In this document: positions 1 to 57,429 of the stretch, one piece after another
How positions within the stretch are numbered: the first letter of the stretch is position 1
How the letters are laid out: each line of letters starts with the position of its first letter
NCBI GenBank assembly: GCA_964609465.1
Contig: CAZSSQ010000001.1
Location: forward strand, 1 to 57,429
Reading direction: 5' to 3'
DNA from: an uncultured Dehalococcoidia bacterium
GTDB lineage: Bacteria; Chloroflexota; Dehalococcoidia; DSTF01; JALHUB01
Length of the DNA stretch: 57,429 bases
Notes under the pieces: model-generated
The model's database searches: none
Told to the model about the DNA's origin: nothing
What the model saw: only the letters and a program-made list of their open reading frames with translations
Position numbers and translations under genes: made by a program

Positions 1-307
1 TGAAGATGTAGGACTGGATGTTGTACATGGGGCCGAGGCGGGTCTGGTGGGGGTCGCGGGTGTCCAGGACCAGCGAGTCATAGTTGAAGCCGCGGTAGGT
101 GCCGCCCCGGCTGCCCACGGTGGTGAGGGCTGGCTGGCTGGCCGCCGCCGCTGTGGGTGAGGCGGCCGCTGGGCCCTCCTCACCGCCGCCGCAGCCCGTG
201 GCAGCGAGCCCGGCAGCGCCCGCGCCGGCGGCTACCGCCCCCGCCAGCAGGCGCCGGCGGCTGAGCCTCTGGGTCCGCAGTTTCGTCCAGTAGTTGGCCT
301 CTCTCAC
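1..307 (-). CDS. ABC transporter substrate-binding protein, family 5 (peptide/nickel type); N-terminal fragment running off the window
   Basis: Not in the ORF track because it is truncated. My own reverse-strand translation from the GTG at 307 gives VREANYWTKLRTQRLSRRRLLAGAVAAGAGAAGLAATGCGGGEEGP...GGTYRGFNYDSLVLDTRDPHQTRLGPMYNIQSYIF. This shows a twin-arginine signal (SRRRLL) and a lipobox-like LAATGC, followed by a family-5 SBP-like start. GGAGA lies about 8 nt upstream of the GTG. The gene sits directly downstream of two DppB/C-type permease genes. Confidence 0.6.
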   Translation of the reverse strand, partial: MREANYWTKLRTQRLSRRRLLAGAVAAGAGAAGLAATGCGGGEEGPAAASPTAAAASQPALTTVGSRGGTYRGFNYDSLVLDTRDPHQTRLGPMYNIQSYIF

Positions 308-368
308 GGGACCGCCGTCTCCTTTCCCGCCGCATCCTCCATGTCCGGGCGCAGGCCTCTATGCTCCC

Positions 369-1313
369 TCATGCGCGCAGCCTGGGGTCCAGGATGTCCC
401 GGAGGGCGTCTCCAGCCAGGTTGAAGGCCAGCACCGCCAGTGTGATGGCCAGGCCGCTGAAGACCGCCTGCCAGGGTGACGTACGGATGAAGTTGCGGCC
501 CTCGTTGAGCATCTGGCCCCAGGAGATCCCCGGCGGGGCCAGGCCCAGGAAGGAGAGGCCAGCCTCAGCGATGATGACTGAGCCAAGGCCTATGGTGAAG
601 ACGACGATGATCGGGGCCGCCGTGTTGGGCAGGATGTGATGGATCATGGTGCGGAGGTCCGAGGCGCCCAGGACGCGCGCCGCCTCCACGTAAGGCATTT
701 CGCGCAGGCTCAGCACTGTCCCCCGCACGATGCGCGACACCTGGCTGATGCCCACGATGCCGAGAGCCAGGATCAGGTTGCGGATGTTGGCCTCCATGTA
801 GGTGGCGATGAGGATCAGGAGGAGAAGGGCGGGGAAGACCTGAAGGGCGTCCATGAGGCGCTGCAACAGCATGTCCACCCGGCCCCCGAAGTAGGCGGAC
901 ACGACCCCCACCAGAGTCCCTGTGGCTATCGAGATGGCCAGGGCGCCGACACCGATGCCCAGGGAGCGCCGGGCGCCCCAGATCACCCACGACCAGGTGT
1001 CGCGGCCCGAGCTGTCCGTTCCGAACCAGTGGACCGCGGAGGGCTCCGCTGTCCTGTCCAGCATGGTGGGGCCCAGCGCCTGCGGGTTGAAGACTCCGGG
1101 TTGGTAGTTGGGGTCGGGCCGCTGGAAGGTTTGCTGGGGGTCATAGCGGGCCAGCACCGGCGCTCCTACCGCCGCCACCACCAGCATGATGATGATCAGC
1201 AGCCCAAAGGTACCCAGGGGCTTGCGCAGCGCCAGCCGGCGGGCCGTCACCCACCAGGCTGCCCGGCGGGGGAGGACCCACTCCTGCTCGAATAGGGCTG
1301 CCTCTGTCGCCAC
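369..1313 (-). CDS. ABC transporter permease, DppC/OppC family
   Basis: 314 aa polytopic protein with a typical N-terminal OppC-like extension and the BPD-transporter core (...SLREMPYVEAARVLGAS...). It lies adjacent to a DppB-like partner. Confidence 0.9.
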   Translation of the reverse strand: MATEAALFEQEWVLPRRAAWWVTARRLALRKPLGTFGLLIIIMLVVAAVGAPVLARYDPQQTFQRPDPNYQPGVFNPQALGPTMLDRTAEPSAVHWFGTDSSGRDTWSWVIWGARRSLGIGVGALAISIATGTLVGVVSAYFGGRVDMLLQRLMDALQVFPALLLLILIATYMEANIRNLILALGIVGISQVSRIVRGTVLSLREMPYVEAARVLGASDLRTMIHHILPNTAAPIIVVFTIGLGSVIIAEAGLSFLGLAPPGISWGQMLNEGRNFIRTSPWQAVFSGLAITLAVLAFNLAGDALRDILDPRLRA

Positions 1314-1334
1314 GGTTCCTCCTCCGGGCCGTCG

Positions 1335-2294
1335 CTAGCGGTATCGAATGCGGGGGTCCAGCCAGGCGTAGCTGATGTCCACCACTATGTTGGTCATCAC
1401 CAGCACGATGCCCACCAACAGCACGATCCCCTGCACCATGGGCAGGTCGTTCTGCTTGAAGGAGATGACCACGAACTGGGCCACTCCCGGCAGGCCGAAC
1501 ATGCTCTCCAAGATGACGTTCCCCCCGAAGAGGGTGCCCACCAGGAGCCCGACAACGGTGAAGACCGGGATCAGGGCGTTCTTCATGGCGTGGCGGGCAA
1601 TGACGCCCCGCTCGCGCAGGCCCTTGGCCCAGGCGGTGCGGACGTAGTCCTGGCGCAACACCTCTAAGAGCTGCGAGCGTAGCAGGCGCATGATGACGGC
1701 CCCCATAGCGAAGCCACCCGCCAGGGCGGGCACGGCCATCGCCTGGAGGTTCAGGCTGGGGTTCTCGAAGAAATTGCGGTAGGTAGTGGTGGGCGGGCCC
1801 CACCCAAACCAATTGAAGCCCAACAGGAGCATGAGCGTAGCCATGTAGAAGGAGGGTATCGCCAGCCCCAGGACGGCGAAAAAGCGCAGTATGTAGTCCA
1901 GCCAGGTGTCCTGCCGGACGGCCGAGATGACGCCTATGGGGATGCTGATGACGAGGCCGACGAGGATCTGGAGAATCCCCAGCTCGACGGAGGTGCCGAG
2001 CCGGTTCTTGAGTTCCAACACGATCGGCTTCTGGCTGACAAGGGAGGTGCCGAAATCGCCCCGGGCGGTGTCGAGCAGGTAACGGCCGTACTGCTCAATG
2101 AGCGGCTTGTCGGTGCCCAGCTCCTGGCGGATGTTGGCCACCGCCTGTTCGAACTCCATCCCCCCGATGAAGCCCTGAGCAGCGCGCTGCTCGGCAAAGT
2201 CGGTCCGGAAATGGCTGATCAGAAAGACAACGGTGACGACAAGAAAGACGACGGGGATGTTGAGCAGGATGCGCTTGGCGATGTACTGCTGCAC
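1335..2294 (-). CDS. ABC transporter permease, DppB/OppB family
   Basis: 319 aa. It starts MQQYIAKRILLNIPVVFLVVTVVFL, typical of DppB/OppB, and has the conserved loop YVRTAWAKGLRERGVIARHAMKNALIP. Confidence 0.9.
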   Translation of the reverse strand: MQQYIAKRILLNIPVVFLVVTVVFLISHFRTDFAEQRAAQGFIGGMEFEQAVANIRQELGTDKPLIEQYGRYLLDTARGDFGTSLVSQKPIVLELKNRLGTSVELGILQILVGLVISIPIGVISAVRQDTWLDYILRFFAVLGLAIPSFYMATLMLLLGFNWFGWGPPTTTYRNFFENPSLNLQAMAVPALAGGFAMGAVIMRLLRSQLLEVLRQDYVRTAWAKGLRERGVIARHAMKNALIPVFTVVGLLVGTLFGGNVILESMFGLPGVAQFVVISFKQNDLPMVQGIVLLVGIVLVMTNIVVDISYAWLDPRIRYR

Positions 2295-2569
2295 GAGGCC
2301 ACCCTTCTCTGGGGTGGGGGAAGCCTTTCCCTCGAACGGCGCCCCGGGGCTACCCGTGTACCAGTGCTGACGGTGGAAGCAATCCCTGTCCTAACTCGCC
2401 TGACCGTTGGCGGTGTCTGGCCGGCGATCCCCCGCAGACGTGGTTGGCGACGCAATTATGGCTAGGCGCTCGCAGAAACGCAATACCGTTCGGCCTCAGG
2501 AAGGCCGCTTCTCGGGCAGTCCGGCCCCCTGTCTGCCGGTGACCGGTCGGCCCCAGCGTCCAGCCCCTC

Positions 2570-3487
2570 TCAATCGTGGATTTCGACGCGGGTGCCGGGC
2601 TGGGCGAAGAGCCAGAAGTACTGCGCATCGTGGAGGCGGAGGCCGACGCAGCCGTGGCTGGTGGGTGCGGAGCCGAATACGGAGTCCGCCCGCCAGTAGT
2701 TCAGGTGGAGAGCGTCACCCTGGCGGTCGAAGTACTGGGTGAAGAGCACCCTCTCAACGTCGTAGCGGGCCTGTGAGGGGTCGTAACCCGCCTGCGAGGC
2801 GGTCATCCGCTCCAGCACGATGCGCCCGTCGGGCTCGATGTAGTGCGTGCCGGGGGGTGTCTCGAAGCCCGGTGCGCCGGTGGTGGCTGCCGCCACGTGC
2901 ACCACTTGCTCCCCCACCATGGCCCGCACCGTCTGCTCCGAAAGGCTTACGTCGATCCACTTCTCCTCCCCTCCGAAGTCGAGGAGGGGTGAAGACTCTC
3001 CCTCCAGGAGCTGGAAGACGAAGACCCCGTAGACGTAGCTGCCGTCCTCCAGTTGGAGCCATTCGCTGGCCCAGGGAGGGCTCGCGGAGACCCACGTCTG
3101 TTCTCCCACCAGCCAGTTCTCGCCCTGCACGGCGGCCGCGATGCGCACCGGCTCCTGGTCCGGCAGGGTCCCTATCGGGATGTTGCGGGTCGAGGGCTCC
3201 GGCCGGGTCCGCACTTCGCCCCCGACGACGATGGCGCTGCCAGCCTGGAGTTGCGGGACCGGCGTCGGAGACGGCTCGGGCGTGAGGGTCGGGGGCACGG
3301 GCGTTGGTATCTGGGTTGGGACCAGTGTCGGCGTCGGGGTGGGTTCCGCGGGCCCCAGGTAGCACGCCTGCCCCAGGCCCAGGTTCAGGGCGAGAGTGGC
3401 CAGGAGCAGGGCGAGCCCCAGCGCGTGACGAAAGCGACGTCTTCCCCGGCGGCCTGCGTCGTAGCTCTGGTTGTTCTGAAGGCGCAT
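2570..3487 (-). CDS. L,D-transpeptidase (YkuD domain) with signal/anchor and a Pro/Thr-rich linker
   Basis: The C-terminal catalytic motif HLNYW...SHGCVGL matches the YkuD His/Cys signature. The N-terminus has a hydrophobic segment followed by a PTPTPT linker. Confidence 0.8.
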   Translation of the reverse strand: MRLQNNQSYDAGRRGRRRFRHALGLALLLATLALNLGLGQACYLGPAEPTPTPTLVPTQIPTPVPPTLTPEPSPTPVPQLQAGSAIVVGGEVRTRPEPSTRNIPIGTLPDQEPVRIAAAVQGENWLVGEQTWVSASPPWASEWLQLEDGSYVYGVFVFQLLEGESSPLLDFGGEEKWIDVSLSEQTVRAMVGEQVVHVAAATTGAPGFETPPGTHYIEPDGRIVLERMTASQAGYDPSQARYDVERVLFTQYFDRQGDALHLNYWRADSVFGSAPTSHGCVGLRLHDAQYFWLFAQPGTRVEIHD

Positions 3488-3568
3488 TACGGCTCCTGGT
3501 GCTGGGCCCCATTGTACCGCGGACGCTCACTGCGGACAGCGGGCGGCATTGACAAGCGGGGGAATCTA

Positions 3569-4978
3569 CTAGGACCGCACCAACTCGTCCATCATCTGGC
3601 GGTAGATCTCCAGGGTGGCCAAACGGCGTCGCCAGGCCAGGCGCTTCTGCTCGCGGGGGGCGCCGCTCAGCTCCACGGCTCGCGATGAATTGAGGGCTGC
3701 CTGGCCCTGCTCCACGAGACCCCGAAAGACCATGTTCACGTCCCAGTGAGGGCGGTGGCTGGCCCACCAGAACTGGCAGCTATGGAGGGCGGTATCGAGG
3801 ATGTTCCTGGCGATGCCCGTGTGCCACTGGCTCGGCGGGCTATCGGCGCACTGCTCGGCCTGCTGCTGCAGCTCGATGCAGAGGGTGAGGTGCTCCCAGA
3901 GGAGGCCGTGGATGTGGTTGCCGGGGTCGTTCCATAGCGGGTAGGGCACGCCGCGGGCCAGGTCATCGGCGGTGGTGCTCCAGGAGCTGGCCAGGGGCCA
4001 GCAGCCCTCCAGGTGAGGAAAGCGATCGACTATCTCGCTCACCGTGGCAAGCCGAATGAGCGACGCCTCGTCTTCGCGGTGACGCTCCATGCCCAGAAGG
4101 TGGTGCGGAAGCGGGTACTGTCGCCCCTCGCCATTGCCGTCCGACGGCCGCACGACGCGGACGGGGCGTGCTTCGTCCACTGCGCTGCCAACATAGCCTG
4201 CGGTGACAAGCCTCTGGCTGGCGCCTTCCTGCCGGGCTGAGACGCCGGTCACCTCCGGACGCAAGGCTCTATAGACCTCGCCTAGGAAGGCCTCCACCCA
4301 GCCAGCTATGTGATGGCCGTAGGTTTCGGCGTCCATGGCCGTCACGACGTAGACGTCGCCGCGGCGGTGGCGACCAAGGTTGCGGAGTCTGTCCAGGAAC
4401 GCGTGGGCGTCCAGCGTCTGGAAGGAGATGCCGTTGCTCAGGATGTCGTCGCGGAAGATGAAGTTGATGGGCGCGTCCAGGGGGTTGCCTCTCTGCACCA
4501 CGTCCGTTGGCCACTGCCCGTGGCAGGCGATGCCGCTGAGTATCACCCAGTCGTGTCCGAAATCGACCATGGGTGCCAGGATGCGGTCGCTGTAGCACAG
4601 CTCGGGCGGGAAGAAGCCTCGAGGGGCGTAGGTGTGTCCCAGGTAGTGCCGGTTGGTGTTGTAGTTGGAGCGGATCTGACGGCGTATCTCTTCCTCCGGG
4701 AGGAGGGGAAGGATGGGGTGATACTTGGCGGAGCCGGTGAACTCCACCTGCCCGCGCTCGGCCAGCCAGGCCAGCCCCTCCACCACGTCCTGGTGGGCGT
4801 TGTCGATGAGCATCTCGGTGAGCACACCGCTGATGTTCACCGTCACCCGAGCGTGGGGATTATCGGCGAGGAGCTGGATCAGAGGGCGGTAAGACTCGCA
4901 GGCTATCTGGCGAAGGACATACGGAAGCTGGATAGGAGGTTGATAGAAGTGCAGCAGCAGGGCCCAGTGGGTCGTCAA
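3569..4978 (-). CDS. Glycoside hydrolase family 57 protein (alpha-amylase / branching-enzyme-like)
   Basis: The N-terminus WALLLHFYQPPIQ and the downstream AMDAETYGHH resemble conserved GH57 regions. Confidence 0.75.
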   Translation of the reverse strand: MTTHWALLLHFYQPPIQLPYVLRQIACESYRPLIQLLADNPHARVTVNISGVLTEMLIDNAHQDVVEGLAWLAERGQVEFTGSAKYHPILPLLPEEEIRRQIRSNYNTNRHYLGHTYAPRGFFPPELCYSDRILAPMVDFGHDWVILSGIACHGQWPTDVVQRGNPLDAPINFIFRDDILSNGISFQTLDAHAFLDRLRNLGRHRRGDVYVVTAMDAETYGHHIAGWVEAFLGEVYRALRPEVTGVSARQEGASQRLVTAGYVGSAVDEARPVRVVRPSDGNGEGRQYPLPHHLLGMERHREDEASLIRLATVSEIVDRFPHLEGCWPLASSWSTTADDLARGVPYPLWNDPGNHIHGLLWEHLTLCIELQQQAEQCADSPPSQWHTGIARNILDTALHSCQFWWASHRPHWDVNMVFRGLVEQGQAALNSSRAVELSGAPREQKRLAWRRRLATLEIYRQMMDELVRS

Positions 4979-5015
4979 CCTCTCCGGTCCCGTGAGACAT
5001 CACGAAGCCCCGCCA

Positions 5016-5034
5016 CCGCCCGCAAAACGGGCGG
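5016..5034 (-). terminator. Short GC hairpin downstream of the mobA-like gene
   Basis: CCGCCCG-caaaa-CGGGCGG forms a 7-bp stem between the mobA stop (5113) and the GH57 start (4978). No U-tract follows on the minus strand, so this is a weak call. Confidence 0.3.
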
Positions 5035-5112
5035 GTCACCCTATAGAACGCGCCAGCCGCGTAAATGGTTAACCAAAGCCACCAAACCGAGTTCGCGCCC
5101 TGAGCCCCTTCG

Positions 5113-5745
5113 TCATTCCCCTGTTGGTGGCATCGTGCCCTCGAGTACGGGCAGGATGCGGGCCAGGTCTGACGGATAGTTGACGTTCCAGAAGCTGCGC
5201 CCCTCAGCGTCCAGGCGCTGCAACTCGTCGTGGCTCACGTAGAGGACGCGTACGTCCGGTAGGAAGTCCACAAACCGCCTCTTGCCCCCCTCCAGGGCCT
5301 TCTCGATCGCGGAGAGGCAGGTGCGACGGTAGAAGGCATGCAGGGGCTCCTCCTTGCCCTCCCAGAGGGGCATCACTACGTCCACGTCCCGGTCCAGGAG
5401 GCCCCACAGGTGGCGAAGCAGCGGCCCGCTCAGGAGAGGCATGTCGCAGCCCAGGGCCAGGGCGACAGGCTGAGAGCACACCAGCAGGCCACTGTAGAGG
5501 CCGGCCAGGGCGCCGCCTTCGCGCACGTCCGCCACGTGGCGCAGCGGCGTCTCCGAACTCACCGGAGGGGGGGACATCCCCGGCGCTCCGACGACAACGA
5601 TCTCGCTGGCGATGGGGCTTACGGCGTCGACGACGTGCTGGAGGAGGGAGTGGCCGGCGACGATCTCCGCCGACTTGTCGCGCCCGAAGCGGACGCTGCG
5701 CCCGCCGGCCAGGATGATGGCCGAAAAGGGGTCTTCAGGAGCCAA
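5113..5745 (-). CDS. mobA: Molybdenum cofactor guanylyltransferase
   Basis: The N-terminal AIILAGGRSVRFGRDKS nucleotide-binding motif is characteristic of the MobA family. Length is 210 aa. Confidence 0.8.
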   Translation of the reverse strand: MAPEDPFSAIILAGGRSVRFGRDKSAEIVAGHSLLQHVVDAVSPIASEIVVVGAPGMSPPPVSSETPLRHVADVREGGALAGLYSGLLVCSQPVALALGCDMPLLSGPLLRHLWGLLDRDVDVVMPLWEGKEEPLHAFYRRTCLSAIEKALEGGKRRFVDFLPDVRVLYVSHDELQRLDAEGRSFWNVNYPSDLARILPVLEGTMPPTGE

Positions 5746-5846
5746 CTCTCGACCCTCCGTCTGTCCGGCCGTGGCCTATGTGGTTGTCAGGTAGCTGGCT
5801 GAGGGATCGCAGACGCCGGCCTGGCACGGCACCCCACCAACCGGAC

Positions 5847-6470
5847 TTACACTGGCTCGCCGGCCGCCGACACCTCACGGATGCCCCTTCGGAAGGCCTT
5901 GAGGTTCAGGTCCAGCTTGTCGGCCGGCAGGCTTTGCCGAAGCTCGGCCTCGAACGCGTCGAGCCCCACCGGCAGGGCGCCGCTGCCCACCAGGGCCCCC
6001 AGCATGACGATGTTGGTGAAGATGCCGGCCCCCAGGCCGAGCGCGATGTCCGTAGCATCAAGGAGCCAGGCACGGCTCGATAGCTGCTCCAGCGTCCTGA
6101 TCACCTGCTCTCGCCCCGGGTACTCAGCGGCGCCCGTGGTTACGGCCAGCGGATGGACAGGCCGGGAGTTGGCGATGACAGTGACCTCCGGGTTGCCGTA
6201 CTGGGCCAGCACCCGCAGGGTCTCCAGCGGCTCCAGGCCGAGGATGACGTGCGCCGCGCCCTCCGGGATGAGGGGGCCGTACTGGGCATCGCGCGAGATG
6301 CGCAGATGGCTCATGACGGCGCCGCCCCTCTGAGAGGCCCCGTAGGTCTCCCCGATGGTGACGTGGTAGCCTACCCTCACCAGGGCCCGGCCGATGAGCT
6401 GGGCAATGAGCACGTTGCCCTGGCCGCCCACCCCCGTGACAATGACGTTCAGCGGGTCGTTCCCTTCCAT
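5847..6470 (-). CDS. iorB: Indolepyruvate:ferredoxin oxidoreductase beta subunit (2-oxoacid:Fd oxidoreductase gamma-type domain)
   Basis: NVIVTGVGGQGNVLIAQLIG is the P-loop-like motif of the POR gamma/IorB family. The gene is separated by 2 nt from the iorA stop. Confidence 0.8.
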   Translation of the reverse strand: MEGNDPLNVIVTGVGGQGNVLIAQLIGRALVRVGYHVTIGETYGASQRGGAVMSHLRISRDAQYGPLIPEGAAHVILGLEPLETLRVLAQYGNPEVTVIANSRPVHPLAVTTGAAEYPGREQVIRTLEQLSSRAWLLDATDIALGLGAGIFTNIVMLGALVGSGALPVGLDAFEAELRQSLPADKLDLNLKAFRRGIREVSAAGEPV

Positions 6471-6472
6471 AG

Positions 6473-8389
6473 TCAGACTGCCTCCCGGATGATGGCTGAG
6501 GCGGGACAGATGTCGGCGCAGACGCCGCAGCCGCTACAGACCACCTCGTCGATCCTGGCCACGCCGGCGGCGCTGTCCCAGGCCAGTCCAGGGCACTGGA
6601 AGACGCGCGTGCAGAGGCGGTTGCAGCCGCAGCTCTCGCCTAGGCACCTCTCGCTGTCCACGCGCATCCGGTAGGCCGCTTTCTCCTGCCGGCCCCGAAC
6701 CAAGGCGCACATCCTCCTCGATATCAGCACGCGCACGCCGCCTTCGTCCGCCATCAGGTCCAGCAGCTTCTCAGTGGTGCCCTTAAGGTCGAAGGGGTCC
6801 GTGACCTCCACCCGCACCCCCAGCGCGCGGCAGACCGCTTCGATGTCCACAGCGGCCGTCGGCTCGCCCATGGCGTTGGTTCCCGTGCCTGGGTGAGGCT
6901 GGAAGCCGGTCATGGCGGTGGCACTGTTATCGAGGATGAGCATGGTGAAGTTGGAGCGGTTATAGACGCCGTTGATGAGGGCGGGGATGGCGGCGTGGAA
7001 GAAGGTCGAGTCGCCGCAGACGGCCAGCACGGGCTGCTTGAAGCCCATGGCCCCCAGCTTGCCGAAACCGGAGGCGAGGCCGGTGCCTGACCCCATGGCC
7101 TGCACCGTCTTCAACTGGAAGTAGCCCGCCGGCCCGATGGCCATGGTGTAGCAGCCGATGTCCCCGGTGACGAAGCCGCCCCGCCCGTCCAGCTTGAGGG
7201 CGTTCTTCACCGACCAGAAGGTGGCCCGGTGGGGACAGCCGGCGCAGAAGCTCACCACCCTGGCGTGAGTGACCAGCCCGGTCAGCGCCTGGGCCTTCTC
7301 CACATACTCGCTTGGCCGTGCCGGCTTTTCGATGCCGAGGACGGAGGCCAGCGTCTGGAGCACCAGGTCCGGGTTGATCTCGCCGAAGGACGGAAGGTGC
7401 CCGCTGCCCTTCCCGTAGAACGTGAGCGGGCCGACGGCCGAGAGATTCGCGCCTACCAGCTCCTTCAGGTTGTTCTCGAGGAAGGCGTCTACCTCCTCCA
7501 CTACCAGCACCTTTTCCGTCTGCGCCAGGCGCTCGAGGACGAGCTTCTCGGGCAGAGGCCAGGTGGTGCCAAGCTTGAGGATACCCACCGAATCCTCCCG
7601 CTCCAGGGCCTTGACCGCCTCGAGTGAGTAGAACCAGCCGCTGCCGCTGGTGACCACCAGCAGGTCCGGCTTGTCGGGGCCTGTATACCAGTTGAAGCGT
7701 GAGGACTCGAAGAGCTCCTTGGCCTTGGCCAGCTTCTGGTGCAGCAGGTTGTGCTTGAGGGGCGCCGGGAGGGTGGCGAACTGGACGGGGGAGGTCGGCG
7801 CGAAGCGACCGGCCTGGCCGGGCGGCGCAGGCTCCCCCAGACGCACGTCGCCGCGGGCGTGGGAGACGCGGGTGACGCCCCTCACCAGGCAGGCCGACTT
7901 CAGTTCCTCGGATAGCTCGAAGGCCCAGCGGGTCATGTCCTTGGCTTCCTGAAAGGTGGCGGGCTCCAGGAGGGGCAGGTCAGCCCACTTGGCGATGGGG
8001 CGGCTGTCCTGCTCGTTGGTGCTGGAGTGGGCCGAGGGGTCATCGCAGATGACCACCACCAGGCCGGCGATGGTGCCCGTCAGGTTCAGGGTCATCAGGA
8101 AGTCGGAGGCCACGTTGATGCCGTTCTGCTTCATGGCCACGATGGCCCGTACCCCGGTGAAGGAAGCGGCGGCCGCCGCCTCCAGGGCCACCTTCTCGTT
8201 CACCGACCACTCGGCGTAGATGCCGGCCTCTTTGGCGGCCTCGGCGAGGCTGCCGACGATCTCCGACGAGGGCGTGCCGGGGTAGGCGCTGGCGAACCCG
8301 ACCCCCGCCTCCAGCGCCCCCCGGGCGATGGCCTCGTTGCCCATGAGGAGCTGGTCGGTTCCCGGCGCGTACGTTGCGATGGTCGCCAT
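6473..8389 (-). CDS. iorA: Indolepyruvate:ferredoxin oxidoreductase alpha subunit (TPP-binding, C-terminal 2x[4Fe-4S])
   Basis: 638 aa. The N-terminus reads LLMGNEAIARGALEAGVGFASAYPGTPSSEI, a TPP motif reads GDSTFFH...LDN, and C-terminal Cys clusters read CxxCxxC...CP / CSGCGVCADICP. Confidence 0.85.
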   Translation of the reverse strand: MATIATYAPGTDQLLMGNEAIARGALEAGVGFASAYPGTPSSEIVGSLAEAAKEAGIYAEWSVNEKVALEAAAAASFTGVRAIVAMKQNGINVASDFLMTLNLTGTIAGLVVVICDDPSAHSSTNEQDSRPIAKWADLPLLEPATFQEAKDMTRWAFELSEELKSACLVRGVTRVSHARGDVRLGEPAPPGQAGRFAPTSPVQFATLPAPLKHNLLHQKLAKAKELFESSRFNWYTGPDKPDLLVVTSGSGWFYSLEAVKALEREDSVGILKLGTTWPLPEKLVLERLAQTEKVLVVEEVDAFLENNLKELVGANLSAVGPLTFYGKGSGHLPSFGEINPDLVLQTLASVLGIEKPARPSEYVEKAQALTGLVTHARVVSFCAGCPHRATFWSVKNALKLDGRGGFVTGDIGCYTMAIGPAGYFQLKTVQAMGSGTGLASGFGKLGAMGFKQPVLAVCGDSTFFHAAIPALINGVYNRSNFTMLILDNSATAMTGFQPHPGTGTNAMGEPTAAVDIEAVCRALGVRVEVTDPFDLKGTTEKLLDLMADEGGVRVLISRRMCALVRGRQEKAAYRMRVDSERCLGESCGCNRLCTRVFQCPGLAWDSAAGVARIDEVVCSGCGVCADICPASAIIREAV

Positions 8390-8441
8390 CCTTCAGACTC
8401 CCTTCCCGGTCAGCTCGGCGCGCTCGTGGTGTGGGTTAAGC

Positions 8442-9560
8442 TCAGGAGAGCAGTGCCCGCAGGGCTTCTCTGCTCGCTTCCAGGTAAAGCAGGTCCTCCT
8501 TGCTTCCCGTGGTCTCGACGATGTTCGATAGCCCCCGCCTCTTCTTGTTGAGGGAGGCCTCCTTCAGGTGCTCCAGGTTGGCGTCCGGAACGGGCGCCAC
8601 CTCCAGGGCGCCGGCGGCGCGGGCGGCCTCCACCAGCTTCGCTCCCGCCGCGCTCCTTACGACAAGAGTGTTCCAGCCCTTGATGCCTTCGGCGGCGCCG
8701 ACGGACACGTCGGCGAACTCGGCCGTCATGTCGATGCACCTGTTGCAGGTGGGGCGGATGAAGGCCCGCACTTGGTCGAGGGGGATGGTGACGCGGGTAG
8801 AGTTGGCATAGACCTCGAAGACGTTGGCCGGCGGCGGTGGGATATCGACCTTGACGATCTGGTCCAGGGGCACTCTCTCGCCCAGAAAGGCGGCGAAGTC
8901 GCGGTATTTCAGGGCCCAGGTGCAGAAGAGGCCGACGACCAGCTTGAGCTTGTCGATGTTGTTGCGGTTCTCCAGAGGCGAGGCCCTCATCTTGGCCAGG
9001 GCCAGCGTCTGGCAGGGCGTCGCCACCACGCCGATGCGCTGGGCGCCGCCGGCGGCCTCTCGGTTGAAGGTCTCCAGCGTAGGCGAGGCCACGAAGTTGG
9101 AGCCGGCGCAGGCCAGAACGCCCGCCTCGTCGCGGACAGCCCTGCCGGCGGGCAGCATGCGTTCGTCGCTGTCGGTGAGGACAGCGGTATCGATGAGGGC
9201 CGTCCGCAGGGCGAAGGTGACCAGGGCGCTGACGGTGCCGCCGTACTGGGCGCGGGAGCGCAGGGCGCCGTCGGCGGCGCGGCTTATCAGCACCTCTTTG
9301 ACTGTCCCCAACGCCTCAGTTGGGTAGGGCACGCCGAACACGGTCTGGCTGAGGAGGTTCAGGTCGACCGGGGTGCGAGGACAGAAGGCGTAGCAGCGTC
9401 CCTGGGCCAGGTTGCAGTCGTCCAGGGTTACCATCCGCCCTTGATAGGGGACGTGGTAGGGGCACATTCCAGAGCACGCCCCGCAGCCGGTGCAGAGCTC
9501 ACGTGCCCGGACCTCGTCCTGCAGTGCCTGACTTCCCTTGATCTCGATTCCAGGGCTCAT
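8442..9560 (-). CDS. FrhB-family protein (coenzyme F420 hydrogenase/dehydrogenase beta-subunit-like Fe-S flavoprotein)
   Basis: The N-terminal ferredoxin-like motifs are CTGCGACSGMCP and CYAFCP. The downstream core looks FrhB N/C-like, with a C-terminal CNRCIDMTAEFADVSVG. Confidence 0.65.
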   Translation of the reverse strand: MSPGIEIKGSQALQDEVRARELCTGCGACSGMCPYHVPYQGRMVTLDDCNLAQGRCYAFCPRTPVDLNLLSQTVFGVPYPTEALGTVKEVLISRAADGALRSRAQYGGTVSALVTFALRTALIDTAVLTDSDERMLPAGRAVRDEAGVLACAGSNFVASPTLETFNREAAGGAQRIGVVATPCQTLALAKMRASPLENRNNIDKLKLVVGLFCTWALKYRDFAAFLGERVPLDQIVKVDIPPPPANVFEVYANSTRVTIPLDQVRAFIRPTCNRCIDMTAEFADVSVGAAEGIKGWNTLVVRSAAGAKLVEAARAAGALEVAPVPDANLEHLKEASLNKKRRGLSNIVETTGSKEDLLYLEASREALRALLS

Positions 9561-9626
9561 ATCCTGTCCCCTTCTCCCCCAGTCCGCAGGGTTTGGTCAA
9601 ACGCGCTCCCGAGAGGCTTCGTCCGC

Positions 9627-10850
9627 TCAGCCGGCCGGGTATTGGGTCGTGGCATCGGGGTAGACAGCTACTTTGGCGCCGTCAGGGTACTGGCTCTCCA
9701 GGGCTTCCCGGACCTCGCCCCAGTTCTTGGCCCAGGTAACAGACTTGGGGTTGCCGAACATGTCGACGCAGGTGAGGTCCTTGAGGGGATTAAGGACGAT
9801 GGTTTTGAACTGCGGCGGCAGCGTGCGGGCGGAGAAGAGACGGCCGCCGTACTCAGTACCGAAGCTGCGCATCGAGTAGTGAACCACCTGACCGGTCGGC
9901 GAGTTCATGATGATCACCAGGGTACCGCCACCGAGCCCCAGGGCCCTCAGCGCCGTCCCTACGGCAACGAAGGCCTCATTGGGCTTGAGATAGGCGTTGG
10001 CGACCAGCACGTTCAGCCCCGGAATGCGCTCGGTGGCGTAGACCTCCTTTGCCAGCTTGGCCGCCTCCCGGTGCTCCTCCACCGGGTCTCCGGTGAAGAG
10101 GGCGGTTATTTCGCCCTTCAGGTTCACCAGGCAGTCGGCGGTGAAGTCGAGGCCCGCCAGCTTGCACGCCTCCTCGAAGTCCATCCGCATGACGTTCTGG
10201 TCGTAGTTCCCGGGCCCGATGGTCTCGGGGGCGGTGAAGGGCACCTTGCCGTGGAAGTGGGTGATGCTATCGATATGGGCGACGCCGGGAAGAATGATCT
10301 TACCGCCGCCGCCGAAGCCGACCTGCGGGTGGGGCAGGACGCAGCCGATGCCGATCTTCAGGTCGCAGCGCATGACTTCCCGGTTCACGGCCAGGCACGT
10401 GCCCTGGCTGGTGGTGCCTACCTCGACGCAGTTCTCGTATGAATTGTGGTTGTAGACGGGGAAGCGCTCCAGGATCTCCTGGCCCAGCTTGAGGCGGTGG
10501 GCGACGTTGTCGTGAGCGCCGTGCGTGCCCACGGCAGCTATGAAACGGATCTGGTCGTCGGCGATGCCGGCCGCGGCCAGTTCCTTTAGGACGTAGGAGG
10601 CGATCTGATAGGTGCGGGTAGGGCGGGTGGTGTCGTCGAACAGGATGGCGACTTCCTTTCGCCCTCGGGCCAGCTCTCTGAGCGGCGGTGTCCCGATGGG
10701 ATTGTCGAAGGCCTTCTGCATCTCCTTTGGGCTCAGTGGGGGACGGTCGTGTCCTTTCGGCTGACAGAAGTGGACTTCCCACGAGTCTGGGAAGTCCAGC
10801 TCCAGCTCTGACGGCTTGTGCCAGTAGAGCTGTGGGACGCGTACCTTCAT
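9627..10850 (-). CDS. LarA-family (lactate racemase-like, nickel-pincer cofactor dependent) protein
   Basis: 407 aa. The N-terminal domain pattern is typical of LarA/DUF2088: KEVAILFDDTTRPT...IRFIAAVGTHGAHD...GIGCVLPHPQVGFGGGGKII. Confidence 0.7.
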   Translation of the reverse strand: MKVRVPQLYWHKPSELELDFPDSWEVHFCQPKGHDRPPLSPKEMQKAFDNPIGTPPLRELARGRKEVAILFDDTTRPTRTYQIASYVLKELAAAGIADDQIRFIAAVGTHGAHDNVAHRLKLGQEILERFPVYNHNSYENCVEVGTTSQGTCLAVNREVMRCDLKIGIGCVLPHPQVGFGGGGKIILPGVAHIDSITHFHGKVPFTAPETIGPGNYDQNVMRMDFEEACKLAGLDFTADCLVNLKGEITALFTGDPVEEHREAAKLAKEVYATERIPGLNVLVANAYLKPNEAFVAVGTALRALGLGGGTLVIIMNSPTGQVVHYSMRSFGTEYGGRLFSARTLPPQFKTIVLNPLKDLTCVDMFGNPKSVTWAKNWGEVREALESQYPDGAKVAVYPDATTQYPAG

Positions 10851-11113
10851 GAAGTCACCTCTCTATGCACGGCTTGCGGGTCGGCTGGACCGAATCTAGC
10901 ACAGGCGTCGTTAGCCCTGACTACTGCCAATTGGCCCATTTCCTTGGTCATCTGGAGGATAGTACACCCGGCGGCCGGCGGTCAAAGGCGCTGCGCGGAC
11001 GGCTGCGGACCGGGCCGGCAGGGGGCTCCCGGTCGAGGGGATTTCCCTGATTGACGCGTCTCCCCGCAACCGGAATCATGGTACCTGGAGCTAGCCTCTG
11101 TCGGGCGTTTTCT

Positions 11114-12238
11114 ATGCGGGTTGGTATCTACCTTGTACCGCTGCTTGACCACGTTACAGGCCGCGAGAGGGGCATGCAGGGTCTCTTGGACGCTCTTGCC
11201 CGCCTCGACGGGGCCAACGACTACTATCTCTTCGTGAGGCCCGGAAACCGGCGGCTCTTCCAGCGTCCTGAGCCCAACTTTCACACCGTAGTGGTCCGGC
11301 TTCCCTCCCTGCCCTCGCGACGGCTGTGGCAGTTGGGTCACCTCTACCTGGCCCGCTGGGCTCACCGCCTGGACGTCATCGACCTGCCGGAGTCGCCCAT
11401 GCCCGGCTTCTTCTCCAAGAGGGCCGTGGCCATGGTCCACGATATCACGCCGGTGCTCTTCCCCTCTCTTCTTCCGCCCAAGGGACGTTTGTTCTACCGG
11501 AGGGCTCTCACGCTCGGCATCAAGCGCCTGGGCCGGATCACGGTGCCTTCGCAGTGCACCAAGAACGACCTGGTGACGCATCTCTCGGCCGATCCCGGCA
11601 AGGTGACGGTGGTCTCCCGGGGCGTGGACCCACGGTTCCAGACGGCCCGGCATCTCGAGCCGATAGCCGCGGTGAAGCGGAAGTATCGCCTGCCCGACCG
11701 GTTCATCCTCTACGTGGGGACGCTGGAGCCACGCAAGAACCTGGCCCGCCTCATCGGCGCCTATCGCCGGCTGAGGGAAGAGGGGGCGTGCCACGCGCTG
11801 GTTATCGCAGGCGCCAGGGGCTGGCTCTGCGACGACGTATTTGAGGCCGCCGGCCGCGACGGCTTGAGAGAGCATATCATCTTCACCGGGCACGTGGGCG
11901 AGGACGACCTGCTGGCCCTCTACCAGTCGGCCGACGTCTTTGCCTACCCTTCCCTGTACGAGGGGTTCGGCCTCCCCGTGCTGGAGGCCATGGCCTGCGG
12001 CGTGCCCGTGGTCTGCTCGGACCGGGGCTCCCTGCCCGAGGCGGCCGGCGACGCTGCCCTCCTGGTGGACCCCACCGACGAGTCAGCGATTGCGGCTGCC
12101 CTGGCCAGGGCCCTGCGCGACGATGACCTCCGTCGGGAGCTGGTGGCCAGAGGCCTGCGCCGGGCGCGGGAGTTCACCTGGGACAGGGTGGCGCGGAGCT
12201 TCCTATCGGTCTACCAAGAGGTGGCCGCCGGACGATGA
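11114..12238 (+). CDS. Glycosyltransferase family 4
   Basis: C-terminal GT-B signature YPSLYEGFGLPVLEAMACGVPVVCSDRGSLPEAAGDAALLVDP. The track ORF begins at 11051. I prefer the in-frame ATG at 11114 (MRVGIYLVP...), which matches a typical GT4 N-terminus. Confidence 0.8.
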   Translation: MRVGIYLVPLLDHVTGRERGMQGLLDALARLDGANDYYLFVRPGNRRLFQRPEPNFHTVVVRLPSLPSRRLWQLGHLYLARWAHRLDVIDLPESPMPGFFSKRAVAMVHDITPVLFPSLLPPKGRLFYRRALTLGIKRLGRITVPSQCTKNDLVTHLSADPGKVTVVSRGVDPRFQTARHLEPIAAVKRKYRLPDRFILYVGTLEPRKNLARLIGAYRRLREEGACHALVIAGARGWLCDDVFEAAGRDGLREHIIFTGHVGEDDLLALYQSADVFAYPSLYEGFGLPVLEAMACGVPVVCSDRGSLPEAAGDAALLVDPTDESAIAAALARALRDDDLRRELVARGLRRAREFTWDRVARSFLSVYQEVAAGR

Positions 12239-12286
12239 ACGTAGCCGGCATCATGAGGCGCGCCATCCGTTTCGCTGAACCTGGCG

Positions 12287-13504
12287 CTACGGCAGGTAGG
12301 AGAGGGGGTCCCGGCGCACGCCGTTGTCGATGACCTCGAAGTGGAGGTGGTTGCCGGTGCAGTGGCCGGTGCACCCCACGATGCCCAGCGGCTGTCCCTG
12401 CCGCACCCTCTGCCCCTCGGTCACGCTGATGGACTCCAGGTGGGCGTAGAGAGTGATGATGCCTTCCGTGCTATCGACGATGACGTATAGCCCGTAAGAG
12501 CAGCAGGGGTCGCCGCCGGCGAAGACGACCACGCCGTCTGTGGCCGCCACGATCGAGCCTTCCGACTGCCCGATGTCTATTCCCAGCGGGTGGCTGGGCC
12601 CAAAGTAGCTTGTGATGGGGCCCAGGGCCGGCCAGACCAGGCGCCGACGCTGGTCTTCCTGCAGAAGCGACGTGCGGTACTTCTGGAAGAACTGGTGGAT
12701 ACCATCTGCCAGGCCTTGAGCCAGGGCTTGGCCCTTGCTGTCGCCGGCGGCGGAGGCCGGGACCTCCAGAAGCACCGTCGTCATCCGCGCCCGACCGGCC
12801 AGCAGGACGCCGCAGTCGAACGCCTCGGGGTCCGCGATGTCGCCGTCCCCCTGGTTCACGTTGGGTAAGCCGGTCGCCGCGAGACTTCTCAGGAGCAGGT
12901 CGGCCAGTTGGCCGCCAAGAGAGCCTTTCACCTGGCAGAACCAGGCCTCGAGGCCTGTGTCGGCGTTCGCGCCGGCGGCAGGTCGAATGGCAACGTAGGC
13001 GTCGGGCCGGAGGGGGCCAGCGCCGTTGTCGGCAGCGTCTCCCTCCAGCAGAGTGACATCGTAGCCCTGAGCCTCCAGGCTTTGCTTTGTGAGAAGCGCT
13101 ACTTCCACCGTGTCCGCCGAGGCGGATGTGCCCACGTCCAGGACAGCGGCCAGGCGCCGCCTGGCGGTAAGGCTGGCTTGGGAACGTTCTGACGCACGCG
13201 TCTGTCCCGACACGGGGCGAGCGCGGGTGGCTGGCAGGGCTTCGCTGGGTGCCGGATAGCGGATGGCAGGCGTGGCCTGGGGGGCCGTCGGACCGGGCGA
13301 TGTCTGTGTGGTCGCCCGCACCGGCTGTAAGGGTTGCGCCTCGTCCGGGATATCGCGCGGTTGTGTCGGCGAGCCTGTCTCGCCATCAGGTGGACCGGCC
13401 TGCGCTCGGGCGGCCTGTAGAGACACGATGATGACGCCGACAGCCAGGACCGCCGTCAGCACGGCGATGGCGCGAACCGTTGCCGTCCACAGAGCCGCAA
13501 GCAT
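12287..13504 (-). CDS. Membrane-anchored M23 (LytM-type) metallopeptidase with a central degenerate amidase_3-like domain; last gene of the archaellum gene string
   Basis: The N-terminal TM helix is IAVLTAVLAVGVIIVSL. The C-terminal M23 motifs are SHPLGIDIG and GCTGHCTGNHLHFEV. The central region AVLDVGTSAS...PDAYVAIRPAA...GLEAWF...TTVLLEVPAS...LADGIHQFF aligns by eye to the N-acetylmuramoyl-L-alanine amidase (Amidase_3) fold, but the two His zinc ligands read T and R. The start lies 6 nt after the upstream gene's stop. Confidence 0.85.
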   Translation of the reverse strand: MLAALWTATVRAIAVLTAVLAVGVIIVSLQAARAQAGPPDGETGSPTQPRDIPDEAQPLQPVRATTQTSPGPTAPQATPAIRYPAPSEALPATRARPVSGQTRASERSQASLTARRRLAAVLDVGTSASADTVEVALLTKQSLEAQGYDVTLLEGDAADNGAGPLRPDAYVAIRPAAGANADTGLEAWFCQVKGSLGGQLADLLLRSLAATGLPNVNQGDGDIADPEAFDCGVLLAGRARMTTVLLEVPASAAGDSKGQALAQGLADGIHQFFQKYRTSLLQEDQRRRLVWPALGPITSYFGPSHPLGIDIGQSEGSIVAATDGVVVFAGGDPCCSYGLYVIVDSTEGIITLYAHLESISVTEGQRVRQGQPLGIVGCTGHCTGNHLHFEVIDNGVRRDPLSYLP

Positions 13505-13510
13505 AGCCGG

Positions 13511-14053
13511 CTAAGCAGCCCTCTCCTGCTTCTGAGGGTTCTCAACTCCCGCGGCTTGCCTCCCCAGGAGGTCGTTGCGGATGGAGCGGGCTACGGCCAG
13601 GAGATCCACTGCCGGCAGGTCTTCCAGGTCATCCTTCAGCACCGGCGCCGTGAACGTACGCTTGGCGCTAGCCCTGAACATGTGCATCGGGTCATCTGAA
13701 GAGCCCTCCTCCGTCTGGGGCTCTTCACCCACACTCTCTGGTGCCTGGCTCTCGGGCGCTGGCGACTCCTCCGTCTGGTCCGGGGACTTATCTTCGCCGG
13801 TGAGAAGCTGTCCAGCCTCGTCTTCGGCGGGCCTGGCCTCCCCCTGGGACGGCGGGTCTGCCATCTCTCCCTCCACTGCTGGCACGTTGACCTGGGGAGC
13901 ATCCGCCTCCGGCGTCCCTGCTAGCGTGGCCCCCTCTGCGTCTCCGGGGAGAGAGGGTATCATGAGAAGACCGTTCTCTTCGGCGCCAAACTCGTCCTGC
14001 TCTTCGTTCTGGTCCTCGTCGGGGGTCTTCAGCAGCCGTGTCAGGAATCTCAT
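13511..14053 (-). CDS. Hypothetical acidic, low-complexity (E/D/P/A-rich) protein with a short conserved-looking C-terminal segment
   Basis: 180 aa ORF, 16 nt downstream of the arlJ stop and 6 nt upstream of the M23 gene. The composition is plausibly disordered and I recognise no family. Coding status rests mainly on its tight operon fit and the absence of a competing ORF. Confidence 0.5.
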   Translation of the reverse strand: MRFLTRLLKTPDEDQNEEQDEFGAEENGLLMIPSLPGDAEGATLAGTPEADAPQVNVPAVEGEMADPPSQGEARPAEDEAGQLLTGEDKSPDQTEESPAPESQAPESVGEEPQTEEGSSDDPMHMFRASAKRTFTAPVLKDDLEDLPAVDLLAVARSIRNDLLGRQAAGVENPQKQERAA

Positions 14054-14069
14054 GGGGTATTACCTCCCT

Positions 14070-15629
14070 TCACTGTCCTGGTGATACCGGGGTGGCGGCT
14101 ATGTTCTGGAAGAGCACCGACACCATGGCAGGTATGACGATGATGGCGATGCCGGACATGAACATCATTATTGCTGCGAACAGGCAGAGCTTGTAGCGAT
14201 TTCCGCCTCCGGCCGCGTAGGGCGCGAAGCTGTTCGCTGCCGTCAACACTAGGATCATCATGCCGACGAAGAGGCTGATGAAGTGCATGTTGGGGGCAGA
14301 GTACAGGAGCATGTTGCTCACGCCCGCCTCGGACATGATGTCGCTGTTGAGGCTCTGGTCCTGGACCTTGGCCAGCTCGGCGCCGAATATGCGCATCACT
14401 TCCGTGATGAACAGCATGATGGATAGGAGAACGGCGTGGAGCGGAACCACCACCCATGCAAAGGTGGAGGACACCAGCTTGCGGGTGGACCGCTGCAGCG
14501 CCACCTTCTGTGCGAAGGTGGAAGCCAGGGAGCCCACTCGGCTGGCGTCGCCGCCCAGTCGCAGGCCGTCCCAGAAGACGCGCACGGAGCGGCTCACCAG
14601 CTCTGACCCTGTCTCACCGGCGAAGCGCAGCCAGCAGAGCTGCGGCGATATGTTGTTGCCCAGCCTCACGTAGAGACGGCGCACGTTGGGCTCCAGAGCG
14701 CCCAGGGAGCGCCGGTTGAGTCGGCTCAGGCCCTCGCCCACGGTGGTTCCCACGGCGCCCATCACGCCGCCCAGAGCGCGCAGGAAGGTGGCGATGTCTT
14801 GGTCGCGGGCGTCCACCTTCCAGTCATCGCGGAAGGCCACGTAGCCCAGCGGTGCCAGAACCAGCGCGCTCCCGATGAGGGCCGGACCCAACCCGAAGGT
14901 GAAGCCCAGCACGGCGCCGAAGACGGCCGCCACCGGCAGCAGGATCTGGCTCAGCCGCGCCATCTGGTATTGCTCCGGCGACTTTCTCGCCAGATGATGC
15001 GTTTTCACCTCGTGAGGGGCGACGCTGAAGATGACCCAGCTTCCGGCTATGGTCACTAGCAGCACGACGAAGGCCAGGCCGACGATGACGCCCGCCCCCA
15101 TGGAGTAGATCATCATCGAGACCATGGAGATGACTACGATGAGGGTGCAGGAGACCATGAGGGCTACGTAGGCGTCCGCCCACTTGCGCAGCGATTCCAT
15201 GTCCCGCTCGTACTTCTTGCCGTAGAGCTCCAGTTGGACCTCGGTCTCTCGGCCCAGGAACTCTTCTTCCGGCTCGCCGGCCGAAAGAGCGGTGGACAGG
15301 CGAAGGAGCAGGTTCTGCACATTCTCCGGCCCCGTCGTTTCCGCCACCATTTCGCAGGCGTGCGAATAGTCGTAGTTCAGGCGTTGCGCCACCCGGTGGA
15401 CGCGGCGAAAGAAGCGGGAGGTGCTGTAGTCCAGCCGGCCCGTTCCTTCGAAGAGCCTATCACGCGATATGCCTGCCGTCGCCGCGGCCGACATGTGGGT
15501 GAGCTGGCTGATGAGGTCGAAGTCCAGGGGCTCCCGGCTGAAGAGGGAGGACGCCGCTGGACTCTCCTCATGCGGCTCGCTAGATGAGGCCTTCCCGTCC
15601 CGCCTGAGAAAAGACTTGATAGAGATCAT
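14070..15629 (-). CDS. arlJ: Archaellum platform membrane protein ArlJ (FlaJ; T2SS-F/TadC-like)
   Basis: 519 aa polytopic protein with two cytoplasmic T2SSF-like repeats (...NYDYSHACEMVAETTG...LLRLSTALSAGEPEEEFL...). It follows arlI directly, and its ATG at 15629 overlaps the arlI 3' end by 50 nt. Confidence 0.85.
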   Translation of the reverse strand: MISIKSFLRRDGKASSSEPHEESPAASSLFSREPLDFDLISQLTHMSAAATAGISRDRLFEGTGRLDYSTSRFFRRVHRVAQRLNYDYSHACEMVAETTGPENVQNLLLRLSTALSAGEPEEEFLGRETEVQLELYGKKYERDMESLRKWADAYVALMVSCTLIVVISMVSMMIYSMGAGVIVGLAFVVLLVTIAGSWVIFSVAPHEVKTHHLARKSPEQYQMARLSQILLPVAAVFGAVLGFTFGLGPALIGSALVLAPLGYVAFRDDWKVDARDQDIATFLRALGGVMGAVGTTVGEGLSRLNRRSLGALEPNVRRLYVRLGNNISPQLCWLRFAGETGSELVSRSVRVFWDGLRLGGDASRVGSLASTFAQKVALQRSTRKLVSSTFAWVVVPLHAVLLSIMLFITEVMRIFGAELAKVQDQSLNSDIMSEAGVSNMLLYSAPNMHFISLFVGMMILVLTAANSFAPYAAGGGNRYKLCLFAAIMMFMSGIAIIVIPAMVSVLFQNIAATPVSPGQ

Positions 15630-17319
15630 AGAAGTTTGTTCTGCCGTCCTGGCTCAGCTTCTGGATCAGGCTGGCTCGGCGCTCCAGTTCATCGTAGACG
15701 GCCCGCTTGTTGCGGGTGTCCAGGCCGCGCCTAGGCGCGATAACCTGCTCCAGGAGGTAGCTGTTGCCGCTGCCCGTAAACTCGAAGATGTCCCTGGAGG
15801 AGTCCCAGCGGAAGATTTCGATGAAGGAGAACGAATCGGTATCAGAGTCGTAGTCGATGATCTCACTGATAGAGACGATGCGCCGACCCATCTTGCCGTC
15901 CGGCAGCCGTACAGAGCTACAGAGGACCACGACGTTCAGGTTGTCCATGTAGACCTTGGGCACGTTGATAGGATGGCCGGTGAGACGCTGGATTAGCTTC
16001 TCCACCGTGGAGGCGTGAAAGGTGGCCATGACGGCGTGCCCGGTCTGCATAGCCTGGAAGGCGATTGCTCCCTCCTCGCCACGGATCTCGCCCACCAGGA
16101 TGGCGTTGGGCCGCTGGCGCAGGGCGGCCTTCAGCAAGCTGAACATCGTCACGGACGAGTCGTCGTCGGCCATGCTGCCCCGGACCACCTCTCGGATCCA
16201 GTTTGGGTGCGGCACCTGAAGCTCCGGCGTGTCCTCTATGCTCACGATCTTGGCCCAGGGCTGGATGAAGCCCGAGATGGCGTTGAGCAGGGTCGTCTTA
16301 CCGGAGGCCGTCTCCCCCGAGACGAAGACGTTCATGCCCTCATTCACAGTCAGCCAGAGGTATGCCGCCATGTGGCAGTCCAGGCCGCCGCCCCCCATGA
16401 TGTCCGTGATGCTCAGAGGTGTGGAGGTGAACTTGCGGATGGTGAAGTTGCTACCACGCTTGGACACGTCACCCCCGTAGACGATGTTGATACGCGAGCC
16501 GTCGGGCAGGGTGGCATCGACGATGGGGTTCCTGTAGGTGACGGGCCTGTTGATCTTCTCCGAGAGGCGGATGACGAACTCGTCCAGGGCCTCCGTGCGC
16601 TCGAAGGAGACAGAGCTCTTGAGGCCCTTGAAGATCTTGTGCTCGATGAAGAGGAGTCCCAGGCCGCTGCAACTGATGTCCTCGATGTAGGGGTCATGGA
16701 TCAGAGGCTCCAGGACGCCGAGGCCGATCTTGTCGCGGACCAGCAGGTACTCCAGGCCGGCAAACTGCCTGCCGGTGACGGGAATCTTGCCGCCTGACTT
16801 TGCCGGGCGCGAGAAGAGACCGCCGCCAGACTTCTTCCCATTGGAGCGTTTGCCTCCCCCGTTGCTCGTCACCGCGCAGTTCTCCTGGACGGCCTGCCGC
16901 AGGACTTCGGCCTTGGCTTCCGACGTTTCGGCGCGCTCCAGCGCATCCACATAGTCCATGAGCCGGCGCTCTAGCTGGTCCAGGATGGGCTCCAAGTCCC
17001 CTACGGACGAAGGCTCGATGGCGATGTAGTAGTCGCGCGCATCCGCGGCGTCGGGAAAGATGTGCACGAAGAGGTCATCGGACACTGGATAGATCAGGTT
17101 GGGGTGTTTCAGGTCGCCCAGCTTTCGGTTGAGTTCAGGGTAATACTCTGGCATCCCCACCTCAGCGATGGGCACTTGATGCAGATACTCCAAGAGGTGC
17201 GGCGCTTGGGCCGTCCTTTCCTGAAGGGCTGGGGGCAGCAGCCCGTGAAGGCTGCACTGCTCAGCCCCTGCCCCATGCTGATGGCTTGTGCCCTCGCTGC
17301 TGAAGGGGAGATTCTTCAT
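15580..17319 (-). CDS. arlI: Archaellum assembly/motor ATPase ArlI (FlaI; VirB11/T2SS-E superfamily)
   Basis: Walker A is VSGETASGKTTLLNA and Walker B / catalytic Glu is PNAILVGEIRGEE. The His box region reads TGHAVMATFHA. The start overlaps the arlH stop in an ATGA junction. Confidence 0.9.
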   Translation of the reverse strand: MKNLPFSSEGTSHQHGAGAEQCSLHGLLPPALQERTAQAPHLLEYLHQVPIAEVGMPEYYPELNRKLGDLKHPNLIYPVSDDLFVHIFPDAADARDYYIAIEPSSVGDLEPILDQLERRLMDYVDALERAETSEAKAEVLRQAVQENCAVTSNGGGKRSNGKKSGGGLFSRPAKSGGKIPVTGRQFAGLEYLLVRDKIGLGVLEPLIHDPYIEDISCSGLGLLFIEHKIFKGLKSSVSFERTEALDEFVIRLSEKINRPVTYRNPIVDATLPDGSRINIVYGGDVSKRGSNFTIRKFTSTPLSITDIMGGGGLDCHMAAYLWLTVNEGMNVFVSGETASGKTTLLNAISGFIQPWAKIVSIEDTPELQVPHPNWIREVVRGSMADDDSSVTMFSLLKAALRQRPNAILVGEIRGEEGAIAFQAMQTGHAVMATFHASTVEKLIQRLTGHPINVPKVYMDNLNVVVLCSSVRLPDGKMGRRIVSISEIIDYDSDTDSFSFIEIFRWDSSRDIFEFTGSGNSYLLEQVIAPRRGLDTRNKRAVYDELERRASLIQKLSQDGRTNFYDLYQVFSQAGREGLI

Positions 17320-18032
17320 GCCTTGGCTCTAGTCATTGGTATGATGCGCATGCCCAAGCCGGGCTCGACGTCAAAGGCGATGACGTTGCCGGTATTCTGG
17401 TCGGCCCCCCGGACCTTAGATACCTCCATCTCCTTCAGGAGCTGAGTGCCTATCTCCCCCACCCTCAACCGCAAGTAGGCGTCGCAGATGGAGCGGATGC
17501 GGATGAACATAGCCTCGCTGAACGCGTAAGAGTGCATGGTCAGGAGCAAGGTCTTGTTCTGGTCGCACAAGTCTTTGACCGCCATGAAGAAGGAGAGAGT
17601 CTCCTGCTCAGGGATGCTGGTCATGAAGACGCTGAGCGAATCGAAGGCCAGGAGCTCACGGTCCTCCGTCATCCTTGTCATGTGATCGAGGGCGAACCGA
17701 AGCATCGCGCGAGCCTCGTCCTCCGTGGGGGCGGAGCGCATAGGATAGATGTTTATACGACCCAAGAGGAAGAAGTCGGTAATGTCCTGGTTGAGGCTCT
17801 TCATCTGCCGGAGGAGGCTGTGGATGGTGTTCTCTGTGGTGTAGTAAGCCACCCGTCTGCCATCCCGAAGGGCGCCCCACACCAACTGCTGAGTCAGCAC
17901 GCTCTTGCCTGCCTCGGACTGGCCCTCGATGAGGGTCAGCGAGCCCTCCGGGATGCCGCCGGCCATCTTCTTGTCCAGCTCGGCGTTACCGGTGGAGATA
18001 TAGTGGCGCTTGTGTTCCGGCTCCTCGGTCAT
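17316..18032 (-). CDS. arlH: Archaellum KaiC/RecA-like ATP-binding protein ArlH (FlaH)
   Basis: 238 aa. ISTGNAELDKKMAGGIPEGSLTLIEGQSEAGKSVLTQQL is a RecA/KaiC-type Walker A context. The position immediately upstream of arlI is canonical. Confidence 0.85.
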   Translation of the reverse strand: MTEEPEHKRHYISTGNAELDKKMAGGIPEGSLTLIEGQSEAGKSVLTQQLVWGALRDGRRVAYYTTENTIHSLLRQMKSLNQDITDFFLLGRINIYPMRSAPTEDEARAMLRFALDHMTRMTEDRELLAFDSLSVFMTSIPEQETLSFFMAVKDLCDQNKTLLLTMHSYAFSEAMFIRIRSICDAYLRLRVGEIGTQLLKEMEVSKVRGADQNTGNVIAFDVEPGLGMRIIPMTRAKA

Positions 18033-18070
18033 GGTTCACCTGCCTTGTTAATGTATCGGCCACGTCTCAC

Positions 18071-18571
18071 TTACCCTGTGAACGTGGTGGAGACGGTGAC
18101 GCCCAGGTCCGTAGCGACGAGGAGGCGGTTGGTGGTACCGCCGCCCGCCGGCGGATCAAGCCAGATGCGCATCCTGAGGGTCTCCCCCGGGTTGAGGATG
18201 CCCGGCTCAAAGGCGTCGTTGATGATGTTCTGGACGGTCCAGGTGTTGGGCGCCAGGGCGCCGTTCGTGTAAGGGATCCAGGCCAGCGCGGGGCTGCCGC
18301 CGCCGGTGGTGTACTGCACGAGCACGTCCATGCGGTCATAGCCGGCCAAGGTGGTGCTGCCGTCATTCTGAAGATCTGCGTCCACATAGGGGCTGCTTGA
18401 GGTCACGTTGGTGATGGTGAGCCGGGTGTGCATCTGTTCGGCGGAGCGGGTTTCCATCTCCTTCCAGAGCTGTCCCATCTCATCAACAGACCGGTAACCT
18501 GACCGGGCCAGCACCATGGCGGACACCATCAGAATGGCGGCGATGACGGCGGCTGGTATGCTGGTCTCCAT
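18071..18571 (-). CDS. arlG: Archaellum stator/periplasmic component ArlG (FlaG)-like
   Basis: 166 aa with an N-terminal hydrophobic helix (IPAAVIAAILMVSAMVLA) followed by a beta-rich, archaellin-like soluble domain. The assignment relies mainly on the canonical position between arlF and arlH. Confidence 0.6.
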   Translation of the reverse strand: METSIPAAVIAAILMVSAMVLARSGYRSVDEMGQLWKEMETRSAEQMHTRLTITNVTSSSPYVDADLQNDGSTTLAGYDRMDVLVQYTTGGGSPALAWIPYTNGALAPNTWTVQNIINDAFEPGILNPGETLRMRIWLDPPAGGGTTNRLLVATDLGVTVSTTFTG

Positions 18572-18583
18572 GGCCTGGCGCTC

Positions 18584-19030
18584 CTAGACGCTGAAGAACT
18601 TGGCATCGCTGATGCCGTTGGGGACCACCACTTTGACGAAGTAGGTGGTGCCCGTTGTGAGGGGGTAGTCCAGGTAGATGATGATGTGGAGGGTGGCCGT
18701 AGGCCCCCACTCGGTGGCGCCACCTTCCAGCGCGTAGTCCCAGCAGGGCGCCGTGCAGCTAGGGCCTCCATAGGGGATGCGGTTGAAGTTGTCTTCGGGG
18801 CCGAAGAAGACATCGGTGGAGTCGATGGGGCCAACGCGGGAGGCGCCCACGTTCTTGACCCAGGCGTCGGCCTGGGTAGCGGTATCCACGCCAGTGGCAT
18901 GGATGATCTCCACCTGGCTCGAGATGCGGTCGTTGACCACGTCAGAGGTCATGACCATGGAGCTGTTGGTGCGGCTAAGCGCGGGCATGACCGAGTTGAC
19001 CACAGCGACGATGGCCACAACCGCGGCCAC
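18584..19030 (-). CDS. arlF: Archaellum stator/periplasmic component ArlF (FlaF)-like
   Basis: 148 aa with an N-terminal hydrophobic helix and a beta-rich domain (...VEIIHATGVDT...AWVKNVGASRV...). It holds the canonical position between arlC/D/E and arlG. The hydrophobic helix continues in frame upstream of the GTG start (see findings). Confidence 0.6.
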   Translation of the reverse strand: MAAVVAIVAVVNSVMPALSRTNSSMVMTSDVVNDRISSQVEIIHATGVDTATQADAWVKNVGASRVGPIDSTDVFFGPEDNFNRIPYGGPSCTAPCWDYALEGGATEWGPTATLHIIIYLDYPLTTGTTYFVKVVVPNGISDAKFFSV

Positions 19031-19145
19031 GGTTAGCAGAATGGTGGCGATGGCCTTCTCGATGGCTGCACCCCCTTACACTCCTCCGGGTGGCTGCCAG
19101 TCTGAAGGCCCGGCGGGCCCGCCCCGAGGGGCGGCTGTCTGGCCG

Positions 19146-19841
19146 CTACCGGTTCCTTCCTGTGCTGCGGCGCCGTCGTAGAAACGACATCTCGTCGCTC
19201 TCTGCTCCTTGGAAGATGGCCTCCAACTGGCGTAGGGCGACCAGTGTGTCGTTGACAGAGACGGTGGCGCTATCCTTGCGGCTACTGGCCAGCTTGACGA
19301 CCTTCAGCAGAGCCTCCTCCGCCTCCGGCGGAATGAGACCCGCGAAGGGGGCCAGGTCGAGGATCATCTGCAGGTGGGTGGTGCCCAGCCGGGAGGTGGT
19401 CTCGTCGACCCAGGCTATCAGGCCAGCGATGGTGGACACGCTCCAGGCCTGAGGAACAGCCGCCTCAACCATCGCCGGCAGGGGGGTGACCTCCGGGCCG
19501 CCCCCGGCCATCGTCGGCAGAGGTGCGCTCTCCGGGCCGCCCCTGGTCTCCGGGGGGGCGGTCGGCTCCACCCGCAGCACATGCGGGAGCGGGTCCTCCA
19601 CCTCGCTGGCCGTCGCCGGCGCCCTGGTAACGCTCGGAGGAGCCTCCTCCGACGCTGGAGCGGGCTCGCTGGCCGCGCCCGAGCGCTCTATGGGCTGGAA
19701 AACTGGCAGGCCGCCCTGTGACGCGAAGGGGTTGTCCCGGGCGAGGACAGTCGTCCTGATCTCCTCCAGGATCGACTTGATCTCGCCCTTGAGGAGCTTG
19801 ACCTCCTCCTCCAGGGCAGCTATCTGGGCGGTGATCTCCAT
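19146..19841 (-). CDS. ArlC/D/E (FlaC/D/E)-like archaellum accessory protein
   Basis: 231 aa. It has an N-terminal coiled coil (MEITAQIAALEEEVKLLKGEIKSILEEI), a Pro/Ala-rich linker and a C-terminal segment TIAGLIAWVDETTSRLGTTHLQMILDLAPFAGLIPPEAEEALLKVV. The C-terminal segment resembles the FlaD/E domain pattern. The gene sits between archaellin and arlF, as in euryarchaeal operons. Confidence 0.5.
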   Translation of the reverse strand: MEITAQIAALEEEVKLLKGEIKSILEEIRTTVLARDNPFASQGGLPVFQPIERSGAASEPAPASEEAPPSVTRAPATASEVEDPLPHVLRVEPTAPPETRGGPESAPLPTMAGGGPEVTPLPAMVEAAVPQAWSVSTIAGLIAWVDETTSRLGTTHLQMILDLAPFAGLIPPEAEEALLKVVKLASSRKDSATVSVNDTLVALRQLEAIFQGAESDEMSFLRRRRSTGRNR

Positions 19842-19864
19842 GGCATACCTGCCTTCTCACGGGG

Positions 19865-19910
19865 GGCGGCGCCCTGACCGTTCCGCCGTACGTTCAAGCA
19901 GGGCGCCGCC
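19865..19910 (-). terminator. GC-rich hairpin between the arlB (copy 1) stop and the arlC/D/E-like start
   Basis: GGCGGCGCCCTG (19865-19876) pairs with CAGGGCGCCGCC (19899-19910), a perfect 12-bp stem with a 22-nt loop. No U-tract follows. It is plausibly a partial terminator or RNA-stability element. Confidence 0.5.
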
Positions 19911-19926
19911 TCCACAGGATCCTTCC

Positions 19927-20517
19927 CTAATGTAGCTGCATTACCTCGGCCAGTTCCGCTGGCAGTTGCCGGGTGATGTCGAGGACGGCGCCGACAGGCG
20001 TCTGGACCTCCAGGGTGAAGCGGTCATTGGCAGACAACGTGGGCGCGGGACTGATGGCGCTCGCGCTAATGACAATGACCTTTACCTCGCCCGGCTCCAG
20101 GAGCGTGTCGCCGTCGCCCACGATGTCGTCGGCCGTGTACGTCACGTCGTTGTCCGTGACGGCGTCGTCACGGTAGGCGATGACCGTCCGGTTCTGGCTG
20201 GCGGCGGGGTCCAGGGGAATGGACTCTCCACCGGCCGTGGTGGCTACGGTGAAGAAAATGTCGTCCACGGCTAGGGGCGAGCCCGTGGCCGAGACGACGA
20301 TGCCCCCGCGTACCTCCATGGTGCCGCGGGCCTTCTGTAGGCCGGCGAAGACGGTCTCCTTGCCCCGCTCGGCGCTAAAGATACCGGTGGTCAACACGAC
20401 GAAGGCGAAGATGGTGGCGACCACGACGAAGGCGATGAGGATGATGGCGGTCTCAAGACCGGTGATCCCTCGCTCTTCGCGGTGGATCCGGCGCAGCGCG
20501 CTGGTAAGTCGCTTCAT
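19927..20517 (-). CDS. arlB: Archaellin (archaeal flagellin), copy 1
   Basis: The class III (type IV pilin-like) signal peptide and hydrophobic N-terminal helix are MKRLTSALRRIHREERG/ITGLETAIILIAFVVVATIFAFVVLTTGIF. A beta-rich C-terminal domain follows. AAGGAGGG lies upstream of the ATG. Confidence 0.9.
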   Translation of the reverse strand: MKRLTSALRRIHREERGITGLETAIILIAFVVVATIFAFVVLTTGIFSAERGKETVFAGLQKARGTMEVRGGIVVSATGSPLAVDDIFFTVATTAGGESIPLDPAASQNRTVIAYRDDAVTDNDVTYTADDIVGDGDTLLEPGEVKVIVISASAISPAPTLSANDRFTLEVQTPVGAVLDITRQLPAELAEVMQLH

Positions 20518-20692
20518 CTGCTAGCCCTCCTTTCTACGTAAGAATTTGGTTTGGCCTGAGCTGATTTCCCGCTAGCTAGGCGGAACGGATTTTATCCCGG
20601 CAACCAGCCCTCCTTTCGATGCCTTCCGTCCGATTCCGCCCTGGCGGCCGCCCGACGGGGCCTCTATCTCTCGTGATAGTTCCGTCCGGCAG

Positions 20693-20790
20693 GTCAGCCG
20701 TAGGCGGTACGGCCTGAGACGTATGCCTGAGGAATGTTCGACCACAGGAGGGAGGGCACTATTAGGGGGAACCCTACTTTTGGGGTCCTG
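20693..20790 (-). promoter_or_regulatory. Conserved 5' leader/promoter block of arlB copy 1 (paralogous to 21709-21806)
   Basis: The block aligns by eye with the one upstream of copy 2. It contains the hairpin GCCGTA-ggcgg-TACGGC and, in minus sense, an AAAGTAGG...CCCTAAT motif. Confidence 0.4.
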
Positions 20791-20950
20791 GGCTGGCGAG
20801 GTGAGGCGGCCGACCGGCTATAGGGTAGGAGTAGCTGGCGACGAGGGAGGAATCTAGTGGGTCACGGCGTGCCGGTGGCTCTGGCCGGTGGCTTCGGCTG
20901 CCTTAGGTGCCACAAGGCCAGCACGCAATGCTGAGGGGAAGGCCTCGTCA

Positions 20951-21001
20951 CGCGCAAGCACGCAGCCAAGGGGCTGCGTGCCATGCGGGCTGCGCGTTTT
21001 T
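20951..21001 (+). terminator. Plus-strand-oriented nested hairpin followed by a T5 run in the arlB2-arlB1 spacer
   Basis: The inner stem is CACGCAGCC-aagg-GGCTGCGTG (20959-20980). The outer arms are CGCGCA (20951-56) and TGCGCG (20991-96), followed by TTTTT (20997-21001). No plus-strand gene lies upstream of it. Confidence 0.3.
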
Positions 21002-21009
21002 GTGCCTAG

Positions 21010-21055
21010 GGCGGCGCCCCGCTTGAACGTACGGCACAAGGGGCAGGGCGCCGCC
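21010..21055 (-). terminator. GC-rich hairpin just downstream of arlB copy 2
   Basis: GGCGGCGCCC (21010-21019) pairs with GGGCGCCGCC (21046-21055). It is paralogous to the 19865-19910 hairpin, but its interior is in the opposite orientation. Confidence 0.5.
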
Positions 21056-21070
21056 TCCACAGGGCCCCCT

Positions 21071-21664
21071 CTAGTGGAGCTGCATCACGGCAGCCAGTTC
21101 CGTCGGTAGCTGCCGGGTGATGTCGAGCACGGCGCCGACCGGCGTCTGGACCTCCAGGGTGAAGCGGGTATTGGCGTCCATGGTGGGCGGGCCATCGATG
21201 CCCGTGGCCCGGTCGATGCTAACGAGTATCAGCTCGCCCGGCTCCAGCAGCGTGTCGCTGTCCCCCACGATGTTAGTGACCGTGTAGGTCACGTCGTTGT
21301 CCACCGTGGTGGCGTCGCGGTAAGCGATGACGGTTCGGTTGTTGGTGGCTGCCGGGTCCAGGGGAATGGACTCTCCACTGGCCGTGGTGGCCGCGGTGAA
21401 GAAGATGTCGTCCACGGCCATAGGTGAGCCCGTCGCCGTGGCGACGATGCCGCCGCGGATCTCCATTGTGCCGCGGGCCTTCGCCAGGCCGGCGAAGACG
21501 GTCTCCTTGCCCCGCTCGGAGCTGAAGATACCTGCCGTCAGCACGACGAAGGCGAAGACGGTAGCGACCACGACGAAGGCGATGAGGATGATGGCGGTCT
21601 CAAGACCGGTGATCCCTCGCTCTTCCCTGTGGGCCCGGCGCAGCGCGCTGGTAAACCGCTTCAT
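21071..21664 (-). CDS. arlB: Archaellin (archaeal flagellin), copy 2
   Basis: MKRFTSALRRAHREERG/ITGLETAIILIAFVVVATVFAFVVLTAGIF. By eye it is roughly four-fifths identical to copy 1, with divergence concentrated in the outer C-terminal domain. Confidence 0.9.
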   Translation of the reverse strand: MKRFTSALRRAHREERGITGLETAIILIAFVVVATVFAFVVLTAGIFSSERGKETVFAGLAKARGTMEIRGGIVATATGSPMAVDDIFFTAATTASGESIPLDPAATNNRTVIAYRDATTVDNDVTYTVTNIVGDSDTLLEPGELILVSIDRATGIDGPPTMDANTRFTLEVQTPVGAVLDITRQLPTELAAVMQLH

Positions 21665-21708
21665 CTACTGCCCCTCCCTTCTCCTTGGGGATTGCTTTGT
21701 AACCAGGT

Positions 21709-21806
21709 GTCGGCCGTAGGTAGTACGGCCCGAGGCGTATGCCCTGAGTAATTCTCGGCCGGCAAAAGAAAGACATTAGGGATAAGGCGCCACTTTCTAG
21801 GGGAAT
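21709..21806 (-). promoter_or_regulatory. Conserved 5' leader/promoter block of arlB copy 2
   Basis: It contains the hairpin GGCCGTA-ggtag-TACGGCC (21712-21730). In minus sense it carries GAAAGTGG...CCCTAAT, and two direct AATTCCCCTAG repeats lie just upstream of this block, at about 21799-21831. Confidence 0.4.
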
Positions 21807-21876
21807 TTCGCGGCTATCCTAGGGGAATTGGTCCAGCCGGATCGGGGAACTGCCTGAGCGGCAGCGGGGGGGGCAA

Positions 21877-22611
21877 CTAGTCCAGTTGCTCCAGGACCCG
21901 GCTGTAGACGATCCGGGCCAGTTCTTCCACCGGCTGGAAGGGCTCGGTGTCGCGGGGATTCTCTACCACCACCAGGGCCAGGACGGGGCCTGTGGCGAAG
22001 AGGACAAAGTCCGACTGGACCCCTTCACCTGTCGGCGGTGCCAGGCTCCGGCCCCGCAGGGATCCGGGGATGGGCTCGTCGGTGGCGGTGAAGAAGACTT
22101 CGGGGAGGGCGCCACCCAGCCGCTGCCGGGCCAGGCGCTCCAGCTCCGCCACCAGCGGCGTCACCGTCTGCAGAGTGCGGTCGTCGTCTCCGGCCTGGAG
22201 CGCCAGCGGCTCGCCGGGCCGGAAGACCACGAAGGTAGCGACCGTGGAGGAGTCTTCGGGGTCACGATAGGCGGAGAAGGCCCCGGCAACCGTCTCCTCC
22301 TCCAGCATGAGGCGGATGAGGGGGCTGTTGGTCATGTAGGGGTAGGCGGCGGCCTCCACCGGCACCCATCCTGAAGGCAGGTCGCCTCCGGCCAGGAGCG
22401 TCTCGCGGGCCACGAACTCGTCGCCCCCACCTCTCGCTCTCACGAGGACCGTTAGCGCCAGGCTCACCAGGAGAGCCAGCTCTATGGCAAGGAGAGCCAG
22501 CAGCAGGCGCCGGCGTCCCCCCGGAAGTCCCGGCAGGCGGCGGAAGCGGAGCGCAGGCATCAGCTTTCGGGAGAGCACTGCAACCTTCCCCTCAACCAGT
22601 AGAACGCGCAC
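21877..22611 (-). CDS. Hypothetical membrane-anchored protein upstream of the archaellin genes
   Basis: 244 aa with one TM helix (LLLALLAIELALLVSLALTVLV) and a soluble domain with no family I recognise. Alternative in-frame starts exist, for example MPALRF. Confidence 0.45.
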   Translation of the reverse strand: MRVLLVEGKVAVLSRKLMPALRFRRLPGLPGGRRRLLLALLAIELALLVSLALTVLVRARGGGDEFVARETLLAGGDLPSGWVPVEAAAYPYMTNSPLIRLMLEEETVAGAFSAYRDPEDSSTVATFVVFRPGEPLALQAGDDDRTLQTVTPLVAELERLARQRLGGALPEVFFTATDEPIPGSLRGRSLAPPTGEGVQSDFVLFATGPVLALVVVENPRDTEPFQPVEELARIVYSRVLEQLD

Positions 22612-22709
22612 CTTCCCCAGGGCGTTACGTGGAAGGCATAACCCTATCGCCCGAACGGACTACGATTCGGGGAATAGGGGGCTATTGAAAGTACTCCTTC
22701 CTGCCGATA

Positions 22710-23417
22710 ATGACGCGCACCTTCGACAGGAGGAGTGGAGAGGTGCCTGGAAGAGCGCAAGGAGTGTGGCCGCTGGCCGTGACCATCGTCGCGGCGCTGG
22801 CTTTGGCGGCGGCTCTGTTCTCAGTTTCCCCTCAAGAGGCGGGCGCCGCAGACGAGTCTCCCACGCCTACCGAGACGCCAATCAGCACGCCCACCGAGAC
22901 CCCTACCAACACGCCTACGAACACGCCGACCAACACGCCCACCGAGACGCCCACCAACACGCCTACGAACACGCCGACCAGTACACCCACCAACACGCCG
23001 ACGGCGACAGCCACTGACACGCCCACGCCGACGCCCACTTATACGCCCACCGCTACCCCTACGACAGCGTCCACCGGCACTGCCACTGCCACCCCTACTT
23101 CCACGGCGGCAGCGGTCGCTAGCCCGACGCCGTCAGGACAGGGCGGTGCGGCGGCTTGGGGTACGCCCTCGGCTACTCCGGCCCTGGTCCTGGCCAGCAC
23201 AACCGTCGAGCCGTCGCCGGAAAGCGACCCGGCCGGAGCCGTCCGGGGCCAAGCATCCTCTCAGGGCGGCGCAACCAGCCTGCCATTGGCGGGCGATGGC
23301 GGTACGGGGCCGCTCATACCGTGGCGGCCCGTGACGGCTACCGTGATCATCCTCCTGGTGGGCGCGGGTAGCTGGGTCCTGTACTACGGGCTGCGGGAGG
23401 CTACCGCCGAGGACTGA
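22710..23417 (+). CDS. Secreted/anchored Thr/Pro-repeat protein
   Basis: It has a signal/anchor (VWPLAVTIVAALALAAALFSV), a long (T/N/E)-P-T repeat region and a C-terminal LPLAG...TM helix (VTATVIILLVGAGSWVLYYGL) with a short tail. Confidence 0.6.
   Translation: MTRTFDRRSGEVPGRAQGVWPLAVTIVAALALAAALFSVSPQEAGAADESPTPTETPISTPTETPTNTPTNTPTNTPTETPTNTPTNTPTSTPTNTPTATATDTPTPTPTYTPTATPTTASTGTATATPTSTAAAVASPTPSGQGGAAAWGTPSATPALVLASTTVEPSPESDPAGAVRGQASSQGGATSLPLAGDGGTGPLIPWRPVTATVIILLVGAGSWVLYYGLREATAED
22889..22984 (+). repeat. 48-nt tandem direct repeat (2 near-identical units) inside the Thr/Pro-repeat gene
   Basis: Unit 1 (22889-22936) is GCCCACCGAGACCCCTACCAACACGCCTACGAACACGCCGACCAACAC. Unit 2 (22937-22984) differs at a few positions. 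The units encode PTETPTNTPTNTPTNT and PTETPTNTPTNTPTST. Confidence 0.8.
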
Positions 23418-23483
23418 GGCGGCGAAGACGCCCCGACCAGCTCCCCACTCTGATTCCCTGTAAGTCCTCTGGTGCCGCTGCGC

Positions 23484-25196
23484 TTACCGGGCGGCCGCCT
23501 GTCTGCGGGCGACACTCTCCGCCCACGGCCGCTCCACGCGAGGGCCGGCGGCCTGCACCAACGGCGAGATAGCGTTGGGATTGGTCATGACGTTCACACA
23601 GGCCGGTCGGCCGCTGGCAAAGGCGCGCTCGATGGCCGGTATGACCTCTGAGGAGTCCTCTACGAACTCGCCGTAGACTCCGAACCCCTCGGCTGCCTTC
23701 TCGTAGCGGGTGGGGCCCAGCTCGGTGCCCACGACGCGGTTCTCGCCGTGCCTCACCACCTGCTGGTGCTTGGACATGCCCCACGCCTGGTCGTTGTTGA
23801 TGACGACGACGATGGGCAGGTTGTGGCGCACCGCCGTGTCGAACTCGCTGAAGTTGAGGCCGACGGAGCCATCGCCGGTCAGCACCAGCACGCGCTCCTT
23901 GGGGAAAGCCAGCTTGGCCGCCAGGCCGAATGGGATGCCTGTCCCCAGGCAGCCCAGGTAGCCGTGGCCGAGGTGCCGCCCCGGCCTTCGCGCCGAGCGG
24001 GCCAGCTCCGCCCAGACAAACGTCTCGCCGCCGTCAACCGCCAGCACCCCGCTATCGGCCATGAGGGCGCTGACATCGTGGGCCAGCCGGTAGGGATGGA
24101 TGGGGCGCTGGTTCGGCTCCAAGGCGCCGGCAAACATGCCCTCTATGGCGGATCGGGCCTGGCGGAGGCTCTCCACCCACTCGTTGCGTGGGGGGAAAGT
24201 GTGCCCCCGGGCTGCCCGGATGAGGGCGCGCAGGGTCTCACGGCAGTCCGCCACGATCCCAACGTCAATGTCGCGCCCTCGCCCGATCTCTGCTCCCTCA
24301 ATGTCCACCTGGATGAGCTTCGCCTCGGCGGGGATGGTAGCGCCCCGGGGGCCCGTGAACATCCCGAGCCTTGCGCCCAGAATCAGCACAACGTCGGGTG
24401 GGCCGGCCAGGGCCTGTGCGGCCCCCGTTACCTGAAAGCTTCCCAAGCCGAGCGGGCTATCCTCTGGCATCGCGCCGCGCGTAATCCCGTTCGCGCAGAC
24501 CGGGATGCTGGTGAGCTCTGCGAACTCCCGCAGCTCGTCGGTCGCGCGGGCGGACCAGACGCCGCGGCCAGCCATGATGAGGGGGTGCTCGGCCGCCGAT
24601 AGCATCGCCAGGGTCTTTTCGACGGCTTCCGGTGGTGGGGTCGGCGCCGCTTCCGGCTGGCAGGCCTCCGGGAAACGTATCTCCTCTTCCTCCACCTGAG
24701 CTCGCAGCACGTCAGCGGGAATCTCCAGGAAGACCGGCCCCGGCCGTCCGGCCGTGGCGTGGCGAAAGGCCGTGCTCACATACTCTGGGATGCGCTGTGG
24801 GTCCTGCACCAGGCGCGACCACTTGGTGATGGACTGCATGAGGGGCACGCCGTGCAGCTCTTGGAGGGGCATCAGCTCCTCCTCGGAGAGGCCATGGCGC
24901 CCACCCAGCACTAGCATGGGCACCGCGTCCATGTGGGCGTTGGCTACGGCGGTGACGACGTCGGTGACGCCGGGGCCGGCCGTCACCACGGCCACGCCGG
25001 GCTGGCCGGTGAGCCGGGCCCAGGCATCGGCCATGTGCCCTGCGGCCTGCTCGTGGCGCGTGTCGATGATGCGGATGCCGTGGTCGTGGCAGGCCTGGAA
25101 GATGGGGTCGATGTGACCACCGTGGAGGGCGAAGATGTTCTGCACGTCATGCCGTTCCAGCATCCTGACGAGCATCTCGCCGCCGTCGATCTTCAC
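23484..25196 (-). CDS. Thiamine-pyrophosphate-dependent enzyme (acetolactate synthase large subunit-like family)
   Basis: The N-terminal Pyr domain reads HEQAAGHMADAWARLTGQPGVAVVTAGPGVTD. The C-terminal TPP motif reads GDGSVGLNFSEFDTAVRHNLPIVVVINNDQ. Confidence 0.85.
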   Translation of the reverse strand: MKIDGGEMLVRMLERHDVQNIFALHGGHIDPIFQACHDHGIRIIDTRHEQAAGHMADAWARLTGQPGVAVVTAGPGVTDVVTAVANAHMDAVPMLVLGGRHGLSEEELMPLQELHGVPLMQSITKWSRLVQDPQRIPEYVSTAFRHATAGRPGPVFLEIPADVLRAQVEEEEIRFPEACQPEAAPTPPPEAVEKTLAMLSAAEHPLIMAGRGVWSARATDELREFAELTSIPVCANGITRGAMPEDSPLGLGSFQVTGAAQALAGPPDVVLILGARLGMFTGPRGATIPAEAKLIQVDIEGAEIGRGRDIDVGIVADCRETLRALIRAARGHTFPPRNEWVESLRQARSAIEGMFAGALEPNQRPIHPYRLAHDVSALMADSGVLAVDGGETFVWAELARSARRPGRHLGHGYLGCLGTGIPFGLAAKLAFPKERVLVLTGDGSVGLNFSEFDTAVRHNLPIVVVINNDQAWGMSKHQQVVRHGENRVVGTELGPTRYEKAAEGFGVYGEFVEDSSEVIPAIERAFASGRPACVNVMTNPNAISPLVQAAGPRVERPWAESVARRQAAAR

Positions 25197-25245
25197 CGCG
25201 AACTCCTTCTCTAGATGGTGGCGAACTCTGTCCTCGCCCTGCCGC

Positions 25246-26280
25246 TCAGAGGTCCGGGCAGATCAGCACCTTATTGTGCAGGCTCCGGTCAGCGGACATC
25301 GCGGCGAAGGTAGCAGGCACCTCATCGAGGCCGATCCGCGCTGAGATGAGCGGCCCGATGTCCACCTCCCCCGATGCGATGAGGCCCGCCGCCTCCTCGA
25401 TTCCACCGGCTCCGCTGCCGTACGAGCCAATGACATGCTTCTCCGTGACCATCAACGCCAGCAGGTTGATTGAGTACGGCTCCCCGAACAGGCTCAGGAC
25501 CACCACGCGTCCACCGTAGCGGACGCTCGTCAGGCAGTCGTCCATGGCAGGGGCCACCCCCGCACACTCCAGCGCGACATCCACGCCCGCGGCGCCCGCA
25601 ATCTCCCTGACCTGGTCAGGGATGGGCCCTTCGGCAGGGTCGAGGACCCTCGCGCCCAGCACCCGTGCCAGCTCTCTGCGGCGATGGGCCGGCTCGGAGA
25701 CGATGACCATGCCTGCTTGTGCTTGCCCCGCAGCTATGACGCTCAGTGCGCCGATGGGGCCAGCCCCCGTGATGAGCACGCTCTCGCCTGGCCGTACCCC
25801 TCCCTGGCTGATGCCATGCCGGGCCACCGAGAAGGGCTCGGACATGGCGGTCTGGTCCGGAAGGCCATCCAGACCGATCTTAATGGCTCTGTTCGCTCGC
25901 GTGCACACGTACTCGGCGTAGGCGCCCGGGCGGTGGTAGCCAACACCCATGGTCATGGTGCAGCGCTCTTCCTGACCGGCCTGGCAGAGGTCGCACCGGC
26001 CGCAGGGCTGACCACCGGGATTAACGACTACCAACTCCCCGACCTCGAAGCCGCTCACCCCTCGACCCAGCGCCACGACTTCCCCGGTGCACTCATGGCC
26101 CATAATGGGGCTGAGGTCTCCGCCGAGGCGGCCGCCCGCCCCATGCTCGTACTCGTGGAGGTCGCTCCCGCAGATGCCGCAGTAGCGTACACGCAGCTTC
26201 AAGTCGCCGGGCAGAGGCTCGGGCTCCGGCGCGTCGATGAGCTCCAGCCGGCGCACTCCGGTCATGGCCACGGCTCTCAT
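25246..26280 (-). CDS. Zinc-dependent medium-chain dehydrogenase/reductase (sorbitol/threonine/butanediol DH-like)
   Basis: It carries YCGICGSDLHEY and GHECTGEV zinc-binding motifs, the structural zinc Cys cluster CGRCDLCQ, and the Rossmann motif ITGAGPIG. Confidence 0.85.
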   Translation of the reverse strand: MRAVAMTGVRRLELIDAPEPEPLPGDLKLRVRYCGICGSDLHEYEHGAGGRLGGDLSPIMGHECTGEVVALGRGVSGFEVGELVVVNPGGQPCGRCDLCQAGQEERCTMTMGVGYHRPGAYAEYVCTRANRAIKIGLDGLPDQTAMSEPFSVARHGISQGGVRPGESVLITGAGPIGALSVIAAGQAQAGMVIVSEPAHRRRELARVLGARVLDPAEGPIPDQVREIAGAAGVDVALECAGVAPAMDDCLTSVRYGGRVVVLSLFGEPYSINLLALMVTEKHVIGSYGSGAGGIEEAAGLIASGEVDIGPLISARIGLDEVPATFAAMSADRSLHNKVLICPDL

Positions 26281-26383
26281 GGCATACCTTCCCCCGGCGC
26301 GCGTCTGTTGCTTCCGCCGCCCGGCTAGACGGTGGGGCCTCTGGATGGCGTCCGTCGCCCTCTGCGTCCCCGCCGCTACCTGT

Positions 26384-27631
26384 CTACCCCCCGAACTTGT
26401 CCTTCACCACCTTGAAGGCGCCCTCCGTGGCCACCAGCGCCTCGTCGATGTCGGCCTCGCCGTGGGCGGCGCAGAGGAACCAGTTGTGGAATGGGGCGAG
26501 GAAGACGCCCCGGCGGGCGCACTCGCCGGCCCACACGCGGCTGCGCTGGAAGCCGTCGTCGTAGTCGAAGGTGAGGAAGGGGATTGCTGGCGGCCCCGAC
26601 TGGGTGATGCGGAGCCCCAGCGACCGCGCTTGCTGGTAGAGGCCCTCCCGGAAGCGCTTCCCTGCCACATCCATCTGCTCGATGCCGCCCTCATCGCGCA
26701 GGGCATTGATGGTGGCGACGGCGGCGGCCATGGAGACGGCGGCGGTGAAGAAGGACCCGGTGAAGTAGACCTGTTGGGCCGACTCGCGCAGCTCCTCGCG
26801 GCCGAGCACGGCAGAGATTGCGTAGCCGTTGGCCATGGCCTTCGAGTAGCAGGTCAGGTCCGGCTGGAGGCCCACGACCTCGCCGGAGCCGCCCAGGTGG
26901 AGGCGGAAACCACCCCTGACGTCGTCCAGGACGAGCACGATGCCCTCCCGGTCGCAGAGGGAACGCACCCCGTCGTGGAAGCCCGGCGCTGGCATCTCCT
27001 CGTTGTGGAAGACGTCATGCCGGAAGGGGCAGAGGATGATGGCGGCGACCTCCCCCCGGTGCTCGTTCGCTACCCGCCGCAGGTCCTCAGAATTGTTGTA
27101 CTCGAAGGTAAGGGTGTCCATGCGCTCGCCGTCGGTGGTGCCAGCGGGGTTGGGCGTGCACCAGGGGTGGCTGCCGTGATAAGCGCCCTCGGCCATGATC
27201 ACCTTGTTGCGGCCGGTGTGGGCGCGGGCGACGGCGATGGACCAACTGGTGGCGTCAGAGCCGTTCTTGCCGAAGACGGCCCATCCAGCCCACGGCGTGA
27301 TGGAGATCAGGAGCTCCGCCAGATCCACCCAGCGCTCGCTGGGCATGTTCGGACAGTCGAGCTGTTCAAGCTGGGCGCGCACCGCCTTCTCGACTCGGGG
27401 GTGCTGGTGCCCGAGGACGATGGGCCCGTACGAGCACATGAAGTCGATGTACTCGTTACCGTCGACATCCCAGATCCGGCAGCCCTTGCCCCGAGCCAGG
27501 AAGTTCGGGTAGGACCCGGGGCTGAGCAATTGGGGGCTCTGGTGACCGTAGATGCCACCGGGGACGACGCGGTTGGCGCGTTCCAGCAGCGCTTCACTGC
27601 GGTCGAACGTGTAGAGCTTCTCAGGTGACAT
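26384..27631 (-). CDS. Class III aminotransferase (glutamate-1-semialdehyde aminomutase-like)
   Basis: 415 aa. It shows YIDFMCSYGPIVLGHQHP, GSDATSWSIAVARAHTGR, VLDDVRGGFR and the candidate PLP-Lys context CYSKAMANG. Confidence 0.85.
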   Translation of the reverse strand: MSPEKLYTFDRSEALLERANRVVPGGIYGHQSPQLLSPGSYPNFLARGKGCRIWDVDGNEYIDFMCSYGPIVLGHQHPRVEKAVRAQLEQLDCPNMPSERWVDLAELLISITPWAGWAVFGKNGSDATSWSIAVARAHTGRNKVIMAEGAYHGSHPWCTPNPAGTTDGERMDTLTFEYNNSEDLRRVANEHRGEVAAIILCPFRHDVFHNEEMPAPGFHDGVRSLCDREGIVLVLDDVRGGFRLHLGGSGEVVGLQPDLTCYSKAMANGYAISAVLGREELRESAQQVYFTGSFFTAAVSMAAAVATINALRDEGGIEQMDVAGKRFREGLYQQARSLGLRITQSGPPAIPFLTFDYDDGFQRSRVWAGECARRGVFLAPFHNWFLCAAHGEADIDEALVATEGAFKVVKDKFGG

Positions 27632-27773
27632 AGAGCACCTTCCTCAGTGGATACTCGGCGGGTATTCTTTCCCCGTCCCGGCTTCATACTGCTGTCCAGC
27701 CGGGGCCAATCGACCATCCAGGGGCGGGCGTAGCATCCCAGCGGTTCTGGGCGGGGCTGCCCCTCTGTCTGGG

Positions 27774-28952
27774 CTAGCTAGGACGCCCAAAGACGGCCAC
27801 CGAAGCCGTGAAGGAGCCCGGGCGGCCACCCAGGTTATGCGTGATGCCGATGTCCGCCTTCTTGAGCTGGCGCGGCCCCGCCCGGCCCAGAAGCTGGTTG
27901 TACACCTCGTAGATCATGCGCAGGCCGCTGGCCCCGATGGGATGGCCGAAGCACTTGAGGCCGCCATCGGGGTTCACGGGCAGGTCGCCCTCGCCCAGGG
28001 TGAAAGACCCGGCCTCCACGTCCTCGCGTGCCTTGCCGCGGGGGCTGAAGCCCAAGTCCTCATAGATGATGAGCTCGGTGATGGTAAAGCAGTCGTGCAC
28101 CTCGGCTAAGTCTATCTCCTGCCGGGGGTTGCGGATGCCGGACTCCTCATAGGCGCGCTGGGCGGCGGCCAGGTTCTCCGGGAAGTGGACGAAGTCGTAG
28201 TCGTCCAGCAGCAGGCCCTGCATTCCGCCCACGGCGACTCCCAGACCCTTCACCAGGATGTAGTCCCGACCCATGCTCCGGGCGATGTCCGGCCGGGTGA
28301 TAATGGCGGCAGCGGCGCCGTCGCTGACCCCGCAGCAGTCGAAGAGGCCGAGGGGCCAGGCGATCATGGGCGCCTTGAGAGCCTGCTCCACCGTGATCTC
28401 CCGTCGCAGGTGGGCCTTGGGGTGCAGGCAGCCGTTGTGGTGGTTCTTGACGGCGATCTGCGCCAGGATGCGCTTCCCCTCCTCGTAGGGGATGCCGTAA
28501 TGGTGGAAGTAGCGGGTGGCGGCGAAGGCGAACTGGGCCGGCGGCGGTACTGCCGGGTCCACCTCCGTTGAGGGCGGCCGAGCCATGGCCAGGCCCGTGA
28601 AGCCGGAGTCCTTGAGCTTCTCCACCCCGGCGGCCAGCGCAACATCGTAGATGCCAGCGGCCACGGCGTAGCAGGCGTTGCGGAAGGCGTCGGTGGCGGT
28701 GGCGCAGGCGTTCTCGACTCGGGTGATGGGTATGTAGTTGAGCTTGAGGGCTTGGGCCAGGGGCTGGCCGGTGCTGAAGCTACCGACGGTGCCCAGCCAG
28801 GCAGCCTGGATGTCGCTGGGGCCAACGCCGGCGTCCTCGTAGGCCTCGTAGCAGGCCTCTACCAGGAGGTCCAGGCCATCTACGTCCCAGCGCTCCCCGA
28901 ACTTGGTGCACCCCATGCCGACGATGGCGACCCTATCCTTAATCCCCTCCAT
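27774..28952 (-). CDS. Thiolase-family protein (SCP-x/archaeal-type acetyl-CoA C-acetyltransferase-like)
   Basis: The preferred start is the ATG at 28952 (MEGIKDRVAIVGMGCTKFGE), with GAGGGAAGG upstream. The longer track ORF (to 29099) overlaps the upstream gene. The active-site context is VENACATATDAF and the C-terminal motifs are GHPIGASG and HNLGG. Confidence 0.85.
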   Translation of the reverse strand: MEGIKDRVAIVGMGCTKFGERWDVDGLDLLVEACYEAYEDAGVGPSDIQAAWLGTVGSFSTGQPLAQALKLNYIPITRVENACATATDAFRNACYAVAAGIYDVALAAGVEKLKDSGFTGLAMARPPSTEVDPAVPPPAQFAFAATRYFHHYGIPYEEGKRILAQIAVKNHHNGCLHPKAHLRREITVEQALKAPMIAWPLGLFDCCGVSDGAAAAIITRPDIARSMGRDYILVKGLGVAVGGMQGLLLDDYDFVHFPENLAAAQRAYEESGIRNPRQEIDLAEVHDCFTITELIIYEDLGFSPRGKAREDVEAGSFTLGEGDLPVNPDGGLKCFGHPIGASGLRMIYEVYNQLLGRAGPRQLKKADIGITHNLGGRPGSFTASVAVFGRPS

Positions 28953-28969
28953 GATCTCGCACCTTCCCT

Positions 28970-30376
28970 CTAGGCCCTCACTGGCATGGACTTCCAGTAG
29001 TAGTTGTGGATGCCTCCCACCGTGTGCAACTTGCGGAAGGTCATCTCCACGGGCATGCCGATCTTGATGTCGTCGATCTCGCGGTCCGTCATCATGCACA
29101 TCATGCGCCCGCCGCCGTCGAAATTGATGATCGTGATGACGAGGGGCACGTCCACGGTGCCGGCCACGTAGTCCATGGAGTAGGTGAACACCTCCGCCAG
29201 CCGGTCTGACAGCCGTACGGCCTCGAAAGAGTCCTTGCTCTGGCAGCGGACGCAGACGCGCTGCGGCGGGTACTGGATGTAGCCGCAGCTCAGGCAGCGG
29301 CTGCCGTGGAGCCGCAGGGTCCGGTCCGCCTCTCGCCAGAGGGCGGTGACGGAGGGCGTCGCGGGCGGGGGACGGCGGGCGGCCGCAGTGGGCAGCAGCG
29401 ACCGCCAGCGGCTGTACTCATCGTAGCTCTTGAGGAGGGTCTTGGACTCCAGGTGGCTGCGGACGCCGCGGCGGTTGTCCCCTGCGGCGGCGACGCCGTC
29501 GCAGGTTCGAAGCGAGAGGACGTCGCAGCCGTCGCCATAGCTGGCTACCAGGATGCGCTCTTTGGGGCCGGCTTCCTCCAGCGCCGACGCCAGCAGCAGA
29601 AGCGGGAAGGCGGCGCCGACATTGCCGACCCGCCCATACAGGGGGTCCTGCACCTGCCCTTCCTGGAACCCCATCTTGGCGCCGAGCTGGGCATGGCGAC
29701 GGGCGTCCGTCGAATGATAGACGGCCTTGTTGATGTCCTGGGGTGTCAGTTTTTGCTGCGACAGGAAGGCGCTCACCGCCTCGGGAATGACCCGCTGATA
29801 GCCACCCTCGATGACGAAGCGGTCTTCCCAGGAGCGCACGAACTGATCGTCCTGGGAGCGCCACACGTCGAGCATGCTGTCGGTGAGGGAGTAGCTGCCC
29901 TCGATCTCGGCTATGACGCTGTCGGCCGACAGAAGGAGGGCAGCGGCGCCATCGCCCATCGAGGGCTCAAGCGGGTCCCCTGGGGCCGCCATCCGGCAGT
30001 CGGCCGCCGTCACCAGCACCTGCTGGGCTCTGCCCGCCTCGATGGCATCGATGGCCATGCGGACGGCGGTGGTGCCGGCGCGCAGGACGCTGGTGATGTC
30101 GGCGCTGTAGATGTCGCGGCGCAGGTCCAGGGCGGCGGCTATGGTGGCTGCGCCCTGCTTCTCCTGGTAGGGCGGCGTGGTGGTGGCGAACAGCACGCCG
30201 TCGACCTGGGAGCGGTCGTGGCCGCGCAGGCAATCGGTGCCCGCCGCCACGGCCATGGTGATGCTGTCCTCGTCGAAGTTGGCCACTGCCTTCTCGGCGG
30301 GGTAGCTCCAGCCGGCGCTCCCCTTGCCCAGGCGGTACTTGGGGATATACGCCCCGAATGAACGGATACCAACCAT
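28970..30376 (-). CDS. HMG-CoA synthase/KAS-III-like domain fused to a C-terminal DUF35 (zinc-ribbon + OB-fold) domain
   Basis: The N-terminal ~340 aa looks like a thiolase-fold condensing enzyme (VGIRSFGAYIPKYR..., GDGAAALLL). The C-terminus has the CLSCGYIQYPPQRVCVRCQS rubredoxin-like ribbon plus an OB-fold (AEVFTYSMDY...VITIINFDGGGRMMCMMTD). Confidence 0.75.
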   Translation of the reverse strand: MVGIRSFGAYIPKYRLGKGSAGWSYPAEKAVANFDEDSITMAVAAGTDCLRGHDRSQVDGVLFATTTPPYQEKQGAATIAAALDLRRDIYSADITSVLRAGTTAVRMAIDAIEAGRAQQVLVTAADCRMAAPGDPLEPSMGDGAAALLLSADSVIAEIEGSYSLTDSMLDVWRSQDDQFVRSWEDRFVIEGGYQRVIPEAVSAFLSQQKLTPQDINKAVYHSTDARRHAQLGAKMGFQEGQVQDPLYGRVGNVGAAFPLLLLASALEEAGPKERILVASYGDGCDVLSLRTCDGVAAAGDNRRGVRSHLESKTLLKSYDEYSRWRSLLPTAAARRPPPATPSVTALWREADRTLRLHGSRCLSCGYIQYPPQRVCVRCQSKDSFEAVRLSDRLAEVFTYSMDYVAGTVDVPLVITIINFDGGGRMMCMMTDREIDDIKIGMPVEMTFRKLHTVGGIHNYYWKSMPVRA

Positions 30377-30417
30377 AGCTCTTCTACCTCTGATTCCGCC
30401 GCTGGTTCGCTACAACC

Positions 30418-31224
30418 CTATTCTGGGGCTCGCCTTCTGTCAATGGGGCTGGCCTCCGCGGGCGGGCGCGACGTGTTGGCCCCTGGTCGGCGGGGCCCCC
30501 AGACGGCCACGATCATGTCGCCCGCGGCCGGGCAGCGGCGGGCGACGCCGTCCAGCATGGTCATGGCGGCCCAGCCCAGGCGTGGGGGCAGCCGGTTGAC
30601 TATCAGGCGCCAGGGGTGGAAGTGATGGAGAAGGGAGACGCCGTAGCAACGCTCGAGGGCGAAGGGGCGGCCGCCCAGCGACTGCACGTAGGCCAGGTCT
30701 CCTCGCACGGTGTGCGTGGGCGGCGGCTCCCAGTAGGGGCGGCCGGCGGGCCCTGGGGCACCCAGAGCTCGTTCGATGGCGTGGATGCCGCGCCCCAGGC
30801 GTCGGGAGAGGGCATCGAAGTTCGCCAGGGCGATGACCAGGCGGCCGTCGGGCCGGAGGATGCGGGCCGCCTCCTCCATGAAGGCGGCCTGGTCGGCGAA
30901 GTGGTCCAGGGAGCCCTTACAGAGCACGCGGTCGAACGAGCCATCGCGGAAGGGGAGGGCCTCGGCGATGCCGCGCACCATGACCGCCTGCTGGTCGAAG
31001 CCCTGCCATCGGCCCAGGCCCAGCATGTGGCCGGAGGCCTCCAGGCCCCAGGCCTCCCAGCCGGCCTCTCCCAGGCGAGCGGCCAGCGCGCCGCTCCCGC
31101 AGGCCACGTCCAGCACCCGGCCTGCGGGCCGCCTCGCGACCTCATCCAAGACGGCCTGGTCCGTACGCTGGTGGTAGAAGAGGCTGTCGCGTCCGGTGTC
31201 GGCGCCCGGCTCGAAGTCCTCCAT
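30418..31224 (-). CDS. Class I SAM-dependent methyltransferase
   Basis: Motif I is RVLDVACGSGALAARLG and a post-I region is also present. The track ORF runs to 31470 and would overlap the divergent aldolase start, so I prefer the ATG at 31224 (MEDFEPG...). The start is uncertain. Confidence 0.65.
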   Translation of the reverse strand: MEDFEPGADTGRDSLFYHQRTDQAVLDEVARRPAGRVLDVACGSGALAARLGEAGWEAWGLEASGHMLGLGRWQGFDQQAVMVRGIAEALPFRDGSFDRVLCKGSLDHFADQAAFMEEAARILRPDGRLVIALANFDALSRRLGRGIHAIERALGAPGPAGRPYWEPPPTHTVRGDLAYVQSLGGRPFALERCYGVSLLHHFHPWRLIVNRLPPRLGWAAMTMLDGVARRCPAAGDMIVAVWGPRRPGANTSRPPAEASPIDRRRAPE

Positions 31225-31456
31225 GCGGTAGTCAAGGTCAACGTCCGGGGGTACTGGGGCCCCGCTCGGTGATGGTGGCGACAAGCGGTCCTCCGGCGTG
31301 CTCGCACGGCAGCAGGTACTGGAGGATTGTACGACATAAGAGTGAGAGGGCTCCAATCGAAGTCGCAGCGCAGCCCGCCCGGCGCCCTGAACGACAGAGC
31401 CATCCGCTGGACGCGAGACAGCCATCGATCTAGCATGCGGGCAGAGGAGGAACACG

Positions 31457-32260
31457 ATGCGCGAGAACACCGTCAGACGGCTCTGGTCTCAAGGCAAGCC
31501 CACCGTGGGCGCCTGGTTGAGCATACCGGACAGCTTCTCGGCCGAGGTGATGGCCCACATCGGCTTCGACTGGCTCTGCATCGACATGCAGCACGGCGTC
31601 ATCGACTACAGCCAGGCCGTCCCCATGCTCCAGGCCATCTCCACCACGGACGTTATCCCGCTGGCGCGGGTGCCATGGAATGAACCCTCGATCATCATGA
31701 AGATGCTGGACGCCGGCGCCTGGGGGGTAGTGGTGCCGCTCATCAATACGCGTGCCGAGGCCGAGGCTGCCGTCGCCGCCTGCCGCTATCCGCCTCTGGG
31801 CATCCGCAGCTTTGGGCCTACCCGCGTCTCCGTGTATGCCGGAGTGGACTACGCTAGCCGGGCCAACGACGAGGTGCTCTGCATCGTCATGATCGAGACG
31901 AGGAAGGCGCTGGAGAACCTGGACGACATCATGAGCGTGCCCGGCGTCGATGCCTGCTACATCGGCCCCGCCGACCTGAGCCTGGCCCTGGGCCTCCCGC
32001 CGCGGACCGACAGCGACGAGCCGGCGCACGTGGCAGCCGTGGCTCGCATCCTGGATTCGGCCCGGCGCCACGGGGTGGTGGGCGGCATCCACACCGGGAG
32101 CCCCGCTTTCGCCGCCCGCTGCATCGAGCAGGGCTTCCAGATGGTGACGCTGACCTCGGACGCGGCCTGCATGGGCAGGGGCGCCTGGCGGGAGCTTCAG
32201 GATTTGCGTGAGCTGACGAAGACGCAAGCAGGCGCCCCGCCTGCCATCGAGGAAGTCTGA
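31457..32260 (+). CDS. HpcH/HpaI-family aldolase (2-keto-3-deoxy-acid aldolase)
   Basis: GAWLSIPDSFSAEVMAHIGFDWLCIDMQHG, VMIETRKALENLDDI and DACYIGPADLSL are typical HpcH/HpaI motifs. Confidence 0.85.
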   Translation: MRENTVRRLWSQGKPTVGAWLSIPDSFSAEVMAHIGFDWLCIDMQHGVIDYSQAVPMLQAISTTDVIPLARVPWNEPSIIMKMLDAGAWGVVVPLINTRAEAEAAVAACRYPPLGIRSFGPTRVSVYAGVDYASRANDEVLCIVMIETRKALENLDDIMSVPGVDACYIGPADLSLALGLPPRTDSDEPAHVAAVARILDSARRHGVVGGIHTGSPAFAARCIEQGFQMVTLTSDAACMGRGAWRELQDLRELTKTQAGAPPAIEEV

Positions 32261-32371
32261 GGCGGCTCAGGTTGAGGGAACGCAGGGGTTTGGCAGCAGC
32301 CACGGCCTCGGCGTCTTCTTGTTCCGAGGTTTCTGGCCTGTGCCAGCAAGGGACGTAGGAGGGCGAGGAGC

Positions 32372-32812
32372 ATGCTGTGTCCGCGATGCAACGTCGAGCT
32401 ACAGATCGAACAGCACCATGGTATCGAGGTGGACCACTGTCCGTCCTGTAACGGCCGCTGGCTGGACCACCACGAGCTGGATCAGCTAGAGGCCACCGTC
32501 GCCTCCGAGGAGGAGCGAAGGGCCACCATTGTCTACTCCCCCCGGCCCAGCGAACTGGCCTGCCCCAAGTGCGGCAAGCAGATGACGGCCTTCAACTACC
32601 GCGCCTACAACCTGGAGATCGACACCTGCGAGGACGAGCACGGTTTCTGGCTCGATGCCGGCGAGGAGGGGCGCGTCCGCGACGTCGTCGAGGAGCGCGT
32701 CCGCGGTCTGGCCCGCGCCGCCCCTGCCGAAAGGGCCTGGGATCAGTTTCTCGCCGGCATGGGGCGGAAGTCGGTCTGGGACCAGATCAAGGGTATCTTC
32801 CGCGGTCGGTGA
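32372..32812 (+). CDS. Zinc-ribbon (TFIIB-type zf) domain protein, two tandem repeats
   Basis: The first repeat is MLCPRCNVEL...DHCPSCNGRWLDHHELDQL. The second, partly degenerate repeat is CPKCGKQM...DTCEDEHGFWLDAGE. Confidence 0.6.
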   Translation: MLCPRCNVELQIEQHHGIEVDHCPSCNGRWLDHHELDQLEATVASEEERRATIVYSPRPSELACPKCGKQMTAFNYRAYNLEIDTCEDEHGFWLDAGEEGRVRDVVEERVRGLARAAPAERAWDQFLAGMGRKSVWDQIKGIFRGR

Positions 32813-33917
32813 TAAGGAGACCCTGCTGCTCTCCCCAGGCCTGGCCGTGTCCCTGAGCGTTGGCCGTAGTCCGGGTGAGGGCCGCCAGCGCAGCCAGCCC
32901 CAGCGTGAAGCCGAAGCCCAGGATCAGGGCCCGGACCAGGAGTGCGGAGGCAGCAGCCAGGCTTCGCGGCGCACCAACGATCGCCTGGGTCATGCCCGTG
33001 ATGCTGCCTTCTGTTACTCCCAGCCCTCCTGGTAGCAGGGAGAGGCTCCCGGCAAGCGACGCGACAGGGAAGATGAAGCCGGCCTGGATGAGCAGCTCCC
33101 AGGTCATGGGCCTGCCGAGGCCCACGAGCACCAGGAAGAACGTCAGACACTCCAGCGACCAGGCCACCAGCCCAAGACTGAGAGCCCAGGATAGCCCCGC
33201 CGGCGAGAGGAGAAGGCGCGAGCTTTCGTGGAAGTCCTCCATGGGGGGTAGGAGACGGCGAGCGGGCGGGAACCGTGCCGCGCCCCGGAAGAGTAGCGAA
33301 GCCAGCCCCCGGTGTCGAAGCGCCATGATGGCCACCACGGCCATCACGCCGACAGCCACGAAAACAGCTCTATCCCAGTCGAACAGGACAAGGCCGGTGG
33401 TGGCCAGCAGAAGCATGACGAGGGTATCGGTGATCCGCTCCACCAGGGGTATGGGAGCCGTGCGCGCTACCGGGGCGCCGTATAGCTGGCGCGCGTAGTA
33501 GCTCTTCACCCATTCGCCCACCCGCGCAGGCGTCAGGATCATAGCGGTGCCCGCGAAGAAGACCAGCAGGTCCTGCCATAGGCCTGGGGTCTGGCCGCTG
33601 GCGAGCTGCACCAGCCTCCGCCAGCGTAAGTAGCGCACCAGGTAGTTGAGCGCCGTCAGGCCAAGCAGCGCCGGCATCAGGTTCCACTGGAAGCCGGCGA
33701 GGGTCGCGGAGACGTCTCCGAAATCGGCATAGAGGCCGAGGCCCATCGGCACGGCGAAGGCGGCCAGCAGGGAGAGGAGGAGCGCCCGGCCCCAGGTGAC
33801 TCTGCGCCCTGCGGCGGCGGGTGGCGCGCCAGACGTGATTTCGGCCTGGATCGGCTCGCTCGGCAGGGAGGTCACGTCAACATGAAGGGCGGCCGCGCCG
33901 CGCGGGGACGGGCTCAT
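32787..33917 (-). CDS. Flippase-like membrane protein (lysyl-phosphatidylglycerol synthase TM-region / UPF0104 family)
   Basis: 376 aa polytopic protein. ...LLGLTALNYLVRYLRWRRLV... is typical of this family. Its start overlaps the upstream gene's stop by 4 nt. Confidence 0.65.
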   Translation of the reverse strand: MSPSPRGAAALHVDVTSLPSEPIQAEITSGAPPAAAGRRVTWGRALLLSLLAAFAVPMGLGLYADFGDVSATLAGFQWNLMPALLGLTALNYLVRYLRWRRLVQLASGQTPGLWQDLLVFFAGTAMILTPARVGEWVKSYYARQLYGAPVARTAPIPLVERITDTLVMLLLATTGLVLFDWDRAVFVAVGVMAVVAIMALRHRGLASLLFRGAARFPPARRLLPPMEDFHESSRLLLSPAGLSWALSLGLVAWSLECLTFFLVLVGLGRPMTWELLIQAGFIFPVASLAGSLSLLPGGLGVTEGSITGMTQAIVGAPRSLAAASALLVRALILGFGFTLGLAALAALTRTTANAQGHGQAWGEQQGLLITDRGRYP

Positions 33918-35521
33918 GGCTTCGTTCGCGCTTCCGCCTGGGGGTGACGGAGGATGGCGAACTCCTCGTTCTCCAAGGACAGGTAGAACGTGCTCTTCGA
34001 CAGCAGGGGCTTGAATACTCCGCCGGTCCGTTTGTCGAGAAAGATGTACTCAATCCCGGTCTGCTGGAGGATGTCTTCCACCTCGGACGGCGGCGTCTCC
34101 TCGTCCAGCAATCGACTCGCCAGGTTGGATTGCTCCTTTTCTTCGGTGAAGGAGAGGTAGTCGGGCTCTATGAGGCTGTAGGTGGGGCGCTCGGCGTACC
34201 CCTCTACCCACCAGGCGTAGGACACCCTGCCAATCGACTCGTTGGCGACGACGCGGGCGCCGGGCGGGGTTCGCTCGCGCAGCCAGTCCAGGGCTTCCAG
34301 GGCCGGACCGTCCACTATCTGGTACACGGCCCTTTGGTTCGTGAGACGATCGTGGCCGGAACTGGCTATGACGGTAAGGAGAGCGGCCACTGCCAGGCCC
34401 AGGGAGAGGCGCTCCACCTGCTGGACGGTCACTCTCACCCGAGTCCCGCTGAGGTGTTGCTCGACGGCGGCCACCGGCAGGGCCAGCGACAGCACGACCC
34501 CGGCCTCGATGAGCTGGAAGGTGCGTACTTCGCTGGTGAGGACGAAGCCGAGGAACGGGCCGGCCAGGATGGCCAGGGCGGCCGGCCTGATCCTGCCGGC
34601 CTTCTCGCCGAAGAAGGGCATTAGCGTCAGGGCGCCGGCTATGACGAGCAGGGCCAGCCACAGTGGGCGGTTTTCGAGGAACACGTAGGACGTAACGCTG
34701 CCCATGTCCAGCACACTGAAGTTGCCCGGGTTGGTTGGGTTGCCTTCCATAAGTGCGAGGAAATCGACGTACCAGGGCAGGAAGGGAAGGGTGAAGACGG
34801 CCGCGCCCAGCGCCCAGACCCCGGCGTTGCGGAGGAGCGGTCGTATGCCTGGGCGCTCCTGAATGAACAGCGCCACCCCCAGGACCAAGAGCGTCGGTGC
34901 CATGACCACCAGTGTGAAGTGGTGAGTGCCGGCCACCAGAGCGGTGCTGGCTGCGGCCAGAAGGAGCGGCCGCCGCCCGCCGGAGATGAGGCCGTCCATG
35001 AGCCAGTACACCGTCAGGAGCAGGAAGGTCGTGGCCAGGAGCTGAGGGTAGCCACCGAAGATGAACACCTCCTCCTGGTAACCTGTGAGGAGGAAGGCCA
35101 GGGTGAGAGCGGCGGAGAAGAGGGGTGAACAGCCCCGGCGCAGGATGAGGTAGAACGGTATCCCCATGATGACCGATACTGCGACGCCGAGGACCTTGGT
35201 CGCCACGAGCGCCGGCAGGAAGGTCAGCAGGGCCTTCAAGAGGACCGGGACCACGGGGAAATAGACGGATGCGGCCGCCTTGACGGGGCTGCCGAAGAGC
35301 TCGTGGGTGAAGGCCAGCCAGTTGCCCGGATCGGCGCCGGGCGGTGCTGCCTCGTCGGCAAGCACGATGAAGCGATAGGCGGCGACTCCCACCAGCACGG
35401 CGAGCAGCCCGTAGCGGCTCGGGCTCAGGTACGCCGTCCACCGCCGTCGCGGCGGCTCTGGCGGCGGGCGGTGCCCGTTGGGAATGGCAGACCGCCCTTT
35501 CTTCCTTGATCTCCGGCTCAT
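33914..35521 (-). CDS. GT-C-fold-like polytopic membrane glycosyltransferase candidate with a C-terminal soluble domain
   Basis: 535 aa with about 11-13 predicted TM helices by eye. It has an acidic first loop (GADPGNWLAF) and a GYQEEV loop. After the last TM helix comes ALEALDWLRERTPPGARVVANESIGRVSYAWWVEGYAERPTY, which resembles the STT3/AglB/PglB context around WWDYG. Confidence 0.5.
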   Translation of the reverse strand: MSRRSRKKGRSAIPNGHRPPPEPPRRRWTAYLSPSRYGLLAVLVGVAAYRFIVLADEAAPPGADPGNWLAFTHELFGSPVKAAASVYFPVVPVLLKALLTFLPALVATKVLGVAVSVIMGIPFYLILRRGCSPLFSAALTLAFLLTGYQEEVFIFGGYPQLLATTFLLLTVYWLMDGLISGGRRPLLLAAASTALVAGTHHFTLVVMAPTLLVLGVALFIQERPGIRPLLRNAGVWALGAAVFTLPFLPWYVDFLALMEGNPTNPGNFSVLDMGSVTSYVFLENRPLWLALLVIAGALTLMPFFGEKAGRIRPAALAILAGPFLGFVLTSEVRTFQLIEAGVVLSLALPVAAVEQHLSGTRVRVTVQQVERLSLGLAVAALLTVIASSGHDRLTNQRAVYQIVDGPALEALDWLRERTPPGARVVANESIGRVSYAWWVEGYAERPTYSLIEPDYLSFTEEKEQSNLASRLLDEETPPSEVEDILQQTGIEYIFLDKRTGGVFKPLLSKSTFYLSLENEEFAILRHPQAEARTKP

Positions 35522-36621
35522 ATCCTGCTGACAACCTTCAAGCTGACCCCTTGCGCATCATCAGGAGCCGGCGTCCGTCCGTTAGACGGACTGGCCTGCT
35601 CCAGGATCGATTGCATGGTCTGCACCACAGCCAGGCCCTCTTCCGGCGGCACCGGCAGGGGGCTGCCGTCAATGATGCTGTCGACGAAGCGGCGAACCAG
35701 CGTCTCGTGGCCGTAGAACAGCCGCCCCGTCGAGAAGAGAGCGCCGGAGGTCACGAAGCCCGCCAGCCCCTGCCAGAAGGCCCTGAGGGAGCTCCTCAAC
35801 ACGTCGCCGGTGCCGTGGGCGCCGTCGGGGCGCTGGACCACCAGGATGTCCCGGAAGATGTCCAGCACCAGGACCCGCCGCTCACCGACCACCGCCAGAA
35901 GCCACTCGGAGACGGGGGAGCGGAAGGACATGCTGAGGGCGGCGCTGCCTCGGGTGCCCCGGAGCCGGGCTTCCACCCGGTCCAGCGTCTGGGCGACGCC
36001 CGGCGGGGCTGCCTGGCCCCAGGCCTGCTGCACGGACAGGTCGCCCAGGAAGCGGCGCAGGAGGTAGATCATGTGCGGCGACTCGTCGAAGAAGAGGCCG
36101 CCGGGTAGGTCCGGGTACCAGCTTGGCAGCCGCCTCTGCGGGCTGCTGAGCTGAAGGGCGATCGCGTGCTGCACCTCTCCCACCTCGCCGCGCTCCAGAA
36201 GGAGCAGCGCCCTGCGCATGGAGCGCGAGAAGAGGAAGTTGTGGGCGATGCAGAGGTTGACGCCGGCCTCTCTTGCCGCCTCCACCATCTGCGAGGCCTC
36301 CTCGGCGGACATGGCCATGGGCTTCTCCACCAGGACGTGGCAGCCGCGGCGCAGCGCCTCGATGGCCAGAGGGGCGTGCGTCCAGGGCGGTGTGCAGATC
36401 GCCACCACGTCCAGGCCGTGGGCCAGGAAGTCCGATAGCTGGCCATACGTATGAGGTATGTGGCAGCGCTGAGCGACCTCGCGGGCCCTCTCGGGGGCTG
36501 GGTCCAGCAAAGCTTCCACGCGGACGCGGCCGTCGCGCTGGAAGGACGGGATATGGCGGGCGGTTGCCACCCAGCCCGCTCCAATCACTCCAACGGTGAG
36601 AGGTTTCCTTGGCTCAGTCAT
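35518..36621 (-). CDS. Gfo/Idh/MocA-family NAD(P)-dependent oxidoreductase (sugar-nucleotide dehydrogenase-like)
   Basis: The N-terminal Rossmann motif is LTVGVIGAGWVATARHIPSF, followed by a conserved EKP motif (HVLVEKPMA). Confidence 0.85.
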   Translation of the reverse strand: MTEPRKPLTVGVIGAGWVATARHIPSFQRDGRVRVEALLDPAPERAREVAQRCHIPHTYGQLSDFLAHGLDVVAICTPPWTHAPLAIEALRRGCHVLVEKPMAMSAEEASQMVEAAREAGVNLCIAHNFLFSRSMRRALLLLERGEVGEVQHAIALQLSSPQRRLPSWYPDLPGGLFFDESPHMIYLLRRFLGDLSVQQAWGQAAPPGVAQTLDRVEARLRGTRGSAALSMSFRSPVSEWLLAVVGERRVLVLDIFRDILVVQRPDGAHGTGDVLRSSLRAFWQGLAGFVTSGALFSTGRLFYGHETLVRRFVDSIIDGSPLPVPPEEGLAVVQTMQSILEQASPSNGRTPAPDDAQGVSLKVVSRI

Positions 36622-36633
36622 GCTGGGTCTCTC

Positions 36634-37839
36634 CTAAGCTGCTCTGGCCAGTTTCTCTGCTGCTGCCGGCTCCTCTGTCGCCGTCGGCAGAAGCTCCCTG
36701 TACACGGCCAGAGTCTTCGCGGCGACAGCGTCCCAACCGTAGCCGCGCTCCACGAAGCGGCGCGCGCTCCTGCCTTGCGCCTCGCGCATAGATTCGTCCT
36801 CCATCAAGCGGAGGATGGCCCGCGCCAGCGAGGCCGGGTCGGCCGGCCGCACGAAAAGGCCGTTCTCGCCGTGGTGCACCAGCTCCGCTGTGCCGGAGAC
36901 CGGCGTTGCCACCACGGGCAGTCCGCAGGCCATCGCCTCCAGGACCGTCAGGGGCATCCCTTCCAGCAGGGAGGGGCGCGCGAGCATGTCACAGGTTCGC
37001 AGGATGTCGGCCACATCGTGCCGGGTCCCCAGGAACGTCAGCCGGTGGCTGACCCCGAGCTGCCGCGCCCGCTCTTCCAGATGAGGCCGCAGGGGCCCGT
37101 CGCCGACAAAGACGAACTCCGCCTCCGGGTGTGCGCGCAGGACATCGGGCGCGGCCTCCACCAGGTATTGCGGGCCCTTGTTGAAGATGAGACGGCCGAC
37201 GCAGGCGACCCTGAAGGTGCCGTTCTCCCGTCCCGCGCCAGGGCGGAACTGCTGCACGTCAACGCCGTTGGCGATGACCCGCACCGCCTCCGGTCGGGCG
37301 CCCAGATGAACGGCGTGCCCGGCGACGGCGTTGCTCACGGCGATGAGGCGGTCGCTGCTGCGGACGATGGCCCGTCCCAGGGTTCGTTCATAGGTCGAGG
37401 CGAGAAGCAGCGAAGGCCCGCCGAGCTGTCGCAGGGATCCGAGGTGCAGGGTGGTCACCAGGGGCCTCTTCAGGAGGTGTCGGAGGAGGACGGCGGCCGC
37501 GGCGGAAGAGAAGAACAGGTTGTGAGCGTGGAGGATGTCGGGCGGATGAGAGCGGGCCAGCCGCCAGGCCAGGGGCAGGAGCCCGGGCGAGAGGGAGGCC
37601 TGCATGCGGGTGAAGCGGGTCAGTTGAATGGCAGGGGCGCGGTAGATGCGAACGCCGTCCACCACCTCGCAGGCGGGCGCCCGGTCGGTGTTGAAGGTGA
37701 ACACCCGCAGAGTGTGTCCCTGTCGGGCGAGGCGATGGCAGACCTCATCGACGACACGCTCTACACCGCCTCCAAGGTGGGGCGGGAAGTAGTCGGTGAA
37801 CACGTCGATCTTCAGGGGCTTCGGCGTTGTGGCGTCCAT
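36634..37839 (-). CDS. Glycosyltransferase family 4
   Basis: The N-terminus reads FTDYFPPHLGGGVERVV. The C-terminus reads RPSLLEGMPLTVLEAMACGLPVVATPVSGTAELV. Confidence 0.85.
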   Translation of the reverse strand: MDATTPKPLKIDVFTDYFPPHLGGGVERVVDEVCHRLARQGHTLRVFTFNTDRAPACEVVDGVRIYRAPAIQLTRFTRMQASLSPGLLPLAWRLARSHPPDILHAHNLFFSSAAAAVLLRHLLKRPLVTTLHLGSLRQLGGPSLLLASTYERTLGRAIVRSSDRLIAVSNAVAGHAVHLGARPEAVRVIANGVDVQQFRPGAGRENGTFRVACVGRLIFNKGPQYLVEAAPDVLRAHPEAEFVFVGDGPLRPHLEERARQLGVSHRLTFLGTRHDVADILRTCDMLARPSLLEGMPLTVLEAMACGLPVVATPVSGTAELVHHGENGLFVRPADPASLARAILRLMEDESMREAQGRSARRFVERGYGWDAVAAKTLAVYRELLPTATEEPAAAEKLARAA

Positions 37840-37891
37840 GCCCTCCGGGTGGTTCCTTCCGCTCCATCAGGCCCGGCTGCCCGGGCGGTGC

Positions 37892-39103
37892 CTACTTCGA
37901 GCCGTTCAGCAGGCTGGCTAGAAAGCCGGCCAGCCCGAGATTGCCTGCGCTCAGGATGACCGCCTGGGCGACGGCAGCGAGCCCCAGTCTGTTGGGGACG
38001 GCGGCGGCGGACACGTCCTCCGCCAGCAGGAAGATGTCGAGGCCGATGCCAACGGCGACGAGAGCGGCCGCGCCAACCATGACCACCTCGAAGCGCAGCG
38101 CACGGCTCGCCAGCGCGTGGACGAGGTCGGGCTGGGTAACGCCGATCGAGGTGGTGTAGAGGTGGGCCACGCCGCTGAACAGGAGGGCGTTGATCCCCAG
38201 GACCAGCAGGATGGAGCCGGCAAACACCGGCTGCCACTCCAGAGTACCGATAACGATGCCCCGGGAGGAGGCCAGACCCAGCGCCAAGACGAGCGCCCCC
38301 GCGAGTGTGAGCAGGACGCCGGGAACCGTGTACAGGAAGTGGGGGGTGGTCAGCAGCAGGAAGCGCAGGTGGCGCCAGCCGTCCCGAAACGTCCTCAGCT
38401 TCGCTTCGCCGACGCGCGGATAGTATGGTATGGGGACCTCTGCCAGGCGCAGGCCCTTTCGGGATGCCTTGAGGATCATCTCCGAGGCAAACTCCATGCC
38501 CGGCGTATGCACCTCCAGCCGCTCGAAGGCGACCCGCGTGAAGGCCCGGAGGCCGCACTGGCTGTCGCCGAGCCGGGCGCCGCTGCAAAGGCGAAGCAGG
38601 AGGGTGATGATGGGCGTGCCTAGGCGCCGGTGGCTCCAGGTCATGGCGCCGGGGACGATCCCCCCCTTGTAGCGGTTGCCGACCACGATGTCGGCGCCGT
38701 TGTCTAGGGCGCTGATGAAGGGGTCCAGATTCGAGTAGTCGTAGGTGTCGTCGCCGTCGCCCATGACGACGTAGCGGCTACGCGACTCGGCGATGCCTCG
38801 CAGCAACGCGCTGCCATAGCCGCGGCGCGCCTCGCGAACCACTCTCGCCCCCGCTCGCGCGGCCCGGCGGACCGAGCCGTCCTGGGAGCCGTTGTCGACG
38901 ACGATGACCTCCCCGCTGAGCCCTGAGCGCTGAAGCCAGCGACGGGCCTTGCTCACGCAGACGCCTATCGAATCCTCTTCATCGAGGCAGGGTATTACGA
39001 TGGAGACATCGAAGAGGCCCGCATCGCGCTCGCTTTCCTGAAAAGAAGGCGATTCGGGCCCCGTGGCGGGGAGCCTGGCGATAGCCTCCGTTGCTTTCGC
39101 CAT
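37892..39103 (-). CDS. Glycosyltransferase family 2, polyprenyl/dolichyl-phosphate glycosyltransferase-like, with a C-terminal 4-TM domain
   Basis: The sequence VSIVIPCLDEEDSI...VIVVDNGSQDGS...GYGSALLRGI...VVMGDGDDTYD (DxD) is followed by hydrophobic helices. Confidence 0.85.
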   Translation of the reverse strand: MAKATEAIARLPATGPESPSFQESERDAGLFDVSIVIPCLDEEDSIGVCVSKARRWLQRSGLSGEVIVVDNGSQDGSVRRAARAGARVVREARRGYGSALLRGIAESRSRYVVMGDGDDTYDYSNLDPFISALDNGADIVVGNRYKGGIVPGAMTWSHRRLGTPIITLLLRLCSGARLGDSQCGLRAFTRVAFERLEVHTPGMEFASEMILKASRKGLRLAEVPIPYYPRVGEAKLRTFRDGWRHLRFLLLTTPHFLYTVPGVLLTLAGALVLALGLASSRGIVIGTLEWQPVFAGSILLVLGINALLFSGVAHLYTTSIGVTQPDLVHALASRALRFEVVMVGAAALVAVGIGLDIFLLAEDVSAAAVPNRLGLAAVAQAVILSAGNLGLAGFLASLLNGSK

Positions 39104-39441
39104 ACGTCCTCCTGCTCAGGTAGATGTTCGGTGGAGGTAGGCCGCGCGACATAGGTGTTTCCCCCTATCTGGGGGCGCGAAACCCTGTACGGAGCGCGGC
39201 CTGCCGGCCCGCCACTGGCGGCAGGAGGCGGCCAGGCTGAGGCTGGGTGCTGACCTGGGGGGAGCTGTGATGGCGGCCGGAGGCGGCTGGCGCCGCTCTG
39301 AGGCCGCCACCGCGGTTCGCCTGCCGACTGCGGCGAAGCTGGACTTGATGTAGACTATCCTAGCGGCTGTAGGGGGATCCTTGTGAAGCAAGCGGGCTCA
39401 TCGCGCACGCTTCCGGCGTTTCCAGGGCAGGAGCCTTCACG

Positions 39442-40542
39442 ATGGGGCTGAAAGAGATCCAGCGGCGCAAGTTCCAGTTTGCGCTGATCGCCCTTGTGGT
39501 GGCGCTCATCTCCTACCTCGTGCTCATGATCAACGGCCTCGGCATCGGCCTGAATGAGCAGGCAGGAAGCGCCCTGCGAAAACTGGATGCGGATGCCCTC
39601 GCCTATGCGAAGAGCAGTGATTTGAGCGTCATCCGCTCGGAGCTGTCCGCCGAGACAATCGACGAGCTCAGCCGGCTCGATGGTGTGTCAGGGTCGGCGC
39701 CGCTGGGATACGTCGGCGTGAACACCCGGGATTCCAAGAGCGACATCACGCCCGCCGCCCTCCTCGGCTATGAGCCCGGCTCCCTCGCCGAGCCGCAGGT
39801 CACAGGGGGCAGGACGCTCACCCCTGAGGACCAGCGCGGGCTGCTGGCCGACGCCGCCTTCTTAAAGGCCTCGGGCCTCTCCGTCGGCGATCGGGTCGTG
39901 GTGCCGTCGCGGCTCGAAGACTTCGAATTCACCATCGTCGGCGAGGTCGATGAGGGCTACTTCTTCTTTCAACCGGTGGTCTACGTGCTCCTCGATAGCT
40001 GGCGAGAGGTGAAGTACGGCTCCGCCGATCCCAGTCTGCCTGCGGCCAGCATTGCTTTGCTGAAAGGCCGGGACCTGGTCGGCAGGGCGACGGACAGTTA
40101 CGAGGTCGTCTCTAAGGGTACGGCGTTCGCCAACATCGAGGGCGTGCAAGGCCAGCAAGCGACGGTGAACGCGCTGAGGGCCTTCGGCTTCCTTATCGGT
40201 GGCCTCGTCATCGGCATCTTCTTCTACGTGCTCACCATGCAGAAGGTGGCGCAGATCGGGCTGCTCAAGGCCCTCGGCGCCGGCAGCGCCTACATCTTCC
40301 GCCAGTTGCTCATGCAGGTGCTGACGGTGACGGTGCTCGGTGTAGCCGTCTCCGTGCCCCTTGCCTACGCGACGGGCGCGGCGCTGGAGCGGCTTCCAAG
40401 GACAGTGCCCATCGCGTTTACGGGAGACACCTTTGTTGTGACATCGCTCTTGCTCGTGGCGACCGGGATCATCGGGGCGCTGTTCTCCGTTCGCCAGTTG
40501 GCCCGCGTCGACCCCATCATCGCACTCGGTCAGCAGCAGTAG
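39442..40542 (+). CDS. ABC transporter permease, FtsX/MacB-like
   Basis: 366 aa with one N-terminal TM helix, a large extracytoplasmic domain, and a C-terminal FtsX 3-TM bundle (LKALGAGSAYIFRQLLMQ). Confidence 0.85.
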   Translation: MGLKEIQRRKFQFALIALVVALISYLVLMINGLGIGLNEQAGSALRKLDADALAYAKSSDLSVIRSELSAETIDELSRLDGVSGSAPLGYVGVNTRDSKSDITPAALLGYEPGSLAEPQVTGGRTLTPEDQRGLLADAAFLKASGLSVGDRVVVPSRLEDFEFTIVGEVDEGYFFFQPVVYVLLDSWREVKYGSADPSLPAASIALLKGRDLVGRATDSYEVVSKGTAFANIEGVQGQQATVNALRAFGFLIGGLVIGIFFYVLTMQKVAQIGLLKALGAGSAYIFRQLLMQVLTVTVLGVAVSVPLAYATGAALERLPRTVPIAFTGDTFVVTSLLLVATGIIGALFSVRQLARVDPIIALGQQQ

Positions 40543-40543
40543 G

Positions 40544-41251
40544 ATGAGCGCAACGCTGGCAGTGACGGCCCTCAACAAAACGTACGGCAGCGGTGCGCTG
40601 GCGGTGCATGCCGTGCGCGATGTGAGCTTTGCAACGCAGCCCGGCGACTTCATCGCTATCGTAGGTCCTTCGGGTTCCGGCAAGACGACGCTGCTGGCCA
40701 TGATCGGCGGGCTGCTCACGCCGTCGAGTGGCGGCATCAGGGTCAATGACCGGGAGATCACCCGCCTCTCCTCTGCCGAGCGGGCGGCGTACCGCCGTGA
40801 CGCGGTCGGCTTCGTCTTTCAGACGAACAATCTCATCCCGTTCCTGACGGCCCGTGAGAACCTGCTCATCATGAACGAGATCGGCTCAGGACGCCGCCGT
40901 GCGGCCGCCGACCGGGCGGGTCGGCTGCTCGAGGAACTTGGGCTTACGTCCCGCGCCAATGCCCTCGCGACTGAGTTGTCGGGCGGCGAGCGTCAGCGCG
41001 TTGCCATCGGCCGCGCCCTTATGCGGGACCCTCTCTTGGTTCTCGTCGACGAGCCCACGGCCAACCTGGATTCTGAGCAGGGAGAGCGCGTCGTCCGATC
41101 CCTCATGGCCGAGGTGAAGGCCCGCGACAAGCTGGGGCTCATGGTGAGCCATGACGTGAGGATGGCTGCCCTAGCCGACGTGATCCTGGAGATGCGCGAC
41201 GGTCACCTCACGCGACGGGAACGCCGGGAGATGACACCCGCCGGCGGGTAG
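40544..41251 (+). CDS. ABC transporter ATP-binding protein (MacB/LolD-like)
   Basis: Walker A is GPSGSGKTT, the signature is LSGGERQRVAIGRAL and Walker B is LVLVDEPT. The start lies 1 nt after the permease stop. Confidence 0.9.
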   Translation: MSATLAVTALNKTYGSGALAVHAVRDVSFATQPGDFIAIVGPSGSGKTTLLAMIGGLLTPSSGGIRVNDREITRLSSAERAAYRRDAVGFVFQTNNLIPFLTARENLLIMNEIGSGRRRAAADRAGRLLEELGLTSRANALATELSGGERQRVAIGRALMRDPLLVLVDEPTANLDSEQGERVVRSLMAEVKARDKLGLMVSHDVRMAALADVILEMRDGHLTRRERREMTPAGG

Positions 41252-41283
41252 GCGGGCGTTGACAGGCTCCCCTGTCCATCCAC

Positions 41284-43143
41284 TTACGCTTTCTCGGTGA
41301 CCTTGTACTCCAGCCGCTTTCCCAGGGCGAGGCGGATCTGCGCGTCCAGGGCCGGCAGGGCCCCGAAGAGGAACGTGATGGCAGCCATGAAGAACCACTG
41401 GGCGTACTGGATCGGGAAGAGCCACGCTGGGAAGGTGGGCGGACGGCGGGGCCGCATGATGACGCCATCCATGACTACCATCGCGATCAGGGGCACGGAG
41501 CAAGTAAAGAGAATCTTGGTGGAGGCGAACACGAACCAGGCCGGCATGGTTTTGACCCCGAAGAAGTAGAAGACCAGCCACGGCGCCAATCGACCGGTGG
41601 TGATGAGGAACCACTGACTGGACCAGAGGACGTGGTTCTCGAAGAGGCTCCAGGTGCGGCGGAGGCGGCGCAGGAAGGGGATCTCAGGATGAGCGAAGAA
41701 GTGCCTTATGGCGTATGGGATGTCTGAGGCGCCCCAGGCGTGGCGGCGCGCCTGCTGGTAGTGAGCGTAGAACGTCTTCAGGTAGCTTTCGCTGCGCACG
41801 CCGTCGTTGCCCACCGGCAGGAAGATGGGCTCTACGTCCACCTCGCCGCCGAGGTTGAAGAAGCACTTGAGGAACATGTGCCAGTCCTCAGGCACCACAT
41901 CCACGTCCCAGTAGCCGACCTCGCGGGCCATTCGGAAGCTGAGACTGTAGGTGGATTGGGGGAAGAGCACCCGGTGCTTGCGCGCCAGCCGGTTGAGGTG
42001 GTTCAATCCGCCCAGGCCGTTGGGGATGCGCAGGGGGGCGGGGACATCCCATATGTTGTTGTACAGGAGGACCGGCCCCTGCCAGAAGCGGCGGTAGCGC
42101 TGCGGGTGGGTGGCGAACTTGTAGGCCAGGCAACTGAAGTAGTGCGGATGGAAGAGGGTATCGGCGTCGCAACTGGTGATGGTCAGGCGGTCGATATCGT
42201 GGCCCATCTCCTCCACGAGGCGGCGCTCGATGTGGCGAGCGGCCCAGGACTCGTTGGAGGACTTGCCGCGCACCTCGCCCGGGATGTTGCCCGGGTGGAA
42301 GGTGGCGAACATGCCGGCAAAGCTGTCGCCGAACTCCTTGTGGAGCCGAAGCGCCTTCCTCCGGCAGCCCGGCTCCGCTTCCTCCATCGCCAGGACAACA
42401 AAGAGCTGTTCCCGGGCCACGTCTGACTCCGCCAGCTTGGAGAGGGTGGCGGCCAGTTTGGCGACGCTCTCTTTGTAAGTGGGGATGACCACTACGTGAC
42501 GGATGTCTTCCCAGCGAAGGTAGGTCTTGCCCCGGGCCCGCGCATCCTCATAACGGGCCCGCCAGTCTGTCCTCGCTTCGCGGCGGAGGAGCCGGTAGCC
42601 CTTGATGCAGTGAAAGGCTGTGTTATAGGAGCGCCACACCCAGTAGCAGTCGAATCCCAGTAGCAACACGGTGAGCGGCAAGGGCAGCCACAGCGCTCCC
42701 CAGCCCAGCGAGCTGATAAGGAGAAGGGCAGCGACCAGGGGAAGGGCCTGCAGGGCCCGCTGTAGCCAGCGGTCCAGGCGCGAGGTCGGCACGTAGGTCG
42801 ACAGCGACTCTGGCAGGGGATGGGGGAGGGTGGCTGGCGGCGCGCCTGGGCTGTACGGCGCCGGTGGATGTAGGATCGCCTCTTCCGCCGTGAGTGCCGG
42901 CACCCTGGTAGGGACGATGAACCCGGGGGCAGATGATCCATTCCGACGGGTGACAGGTCTGGGCGCCTCCAGGACCTCGACGCCCGCTCGGGAGCCATTG
43001 CCCGAGTGGGGAGCCCGCCCGGAAGGCTGGGGTTCCCACGGTGCCAGATAGGTCGCAGTAGTTGGGAGCGGTTTCAATGAGGCGTCAGGCTTGCGGGCCA
43101 AGAACGAGCCCGCGCCTCGCGCCCCGGGGCGGCCCACACGCAA
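41284..43143 (-). CDS. Membrane-bound glycosyltransferase family 2-like protein
   Basis: Between N- and C-terminal TM helices lies a GT-A-like core: VVVIPTYKESVAKLAATLSKL...VLAMEEAE...ITSCDADT. The true start within the Pro/Arg-rich N-terminus is uncertain. Confidence 0.6.
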   Translation of the reverse strand: MRVGRPGARGAGSFLARKPDASLKPLPTTATYLAPWEPQPSGRAPHSGNGSRAGVEVLEAPRPVTRRNGSSAPGFIVPTRVPALTAEEAILHPPAPYSPGAPPATLPHPLPESLSTYVPTSRLDRWLQRALQALPLVAALLLISSLGWGALWLPLPLTVLLLGFDCYWVWRSYNTAFHCIKGYRLLRREARTDWRARYEDARARGKTYLRWEDIRHVVVIPTYKESVAKLAATLSKLAESDVAREQLFVVLAMEEAEPGCRRKALRLHKEFGDSFAGMFATFHPGNIPGEVRGKSSNESWAARHIERRLVEEMGHDIDRLTITSCDADTLFHPHYFSCLAYKFATHPQRYRRFWQGPVLLYNNIWDVPAPLRIPNGLGGLNHLNRLARKHRVLFPQSTYSLSFRMAREVGYWDVDVVPEDWHMFLKCFFNLGGEVDVEPIFLPVGNDGVRSESYLKTFYAHYQQARRHAWGASDIPYAIRHFFAHPEIPFLRRLRRTWSLFENHVLWSSQWFLITTGRLAPWLVFYFFGVKTMPAWFVFASTKILFTCSVPLIAMVVMDGVIMRPRRPPTFPAWLFPIQYAQWFFMAAITFLFGALPALDAQIRLALGKRLEYKVTEKA

Positions 43144-43460
43144 AAAGGTCGCTCCTTAGTCGGACTCGACCTTTCCTTAGCCTGCGGGGTTAGCTGACGG
43201 GTTAGGGCGAAAGGCTACCCTTCCCGGTTGCCCGGGATTAACCCCTTCAGTGCTGGGTCCCCCGCCTCCCGCGCCTCCTTGCGGGAGCTCGGCAGTGGGG
43301 CTCAACGATGTGCCTGGATCATGCTAACGCACTACGGCGCGCTAATCAAGGGCATGATTGAGGACCTGTCAGCGAAGTCGGCCGGTGGGAATGCCCGCCG
43401 CTGCCGGTCCGTCCCGGCGGCTCGCCTGGCCGCCTCAAGCCGCAACACCTCACGCCCCAG

Positions 43461-44801
43461 CTAGTACTCCACACGGTTGGCAGCGATGACGTCCCGGTAC
43501 CAGCGGCCGCTCTTCTTGATGATGCGACGCTGGGTGGGATAGTCCACGTACACGAGCCCGAAGCGCTGGCTGTAGCCAAAGGTCCACTCGAAGTTGTCCA
43601 TGAGGGTCCAGGCGTAGTAGCCGCGCACGTCGGCGCCGTCCTGAATGGCCCGTCCCACCTGGGCGATGTAGTTCCGGTAGTATCTGACCCGCCGGTCGTC
43701 ATTCACGACGCCCTTCTCATCGGGGCCGTCGCTGTAGGAGCAGCCGTTCTCCGTGACGTAGATGGGCCGTCGGTAGTCGTTCCAGATTCGCATGATGGCT
43801 TGGTGTATGGCCTCCGGGTATGCCTCCCAGCCCATCTCTGTCCGTTCCGCGTCAGGCGGGTGAATTATGCGGGCGCCCAGGTTAACGTCTTCCGGGTCGT
43901 GGGCGACCACGTTGCGGGTGTAAAGGTTAATGCCTATGAAGTCCAGGGGCGCCTTGACGATCTCCATGTCGCCGGGCTGCACGCCCAGCCGCTCCAAGGG
44001 GCTGCCCGCGACGTAGGCATCGGGGTAACGGCCGTTCTGGGCGGTCTCCAGGAACCAGACGTTGCCGAAGCCGTGCAGGCGCTCGGCGGCGGCGCGATCC
44101 TCCTCGCCGTCGGTGGCGGGGTAGATGCCACTCATGTTGAAGGCGCTGCCCACGGCCTCCACCTTGCCCGTAGCACGCACGGCGCGAACGGCCAGCCCCT
44201 GGGCCAGGTTGGCGATGTGGGTGGTCCGCACCGCTATCGAGGGCTCACGGATGCCGGGCGGGTGGATGCCCCACATGTGGCCCAGCACGGTGAAGACCCA
44301 GGGCTCGTTGAAGATGAGCCAGGTCTTGACGCGATCGCCCAGATGCTCCACGACGGCGGCGCAGTAGTCGGCGAAGTGCTGGGCGGTGTCGCGGTTCTCC
44401 CAGCCTCCCTCGTCCTGCAGGGTCTGGGGCAGGTCCCAGTGGTACAGCGTCGGCAGAGGGGCGATGCCGGCCGCCAGCAGCTCGTCGACCAGCCGGCTGT
44501 AGAAGTCGAGGCCCTTCTGGTTCCCCTGTCCTTTGCCCTGGGGGAAGATGCGGGGCCAGGAGATGCTGAAGCGGTAGCTCTTCAGGCCCAGCTCCTTCAT
44601 GAGGGCCACGTCCTCCCGATAGCGATGGTAGTGGTCGCAGGCCACGTCGCCGGTGTCGCCGTCCTTGATGCGGCCCGGCGTGTGACAGAAGCGGTCCCAG
44701 ATAGACTCGCCCTTCCCGTCCTCGTTCCAGGCGCCCTCGATCTGGTACGAGGAGGTGGCGCAGCCCCAGACGAACCCCTTGGGAAACTCCGCGATCGGCA
44801 T
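43461..44801 (-). CDS. Beta-glucosidase, glycoside hydrolase family 1
   Basis: The preferred start is the ATG at 44801 ([24 protein letters not shown]), with GGGAGGAAAG upstream. The acid/base motif is LIFNEPW and the nucleophile motif is YVTENG. Confidence 0.9.
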
Positions 44802-45075
44802 TCTCTTTCCTCCCTGCCTTCCCCGAGGCGGTGATCGGCCGAGCCCTATGGTACCGCCGTCGGCGCTTAGGCAGAACTGAGCGCCCCAGGCTGGTCGGGA
44901 GACCAGCCCGCCCCCGGCAAAGAGCCGCGTCCGTTCAATAGCGCCCGTGCTCGCGCGCCGCCCTCGCCAGGGCGAAGGGGGTCCATTTGGCTGTTGCGCC
45001 ATCGGCCTTGATTGACTAGAGTCTGGTGGGTGTCTATGACCGCGAAGCATAAACGCAAGAAGGAGGTCTCATACC

Positions 45076-45996
45076 GTGGCAGATAGACTGAAGGGCCGCG
45101 TAGCCATCGTTACCGGGGCGGGACGAGGCATCGGACGCGGCGAAGCGCTGGCCCTCGCCTCCGAGGGTGCCATCGTCATCATCAACGACGTCGGCGGCGG
45201 GGTCGACGGATCGGGGGCGATGAGTGGCCCTGCTGACGACGTGGCGAACGAGATCAAGAAGATGGGCGGCCAGGCCATGGCGAACTACGACAGTATCGTC
45301 GAGTACGCCACCGGCGAGAAGCTCGTCAAGCAGGCTCTGGACAACTTCGGCAAGCTGGACATCGTCGTCAACAACGCCGGCATCCTCCGCGACCGCATGA
45401 TCTTCAACATGGCCGAAGAGGAGTTCGACGCTGTCCTCGCCGTCCACGTCAAGGGGCACTTCAACCTGATGAGGCACGCCTGCACGTACTTCCGGCAGGC
45501 CCGCCAGCCGGGAGTCATCGTCAACACCTCCTCCACGTCGGGGCTGGGGAACGTCGGCCAGACCAACTACGCCGCGGCGAAAGAGGGCATCGTTGGCATG
45601 ACGCGCACGGTGGCGCGGGAGATGGGCCGCTTCGGCGTGCGCGTCAACGCCATCCGTCCCATGGCCGCCACCCGCCTCACCCTGAGCGACGACATGCGCC
45701 AGCGGGCTGCGCGGGCCGGCGAGGCGGGTTTGGCGATGCTTGCCGAGCTGGAGAAGCAGACGCCGGAGGAGATCGGCCCCTTCGTGGCCTGGCTGTGCAG
45801 CGATGAGGCGGCGAACATCAACGGCCGCACGTTCCTGGTCCGCGCCGGCTACATCGGGCTGTACTCCGAGCCGGAGATCGTAGCCGCTGTGGAGACGGAC
45901 AAGCCCTGGACGGTGGACCTGGTCTCGCAGCTCGTGCGCAAGCCGGTGACGGCGAACCTGGTGAACGAGTGGCCGCTCCAGCCGCCGAAGGAGTAA
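45076..45996 (+). CDS. Short-chain dehydrogenase/reductase (hydroxyacyl-CoA dehydrogenase-like)
   Basis: It has a GTG start, the TGAGRGIGR cofactor motif, NNAG, and the YAAAK catalytic Tyr-Lys. Confidence 0.85.
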   Translation: MADRLKGRVAIVTGAGRGIGRGEALALASEGAIVIINDVGGGVDGSGAMSGPADDVANEIKKMGGQAMANYDSIVEYATGEKLVKQALDNFGKLDIVVNNAGILRDRMIFNMAEEEFDAVLAVHVKGHFNLMRHACTYFRQARQPGVIVNTSSTSGLGNVGQTNYAAAKEGIVGMTRTVAREMGRFGVRVNAIRPMAATRLTLSDDMRQRAARAGEAGLAMLAELEKQTPEEIGPFVAWLCSDEAANINGRTFLVRAGYIGLYSEPEIVAAVETDKPWTVDLVSQLVRKPVTANLVNEWPLQPPKE

Positions 45997-46326
45997 GCTG
46001 GTTTCCTGGCGATCGATTGCCAAGTCTGGAGGGGGCGCGCAGCGCCCCCTCCGGCTCTGTGGGCTGGCCTGGCGGCTGTCTTCCCAGCCGTGACGTTAAG
46101 TCGGGCTTGATCGGGGCCGCCTTGCCGTCCAGGACGAGGTCGGCGGACGCCGCAGTGGCTGCCGTCCCCACACCTGACGCCCGTCAATCACTGACCCTGG
46201 TGCCCAACGCGTGAGTGGTCTATCCTGCCGCCGGAGGGAGACAACCGACGCCGGTGCTCTGGGTTGAGCGTCGAAGGGCCCTGCCCGATGGGACCGGGCA
46301 GCCGCCAACCTGTCACAGTAGGGGGT

Positions 46327-46752
46327 ATGGAGATGCGTGCTGACGTTGTGGGGCTGGCCGCCGCCGCCATTGTCGCCTGGGGGACATGGGGAGTCTTCAG
46401 CAAGCTAGCCATCGACCGGATCGACCAGCAGGTGATGGTGTGGGGCAGTCTCATCGTTGTCCCCGCGATCATCCTCATATATCTGGGCGCCGCCGGCCAC
46501 CTTGTTCCGCTAGAGATGCATGCCGCCGGCATAACCTACGCTGCGCTCGGCGGCGTTGGTGCGGCTCTAGGCACCGTCTGCTTCTATCTGCTGCTGGCGC
46601 GAGAGCGCGCCTCGCTGGCTGTGCCCATGACCTCCCTGTACCCGGCGCTCACGGTCATTCTCTCGGTCCTGTTCCTCAAGGAGCAGTTGAACGGCGTCCA
46701 CATTCTGGGCATCTTCTTCGCCCTGGCGGCGGTGGCTCTTCTCAGCCGGTGA
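46327..46752 (+). CDS. Small EamA/DMT-superfamily membrane protein
   Basis: About 140 aa with 4-5 hydrophobic helices (...AIVAWGTWGVFSKLAIDRI...LYPALTVILSVLFLKEQL...). I prefer the ATG at 46327 to the track start at 46264. Confidence 0.6.
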   Translation: MEMRADVVGLAAAAIVAWGTWGVFSKLAIDRIDQQVMVWGSLIVVPAIILIYLGAAGHLVPLEMHAAGITYAALGGVGAALGTVCFYLLLARERASLAVPMTSLYPALTVILSVLFLKEQLNGVHILGIFFALAAVALLSR

Positions 46753-46778
46753 AGGCCGCAAGTAGGAGCGTGTTGGCC

Positions 46779-47240
46779 ATGAACCCTGACGACGTGAAGC
46801 AACAGCTCAAATTGCCCGACGTGAGCCAGATCGGCGTGGTGGTGGAGGACCTGGACCGCGCGATAGCCTTCTACCAGTCCACCTTTGGACTGGGTCCGTT
46901 CCGGATCCAGGAGGCGGAGGCGCCCAATGTCTGGGACCGCGGCAAGGAGAAACGTATCAAGGCCCGGCTGGGCTTCACCACCCTGGGCCAGGTCGAGATC
47001 GAGTTCATCAACATTATCGAGGGCGATAGCATGCACCTCGAGTTCCTGCGCGAACACGGGGAGGGCCTGCACCACTTGGGCTTCAAGGTGAAGGATTTCC
47101 AGGCCAAGCTGGAGCAGGCGAAGGCCATGGGGTTCGAGGTGCTCCAGACGGGCCCGCTCGGACGGTTCTATGCCTACCTGGATACCCGTCGCTGCGGCGG
47201 CATCATCGTCGAACTCATCGAGGACATCGAGATGGGGTAG
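46779..47240 (+). CDS. VOC-family (glyoxalase/bleomycin-resistance/epimerase-like) protein
   Basis: The start is the ATG at 46779 (MNPDDV...), with AGGAG upstream. The motifs VSQIGVVVEDLDRAIAFY...GLHHLGFKV...IVELIE are typical VOC beta-alpha-beta modules. The upstream part of the track ORF (46386-) is an out-of-frame overlap with the EamA gene. Confidence 0.8.
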   Translation: MNPDDVKQQLKLPDVSQIGVVVEDLDRAIAFYQSTFGLGPFRIQEAEAPNVWDRGKEKRIKARLGFTTLGQVEIEFINIIEGDSMHLEFLREHGEGLHHLGFKVKDFQAKLEQAKAMGFEVLQTGPLGRFYAYLDTRRCGGIIVELIEDIEMG

Positions 47241-47393
47241 CGGCGGTTCAAGGGGACGTAGCCGGAGCGGCGAAGTCCGCTGTTCGCGAATCTACTCGTG
47301 GTGTGGACCTGTTCGACAGCGGGCGACTGTGAACAGCGGCCGATGCCGCCAGGGCCATGCTATAATCGCCCTTGCCCGACTGGAGCCATCTGA

Positions 47394-47810
47394 ATGCCGC
47401 TATCGGAAGCCCAGCGAGAGTCCTTTCTCAGGGAAGCGCGGGTGGCCGCTCTGGGCACTGTAGGCGCTGATGGAACCCCGCATGTCGTGCCGGTATGGTA
47501 CGAGTACGCCGGCGGCAGGTTCTACCTCATCAGCGGCAGCGGCGCAGCCAAGGCAAGACACATCCGGCAGGGCAGCCGCGCGAGCCTGTGCATTGATGAC
47601 CGCACGGCGCCCTACAAGGCGGTGGTGGTCTGGGGGAAGGCGTCCATCAGCGAAGAGGGCGTGCGGGAGATGGCCCATCGGATCGCTCAACGGTACCTGG
47701 GGCCGGAGGAGGGCGCCAAGGAGGCGGAGACCTGGCTGGCGGCGCCCTGCGTCGTCATCGAGGTGACTCCGGAAAGGCTGATCTCCTGGGACTACGCGCA
47801 GGAGGGGTGA
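47394..47810 (+). CDS. PPOX-class (pyridoxamine 5'-phosphate oxidase-like) probable F420-dependent enzyme
   Basis: FLREARVAALGTVGADGTPHVVPVWYEY...LCIDD is the typical split-barrel flavin/deazaflavin family pattern. Confidence 0.7.
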   Translation: MPLSEAQRESFLREARVAALGTVGADGTPHVVPVWYEYAGGRFYLISGSGAAKARHIRQGSRASLCIDDRTAPYKAVVVWGKASISEEGVREMAHRIAQRYLGPEEGAKEAETWLAAPCVVIEVTPERLISWDYAQEG

Positions 47811-47814
47811 GAAG

Positions 47815-48996
47815 ATGAGCACCCACGTCGACTATCCAGCCAGACTGAGAAAGATTCAGGACAGGATGGGCGAGCAAGGTATCGACGCCCTGATCGCCAC
47901 CAGGTTGAGTACCGTGGGCTACGTATTCGGCACCTTCGTCCCCTGGAGGGGGATTGCGGTCATCCCCAGGGAAGGGGAGCCGGAGCTCTTCGTGCTGGCT
48001 CTCGACGCGGAGCGCGTCAAGGACGAGAGTTTCTACAAAGGCGTGCAGCCGGTGGGCCCCTTGCCCGGGATGCTGATGTGGGAACGCATCACGTCATCGA
48101 TTCAGGCCAAGGGGCTTGAGAAGGGGGCCATTGGCGTCGAGCTGGGCCACTCGCCGATCAGGATCGAGACGTTCCTCCTGGCGAGCGAGTACGAGCTCCT
48201 GCGGAGCGGCTTCCCCCATGCCTCCCTCAAGAACGCGACCGACTTGCTGAACGAGCTCTTCCTGCTCAAGGACGAGGCCGAGATCGCGCTCTTCCGGCGG
48301 GCGGGCGAGATCTGCGACCTGGGGATGGCGGCGGTGCTGGCGGAGATAGAGGTCGGCATGACGGAGACGGAGGTCGCCGGCATCGCCGAATACGCGATGC
48401 GGCAGGCCGGCAGCGAGCTGAACTGGAGCTTCACGGGCGGGCAGGAGATAGCTTCTGGCTACCGCACGGCCTATGTTTGGGGCGGCTGCACCCCGCCGAC
48501 GCGGAAACGGATCCAGCCGGGGGACAACGTGGTCATCGACCTCCACTGCATGTATGACCTCTATCTGGGCGACCTGTCGCGTAACGCTATCATGGGGGAG
48601 CCGACCGCCGAGCAGAAGAAGCTGTCGTCGGCCTTTGTCGCCACCTGCAACCACCTGCTGGACAGCCTGAAGGCGGGGGTGACGCTCGGCGAGGTGGCGC
48701 AGAAGATGGACACCTTCCTGGACGAGATCGGCTACCGCCAGTATGCCCTCCCGGGCTATGGCCACGGCATCGGCATCCTGGGGAACGAATGGTACCCGGC
48801 CATCGCCAACTCGACTGCCCCCTACGAGTCGGGGGCTGACCTGCTGCTCCAGCCGAACATGGTGCAGGTAGCGGCGATAGTGCTCAACAAGCCGGGCGTG
48901 GGCGGGTTCAGGATGGAGACGCCCATCCTCATCACCGAGGATGGCAGCGAGCCGCTCAGCAAGACGCCGGTGGAGCCGGCGATCATTCGGGCGTAG
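47815..48996 (+). CDS. M24-family metallopeptidase (Xaa-Pro peptidase/creatinase-like)
   Basis: It has an N-terminal creatinase-like domain and a pita-bread C-terminal domain with metal ligands in VVIDLHCMYDLYLGDLSRN, GHGIG and MVQVAAIV. Confidence 0.85.
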   Translation: MSTHVDYPARLRKIQDRMGEQGIDALIATRLSTVGYVFGTFVPWRGIAVIPREGEPELFVLALDAERVKDESFYKGVQPVGPLPGMLMWERITSSIQAKGLEKGAIGVELGHSPIRIETFLLASEYELLRSGFPHASLKNATDLLNELFLLKDEAEIALFRRAGEICDLGMAAVLAEIEVGMTETEVAGIAEYAMRQAGSELNWSFTGGQEIASGYRTAYVWGGCTPPTRKRIQPGDNVVIDLHCMYDLYLGDLSRNAIMGEPTAEQKKLSSAFVATCNHLLDSLKAGVTLGEVAQKMDTFLDEIGYRQYALPGYGHGIGILGNEWYPAIANSTAPYESGADLLLQPNMVQVAAIVLNKPGVGGFRMETPILITEDGSEPLSKTPVEPAIIRA

Positions 48997-49099
48997 CGGC
49001 GGACGGTCGGGCGTACCCGCGCCTATCTCAACCTGCTGAGGCCCTCGATGCTGTGAGGAGCGCGGGGCGGATCATCACGGCGGGAACGCCAGGGGGTGG

Positions 49100-50425
49100 G
49101 TGACAGTGCTACCACAATTCCGACGCGGACTGCTTCTACCAGCCGTGTTCCTCGCCGGTCTCCTCCTGCTGAGCTGCGGCGAGGAGGAGAAGGCCGCTGA
49201 GACGCCCGCGGCGACCCGGCCCGCGGGCGCTGAGACACCGAGCGCCGAGAAGGTGCCGGGCGTCACCGACACCGAGATCCTGCTCGGCACACATTTCGCT
49301 ATGAGCCAGTCGCCGGCCGCGGCCTACGCGCCCGTCGCCGATGGGATACGGGCCTACTTCGACTACATCAACTCCCAGGGGGGTGTCCACGGCCGCAAGA
49401 TCAAATTCCTGGTGGGCGATGATCACTTCAACCCGGCTGACGCGGTGGAGGTGGTGCGGAAGCTGGTGGAGCAGGATGGCATCTTCGCCCTGGTGTCCGG
49501 CCTCGGCGATGCGCCCCACGCCGCGGTCTGGAAGTACCTGGAGGAGCGGGGCGTCCCTGACATGTGGGTGTCCGGCGGCCTGGTCAAGTGGACGGACCCG
49601 GTGGTGAAGAGCCGTTTCCAGGGCAACCCCGACTACGATACCGAGGGGAGAATGCTCGGCAAGTACATCGCTGAGAACTACAACGGGAAGAAGCTGGGGC
49701 TGCTGCTGGAGAACGATGAGTTCGGGCAGGACGGCAAGGCGGGGATCCTCAAGGGCCTGGAGGGCAGCGATGTCCAGATCGTGTCCGAGGAGACGTACGA
49801 GCCCACCGCGTGGGACGTGACCGCTCAGGCGCAGCGGTTGAAGGCGGCCAACCCCGACGTTATCTTCGTCCAGGCCATCCCGCCGCCGGCGGCCAGTCTG
49901 GTCAAGGCAGCCCGGGAGACCCTGAACTGGGACGTGCCCATCGTGGTCACCGGCGTCGACGTGACCGACATATTCATCTCCCTGGCGGGCGCTGAGAACG
50001 CGGAGGGCGTGGTTAGCGTGGTCTTCGCCACGCAGGTCTACCACACGGAGGACCCCGGGGTGCAGAAGCACATCCAGATCATGGAGCAGTTCGGCCAGGG
50101 CGTGCCGGCGAGCAACCTCACCCTCTACGGCCAGTTGCTCGCCGAGCTGATGGTCCAGGCTCTCGATAACGCGGGCCAGAACCTGACGCGCGAGAGCCTG
50201 GAGGACGGTGCCGAGGCCATTCGCGACTGGTGTTGCTCCGTGTGCATGGTGCCGGTGAACCTCAGCCCCACCGACCATCGCCCCTTCGAGATCGAGGTCT
50301 ACGACAGGGTCGAGAACGGCAAGTGGGTGGAGTTCGGCGAGCCGGTCAATTTCGAGTCCACGCCGGGCGATGTCATCGGCTGCAAGGCCGGGGGAGAGCC
50401 AGTCTATGCCGGCGAAGGAGAGTGA
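49100..50425 (+). CDS. ABC transporter substrate-binding lipoprotein, LivJ/branched-chain amino acid type (copy 1)
   Basis: It has a signal peptide with the lipobox LLLLSCG, then GVTDTEILLGTHFAMSQSPAAAY...YFDYINSQGGVHGRKIKFLVGDD, typical of the Peripla_BP_6 family. Confidence 0.85.
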   Translation: MTVLPQFRRGLLLPAVFLAGLLLLSCGEEEKAAETPAATRPAGAETPSAEKVPGVTDTEILLGTHFAMSQSPAAAYAPVADGIRAYFDYINSQGGVHGRKIKFLVGDDHFNPADAVEVVRKLVEQDGIFALVSGLGDAPHAAVWKYLEERGVPDMWVSGGLVKWTDPVVKSRFQGNPDYDTEGRMLGKYIAENYNGKKLGLLLENDEFGQDGKAGILKGLEGSDVQIVSEETYEPTAWDVTAQAQRLKAANPDVIFVQAIPPPAASLVKAARETLNWDVPIVVTGVDVTDIFISLAGAENAEGVVSVVFATQVYHTEDPGVQKHIQIMEQFGQGVPASNLTLYGQLLAELMVQALDNAGQNLTRESLEDGAEAIRDWCCSVCMVPVNLSPTDHRPFEIEVYDRVENGKWVEFGEPVNFESTPGDVIGCKAGGEPVYAGEGE

Positions 50426-50591
50426 TGCCGGTCGAGGCAAGCTGGGCCAGCCGTTCTATCTTCCGTGCTAGAGTCCGCCATCTTGGCCTGGCTTGGGTTT
50501 GGGAGTCAAGCCTCTGGCTCTTGAAGCGCAATGGGCGGACATGCAGGGCGGAGCGAGGTAGTAGCTGCGCAAGCGACGCAGGCAAGGGGGT

Positions 50592-51908
50592 ATGACAATG
50601 CTGTCAGGATTCCGACGCGCATTCCTTCTCGTAGCCATACTTCTCGTGGGTCTCCTCTTGTTGAGCTGCGGTGGGGAGGAGGGGGAGGAAGCCGGTAAGA
50701 CGCCTGGGGCGACGCCAGGCACGACGCCGGCCGCGGAGGAGGTGCCCGGCGTCACGGACACCGAGATCATACTGGGGGCCCATTTCCCCTTGAGCCAGAC
50801 GCCGGCAGCGGCCTACGCGCCCATCGCCGACGGGCTGCGGGCCTACTTCGACTACATCAACTCCCAGGGGGGCGTCTACGGCCGCAAGATCAAGCTCCTG
50901 GTGGGCGATGACCACTTCAACCCCGCGGACGCAGTCGAGGCGGTGCGCAAGCTGGTGGAGCAGGACGGCATCTTCGCTATGGTGTCTGGCCTGGGCGACG
51001 CGACCCATGCCGCGGTCTGGAAGTACCTGGAGGAAAACGGCGTCCCTGACATGTTTGTATCCGGCGGCCTCGACAAGTGGACGGACCCGCTGGTGAGGAC
51101 CCGTTTCCAGGGCAACACGAACTACGGTACCGAGGGCATGATGCTCGGCAAGTACCTTGTTGAGAACTACGATGGGAAGAAGCTGGCCTTGCTGCTGGAG
51201 AACGATGAGTTCGGAGAGAACGGCAAGGAAGCGATCCTCGAGGGCATAAAGGACAGCAACATCGAGGTGGTGGCGGAGGAGAGGTATGAGACCACCTCGT
51301 GGGACGTCACCGCCCAGGCGCAGCGGCTGAAGGCGGCCAACCCCGACGTTATCTTCGTCCAGGCCGTTCCGCCGCCGGCCGCCAGTCTGGTCAAGGTGGC
51401 CCGCGAGACCCTGAACTGGGATGTGCCCATCGTGGTCACGGGCGTCGTCCAAACTGACATATTCATCCAGTTGGCGGGCGCGGAGAACGCAGAGGGCGTG
51501 GTGAGCGTGGTCTTCGCCAGGCAGGTCTACCAGACGGATGACCCCGGGATCCAGCGGCACATCCAGATCATGAAGGACTTCGGCAACGGTGTGGAGGCGT
51601 CCAACTTCACCATGTATGGCGCCGCCATGGGCGAGCTCATGGTGAAGGCGCTGGAGAACGCGGGGCCTAACCTGACCCGGGACAGCCTGATAGACGGCGC
51701 CGAGGCCATCCGCGACTGGTGTTGCTCCATATGCATGGTGCCCGTGAACCTCAGCTCCACTGACCACCGCCCCTTTGAGACGGAGGTCTACAACAAGGTG
51801 GAGAACGGGAAGTGGGTGACGTTCGGCGAGCCGGTGAATTTCGAGTCCACACCGGGCAAGGCCATCGGCTGCAAGAACGGGGGCGAGCCCGTCTACGCCG
51901 GGGAGTGA
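50592..51908 (+). CDS. ABC transporter substrate-binding lipoprotein, LivJ type (copy 2, tandem paralog)
   Basis: It is highly similar to 49100-50425 along the full length, including the unusual IRDWCCS(V/I)CMVPVNLS segment. Confidence 0.85.
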   Translation: MTMLSGFRRAFLLVAILLVGLLLLSCGGEEGEEAGKTPGATPGTTPAAEEVPGVTDTEIILGAHFPLSQTPAAAYAPIADGLRAYFDYINSQGGVYGRKIKLLVGDDHFNPADAVEAVRKLVEQDGIFAMVSGLGDATHAAVWKYLEENGVPDMFVSGGLDKWTDPLVRTRFQGNTNYGTEGMMLGKYLVENYDGKKLALLLENDEFGENGKEAILEGIKDSNIEVVAEERYETTSWDVTAQAQRLKAANPDVIFVQAVPPPAASLVKVARETLNWDVPIVVTGVVQTDIFIQLAGAENAEGVVSVVFARQVYQTDDPGIQRHIQIMKDFGNGVEASNFTMYGAAMGELMVKALENAGPNLTRDSLIDGAEAIRDWCCSICMVPVNLSSTDHRPFETEVYNKVENGKWVTFGEPVNFESTPGKAIGCKNGGEPVYAGE

Positions 51909-52005
51909 TGCCGTTCGAGGGCGCCGGTCTAGCCTGAGTTCGAGCCATCGGGAGGGAGTGCATTCTGGAGCGCAGCGGCTGGCGATGCCAGCAGGAGGCA
52001 GAGAG

Positions 52006-53151
52006 ATGTCTATTCCTATGGAACAGGTACGTGATCTTTTCCCGGCAGCCAAGAATACCACCTACTTCGCCAACAACGGCCTCGCCCCGATGCCGACGCC
52101 GGTGACCCAGGCGATACGCGACGCGCTCGAGGGCCTACAGGGGGCTGGCGTGGCGGCGACGCTGCTCGCCGGCCCGCAGGTGGTCAAAGACGCCCGCGCC
52201 AAGACGGCCCGCCTCCTGGGCTGCGACGTGGACGAGGTCGCCTTCTGTCGAAACACCAGCGAGGGGATCGTCTGGACCGCCGATTCCATCCGCTGGCAAC
52301 CAGGGGACGAAGTGCTCCTCTACCAGGGTGAGTATCCCACCGTCCCATACCCCTTCATGATAAAGGAGAGCGAGGGGGTGAAGGCGGTAATAAAACCCAT
52401 GGAGGAGCGGCGCGTTACCCCGGAGATGGTTGAGCGCGACCTTTCGCGGCGCACCCGGCTGCTGGCCATCAGCTTTGTTCAGTTTGACTCCGGCTTCCGC
52501 GCCGACCTCAAGCGGATCAGCGCCGTCTGCCGGGCCAACGGGACGCTCCTGTTGGTAGACGCTATTCAGGGGCTCGGGGCGCTGCCGCTCGACGTCCGGG
52601 ACTGCGGGATCGACTTCCTGGCCGCCGGCACTCACAAGTGGCTCTGGGGGCTCCAGGGCCTCGGCATCTACTATGTCCGGCGGGAGTTGCTCCCCGAGCT
52701 GCGGCCGTTGCACATCGCCCTCGGCTCCATGGTGCACGGCGATGACCCCGAATACCCGAACCAGGAGTACATTTTGGACGTGAAGAAGGACGCCTCCCGG
52801 TTCGAGGAGGGGACCCACAACTACGTCGGGCTTGTGGCGCTCAACGCTGCTCTGAACCTCATCTTTGAGATCGGAGTGGAAGCCATCGCCGCCCGGATCA
52901 AGGGACTGACCGACTTCATGCTCGCCGGCGCCGTCGAGCGTGGGGGAGAGGTGGTCTCACCGCGGGGCCCAGGAGAGTGGTCGGGGATCGTGCTCTGGCG
53001 GCCGCCATCCCGTCGCCCGGCGAAAGAGATCGTCCCCGCGATGCACAGCGAGTTCATCGTGATAAACGAGCGGGAGGACTGCGTGCACGCCGGCATCAAT
53101 GCCTACAACAACGAGGAGGACGTAACCCGCGTCCTTCGGTTCCTGGACTGA
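52006..53151 (+). CDS. Class V aminotransferase / cysteine desulfurase-like PLP enzyme
   Basis: The preferred start is the ATG at 52006 (MSIPMEQVRDLFP), with AGGAGG 8 nt upstream. The PLP-Lys context is FLAAGTHKWLWG. Confidence 0.8.
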   Translation: MSIPMEQVRDLFPAAKNTTYFANNGLAPMPTPVTQAIRDALEGLQGAGVAATLLAGPQVVKDARAKTARLLGCDVDEVAFCRNTSEGIVWTADSIRWQPGDEVLLYQGEYPTVPYPFMIKESEGVKAVIKPMEERRVTPEMVERDLSRRTRLLAISFVQFDSGFRADLKRISAVCRANGTLLLVDAIQGLGALPLDVRDCGIDFLAAGTHKWLWGLQGLGIYYVRRELLPELRPLHIALGSMVHGDDPEYPNQEYILDVKKDASRFEEGTHNYVGLVALNAALNLIFEIGVEAIAARIKGLTDFMLAGAVERGGEVVSPRGPGEWSGIVLWRPPSRRPAKEIVPAMHSEFIVINEREDCVHAGINAYNNEEDVTRVLRFLD

Positions 53152-53258
53152 AGGCTCTGCCGAGCGGCAGCCGGTGCGGGTCGGTCTCTTCGGCCCCATC
53201 GGTGCCTAGGGGCGTGCACCCAGCCGCTCGGGCTGTCGCCACAGCAAGGAGGAAGGCT

Positions 53259-54377
53259 ATGAAGGTCATCGTGCTGGGCGGTGCCGGCGACGTGGGCAGC
53301 CGGACCGTGGAGGACCTGGTTCTCTCGCCGGATGTTGAGATGGTGACCATCGCCGACCGAGACGTGGCCGCCGCCGACAAGCTGGCAGCGACACTACGGG
53401 GCCGCGGCGCCCAGGTTGAAGTTCGGCCGGTCGATGCCAGCGACCAGCGGGCGCTTGTCGAGGCGATGCGAGGGCATGACATCGCCGCCTCAACACTGGG
53501 ACCGTTCTACCGCTTCGAGACGAAGCTGGCATCGGCTGCCATTGAGGCGGGCGTCGACTACGCGAGCATTTGCGACGACTGGAGCGCTGCCCAGGCGGTC
53601 CTGACCGAGTGCGACGAGCCGGCCCGTCGCGCCGGCCGTATCGTCCTCACCGGCCTCGGGACCAGCCCCGGCGTCACCAACGTCGGCATCCGCTATGTGG
53701 CGGGACAGCTCGACCGCATCCGGCGGGTGGACGTCAACGTCTTCCAGCCCCTCAATGCCGGCGGCGGTGAGGCGGTGCTCAAGCACATGCTCTTCATCAC
53801 CAGCGGCCGGGTGGCGGCCTGGCGTCAGGGCGCGCAGGTCATGTTGCCCGCCTGTAGCGAGGCCCGCATCGTGGAGTTCCCGCGCTACGGCCGCATCAAG
53901 GTGTGGAACATGGGCCACACCGAGCCGGTCACCGTCCCCCGCTTCATCCCCGGGCTGGAGGAGTGCAACTTCTTCATGGGCTTTGGGCGTGGCTCCGGCC
54001 TGGTCGTGTGGCCGGCCCGGCGGGGCCTGTTCGGCGGCGACAGGCGTATCGACCTGGTGGCTCGTCTCATGGCACCCATGGAGCGCCTGACCAGCGGCCG
54101 GGAGCCGGCGCTGGGGGCCGTTCGTGTCGATGTGTGGGGCGAGAAAGGTGGGGAGAGGGTACAGCGGACGCTGTGCGGCGTCGGACAGATGCGCGAGGCT
54201 ACCGGCGTTTCCCTTTCCGTGGGCGCCCAGATGCTCGCCCGCAAGGAGATCCTGACGGAGGAAGGCGGCGTCTACGCGCCTGAGGCCTGCCTGAAGCCGG
54301 ATGTCTTCCTGCCGGCGATGAAGGCGAAGGGAGTCGAGGCCTACGAAGACCTGGCCATGACGAAGCCCTTCTTCTAG
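53259..54377 (+). CDS. Saccharopine dehydrogenase-like NAD(P)-binding protein
   Basis: The start is the ATG at 53259 (MKVIVLGGAGDVGSRTVEDL), with AAGGAGGAAGG upstream. The track ORF extension (from 52977) overlaps the preceding gene. Confidence 0.8.
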   Translation: MKVIVLGGAGDVGSRTVEDLVLSPDVEMVTIADRDVAAADKLAATLRGRGAQVEVRPVDASDQRALVEAMRGHDIAASTLGPFYRFETKLASAAIEAGVDYASICDDWSAAQAVLTECDEPARRAGRIVLTGLGTSPGVTNVGIRYVAGQLDRIRRVDVNVFQPLNAGGGEAVLKHMLFITSGRVAAWRQGAQVMLPACSEARIVEFPRYGRIKVWNMGHTEPVTVPRFIPGLEECNFFMGFGRGSGLVVWPARRGLFGGDRRIDLVARLMAPMERLTSGREPALGAVRVDVWGEKGGERVQRTLCGVGQMREATGVSLSVGAQMLARKEILTEEGGVYAPEACLKPDVFLPAMKAKGVEAYEDLAMTKPFF

Positions 54378-54458
54378 GTGCCTAAGCCTCAGGACGGGAG
54401 AGCAATCTGCGGGATGATGGCCATCAACAGAATATCTTCGCGGCGTCTATCTTCGTAG

Positions 54459-54508
54459 GTCGGGGTCTTGAGACCCCGACAGATTCGCGGGGGTCTGAAG
54501 ACCCCCGC
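54459..54508. repeat. Two adjacent, related perfect palindromic hairpins in a convergent intergenic region
   Basis: The hairpins are GTCGGGGTC-ttga-GACCCCGAC (54459-54480) and GCGGGGGTC-tgaa-GACCCCCGC (54487-54508), each with a 9-bp stem. They could act as a bidirectional terminator or be a REP-like element. Confidence 0.5.
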
Positions 54509-54658
54509 CTACAGACGCGGACCAACGACAAGTTGTTTCGGCAAGGACCATAGTCCCGCAGAGTCCAACGGAACAGACGCCAACTCCGGGCCAGTCGCCT
54601 GGGCCGCCAAGGTCCTTGTTCGCGAGGGGCAGGCGAGATGGGCGTTGCCACGCCTGTG

Positions 54659-55897
54659 CTAGGAGAGCCGCTCCTTCAGGATTTGCCCCTCCTTCATCAC
54701 CAGCCGCACGTTGTCTGCCGATTCCAGCACGCTCACATCGTCGGCGGGGTTACCCGCCACCACGATGAGGTCTGCCCACTTGCCCTTCTGGACTGTCCCC
54801 GTGTGGTCGGCCAGGCGCAGGAGCTGTGCGTTGGTGGCCGTCGCGCTGACAATGGCCGCCATGTTGCCCATGATGCGGGCCTTGAGGGTCAGCTCGGTGG
54901 TCTTGAAGGGCTGCATGGGCCCCAGCAGGTCCGAGCCCGACCCGATGGGCACGCCCGCCGCCAGCGCTATGCGCACGCTCTCCGTGGCCCGCTCCTTGGC
55001 GTAGCGGATCTTGCGCCAGTTGAACTCGGGCAGGTGGCCGGCCTCGCCGAAGCGGTCCAGCATCTCGTAGGTGACCATGGTGGGCACCAGGCAGGCGCCC
55101 CGGGCCTTCATCGCCGCTGCCGTATCCTCATCGAGAAAGTTGCCGTGCTCGATGGAGAGGACGCCTGCCTCCAGGGCGTTCCCGATGGCGGTGGGACCGT
55201 AGGCGTGGGCCATGGCGTACCTGCCGGCGGCGTGGGCCTCATAGACGGCCGCCGCCATCTCCTCCACCGTGAACTGGGGGCTGTCGATCTCGTCCGTCGG
55301 GGACATGGCCCCTCCCGATGCTATCAGCTTGATCTGAGTCGCCCCACGGCGGAGCTGCTGCCTGGCGGCGCGGCGGACGGCGTCGACGCCATCGCAGATC
55401 GCAGAGAGGGCGACGAGCCCCGGCACACCCTCGAGCAGGTCGTCCAGGAAGCGGGGCCGCCAGTCGCCGTGGCCGCCAGTCTGGCTGAGGGCGGCGCCGC
55501 TGGGCAGGATGCGCGGCCCCCTCATGTAACCCTCCTCCACGGCTACGGAGAAGCCTGAGTCTATCATCCCGGCGTCCCGCACCGTGGTGAAGCCGGCATC
55601 GAGCGTGGCCTCGATGACCTGCCGGATCCTCATGGCGATTACGGCGGCAGGCTTTCGCATCTCAGCCGTGATGTCCGTACCGATGGCCGCCAGGTGGACG
55701 TGGGCGTCGATGAGGCCGGGCAGCACGCACATGCCCCTGACGTCGATGACGCGGGCGTCGGCAGGAGGCCTGAACCTGCGTGCTGAGGCCACCTTTGTGA
55801 TGTGCTTGCCCTCGACGACGACGGCCATTGCCGATCGCGGGTCAGCGCCCGTGCCGTCGATGAGGGTACCGTTCAAGAGGACGGTGGTTTCGCTCAT
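54659..55897 (-). CDS. Amidohydrolase-family metallo-hydrolase (imidazolonepropionase/prolidase-like)
   Basis: The preferred start is the ATG at 55897 (MSETTVLLNGTLIDGTG), with GGGAGGAG upstream. The metal motif is PGLIDAHVHL. The 680-aa track ORF N-terminus is Arg/Gly/Pro-rich and overlaps the upstream gene. Confidence 0.85.
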   Translation of the reverse strand: MSETTVLLNGTLIDGTGADPRSAMAVVVEGKHITKVASARRFRPPADARVIDVRGMCVLPGLIDAHVHLAAIGTDITAEMRKPAAVIAMRIRQVIEATLDAGFTTVRDAGMIDSGFSVAVEEGYMRGPRILPSGAALSQTGGHGDWRPRFLDDLLEGVPGLVALSAICDGVDAVRRAARQQLRRGATQIKLIASGGAMSPTDEIDSPQFTVEEMAAAVYEAHAAGRYAMAHAYGPTAIGNALEAGVLSIEHGNFLDEDTAAAMKARGACLVPTMVTYEMLDRFGEAGHLPEFNWRKIRYAKERATESVRIALAAGVPIGSGSDLLGPMQPFKTTELTLKARIMGNMAAIVSATATNAQLLRLADHTGTVQKGKWADLIVVAGNPADDVSVLESADNVRLVMKEGQILKERLS

Positions 55898-55938
55898 GTT
55901 CTCCTCCCACGGGTCCGGTTGCGGAAGTCCCCGCAAGC

Positions 55939-57333
55939 CTAATCTCTTTCGCGGCGGACCCGGGCATAGGCTCGGAGGGCGCGTTCGGCGCTGCGGAAGC
56001 TGGGGATGCCCGCTTGCGCCAGGGCGCGGTCCAAAGTCGGGTCGCTCGGGCCGAACGAGACCTGGAGGATGGGCTTGGCCGCTGCCCGCGCCAGGCGGGC
56101 CATGCCCTCGATGTGGCCCTGCCACCCCTGGCCCCGCGCGGCGCCCCCGATGACCACGACCGCGTCCACTCCGGCGTCGCCGGTGGTTGCTTCGACGGCG
56201 CCACGATACGTCTCTGCGACGCCGCCCAGTACAAGCCCGATGTCCACGGGATTGCGCACACTGGTGCCCGCGCTGCCGAGCATCTCGCGCAGGCGTGCCT
56301 GCGTCTCCGGCGACAGCTCCGCCAGCTCCAAGCCGGCCTCCTCGCAGGCGTCCGCGGCGGAGACCGCTGGCCCGCCCGGGCCGGTAACGATGGCCAGGCG
56401 GCGACCGGACGGCCGGCCGAGGTAGCGCAGAGCGACGAGGGTGTCGAGCGATTCCTCCAGATCGCCTACCTGGAGTGCCCCGGCCTGGCGCAGCAAGCCT
56501 GACCACACCTCTGCCTCTCCCGCCAGGGCGCCCGTGTGGGAGCTGGCGGCCCGCGCGCCGCTCCGGGTGCGCCCTACCTTCCAGACAACGAGGTGCTTGC
56601 GGCGTGCTGCCTCGGCGAGGGCGCGCCAGAGGCGTCGGCCGTCTCTGGCGCCCTCGATGTAGGCGGCGATGATCTCCGTCTCGGGGTCCTCGGCCAGACA
56701 CTGCAGGAAGTCCGAGATCTCCAGGTCGGCCTGGTTCCCCACGCTGATGACCTTGCTGAAGGCGAGGCCGCGCTCCGCGCCGCCCCAGACCAGGCCGTTG
56801 CTCAAGGACCCGCTCTGTGAGACGAAGGCGATGGGTCCTTGCTCGGAAGGCATGGCCGGGAAGCTCCCCAGGCCGCTCTTCGGGACGTAGGCGCCCATGC
56901 AGTTGGGGCCCACCAGTCGCAGCCGCCCGCCACGGGCCGCGGCCACAAGCTCGACTTCGCGCGCGCGACCTTCTTCTGTGCCCAGCTCAGAGAAGCCGGC
57001 CGTAAAGACGACGGCCGCCCTCACGCCCTTCTCGGCGCACTCCCGAACCACTGAAACCGCCGCCGCCGCGGGCACCACGATGATGGCCAGGTCCACCGCC
57101 TCCGGCAGGCTCGTCACCGAGGGGTAGCACGGCAGCCCGAGGATCTCCCGAGCGTTCGGATTGACAGGGTAGATGCGCCCACCATAGCCGGGGTCGAGGA
57201 GGGCTTGCAGGAAGAGCTGGCCGGGCCGGGGGGTGCGAGGGACCCCGACTACAGCCACCGACCTGGGCTCGAACAGAGCCTGGGCCGGCAGGCCCAGGCC
57301 GTGTGCGCCCACGCTATCGGAGGGGGAAGGCAT
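55939..57333 (-). CDS. CoA-binding / ADP-forming acyl-CoA synthetase alpha-type protein
   Basis: It shows PRSVAVVGVPR, IYPVNPNAREILGLPCY, DLAIIVVPA, VVFTAGFSE and RLVGPNCMG. The start is uncertain: ATG at 57333, or further upstream up to 57426. Confidence 0.75.
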   Translation of the reverse strand: MPSPSDSVGAHGLGLPAQALFEPRSVAVVGVPRTPRPGQLFLQALLDPGYGGRIYPVNPNAREILGLPCYPSVTSLPEAVDLAIIVVPAAAAVSVVRECAEKGVRAAVVFTAGFSELGTEEGRAREVELVAAARGGRLRLVGPNCMGAYVPKSGLGSFPAMPSEQGPIAFVSQSGSLSNGLVWGGAERGLAFSKVISVGNQADLEISDFLQCLAEDPETEIIAAYIEGARDGRRLWRALAEAARRKHLVVWKVGRTRSGARAASSHTGALAGEAEVWSGLLRQAGALQVGDLEESLDTLVALRYLGRPSGRRLAIVTGPGGPAVSAADACEEAGLELAELSPETQARLREMLGSAGTSVRNPVDIGLVLGGVAETYRGAVEATTGDAGVDAVVVIGGAARGQGWQGHIEGMARLARAAAKPILQVSFGPSDPTLDRALAQAGIPSFRSAERALRAYARVRRERD

Positions 57334-57429
57334 TCGATGAGCACTCCAGGTCGCAGCAGGCGGGCGCCATCGGCGCCGCCAGATGGATGGCGGCCACATC
57401 ATCCCTGGGGAGAACCCCAGTGTCAACTT

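Follow-up and report, generated by a model that had tools for sequence, protein, structure and literature searches.

What does a bacterium with a peptidoglycan wall add to an archaellum operon of archaeal origin? The question is raised by the 57,429-nucleotide stretch of DNA analyzed here (the window), in which a first-pass annotation recognized an archaellum locus among bacterial cell-envelope genes. Its caveat that such loci had already been reported in Chloroflexota agrees with the literature (PMC12488501, PMC13319060). Sivabalasarma et al. (Nat Microbiol 2025, PMC12488501) described archaellum loci in 243 of 3,780 Chloroflexota genomes, showed function and a cryo-EM structure for the archaellum of Litorilinea aerophila, traced the origin of the Chloroflexota system to arl2-type euryarchaea, and reported the arl2 layout (arlG-arlF) for Chloroflexota, Archaeoglobus and others. 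Archaeal-to-Chloroflexota transfer of the archaellum is, as a concept, already published in 2025. Joest et al. (Front Microbiol 2026, PMC13319060) found that PilN and PilO-LysM adjoin the L. aerophila archaellum and that PilO-LysM lies near arl genes in three genomes, and proposed that recruitment of these proteins solves wall-crossing and anchoring. Our analysis makes it highly probable that the window carries an arl2-type operon from a euryarchaeon, extended in a sublineage of Chloroflexota by genes for an acidic protein and an M23 hydrolase.

The arl genes and their order

Open reading frame calls and family scans place the archaellum genes where they had first been annotated (Table 1). Eight intact, closely spaced genes run on the minus strand from 21664 to 14070: two arlB genes, the ArlCDE-position gene, arlG, arlF, arlH, arlI and arlJ. 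The extent initially proposed for the archaeal-type locus, 12287-21664, is too wide, as 12287-14053 is not archaeal and encodes the acidic protein and the M23 peptidase. The locus had also been called complete. That is true only of its structural and motor genes: across the 57-kb window the scans found no gene for a class III signal peptidase or a prepilin-peptidase, and no che or other chemotaxis gene. The ATGA overlap of arlH and arlI, the 50-nt overlap of arlI and arlJ and the Walker motifs are as annotated, and the identical 50-nt overlap is called in related loci L081-L087.

Table 1. Features of the archaellum locus and adjoining genes in the window.
Feature	Position	Strand	Description
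hyp244	21877..22611	-	membrane-anchored protein, conserved directly upstream of arlB in closest relatives
arlB1	21071..21664	-	archaellin, class III signal peptide (MKRFTSALRRAHREERG/ITGLETAIILIAFVVVA); PF01917 73 bits, TIGR02537
Spacer between arlB1 and arlB2	20518..21070		non-coding, 553 nt
arlB2	19927..20517	-	second archaellin; PF01917 82 bits
ArlCDE-position protein	19146..19841	-	231 aa; assigned via archaeal homologues at same position
arlG	18584..19063 (mechanical ORF 18584-19030)	-	stator filament protein; solved FlaG structures 5tug/6pbk
arlF	18071..18571	-	stator cap protein; NCBIfam ArlF, Pfam FlaF_Ig-like, structure 4p94
arlH	17316..18032	-	KaiC-like ATP-binding regulator, Walker A GQSEAGKS; PRK06067
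arlI	15580..17319	-	motor/assembly ATPase, GETASGKTT and ILVGEIRGEE; NF058587
arlJ	14070..15629	-	polytopic platform protein, 50-nt overlap with arlI; NF004703
Acidic protein gene	13511..14053	-	180 aa, largely low-complexity; C-terminal-motif HMM
M23 gene	12287..13504	-	membrane-anchored peptidoglycan hydrolase; PF01551 90.6 bits

Both archaellins carry class III signal peptides, as annotated: they score well above the Pfam Arch_flagellin (PF01917) cut-off of 29.5 bits, and the TIGR02537 match covers the N-terminal class III signal/helix. They are 80% identical, and their best solved-structure match is 9i5h, the bacterial archaellin of L. aerophila (E 7e-38), with the arlB2 alignment beginning at the mature N-terminus, I18. 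By our own mapping, the GD.LLE.GE stretch of arlB2 matches a 9i5h stretch that apparently holds metal ligands. The spacer between the two genes has no Rfam family match.

The reading frame at 18584-19063 fits the solved FlaG structure 5tug (E 3.8e-10), with family support from PF01917 (31.7 bits) and, weakly, NCBIfam ArlG. The one at 18071-18571 best fits the FlaF structure 4p94 (E 7e-5, versus 0.16 for FlaG) and matches NCBIfam ArlF (E 8e-7) and Pfam FlaF_Ig-like (E 9e-5). The order is therefore arlG then arlF, which is the arl2 layout and not the canonical arlF-arlG order first assigned. Translation of arlG probably starts at a conserved ATC (19063-19061) rather than at the mechanical GTG at 19030: the residues IEKAIATILLT, encoded ahead of the GTG, are conserved, and the L007 and L016 homologues carry M at the ATC position.

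The ArlCDE-position protein opens with a coiled coil, continues through a variable Pro/Ala-rich linker and ends in a helical domain in which one Trp is invariant. Its own sequence matches nothing in Pfam or NCBIfam, even at E<=10. Full-length homologues hold the same slot in Archaeoglobi and Methanomicrobiales loci, and 12 of 30 aligned homologues match Pfam Arch_fla_DE weakly (best E 7e-5). It is through these archaeal homologues that the earlier ArlC/D/E-like designation finds indirect support.

Host, flanking genes and composition

The host is a Chloroflexota bacterium, and the nearest named relatives of the window are labeled Dehalococcoidia or 'Chloroflexia' MAGs. An L,D-transpeptidase (YkuD), the M23 peptidase and a c-di-AMP riboswitch mark it as bacterial, and the argument of the first-pass annotation that it bears peptidoglycan is upheld. 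Opp/Dpp-type permeases and an FtsX plus ABC pair were likewise confirmed in the flanks; the Dpp-type binding protein said to adjoin the permeases was not found there. No flagellar, type IV pilus, transposase or integrase gene occurs anywhere in the 57 kb, extending an observation made earlier for the neighborhood.

Homologues of hyp244 occupy the same slot in L081, L001, L082, L002 and L084, and weakly in L086. Only 65 relatives were found in a set of 5.8 billion proteins, none with a Pfam domain. The AF2 model (pLDDT 74) comprises a TM helix and an alpha/beta domain with weak similarity to PsbP/TiME/DcrB-like folds (Foldseek E 4e-4, TM 0.35-0.43). Translation of hyp244 probably begins several codons inside the called GTG start (22611).

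The arl genes match their surroundings in GC3 (0.83-0.87 vs 0.86 in the flanks) and codon use (correlation with flanks 0.993), and their composition is fully ameliorated. Overall G+C falls to 0.61-0.62 across 14-19 kb, a dip confined to codon positions 1 and 2. Bacterial Shine-Dalgarno sites occur in the operon, with strong ribosome-binding sites before arlB1 (AAGGAGAAGGGAGG), arlB2 and the acidic gene (GGGAGG); promoter and terminator scans of the window gave nothing above chance. The ameliorated composition, the bacterial host and the lack of mobile-element genes nearby are all consistent with the old, domesticated inter-domain transfer first suggested.

Gene set and order are kept in independently assembled relatives with 96%, 87%, 82% and 70% ArlI identity, and operon synteny persists down to about 63%. 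Both locus junctions (thiolase-aminotransferase-TPP enzyme upstream, LarN-FrhB-POR downstream) are shared by L081, L082, L083 and L001, which are independent assemblies that differ in sample and source. An archaeal contig, or a chimera joining archaeal and bacterial DNA, would suit core genes whose closest non-Chloroflexota relatives are in Archaeoglobi and Methanomicrobiales, as well as the G+C dip, but it is effectively refuted, with practically no likelihood left, in view of the recurring junctions, the flank-like GC3 and codon use, and the bacterial YkuD and c-di-AMP riboswitch on both sides, with M23 within the operon.

Motor proteins and their placement

ArlI scores 657 bits with the archaellum ATPase model NF058587, over the equivalog cut-off of 550, where TadA gives 157 and the bindosome ATPase 187; against single proteins, it scores 446 bits with S. 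acidocaldarius FlaI (4ii7), 273 with A. fulgidus GspE2 and 147 with CpaF. ArlH reaches 281 bits with PRK06067 FlaH (cut-off 194) and 78 with Pfam KaiC. ArlJ reaches 438 bits with NF004703 (E 3e-131, residues 31-508 of 519), under the equivalog cut-off of 570. In a neighbor-joining tree of 83 ArlI sequences, the window protein sits in a bacterial clade that is monophyletic and whose sister group is Archaeoglobi plus Methanomicrobiales; farther out branch, in succession, S. acidocaldarius FlaI, A. fulgidus GspE2 and CpaF. The published placement agrees with this (PMC12488501).

ArlI and ArlJ share superfamilies with TadA/CpaF and TadB/C, and Pfam alone detects only T2SSE and a faint T2SSF, which might suggest a Tad system or type IV pilus of bacterial kind, or else a non-rotating adhesion pilus of archaeal type. 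[quoted passage not shown] The filament proteins, too, match archaellin structures, including 9i5h of the bacterial archaellum. The locus is a genuine archaellum locus, neither Tad nor type IV pilus.

An acidic protein and a hydrolase joined to the operon

The acidic gene begins 16 nt past the arlJ stop. Conserved parts of its product are the N-terminus (MRFL.R.LKTPDED...GLLM) and a C-terminal motif (DDP[LM]..FR...L..DLED[VL].A.[DE]LL[AE].ARSIR); neither a signal peptide nor a TM helix was found, and it has no family match. An HMM of the motif matches this gene alone among the window's own reading frames and gives exactly one match per bacterial locus, 40 matches in 6,871 ORFs, and none in the archaeal loci. 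All but two matches lie directly after arlJ, and both exceptions directly before the M23 gene. Up to E=50, the only match beyond these was a weak one, also adjoining arlJ. The motif gene marks almost all sampled Chloroflexota archaellum loci and no archaeal locus. Because it adjoins arl genes in nearly all of them, the acidic protein probably acts as an accessory or adaptor associated with the motor.

The hydrolase has a TM helix (2-35), a disordered Pro-rich linker (36-113), a degenerate Amidase_3-like domain (about 116-286) and an M23 metallopeptidase domain (about 300-405). The best solved structures for the middle-domain profile are Amidase_3 enzymes, 4rn7 (9e-4) followed by CwlV and Rv3717. 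In the M23 domain H305, D310, H355, H386 and H388 are conserved, the catalytic His/Asp residues varying little or not at all across 48 sequences, and the H-to-D spacing of the first motif (HPLGID) is one residue longer than usual. Foldseek matches the AF2 model (pLDDT 76) best to DipM, ShyA and LytM.

In the window's sublineage these two genes are joined to the operon, arlJ being always followed by the acidic gene and then by a peptidoglycan hydrolase gene. The succession arlJ, acidic gene, M23 occurs in the window, L001, L002, L003 and L081-L085. With unrelated outer flanks, L086 has an SLT-like plus M23 protein in the hydrolase slot and L087 an Amidase_3 protein, which matches the middle domain of the window-hydrolase orthologues. 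In the orthologues of L003, L085 and L086 the M23 domain is preceded by one that resembles lytic transglycosylases and has an E-S motif. In L005, L012 and L088-L090 the pair is located upstream of arlB. Altogether the linkage is seen in 15 loci with differing outer flanks, and when M23 homologues with 41-49% identity were looked up in return, 3/3 led to arl clusters. The M23 domain is missing from the remaining 31 bacterial and 37 archaeal loci compared. Other archaellated Chloroflexota do without it, so an archaellum in a cell with a wall does not require the M23 gene. Neither the M23 link nor the acidic motif is mentioned in the literature searched on Chloroflexota archaella, and the extension seems new. 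The first-pass annotation rightly pointed to the bacterial add-ons as a possible source of novelty; neither the M23 peptidase nor the acidic gene preceding it was recognized there as a conserved part of the module.

Selection and retention of the module

The eight arl genes, the acidic and M23 genes and hyp244 are all under purifying selection, with dN/dS of 0.13-0.50 for the 11 genes against two relatives (0.41-0.48 for the acidic gene, 0.26-0.50 for hyp244). Could the operon nevertheless be an inactive relic, kept by chance, whose filament is no longer made? Signal peptidase and chemotaxis genes are not nearby, the conserved N-terminus of arlG has no canonical start codon, and the related locus L089 appears fragmented. 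On the other hand, all ten ORFs are intact, and the dN/dS values, the long-kept synteny and the strong ribosome-binding sites speak against decay, as does the functional homologous system of L. aerophila (PMC12488501). We consider a relic improbable.

It is harder to set aside that the M23 protein is an ordinary division or housekeeping wall hydrolase lying beside arlJ by chance, the acidic ORF being fast-evolving filler. M23 proteins can also serve as non-catalytic regulators or cell-division enzymes, and the nearest NCBIfam models of this one are of DipM, ShyA, NlpD and EnvC type. Most archaellated Chloroflexota loci are without an M23 gene, and the acidic protein is low-complexity and matches no family. 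Against this, the link outlasts full replacement of the outer flanks and the move of the pair to the other operon end, every look-up from the M23 side lands beside arl genes, a different wall hydrolase fills the slot where M23 is missing (L087), and the acidic motif keeps to archaellum loci. Chance proximity is therefore unlikely, with some weight remaining.

Proposed mechanism

For the extended operon we propose the following, taking the archaellum steps from archaeal systems and L. aerophila. An ancestor of several Chloroflexota lineages would have acquired an arl2-type operon from a euryarchaeon. If expressed, both archaellins would be cleaved after Gly17 by a prepilin-type peptidase encoded elsewhere, and a hexamer of ArlI, working with ArlH on the platform formed by ArlJ, would build the filament and then turn it with ATP. 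ArlG and ArlF would form the stator, which needs fixation to the envelope, and the ArlCDE-position protein may serve as a cytoplasmic ring or switch interface. In the sublineage, the acidic and M23 genes would be co-transcribed with the arl operon. The acidic protein is predicted to be cytoplasmic, presenting its conserved C-terminal helix motif. The membrane-anchored M23 endopeptidase, with its catalytic domain towards the wall, may locally open or remodel peptidoglycan cross-links, making room for motor, stator and filament to cross the sacculus and be seated in it. This putative role is suggested by how the genes are linked and by the domains of the enzyme.

Comparison with known systems

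The window shares with L. aerophila and other Chloroflexota archaella the gene set, the order arlB-arlCDE-arlG-arlF-arlH-arlI-arlJ, a signal peptidase encoded outside the locus, an archaellin that aligns with 9i5h across the full mature length, and an ArlI from the one bacterial clade that neighbors arl2-type euryarchaea. It belongs to another lineage than the Caldilineaceae loci (ArlI about 53% identical). In contrast to the L. aerophila type, it has two archaellin genes, carries the genes for the acidic protein and M23 hydrolase at the 3' operon end and encodes a PsbP/DcrB-like membrane protein upstream, and it has no PilN, PilO-LysM, CheY or PilD nearby; PilN-like and PilD genes occur in sampled Anaerolineae/Caldilineae loci.

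The arl2 clusters of Archaeoglobi and Methanomicrobiales have the identical core order, 49-54% ArlI identity and the same coiled coil-linker-helical domain build of the ArlCDE-position protein. Archaeal clusters differ in that che genes lie beside them along with a 269-aa family confined to archaea, and in having no peptidoglycan enzymes. They too encode an acidic protein after arlJ, but with an N-terminal TM helix and marginal profile similarity to that of the window (hhalign P 0.0012, probability 19%).

Machine-dedicated peptidoglycan-lytic enzymes are familiar from FlgJ (flagella), SltF/PleA, VirB1 (type IV secretion) and EtgA (type III secretion). As in those cases, a wall hydrolase is encoded in or beside the operon of a sacculus-crossing machine, and opening the wall for the archaellum, as proposed above for the M23 enzyme, would be the same job as that of FlgJ and the dedicated lytic transglycosylases in flagella and secretion systems. 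The window enzyme differs in that its partner would be a type IV filament motor of archaeal origin, and in being a TM-anchored predicted M23 endopeptidase with a degenerate amidase-like domain, not homologous to the rod-capping domain of FlgJ. Also comparable are PilN and PilO-LysM of L. aerophila, also bacterial envelope proteins recruited beside an acquired archaellum; those are binding or alignment proteins found in few genomes, whereas the recruit in the window is a predicted catalytic hydrolase.

Archaellum genes of the window

The operon most likely represents a functional arl2-type archaellum (arlG before arlF in the cluster layout) that in this lineage carries a dedicated wall-hydrolase module and a conserved acidic accessory gene. 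ORF calls and family scans of the window gave eight closely spaced genes, all on the minus strand, running from 21664 to 14070. The first-pass annotation had recognized an archaellum locus in bacterial surroundings, and the family scans, the bacterial flanks and a neighbor-joining (NJ) tree agree with this. Related arl loci of bacteria and archaea, with which the window was compared, are designated L001-L090.

Features of the arl operon and adjoining sequence, with the evidence for each assignment
Feature	Position	Strand	Evidence or remark
hyp244	21877-22611	-	upstream of arlB1; conserved solely in nearest relatives
arlB1	21071-21664	-	Pfam Arch_flagellin PF01917, 73 bits (cut-off 29.5)
arlB2	19927-20517	-	PF01917, 82 bits (cut-off 29.5)
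ArlCDE-position protein, 231 aa	19146-19841	-	position; homologues of archaeal loci
arlG	18584-19063 (mechanical ORF 18584-19030)	-	solved S. acidocaldarius FlaG 5tug, E 3.8e-10
arlF	18071-18571	-	solved FlaF 4p94, E 7e-5; NCBIfam ArlF, 8e-7; Pfam FlaF_Ig-like, 9e-5
arlH	17316-18032	-	PRK06067 FlaH subfamily, 281 bits (cut-off 194)
arlI	15580-17319	-	NF058587 archaellum-ATPase equivalog, 657 bits (cut-off 550)
arlJ	14070-15629	-	NF004703, E 3e-131, residues 31-508
Acidic protein, 180 aa	13511-14053	-	sixteen nt after arlJ
M23 protein, 405 aa	12287-13504	-	six nt after acidic gene; PF01551, 90.6 bits
c-di-AMP (ydaO-type) riboswitch	43166-43304	-	79 bits (gathering score 38)

The two archaellins share 80% identity, and in both the N-terminal domain TIGR02537 scored about 28 bits against a cut-off of 20. 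The best solved-structure match was 9i5h (E = 7e-38), presumably the bacterial archaellin that PMC12488501 describes from Litorilinea aerophila, with an alignment that runs to the C-terminus from I18, the predicted mature N-terminus after ...EERG. By PF01917, TIGR02537 and 9i5h, both arlB genes encode archaellins of the archaellum system. A GD.LLE.GE stretch is kept in both and, when we mapped it onto D121/D127/E131/E134, the ligands named by Sivabalasarma et al. (2025; PMC12488501), appeared to hold the metal ligands of 9i5h. The gap between the archaellin genes (20518-21070, 553 nt) is far longer than the other gaps of the operon, contains neither an Rfam match nor a coding-like ORF, and is likewise long in relatives (556 nt in L081, 733 nt in L082).

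The protein following the archaellins had been called ArlC/D/E-like. Its position and archaeal homologues speak for this label, and a family match of its own is lacking: scans of Pfam (to E<=10) and NCBIfam gave none, and its profile retrieved nothing meaningful among solved structures. Pfam at E<=10 was equally silent on the acidic protein, hyp244 and hyp235. Full-length homologues of the ArlCDE-position protein occupy the equivalent slot in Archaeoglobi and Methanomicrobiales loci, and 12 of 30 aligned family members weakly match Pfam Arch_fla_DE. Common to the family are a coiled coil (LE.E...LK..IK..L.DIR....NPF) and, beyond a variable linker, a helical C-terminal domain in which one Trp is invariant. 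On the strength of position and transitive similarity, the label 'ArlCDE-like' seems reasonable.

The two stator genes had been placed in the canonical arlF-arlG order. The structure matches to FlaG and FlaF give the opposite order, arlG-arlF, which is the arl2 layout; for the downstream ORF the match to FlaF compares with E = 0.16 for FlaG. The two assignments agree with one another, with all scores under curated cut-offs, and arlG also precedes arlF in the bacterial and archaeal loci in which both genes were detected. None of the codons ATG, GTG and TTG occurs in frame at the conserved N-terminus of arlG (19030-19063, minus strand), and relatives keep the segment IEKAIATILLT, which is encoded ahead of the mechanical GTG start. 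At the position of an Ile in the window (ATC at 19063-19061, with GGGGGTG before it), L007 and L016 carry Met, and a non-canonical ATC start conserved in the sublineage is likely from these sequences.

The arlH product is a KaiC-like ArlH, a component that is archaellum-specific among type IV filament systems, and scored 210.6 bits with the ArlH equivalog model, slightly under the cut-off of 215. Homology of ArlJ is clear, but its 438 bits are below the 570-bit equivalog cut-off, and Pfam T2SSF matched at E = 0.007. The ATGA overlap of arlH and arlI and the 50-nt overlap of arlI and arlJ, both reported at first pass, are real, and gene callers placed them likewise in all related contigs. The description of the locus as complete holds for the structural and motor genes, not for a prepilin-type peptidase (Peptidase_A24, class III signal peptidase) or che genes, none of which occur in the 57-kb window. 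Because published loci encode the peptidase elsewhere, its absence from the window does not imply absence from the genome. Both archaellin genes, like the acidic gene, have a strong Shine-Dalgarno site (e.g., AAGGAGG) ahead of them, and dN/dS against two relatives was 0.13-0.50 for every gene. Scans for promoters (0 sigma-70-like sites vs. 1.6 expected) and terminators (6 terminator-like sites vs. 5.5 expected) were uninformative.

ATPase class and phylogeny

A bacterial Tad, type IV pilus or T2SS identity is very unlikely, since the ATPase scored far under the cut-offs of the corresponding models (TadA TIGR03819, 157 vs. 373 bits; PilB, 59 vs. 676; GspE, 56 vs. 630). ArlI gave 446 bits with S. 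acidocaldarius FlaI (4ii7), 273 with the pilus-type GspE2 of A. fulgidus and 147 with Caulobacter CpaF. An NJ tree of this one protein (83 sequences, 386 columns, rooted on CpaF, without bootstraps) placed the window in a monophyletic bacterial clade, within a subclade that also contains L001, L002, L003, L004 and L012. The sister group of the bacterial clade is formed by Archaeoglobi and Methanomicrobiales, with Sulfolobus FlaI and GspE2 outside. In this single-protein tree ArlI is thus a member of the Chloroflexota archaellum clade, which is ascribed to a single transfer from arl2-type euryarchaea and is nested among archaeal archaellum ATPases. The placement is consistent with the published ArlI+ArlJ tree (Sivabalasarma et al., 2025).

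Among species-representative genomes, the nearest ArlI (87% identity) belongs to a MAG labelled 'uncultured Chloroflexia', and identity to Dehalococcoidia-labelled MAGs was 60-71%. Metagenome relatives reached 96%, and the nearest archaea were Archaeoglobi (about 53%) and Methanoculleus (about 50%). Many Dehalococcoidales-type loci have a second ArlI-like ORF between arlI and arlJ (L010, L028, L038, L039, L042, L043, L045, L052, L059, L071 and L078), which may reflect duplication or splitting of the ATPase gene; the window has no such ORF.

Host context and assembly integrity

The genes flanking the operon encode ordinary bacterial metabolism and envelope functions, including a YkuD L,D-transpeptidase, Opp/Dpp-type permeases, glycosyltransferases and an FtsX/ABC pair. 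Transposase or integrase genes were not found among them, as already stated in the first-pass annotation, which had also proposed that a mis-assembly joining archaeal and bacterial DNA be checked for. Both junctions between arl genes and flanks were found again in the independent assemblies L081, L082, L083 and L001, and a chimera is therefore excluded. The base composition, judged by eye to resemble the surroundings, indeed does so: codon use of arl and flanking genes correlates at 0.993, and GC3 is 0.83-0.87 vs. 0.86. A dip in G+C at 14-19 kb is confined to codon positions 1 and 2, so amino-acid composition is behind it.

Two features of the flanks concern glycosyltransferases. The c-di-AMP riboswitch is located directly upstream of a gene for a 619-aa family-2 glycosyltransferase (41284-43143), an unusual-looking target. 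Between the M23 gene and a conserved LarN gene, the window has one GT4 gene (11051-12238, plus strand). The same interval of the 96% relative L081 (15252-18656) holds two GT4 genes and a UDP-glucose dehydrogenase gene, and that of L082 and L001 holds none. This variable insertion beside the operon could be related to archaellin glycosylation.

A predicted wall hydrolase linked to the arl genes

The order arlJ, acidic protein, M23 protein is present in the window and in L001, L002, L003 and L081-L085. In L086 the third position is taken by an SLT-like+M23 protein and in L087 by an Amidase_3. The acidic+M23 pair is found upstream of arlB in L005 and L012 and also in L088-L090, where a DUF922 gene comes before it and the two genes of the pair overlap by 4 nt. 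The outer flanks are wholly different between the hydrolase-linked loci. Reciprocal look-ups starting from M23 homologues (41-49% identity) led to arl clusters in three of three cases (L088-L090), and the M23 domain is absent from the remaining 31 bacterial and 37 archaeal loci compared. In L003, L085 and L086 there is a segment that resembles lytic transglycosylases, marked by a KVES motif and the sequence GQFLP..W. For L001-L005 and L012 these conclusions rest on tblastn/phmmer matches and the collection's gene calls, the family map being unreliable there, as the crude gene caller chooses antisense ORFs in high-G+C loci.

The DUF922 protein is encoded at 8346-8996 in L088, 8675-9202 in L089 and 8563-8826 in L090, and in L088 it adjoins a Peptidase_A24 (PilD-type) gene. 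In L089 (ENA ERZ25039457 contig_38242) the arl genes beside the M23 gene, at 12.9-19.9 kb, appear split into many short ORFs, a sign either that the locus is decaying or that the long-read assembly contains frameshift errors.

According to the AF2 model (pLDDT 76), the M23 protein has its TM helix at residues 2-35, followed by a Pro-rich linker that is disordered (36-113), by a middle domain of alpha/beta type (about 116-286) and, C-terminal to it, by the M23 domain also recognized by PF01551. Across 48 sequences, residues H305, D310, H355, H386 and H388 never vary or are kept in at least 90%, with the H-to-D spacing one residue longer than in the usual HxxxD. With the H..D, HxH and third catalytic His of the Peptidase M23 motif in place, the enzyme is predicted to be catalytically competent. 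Foldseek with the whole model matched DipM, ShyA and LytM. As such matches are dominated by the M23 domain, the middle domain was examined by sequence profile instead, for which the best solved structures were amidases: 4rn7 (9e-4), CwlV and Rv3717. The bona fide Amidase_3 of L087 likewise matches the middle domain of orthologues (4e-10). The zinc ligands speak against a catalytic Amidase_3, as the positions of the two ligand histidines hold V/T and R in the protein encoded here. The middle domain is probably a non-catalytic, amidase-like fold, and we read its role as wall-binding or regulatory.

In the alignment of the window protein with 48 relatives, the cysteines beside the M23 active-site strands are invariant or nearly so, comprising an invariant pair (GGDPCCSYG) and a conserved GCTGHC, and the amidase-like domain contains two more invariant cysteines, C190 and C231. 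In an extracytoplasmic enzyme these may form disulfides or an extra metal site. The FtsX/ABC pair at 39.4-41.3 kb was considered as an EnvC-style partner of the M23 protein and rejected on account of its distance (25 kb) and its lack of conservation alongside the locus.

An acidic protein conserved beside the arl genes

An HMM of the C-terminal motif of the acidic protein (about 80 residues), iterated over the 6,871 ORFs of 87 loci, gave 40 matches, one in each bacterial locus matched; among the ORFs of the window the acidic protein was the sole match. The matching ORF directly follows arlJ in all of these but L005 and L012, in which it directly precedes the M23 gene. Of 42 bacterial loci that extend 0.7 kb or more past arlJ, 39 were matched, and the arlJ-adjacent ORFs of the three that were missed (L067, L069 and L074) have a visibly similar C-terminus. 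Archaeal loci gave no match, and up to E = 50 the HMM added only the arlJ-adjacent ORF of L069.

Archaeal arl2 loci also encode an acidic protein after arlJ, which contains a TM helix and whose C-terminal helix is conserved. Aligned with hhalign, the C-termini of the archaeal and bacterial arlJ-downstream proteins gave P = 0.0012 at 19% probability (reversed control, 0.085), which is too weak for a claim of homology; the acidic protein may descend from the archaeal one. CheF is missing from Chloroflexota, and another adaptor may exist (Sivabalasarma et al., 2025). As a speculation, the acidic protein is a candidate for a missing link between the motor and signalling or the envelope.

The genes that follow the motif protein differ in other clades: PilD and PilN-like genes in Anaerolineae/Caldilineae, in agreement with the published observation, and an Ig-domain protein and DUF5658 in Dehalococcoidales. 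At the other end of the operon, the hyp244 protein was modeled as a TM helix with a domain weakly resembling PsbP/TiME/DcrB. We rejected it as a PilN/PilO analogue, as its weak resemblance is of this type and a PilN/O match is absent.

Comparison with known bacterial archaella

Archaellum clusters have been described in 243 of 3,780 Chloroflexota genomes, with the arlG-arlF (arl2) order, arlCDE instead of arlX and the signal peptidase encoded elsewhere, and were derived from arl2-type euryarchaea (Sivabalasarma et al., 2025). The same study reported motility and a 2.7 Å filament structure for L. aerophila, for which alone an assembled rotating filament and swimming have been demonstrated. Neighboring PilN and PilO-LysM genes have been discussed as an anchoring route (Joest et al., 2026; PMC13319060). 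Both the concept and the gene arrangement are therefore already known. The first-pass interpretation was sound in substance; besides the gene order, it erred in rating novelty too generously, the concept having been published. With the archaeal motility machine already established in bacteria, the window adds a further intact example, from soil or groundwater-type Chloroflexota.

The add-on genes appear to be unreported. Neither of the two papers mentions 'M23' or 'hydrolase', 'amidase' is also absent from the text of Sivabalasarma et al. (2025), and a full-text literature search for the archaellum with a peptidoglycan hydrolase gave nothing relevant. These genes bear on the question of how a motor that arose for an S-layer envelope is fitted into a peptidoglycan wall. 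Tentatively, and at a little short of an even chance, we propose that Chloroflexota lineages solved the crossing and gripping of peptidoglycan with different recruited genes. Here this would be a hydrolase module built into the operon, consisting of the acidic protein and a TM-anchored M23 protein (in some relatives M23 joined to a domain resembling lytic transglycosylases, or else an Amidase_3), and the motif protein would be an unrecognized extra archaellum gene in almost all Chloroflexota loci sampled. The add-ons offer a modest but directly testable lead: a predicted wall hydrolase genetically tied to the operon in one sublineage, and a small acidic gene beside the arl genes in nearly all bacterial loci sampled, both of which are extra markers for spotting bacterial archaella.

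Follow-up and report, generated by a model that had tools for sequence, protein, structure and literature searches.

An acidic protein and a peptidoglycan hydrolase encoded beside the archaellum genes of a Chloroflexota clade: a candidate wall-remodelling module

Two genes follow arlJ on the same strand

The window analyzed here, meaning the whole stretch of DNA under study, comprises 57,429 nucleotides of contig CAZSSQ010000001.1 (assembly GCA_964609465.1) from an uncultured Dehalococcoidia bacterium. It contains an archaellum (arl) operon on the minus strand, and beyond the final core gene of that operon, arlJ, the same strand carries a gene for a small acidic protein and a gene for a putative peptidoglycan hydrolase. 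The features of the locus are as follows.

15580-21664, minus strand: remaining archaellum operon, upstream of arlJ, with Pfam T2SSE, KaiC-type ATPase, FlaF_Ig-like and Arch_flagellin matches
19927-20517 and 21071-21664, minus strand: arlB, two copies
19146-19841, minus strand: 231-aa gene at the arlCDE position
18584-19030, minus strand: arlG
18071-18571, minus strand: arlF
17316-18032, minus strand: arlH
15580-17319, minus strand: arlI
14070-15629, minus strand: arlJ, archaellum membrane platform protein (NCBIfam ArlJ/FlaJ, E 2.7e-131)
14054-14069, minus strand: 16-nt spacer from arlJ to the acidic-protein gene, sequence AGGGAGGTAATACCCC, with Shine-Dalgarno AGGGAGG
13511-14053, minus strand: acidic-protein gene, an ORF of 180 aa
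13505-13510, minus strand: 6-nt spacer from the acidic-protein gene to the hydrolase gene, read in the sequence
12287-13504, minus strand: hydrolase gene, 405 aa, encoding an anchor, a tether, a pseudo-amidase domain and an M23 domain
2570-3487: YkuD L,D-transpeptidase gene

The order of the arl genes is that of the arl2 type described for Chloroflexota (PMC12488501). The 231-aa gene could be named by its position only, because it had no family match. A PilN/PilO-like identity was also considered for the 244-aa gene upstream of arlB and was not supported by NCBIfam/Pfam-type family searches.

Re-reading of the coordinates confirmed what an initial annotation, made from the sequence alone, had described, namely that the strand continues past arlJ into two further genes across gaps of 16 and 6 nt. 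Spacers this short leave no space for a promoter or terminator between the three genes. A consensus scan from arlJ to the end of the M23 gene found neither a promoter-like site nor a minus-strand terminator-like site; a promoter or terminator separating the pair from arlJ was a finding that the annotation had named as refuting its reading. The ribosome-binding site of the hydrolase gene, GGAGAGGG, sits within the last codons of the acidic-protein gene, which suggests that the two are translationally coupled. In related loci this junction consists of a 2-6 nt spacer or a 4-nt overlap, with two exceptions of 21 and 46 nt. On the 3' side of the hydrolase gene no terminator could be recognized, as the predicted fold was no better than that of shuffled sequence (z = -0.85).

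The hydrolase and its acidic partner

The hydrolase has more than 100 full-length homologues, and its AlphaFold2 model reached a pLDDT of 79.8. The conserved elements of the two proteins map to the window as follows.

13412-13468, minus strand: N-terminal signal-anchor helix of the hydrolase, residues 13-31 (hydropathy 2.51; AlphaFold2 helix 2-35)
13214-13270, minus strand: short conserved motif in the disordered, proline-rich tether, residues 79-97, PAIRYPAPSEALPATRARP
12635-13159, minus strand: pseudo-amidase domain, residues about 116-290, an Amidase_3 fold with its zinc ligands replaced
12290-12628, minus strand: M23/LytM metallopeptidase domain, residues 293-405
13544-13702, minus strand: conserved C-terminal motif of the acidic protein, residues 118-170, DDPMxMFR ... 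LEDLPAVDLLAVARSIR

The hydrophobic N-terminal helix agrees with the initial description of the hydrolase as anchored by a transmembrane segment. The sequence of this helix, including ...VS.YAA(R/K), is conserved in a cross-architecture alignment of hydrolases that carry different catalytic domains. The helix could alternatively be a cleavable signal peptide (AQA|G); cleavage there would release the hydrolase and therefore weaken a model of local action. In the tether, P86 is invariant among 60 sequences, and conservation at P79, A89 and P91 is 90% or higher. A linker motif, Y-x-x-P-x-E-A-L-P, is common to the amidase-only, dead-amidase plus M23 and SLT plus M23 proteins described below, and one tether proline is invariant in 13 proteins spanning all four architectures.

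The central domain gave no Pfam Amidase_3 match at E values up to 0.1 and no useful NCBIfam or PDB phmmer match, and its homology emerged only through locus-guided profiles and structure. Because the M23 domain swamped the Foldseek results for the full-length protein, we modeled the central domain alone (pLDDT 80.8, pTM 0.81). The three best Foldseek matches of this model were the Amidase_3 structures 1xov, 5emi and 3qay (E 1.6e-7 to 2.6e-6, TM <=0.66). Furthermore, alignment of the central-domain family with the intact Amidase_3 proteins found at the same locus position elsewhere yielded an hhalign probability of 98.9% and an E value of 1.6e-17. Both claims of the initial annotation about this region were borne out: that it has the Amidase_3 fold, whose absence the annotation had listed as refuting its reading, and that two histidine zinc ligands have been lost (GTSAS, AIRPA). 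Where amidases read LDPGHGRG the domain reads LDVGTSAS, and where they read SIH(A/N)N it reads AIRPA, so that the zinc ligands His, Glu and His are replaced by T126, about A128 and R174. Across 60 sequences no histidine of the domain is invariant, and W188, C190, C231, G237 and R238 are. Since the His-Glu-His ligands are absent, the domain is a pseudo-amidase and not a functional member of Amidase_3.

The C-terminal domain matches Pfam Peptidase_M23 (PF01551) over residues 308-400 with an E value of 7.8e-26 and 90.6 bits, against a cut-off of 28.7. With the full-length model, Foldseek returned the DipM, StM23, EnvC, ShyA and LytM domains (E 3.5e-12 to 1e-8, target TM 0.7-0.8), and the best NCBIfam matches of the 405-aa protein were DipM, ShyA/C, MepM and NlpD, each scoring well short of its cut-off. 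The zinc-binding and catalytic criteria for M23 enzymes are H(x)nD, HxH and an extra histidine ~30 residues before HxH (PMC9662197). The C-terminal domain has the LytM fold and satisfies the sequence criteria for Peptidase M23: H305, D310, H355, H386 and H388 do not vary among 60 homologues, nor does a cysteine pair, C334-C335.

The annotation had called the M23 motifs HPLGID and HLH intact. Their residues are indeed invariant, with the correction that HPLGID reads H(x)4D and so exceeds the usual Hx3D of M23B by one residue, and that in phmmer alignments to PDB sequences the canonical histidine falls on P306 rather than H305. Nearly all homologues (117 of 120) carry HPLGID or a close variant of it, and one relative of the SLT plus M23 type (type D) has HRAID, with canonical spacing and the same histidine. 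We consider it likely that the catalytic apparatus is intact; zinc binding and peptide-bond cleavage are inferred, and the non-canonical spacing means that activity is not assured.

On another reading, the M23 domain would cut nothing itself and would act as a LytM factor like EnvC, NlpD or DipM, activating an unlinked amidase or autolysin at the archaellum site. In favor of this reading, degenerate LytM domains, those of DipM and EnvC, are among the closest structural matches, Hx4D is an unusual spacing for the first zinc motif, and fusion to an amidase fold recalls the EnvC-AmiB pairing (8c0j is among the Foldseek matches). However, degenerate LytM factors (EnvC, NlpD, DipM and ActS) are defined by the loss of zinc and catalytic residues (PMC9662197), whereas all five are kept here, invariant in 60 sequences. 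The best PDB sequence match of the domain is the active hydrolase StM23 (9gy1), and because the fused amidase is dead there is no amidase to activate in cis. We regard this reading as very unlikely.

The partner protein is rich in Glu, Asp and Pro, as first annotated, with a pI of 4.06, a net charge of -27, 23% D+E and 10% P. It has no hydrophobic or transmembrane segment (maximum 19-residue hydropathy 0.79) and zero Pfam or NCBIfam matches, and it is predicted to be largely disordered and cytoplasmic. Both of its ends are conserved among 27 homologues: an amphipathic N-terminus, MRFLTRLLK...EENGLLM, and the C-terminal motif listed above, separated by a variable D/E/P-rich middle. With an HMM built from 14 seed sequences, almost all loci show the C-terminal motif beside the hydrolase gene (E 1e-7 to 1e-21). 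The family is small. A profile search of 1.84 billion representatives recovered just 71 clusters, all short and unnamed, with no informative fusion or annotation among them. The protein may be a bacterial invention or may have arrived with the archaeal cluster; either origin is possible. An apparent ArlJ-acidic fusion in one locus (L032), a 648-aa stop-to-stop ORF, was rejected: arlJ stops there at TAG and is followed by a ribosome-binding site and ATG, and the long frame is an artefact of high GC content.

Linkage to archaellum genes and exchange of catalytic domains

We assembled an ArlJ-anchored set of Chloroflexota loci from 31 species-representative genomes and three later contigs, of which 29 were assessable and the other five truncated. 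An acidic-protein gene followed by a directly adjoining gene for a membrane-anchored peptidoglycan hydrolase was present in all 29 (29/29). On six contigs anchored on the hydrolase instead, and picked solely on length, the M23 homologue (41-71% identity to the window protein) lay in an archaellum locus every time (6/6). As a negative control, none of 80 generic M23 loci contained arlB, arlI, arlJ, the pseudo-amidase or the acidic protein (0/80); these loci came from a metagenome scan with the M23 family alignment and represent generic domains only. The absence of linkage in related genomes had been named as a further finding that would refute the annotation, and the linkage held, within one ArlJ clade only.

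That clade (50-88% ArlJ identity) supplied every locus. Its members are labelled Dehalococcoidia, Chloroflexia or Chloroflexota and include no Litorilinea, SAR202 or archaeal loci, and a third homology search saturated inside it. Part of the conservation may therefore reflect shared ancestry and not selection. In one subgroup, clade B, the acidic and M23 genes, overlapping by 4 nt and preceded by a DUF922 gene, are found upstream of arlB and not after arlJ. Here the pair is 0.5-1.7 kb from arlB, and co-transcription with the arl genes is therefore not universal.

The hydrolases of these loci fall into four architectures: intact Amidase_3 only (Pfam Amidase_3 E 1e-31 to 1e-38), dead amidase plus M23, SLT/SLT_2 plus M23, and SLT only. 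The architectures follow the clades of the ArlJ tree, with the amidase-only form on basal branches. Three classes of peptidoglycan hydrolase have replaced one another as the catalytic cargo of a frame that stays the same: anchor, linker motif and acidic partner.

These patterns bear on two further alternatives. The first is that the protein is a housekeeping wall hydrolase, acting in growth or daughter-cell separation, whose position beside the arl genes is inherited gene order without a functional tie. M23, Amidase_3 and SLT enzymes are mostly housekeeping enzymes, and every locus comes from one related clade. On the other hand, the linkage is kept down to 50% ArlJ identity and outlasts both relocation of the pair and replacement of the catalytic domain. 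The spacing is tight and the partner is a family-specific acidic protein nearly absent elsewhere (the 71 clusters), and generic M23 loci showed no arl linkage at all. A purely housekeeping role thus appears very improbable.

The second alternative is that the module is an anchor and not a drill. In this scheme the pseudo-amidase would bind peptidoglycan and fix the archaellum stator to the wall, in place of archaeal S-layer anchoring and much as MotB does or as has been proposed for PilO-LysM in Litorilinea, and hydrolysis would be secondary. The loss of the zinc ligands alongside the invariance of W188, C190, C231, G237 and R238 indicates that a selected function persists, and peptidoglycan-binding accessory proteins have already been proposed for the Litorilinea archaellum. 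However, the basal loci bear a catalytically intact Amidase_3 alone, type-D loci have SLT domains where the pseudo-amidase would be, and no M23 catalytic residue varies among the 60 sequences. The feature common to all architectures is a hydrolase and not a binding domain, and we consider the anchor reading unlikely.

Proposed function and comparison with known systems

We favor, with moderate confidence, the reading that the acidic protein and the hydrolase form a conserved accessory module that breaches or remodels the wall for the horizontally acquired archaellum of one Chloroflexota clade. This function is inferred, and it is in line with the initial suggestion that the genes are bacterial additions that open or organize the sacculus for an archaeal-type filament; that suggestion is supported, with sacculus opening itself remaining an inference. 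The N-terminal helix would insert the 405-aa protein in the membrane with its N-terminus inside and its C-terminus outside, and the proline-rich tether of about 75 residues would let the hydrolase reach the peptidoglycan. There, the M23 domain would locally cleave peptide cross-links, making or widening a gap for the archaellum filament and for assembly of the ArlF/ArlG stator. The zinc-less amidase-like domain would not cut and would most likely bind peptidoglycan or regulate M23. The cytoplasmic acidic protein, through its two conserved end motifs, would probably couple the hydrolase anchor to the ArlJ/ArlI/ArlH platform and so restrict cutting to sites where the machine is assembled. In the absence of expression, activity or phenotype data, four points are inferred: export topology, catalytic activity, involvement in filament passage and what the acidic protein binds. 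The substrate is itself an inference in these uncultured carriers, as some Dehalococcoidia lack peptidoglycan; for the source organism, the YkuD L,D-transpeptidase gene in the window makes its presence likely.

A bolder and less probable version of this proposal is possible. Gaining the module may be what made it possible for an archaeal rotary motility machine to operate behind a murein wall, with the cytoplasmic acidic adaptor sensing the assembly state of the ArlJ platform and gating, across the membrane, a tethered hydrolase with an exchangeable head, so that a pore of defined size would open only at a nascent archaellum. If true, such gating would represent a novel form of inside-out control over peptidoglycan hydrolases.

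The first demonstration that bacterial archaella function dates from 2025. How they cross peptidoglycan has been stated to be unresolved, and the sole candidates are PilN and PilO-LysM, accessories proposed for Litorilinea aerophila (PMC13319060; PMC12488501). They resemble the pair in the window as bacterial envelope proteins encoded next to a horizontally acquired archaellum, for which a role in adapting it to a peptidoglycan wall has been suggested. Unlike the pair, they are wall-binding alignment proteins and not hydrolases, and they come from a different Chloroflexota class; family searches detected no homologues of them in the window. L. aerophila is the only bacterium with a demonstrated archaellum, and it was reported with PilN/PilO-LysM and without mention of a hydrolase. 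The module described here may therefore not be general.

The acidic protein and hydrolase went unmentioned in the archaellum literature that we searched; the initial annotation, too, knew of no characterized archaellum-dedicated peptidoglycan hydrolase. The pair would then be the first concrete, enzyme-based and strictly conserved candidate for passage of the filament through a bacterial wall, and it comes from archaellum-bearing Chloroflexota that are distinct from Litorilinea and form a much larger set. The loci also offer a natural variant series, from intact amidase through dead amidase plus M23 and SLT plus M23 to SLT alone, in which a pseudo-enzyme arose beside a newly fused active domain. 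The uncharacterized acidic family may couple cytoplasmic assembly to extracellular wall cutting, and the whole would illustrate cleanly how a machine passed horizontally between domains of life is adapted to an envelope foreign to it.

Other trans-envelope machines have dedicated hydrolases of their own, among them FlgJ, SltF, PleA, EtgA, VirB1, CwlT/PrgK and TagX. The present pair meets the genetic-linkage criterion for this group, given its linkage in both sets of loci and the empty control; a requirement in assembly and an interaction with the machine are inferred. The diderm members (FlgJ, SltF, PleA, EtgA, VirB1 and TagX) follow the same logic, in which a hydrolase encoded or recruited by the machine opens a local gap. 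Most are glycosidases or lytic transglycosylases, soluble in the periplasm, that the machine exports or binds; TagX is an L,D-endopeptidase. To our knowledge, none of them serves an archaellum, has an anchor-plus-tether design or shows swapping of catalytic domains.

A closer likeness is found in the Gram-positive conjugation hydrolases CwlT (ICEBs1), PrgK (pCF10) and TraG (pIP501), which are anchored in the membrane by an N-terminal helix and encoded in the operon of their machine, as is the window hydrolase. They are also modular, combining two classes (SLT or muramidase plus peptidase) with some domains inactive; PrgK has a LytM domain too, and all work on a monoderm wall, which we count among the likenesses. 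The type-D relatives, with SLT plus M23, have nearly the same architecture. In contrast, the hydrolase described here would serve an archaellum, which is of archaeal origin, instead of a type IV secretion system; it has an M23 peptidase in place of CHAP or NlpC/P60, and the window version pairs M23 with a zinc-less Amidase_3 domain. The small acidic cytoplasmic partner that always accompanies the archaellum hydrolase has no known counterpart in the conjugation systems.

At the level of single domains, the window M23 domain shares its fold, HxH motif and extra catalytic histidine with the active M23B enzymes LytM, lysostaphin, ShyA, MepM and StM23, and differs from them in its Hx4D spacing, its own invariant Cys-Cys pair, its domain context and its archaellum linkage. 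The central domain differs from Amidase_3 (PF01520) enzymes in missing all three zinc ligands and any Pfam match, as befits a pseudo-enzyme, and shares its fold with AmiC2 of Nostoc punctiforme (5emi, the second-best Foldseek match, E 3.1e-7, TM 0.66). AmiC2 of Nostoc is an Amidase_3 enzyme that drills defined nanopores in septal peptidoglycan, and it provides a precedent for hole-making by this fold.

An archaellum operon in Chloroflexota and its two last genes

An arl2-type archaellum operon runs along the minus strand of the window from ~21.7 kb to 12.3 kb, in a gene order that agrees with that of recently published Chloroflexota archaellum loci (PMC12488501).

Genes of the archaellum operon, with the basis of each assignment
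21071–21664 (−), arlB, one of two copies (Pfam)
19927–20517 (−), arlB, the other copy (Pfam)
19146–19841 (−), 231-aa gene at the arlCDE position (named by position)
18584–19030 (−), arlG (Pfam)
18071–18571 (−), arlF (Pfam)
17316–18032 (−), arlH (Pfam)
15580–17319 (−), arlI (Pfam)
14070–15629 (−), arlJ (NCBIfam ArlJ match, E 2.7e-131)
13511–14053 (−), acidic gene, 180-aa ORF (ORF call)
12287–13504 (−), hydrolase gene, 405-aa ORF (ORF call)

A 16-nt spacer bearing the Shine-Dalgarno sequence AGGGAGG separates the arlJ stop from the acidic ORF, which is followed after 6 nt by the 405-aa ORF, whose ribosome-binding site falls within the last codons of the acidic gene. A consensus scan from the end of arlJ through the pair found no promoter-like or minus-strand terminator-like sites, in favour of the initial annotation, whose account of an acidic gene and an M23 gene following arlJ at these distances, the latter with a dead amidase, held. 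Next along lies a GT4 glycosyltransferase gene (11051–12238, +); because it converges from the opposite strand, the operon terminates with the 405-aa gene.

The GT4 gene is missing from the same position in L001, an otherwise syntenic related locus where Lar_N is directly next. Bacterial archaellins are reported to be O-glycosylated, a modification with which this gene might be connected. At the other end of the operon, a 235-aa protein (22710–23417, +) with Thr/Pro-rich PTNTPT-type repeats, a signal-like N-terminal region, a hydrophobic C-terminal tail and no Pfam match could be a cell-surface protein adjoining the operon. A membrane protein of 229–247 aa is encoded upstream of arlB here (21877–22611, −) and in loci of the same type (L001 609–1298; L003 931–1674), without a family match or detectable PilN or PilO similarity. 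An envelope/glycan cluster at 32787–43143 (LPG_synthase_TM, GT4, GT2, GT2_3, an FtsX-like ABC pair and a family-less 535-aa ORF) is, as far as examined, unrelated to the archaellum–hydrolase finding.

The hydrolase and its acidic neighbor

The 405-aa protein consists of a strongly hydrophobic helix (residues 13–31; helix 2–35 in AlphaFold2), a Pro-rich stretch of low model confidence (36–111), a folded alpha/beta domain (~116–290) and a terminal Peptidase_M23 domain (Pfam E 7.8e-26). Sequence searches of Pfam and the PDB gave no match for the central domain. When this domain was modeled separately (pLDDT 80.8, pTM 0.81), the best three Foldseek matches in the PDB were all Amidase_3 enzymes: PlyPSA (1xov, E 1.6e-7), AmiC2 of Nostoc (5emi, E 3.1e-7, TM 0.66) and CD27L (3qay, E 2.6e-6). 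Related archaellum loci encode a bona fide Amidase_3 at the equivalent position (Pfam E 1e-31 to 1e-38), and the central-domain family profile aligns to those intact proteins with an hhalign probability of 98.9% (E 1.6e-17). These structural and comparative lines are independent and agree on Amidase_3 as the fold of the central domain, here in a dead version. In alignments, the intact motifs LDPGHGRGDPGA...TEA...SIH(A/N)NG correspond to LDVGTSAS...AIRPAAG in the window, so all three zinc ligands are lost; the initial annotation had read the loss of the two His ligands from the GTSAS and AIRPA segments, and the Amidase_3 fold it suspected is now predicted. No conserved His was found in the domain across 60 homologues, and the GHG motif was kept by none of 120. 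W188, C190, C231, G237 and R238 are nevertheless invariant, indicating that the domain, a pseudo-enzyme failing the zinc-ligand criterion of its family, is still selected for some non-catalytic role.

The M23 domain retains H305, D310, H355, H386 and H388 without exception in 60 sequences, and its top PDB sequence match is the active hydrolase StM23 (9gy1). The HPLGID segment, given in the initial annotation as an intact M23 motif, calls for a minor correction: its spacing is H-x4-D, H-x3-D being usual in M23B enzymes, and phmmer sets the canonical His against P306. Since the MEROPS motif definition is loose, H(x)nD (PMC9662197), and a relative with another architecture (type D, below) has HRAID with the same His, H305 was taken as the ligand. 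The domain is thus probably active, an inference from sequence without activity data. We assign the protein to the M23 family, its first motif being a variant, and not to the degenerate LytM factors of the EnvC/NlpD type; that it serves as a non-catalytic LytM activator is very unlikely.

A vicinal pair, C334–C335 (GGDPCCSYG; window 12497–12502), is an invariant peculiarity of the M23 family members found here; a second pair (GCTGHC) is missing in some homologues that keep the first. The role of the vicinal pair and of C190/C231 is unknown, disulfide formation or metal binding being possibilities.

The 180-aa protein (pI 4.06, net charge −27, 23% D+E, 10% P) has no hydrophobic segment and no Pfam or NCBIfam match. 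Its homologues are conserved only at the two ends, an amphipathic N-terminus (MRFLTRLLKTPDED...DEF.AEE.GLLM) and a C-terminal block of ~55 residues (DDPMxMFR...LEDLPAxDLLAxARSIR). When 1.84 billion representative proteins were searched exhaustively with a profile of the family, only 71 clusters were returned, all of 56–265 aa and matched at the C-terminus; none had a further domain or informative name, which marks the family as narrow and uncharacterized. In one class of loci (type B, below) the acidic protein begins with a genuine TM helix, and the residues after it are basic, which places the acidic part in the cytoplasm. Three features, namely the lack of a signal peptide, this topology and two conserved motifs flanking a disordered acidic spacer, suggest from sequence alone that it may act as an adaptor in the cytoplasm and not as an enzyme. 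Its partner is unidentified; ArlJ, ArlH, ArlI, the ArlCDE-position protein and the cytoplasmic N-terminus of the hydrolase, which is Arg-rich in type B, are conceivable candidates for which there are no binding data.

Conserved linkage and four architectures

Linkage was examined from both sides. An ArlJ alignment yielded 31 species-representative genomes, all MAGs labeled Dehalococcoidia, Chloroflexia or Chloroflexota (ArlJ identity 50–88%), and a later search added 3 contigs. By local tblastn and HMM, every locus with enough flank (29/29) carried the acidic gene and, directly after it, a gene for a membrane-anchored peptidoglycan hydrolase; the other 5 contigs stop at or just past arlJ, and 2 of them still show the beginning of the pair. 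From the hydrolase side, six homologues chosen by the length of their contigs only (41–71% identical to the window protein) all lay in archaellum loci (6/6), and among 80 control metagenome loci with generic M23 domains none contained arlB, arlI, arlJ, the pseudo-amidase or the acidic protein. A housekeeping hydrolase linked to the archaellum by ancestry alone is therefore a very improbable explanation, and the linkage asserted in the initial annotation is conserved. This evidence is confined to one Chloroflexota clade.

Several long-read MAG loci (L005 12974–19276, L035, L036, L013 5029–5682) have fragmented arlI/arlJ or a frameshifted acidic gene beside an intact M23 gene, which might reflect sequencing error or archaellum decay.

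Locus types by hydrolase architecture and position of the pair (L numbers denote related Chloroflexota loci or contigs)
Type A (window, L001–L003, L008–L011): after arlJ and the acidic gene, a hydrolase of anchor + dead amidase + M23
Type B (L004–L007, L013–L016, L018–L020, L035, L036): hydrolase as in type A; pair upstream of arlB
Type C (L012, L024, L027–L030, L033, L038, L119, L120 and one more contig): after arlJ and the acidic gene, a hydrolase of anchor + intact Amidase_3, without M23
Type D (L023, L025, L026, L031): after arlJ and the acidic gene, a hydrolase of anchor + SLT-like + M23; L021, grouped here, has SLT only

All four architectures share an anchor helix that ends in a conserved ...VS.YAA(R/K) and, in an otherwise variable tether, the short motif (R)Y.(A/V)P.EALPAT. 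On a neighbor-joining, midpoint-rooted ArlJ tree the architectures correspond to clades, with A and B as sisters, D as one clade and C on basal branches. The simplest history is an amidase ancestor to which M23 was added, after which the amidase decayed (A, B) or was replaced by SLT (D). What selection holds constant is a tethered peptidoglycan hydrolase with an acidic partner beside archaellum genes, not a particular chemistry.

In type B the acidic and hydrolase genes overlap by 4 nt, and a DUF922 gene always precedes the pair, adjoined in L007 by a prepilin peptidase (Peptidase_A24) gene; a lipoprotein-like gene (164–169 aa, weak DUF11 match) follows arlJ. These features were seen at L004 8490–9143, L007 8346–8996 and 7610–8263, and in L013–L020. 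Some type-C loci (L119 5485–7590; the contig of P0312) have arlJ directly after arlF without arlH/arlI between, fitting reported arlHIJ order variation. In type D (L026 13179–13619, with equivalents in L021, L023 and L025) the hydrolase gene is followed by an EMP24/GOLD-like gene of ~150 aa (MYRQLGT...FEFDNRHS), which also lies near the hydrolase gene in the P0312 contig, a type-C one; its product may be a third accessory component.

A proposed role in crossing the wall

On balance we lean toward a dedicated archaellum hydrolase, a function that is inferred and not shown. The protein would be exported with its N-terminus kept in the membrane, reach the wall by a tether of ~75 residues and cut peptide cross-links (amide or glycosidic bonds in other clades), letting the ~10 nm filament and stator through the murein mesh. 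Filament and stator measure roughly 10 nm, and natural murein pores are much smaller. The pseudo-amidase would bind substrate or exert regulation, and the acidic protein would confine cutting to places where the machine is being assembled. That the organism builds peptidoglycan is indicated indirectly by a YkuD L,D-transpeptidase gene (2570–3487, −), which syntenic L001 also has. Anchoring to the wall instead of cutting is unlikely; like the housekeeping and LytM-activator readings, it is at odds with at least one observation. The dedicated-hydrolase reading matches the initial proposal of a bacterial add-on for wall crossing, which every available computational test supports and the domain-swap series extends; for the acidic gene, whose origin the evidence leaves unresolved, the term add-on remains unsettled.

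A full-text literature search found no paper linking archaella with peptidoglycan hydrolases, and the bacterial-archaellum papers searched (including PMC12488501, with its supplements, and PMC13319060) do not mention an M23 protein, amidase or hydrolase. In these two papers PilN and PilO-LysM are the proteins proposed for Litorilinea, and how the wall is crossed is described as unresolved. Dedicated hydrolases are familiar from other envelope-spanning machines. Closest in function and design are CwlT, PrgK and TraG of Gram-positive conjugation, which are likewise operon-encoded, membrane-anchored, two-domain hydrolases; FlgJ, SltF, PleA, EtgA, VirB1 and TagX are looser relatives.
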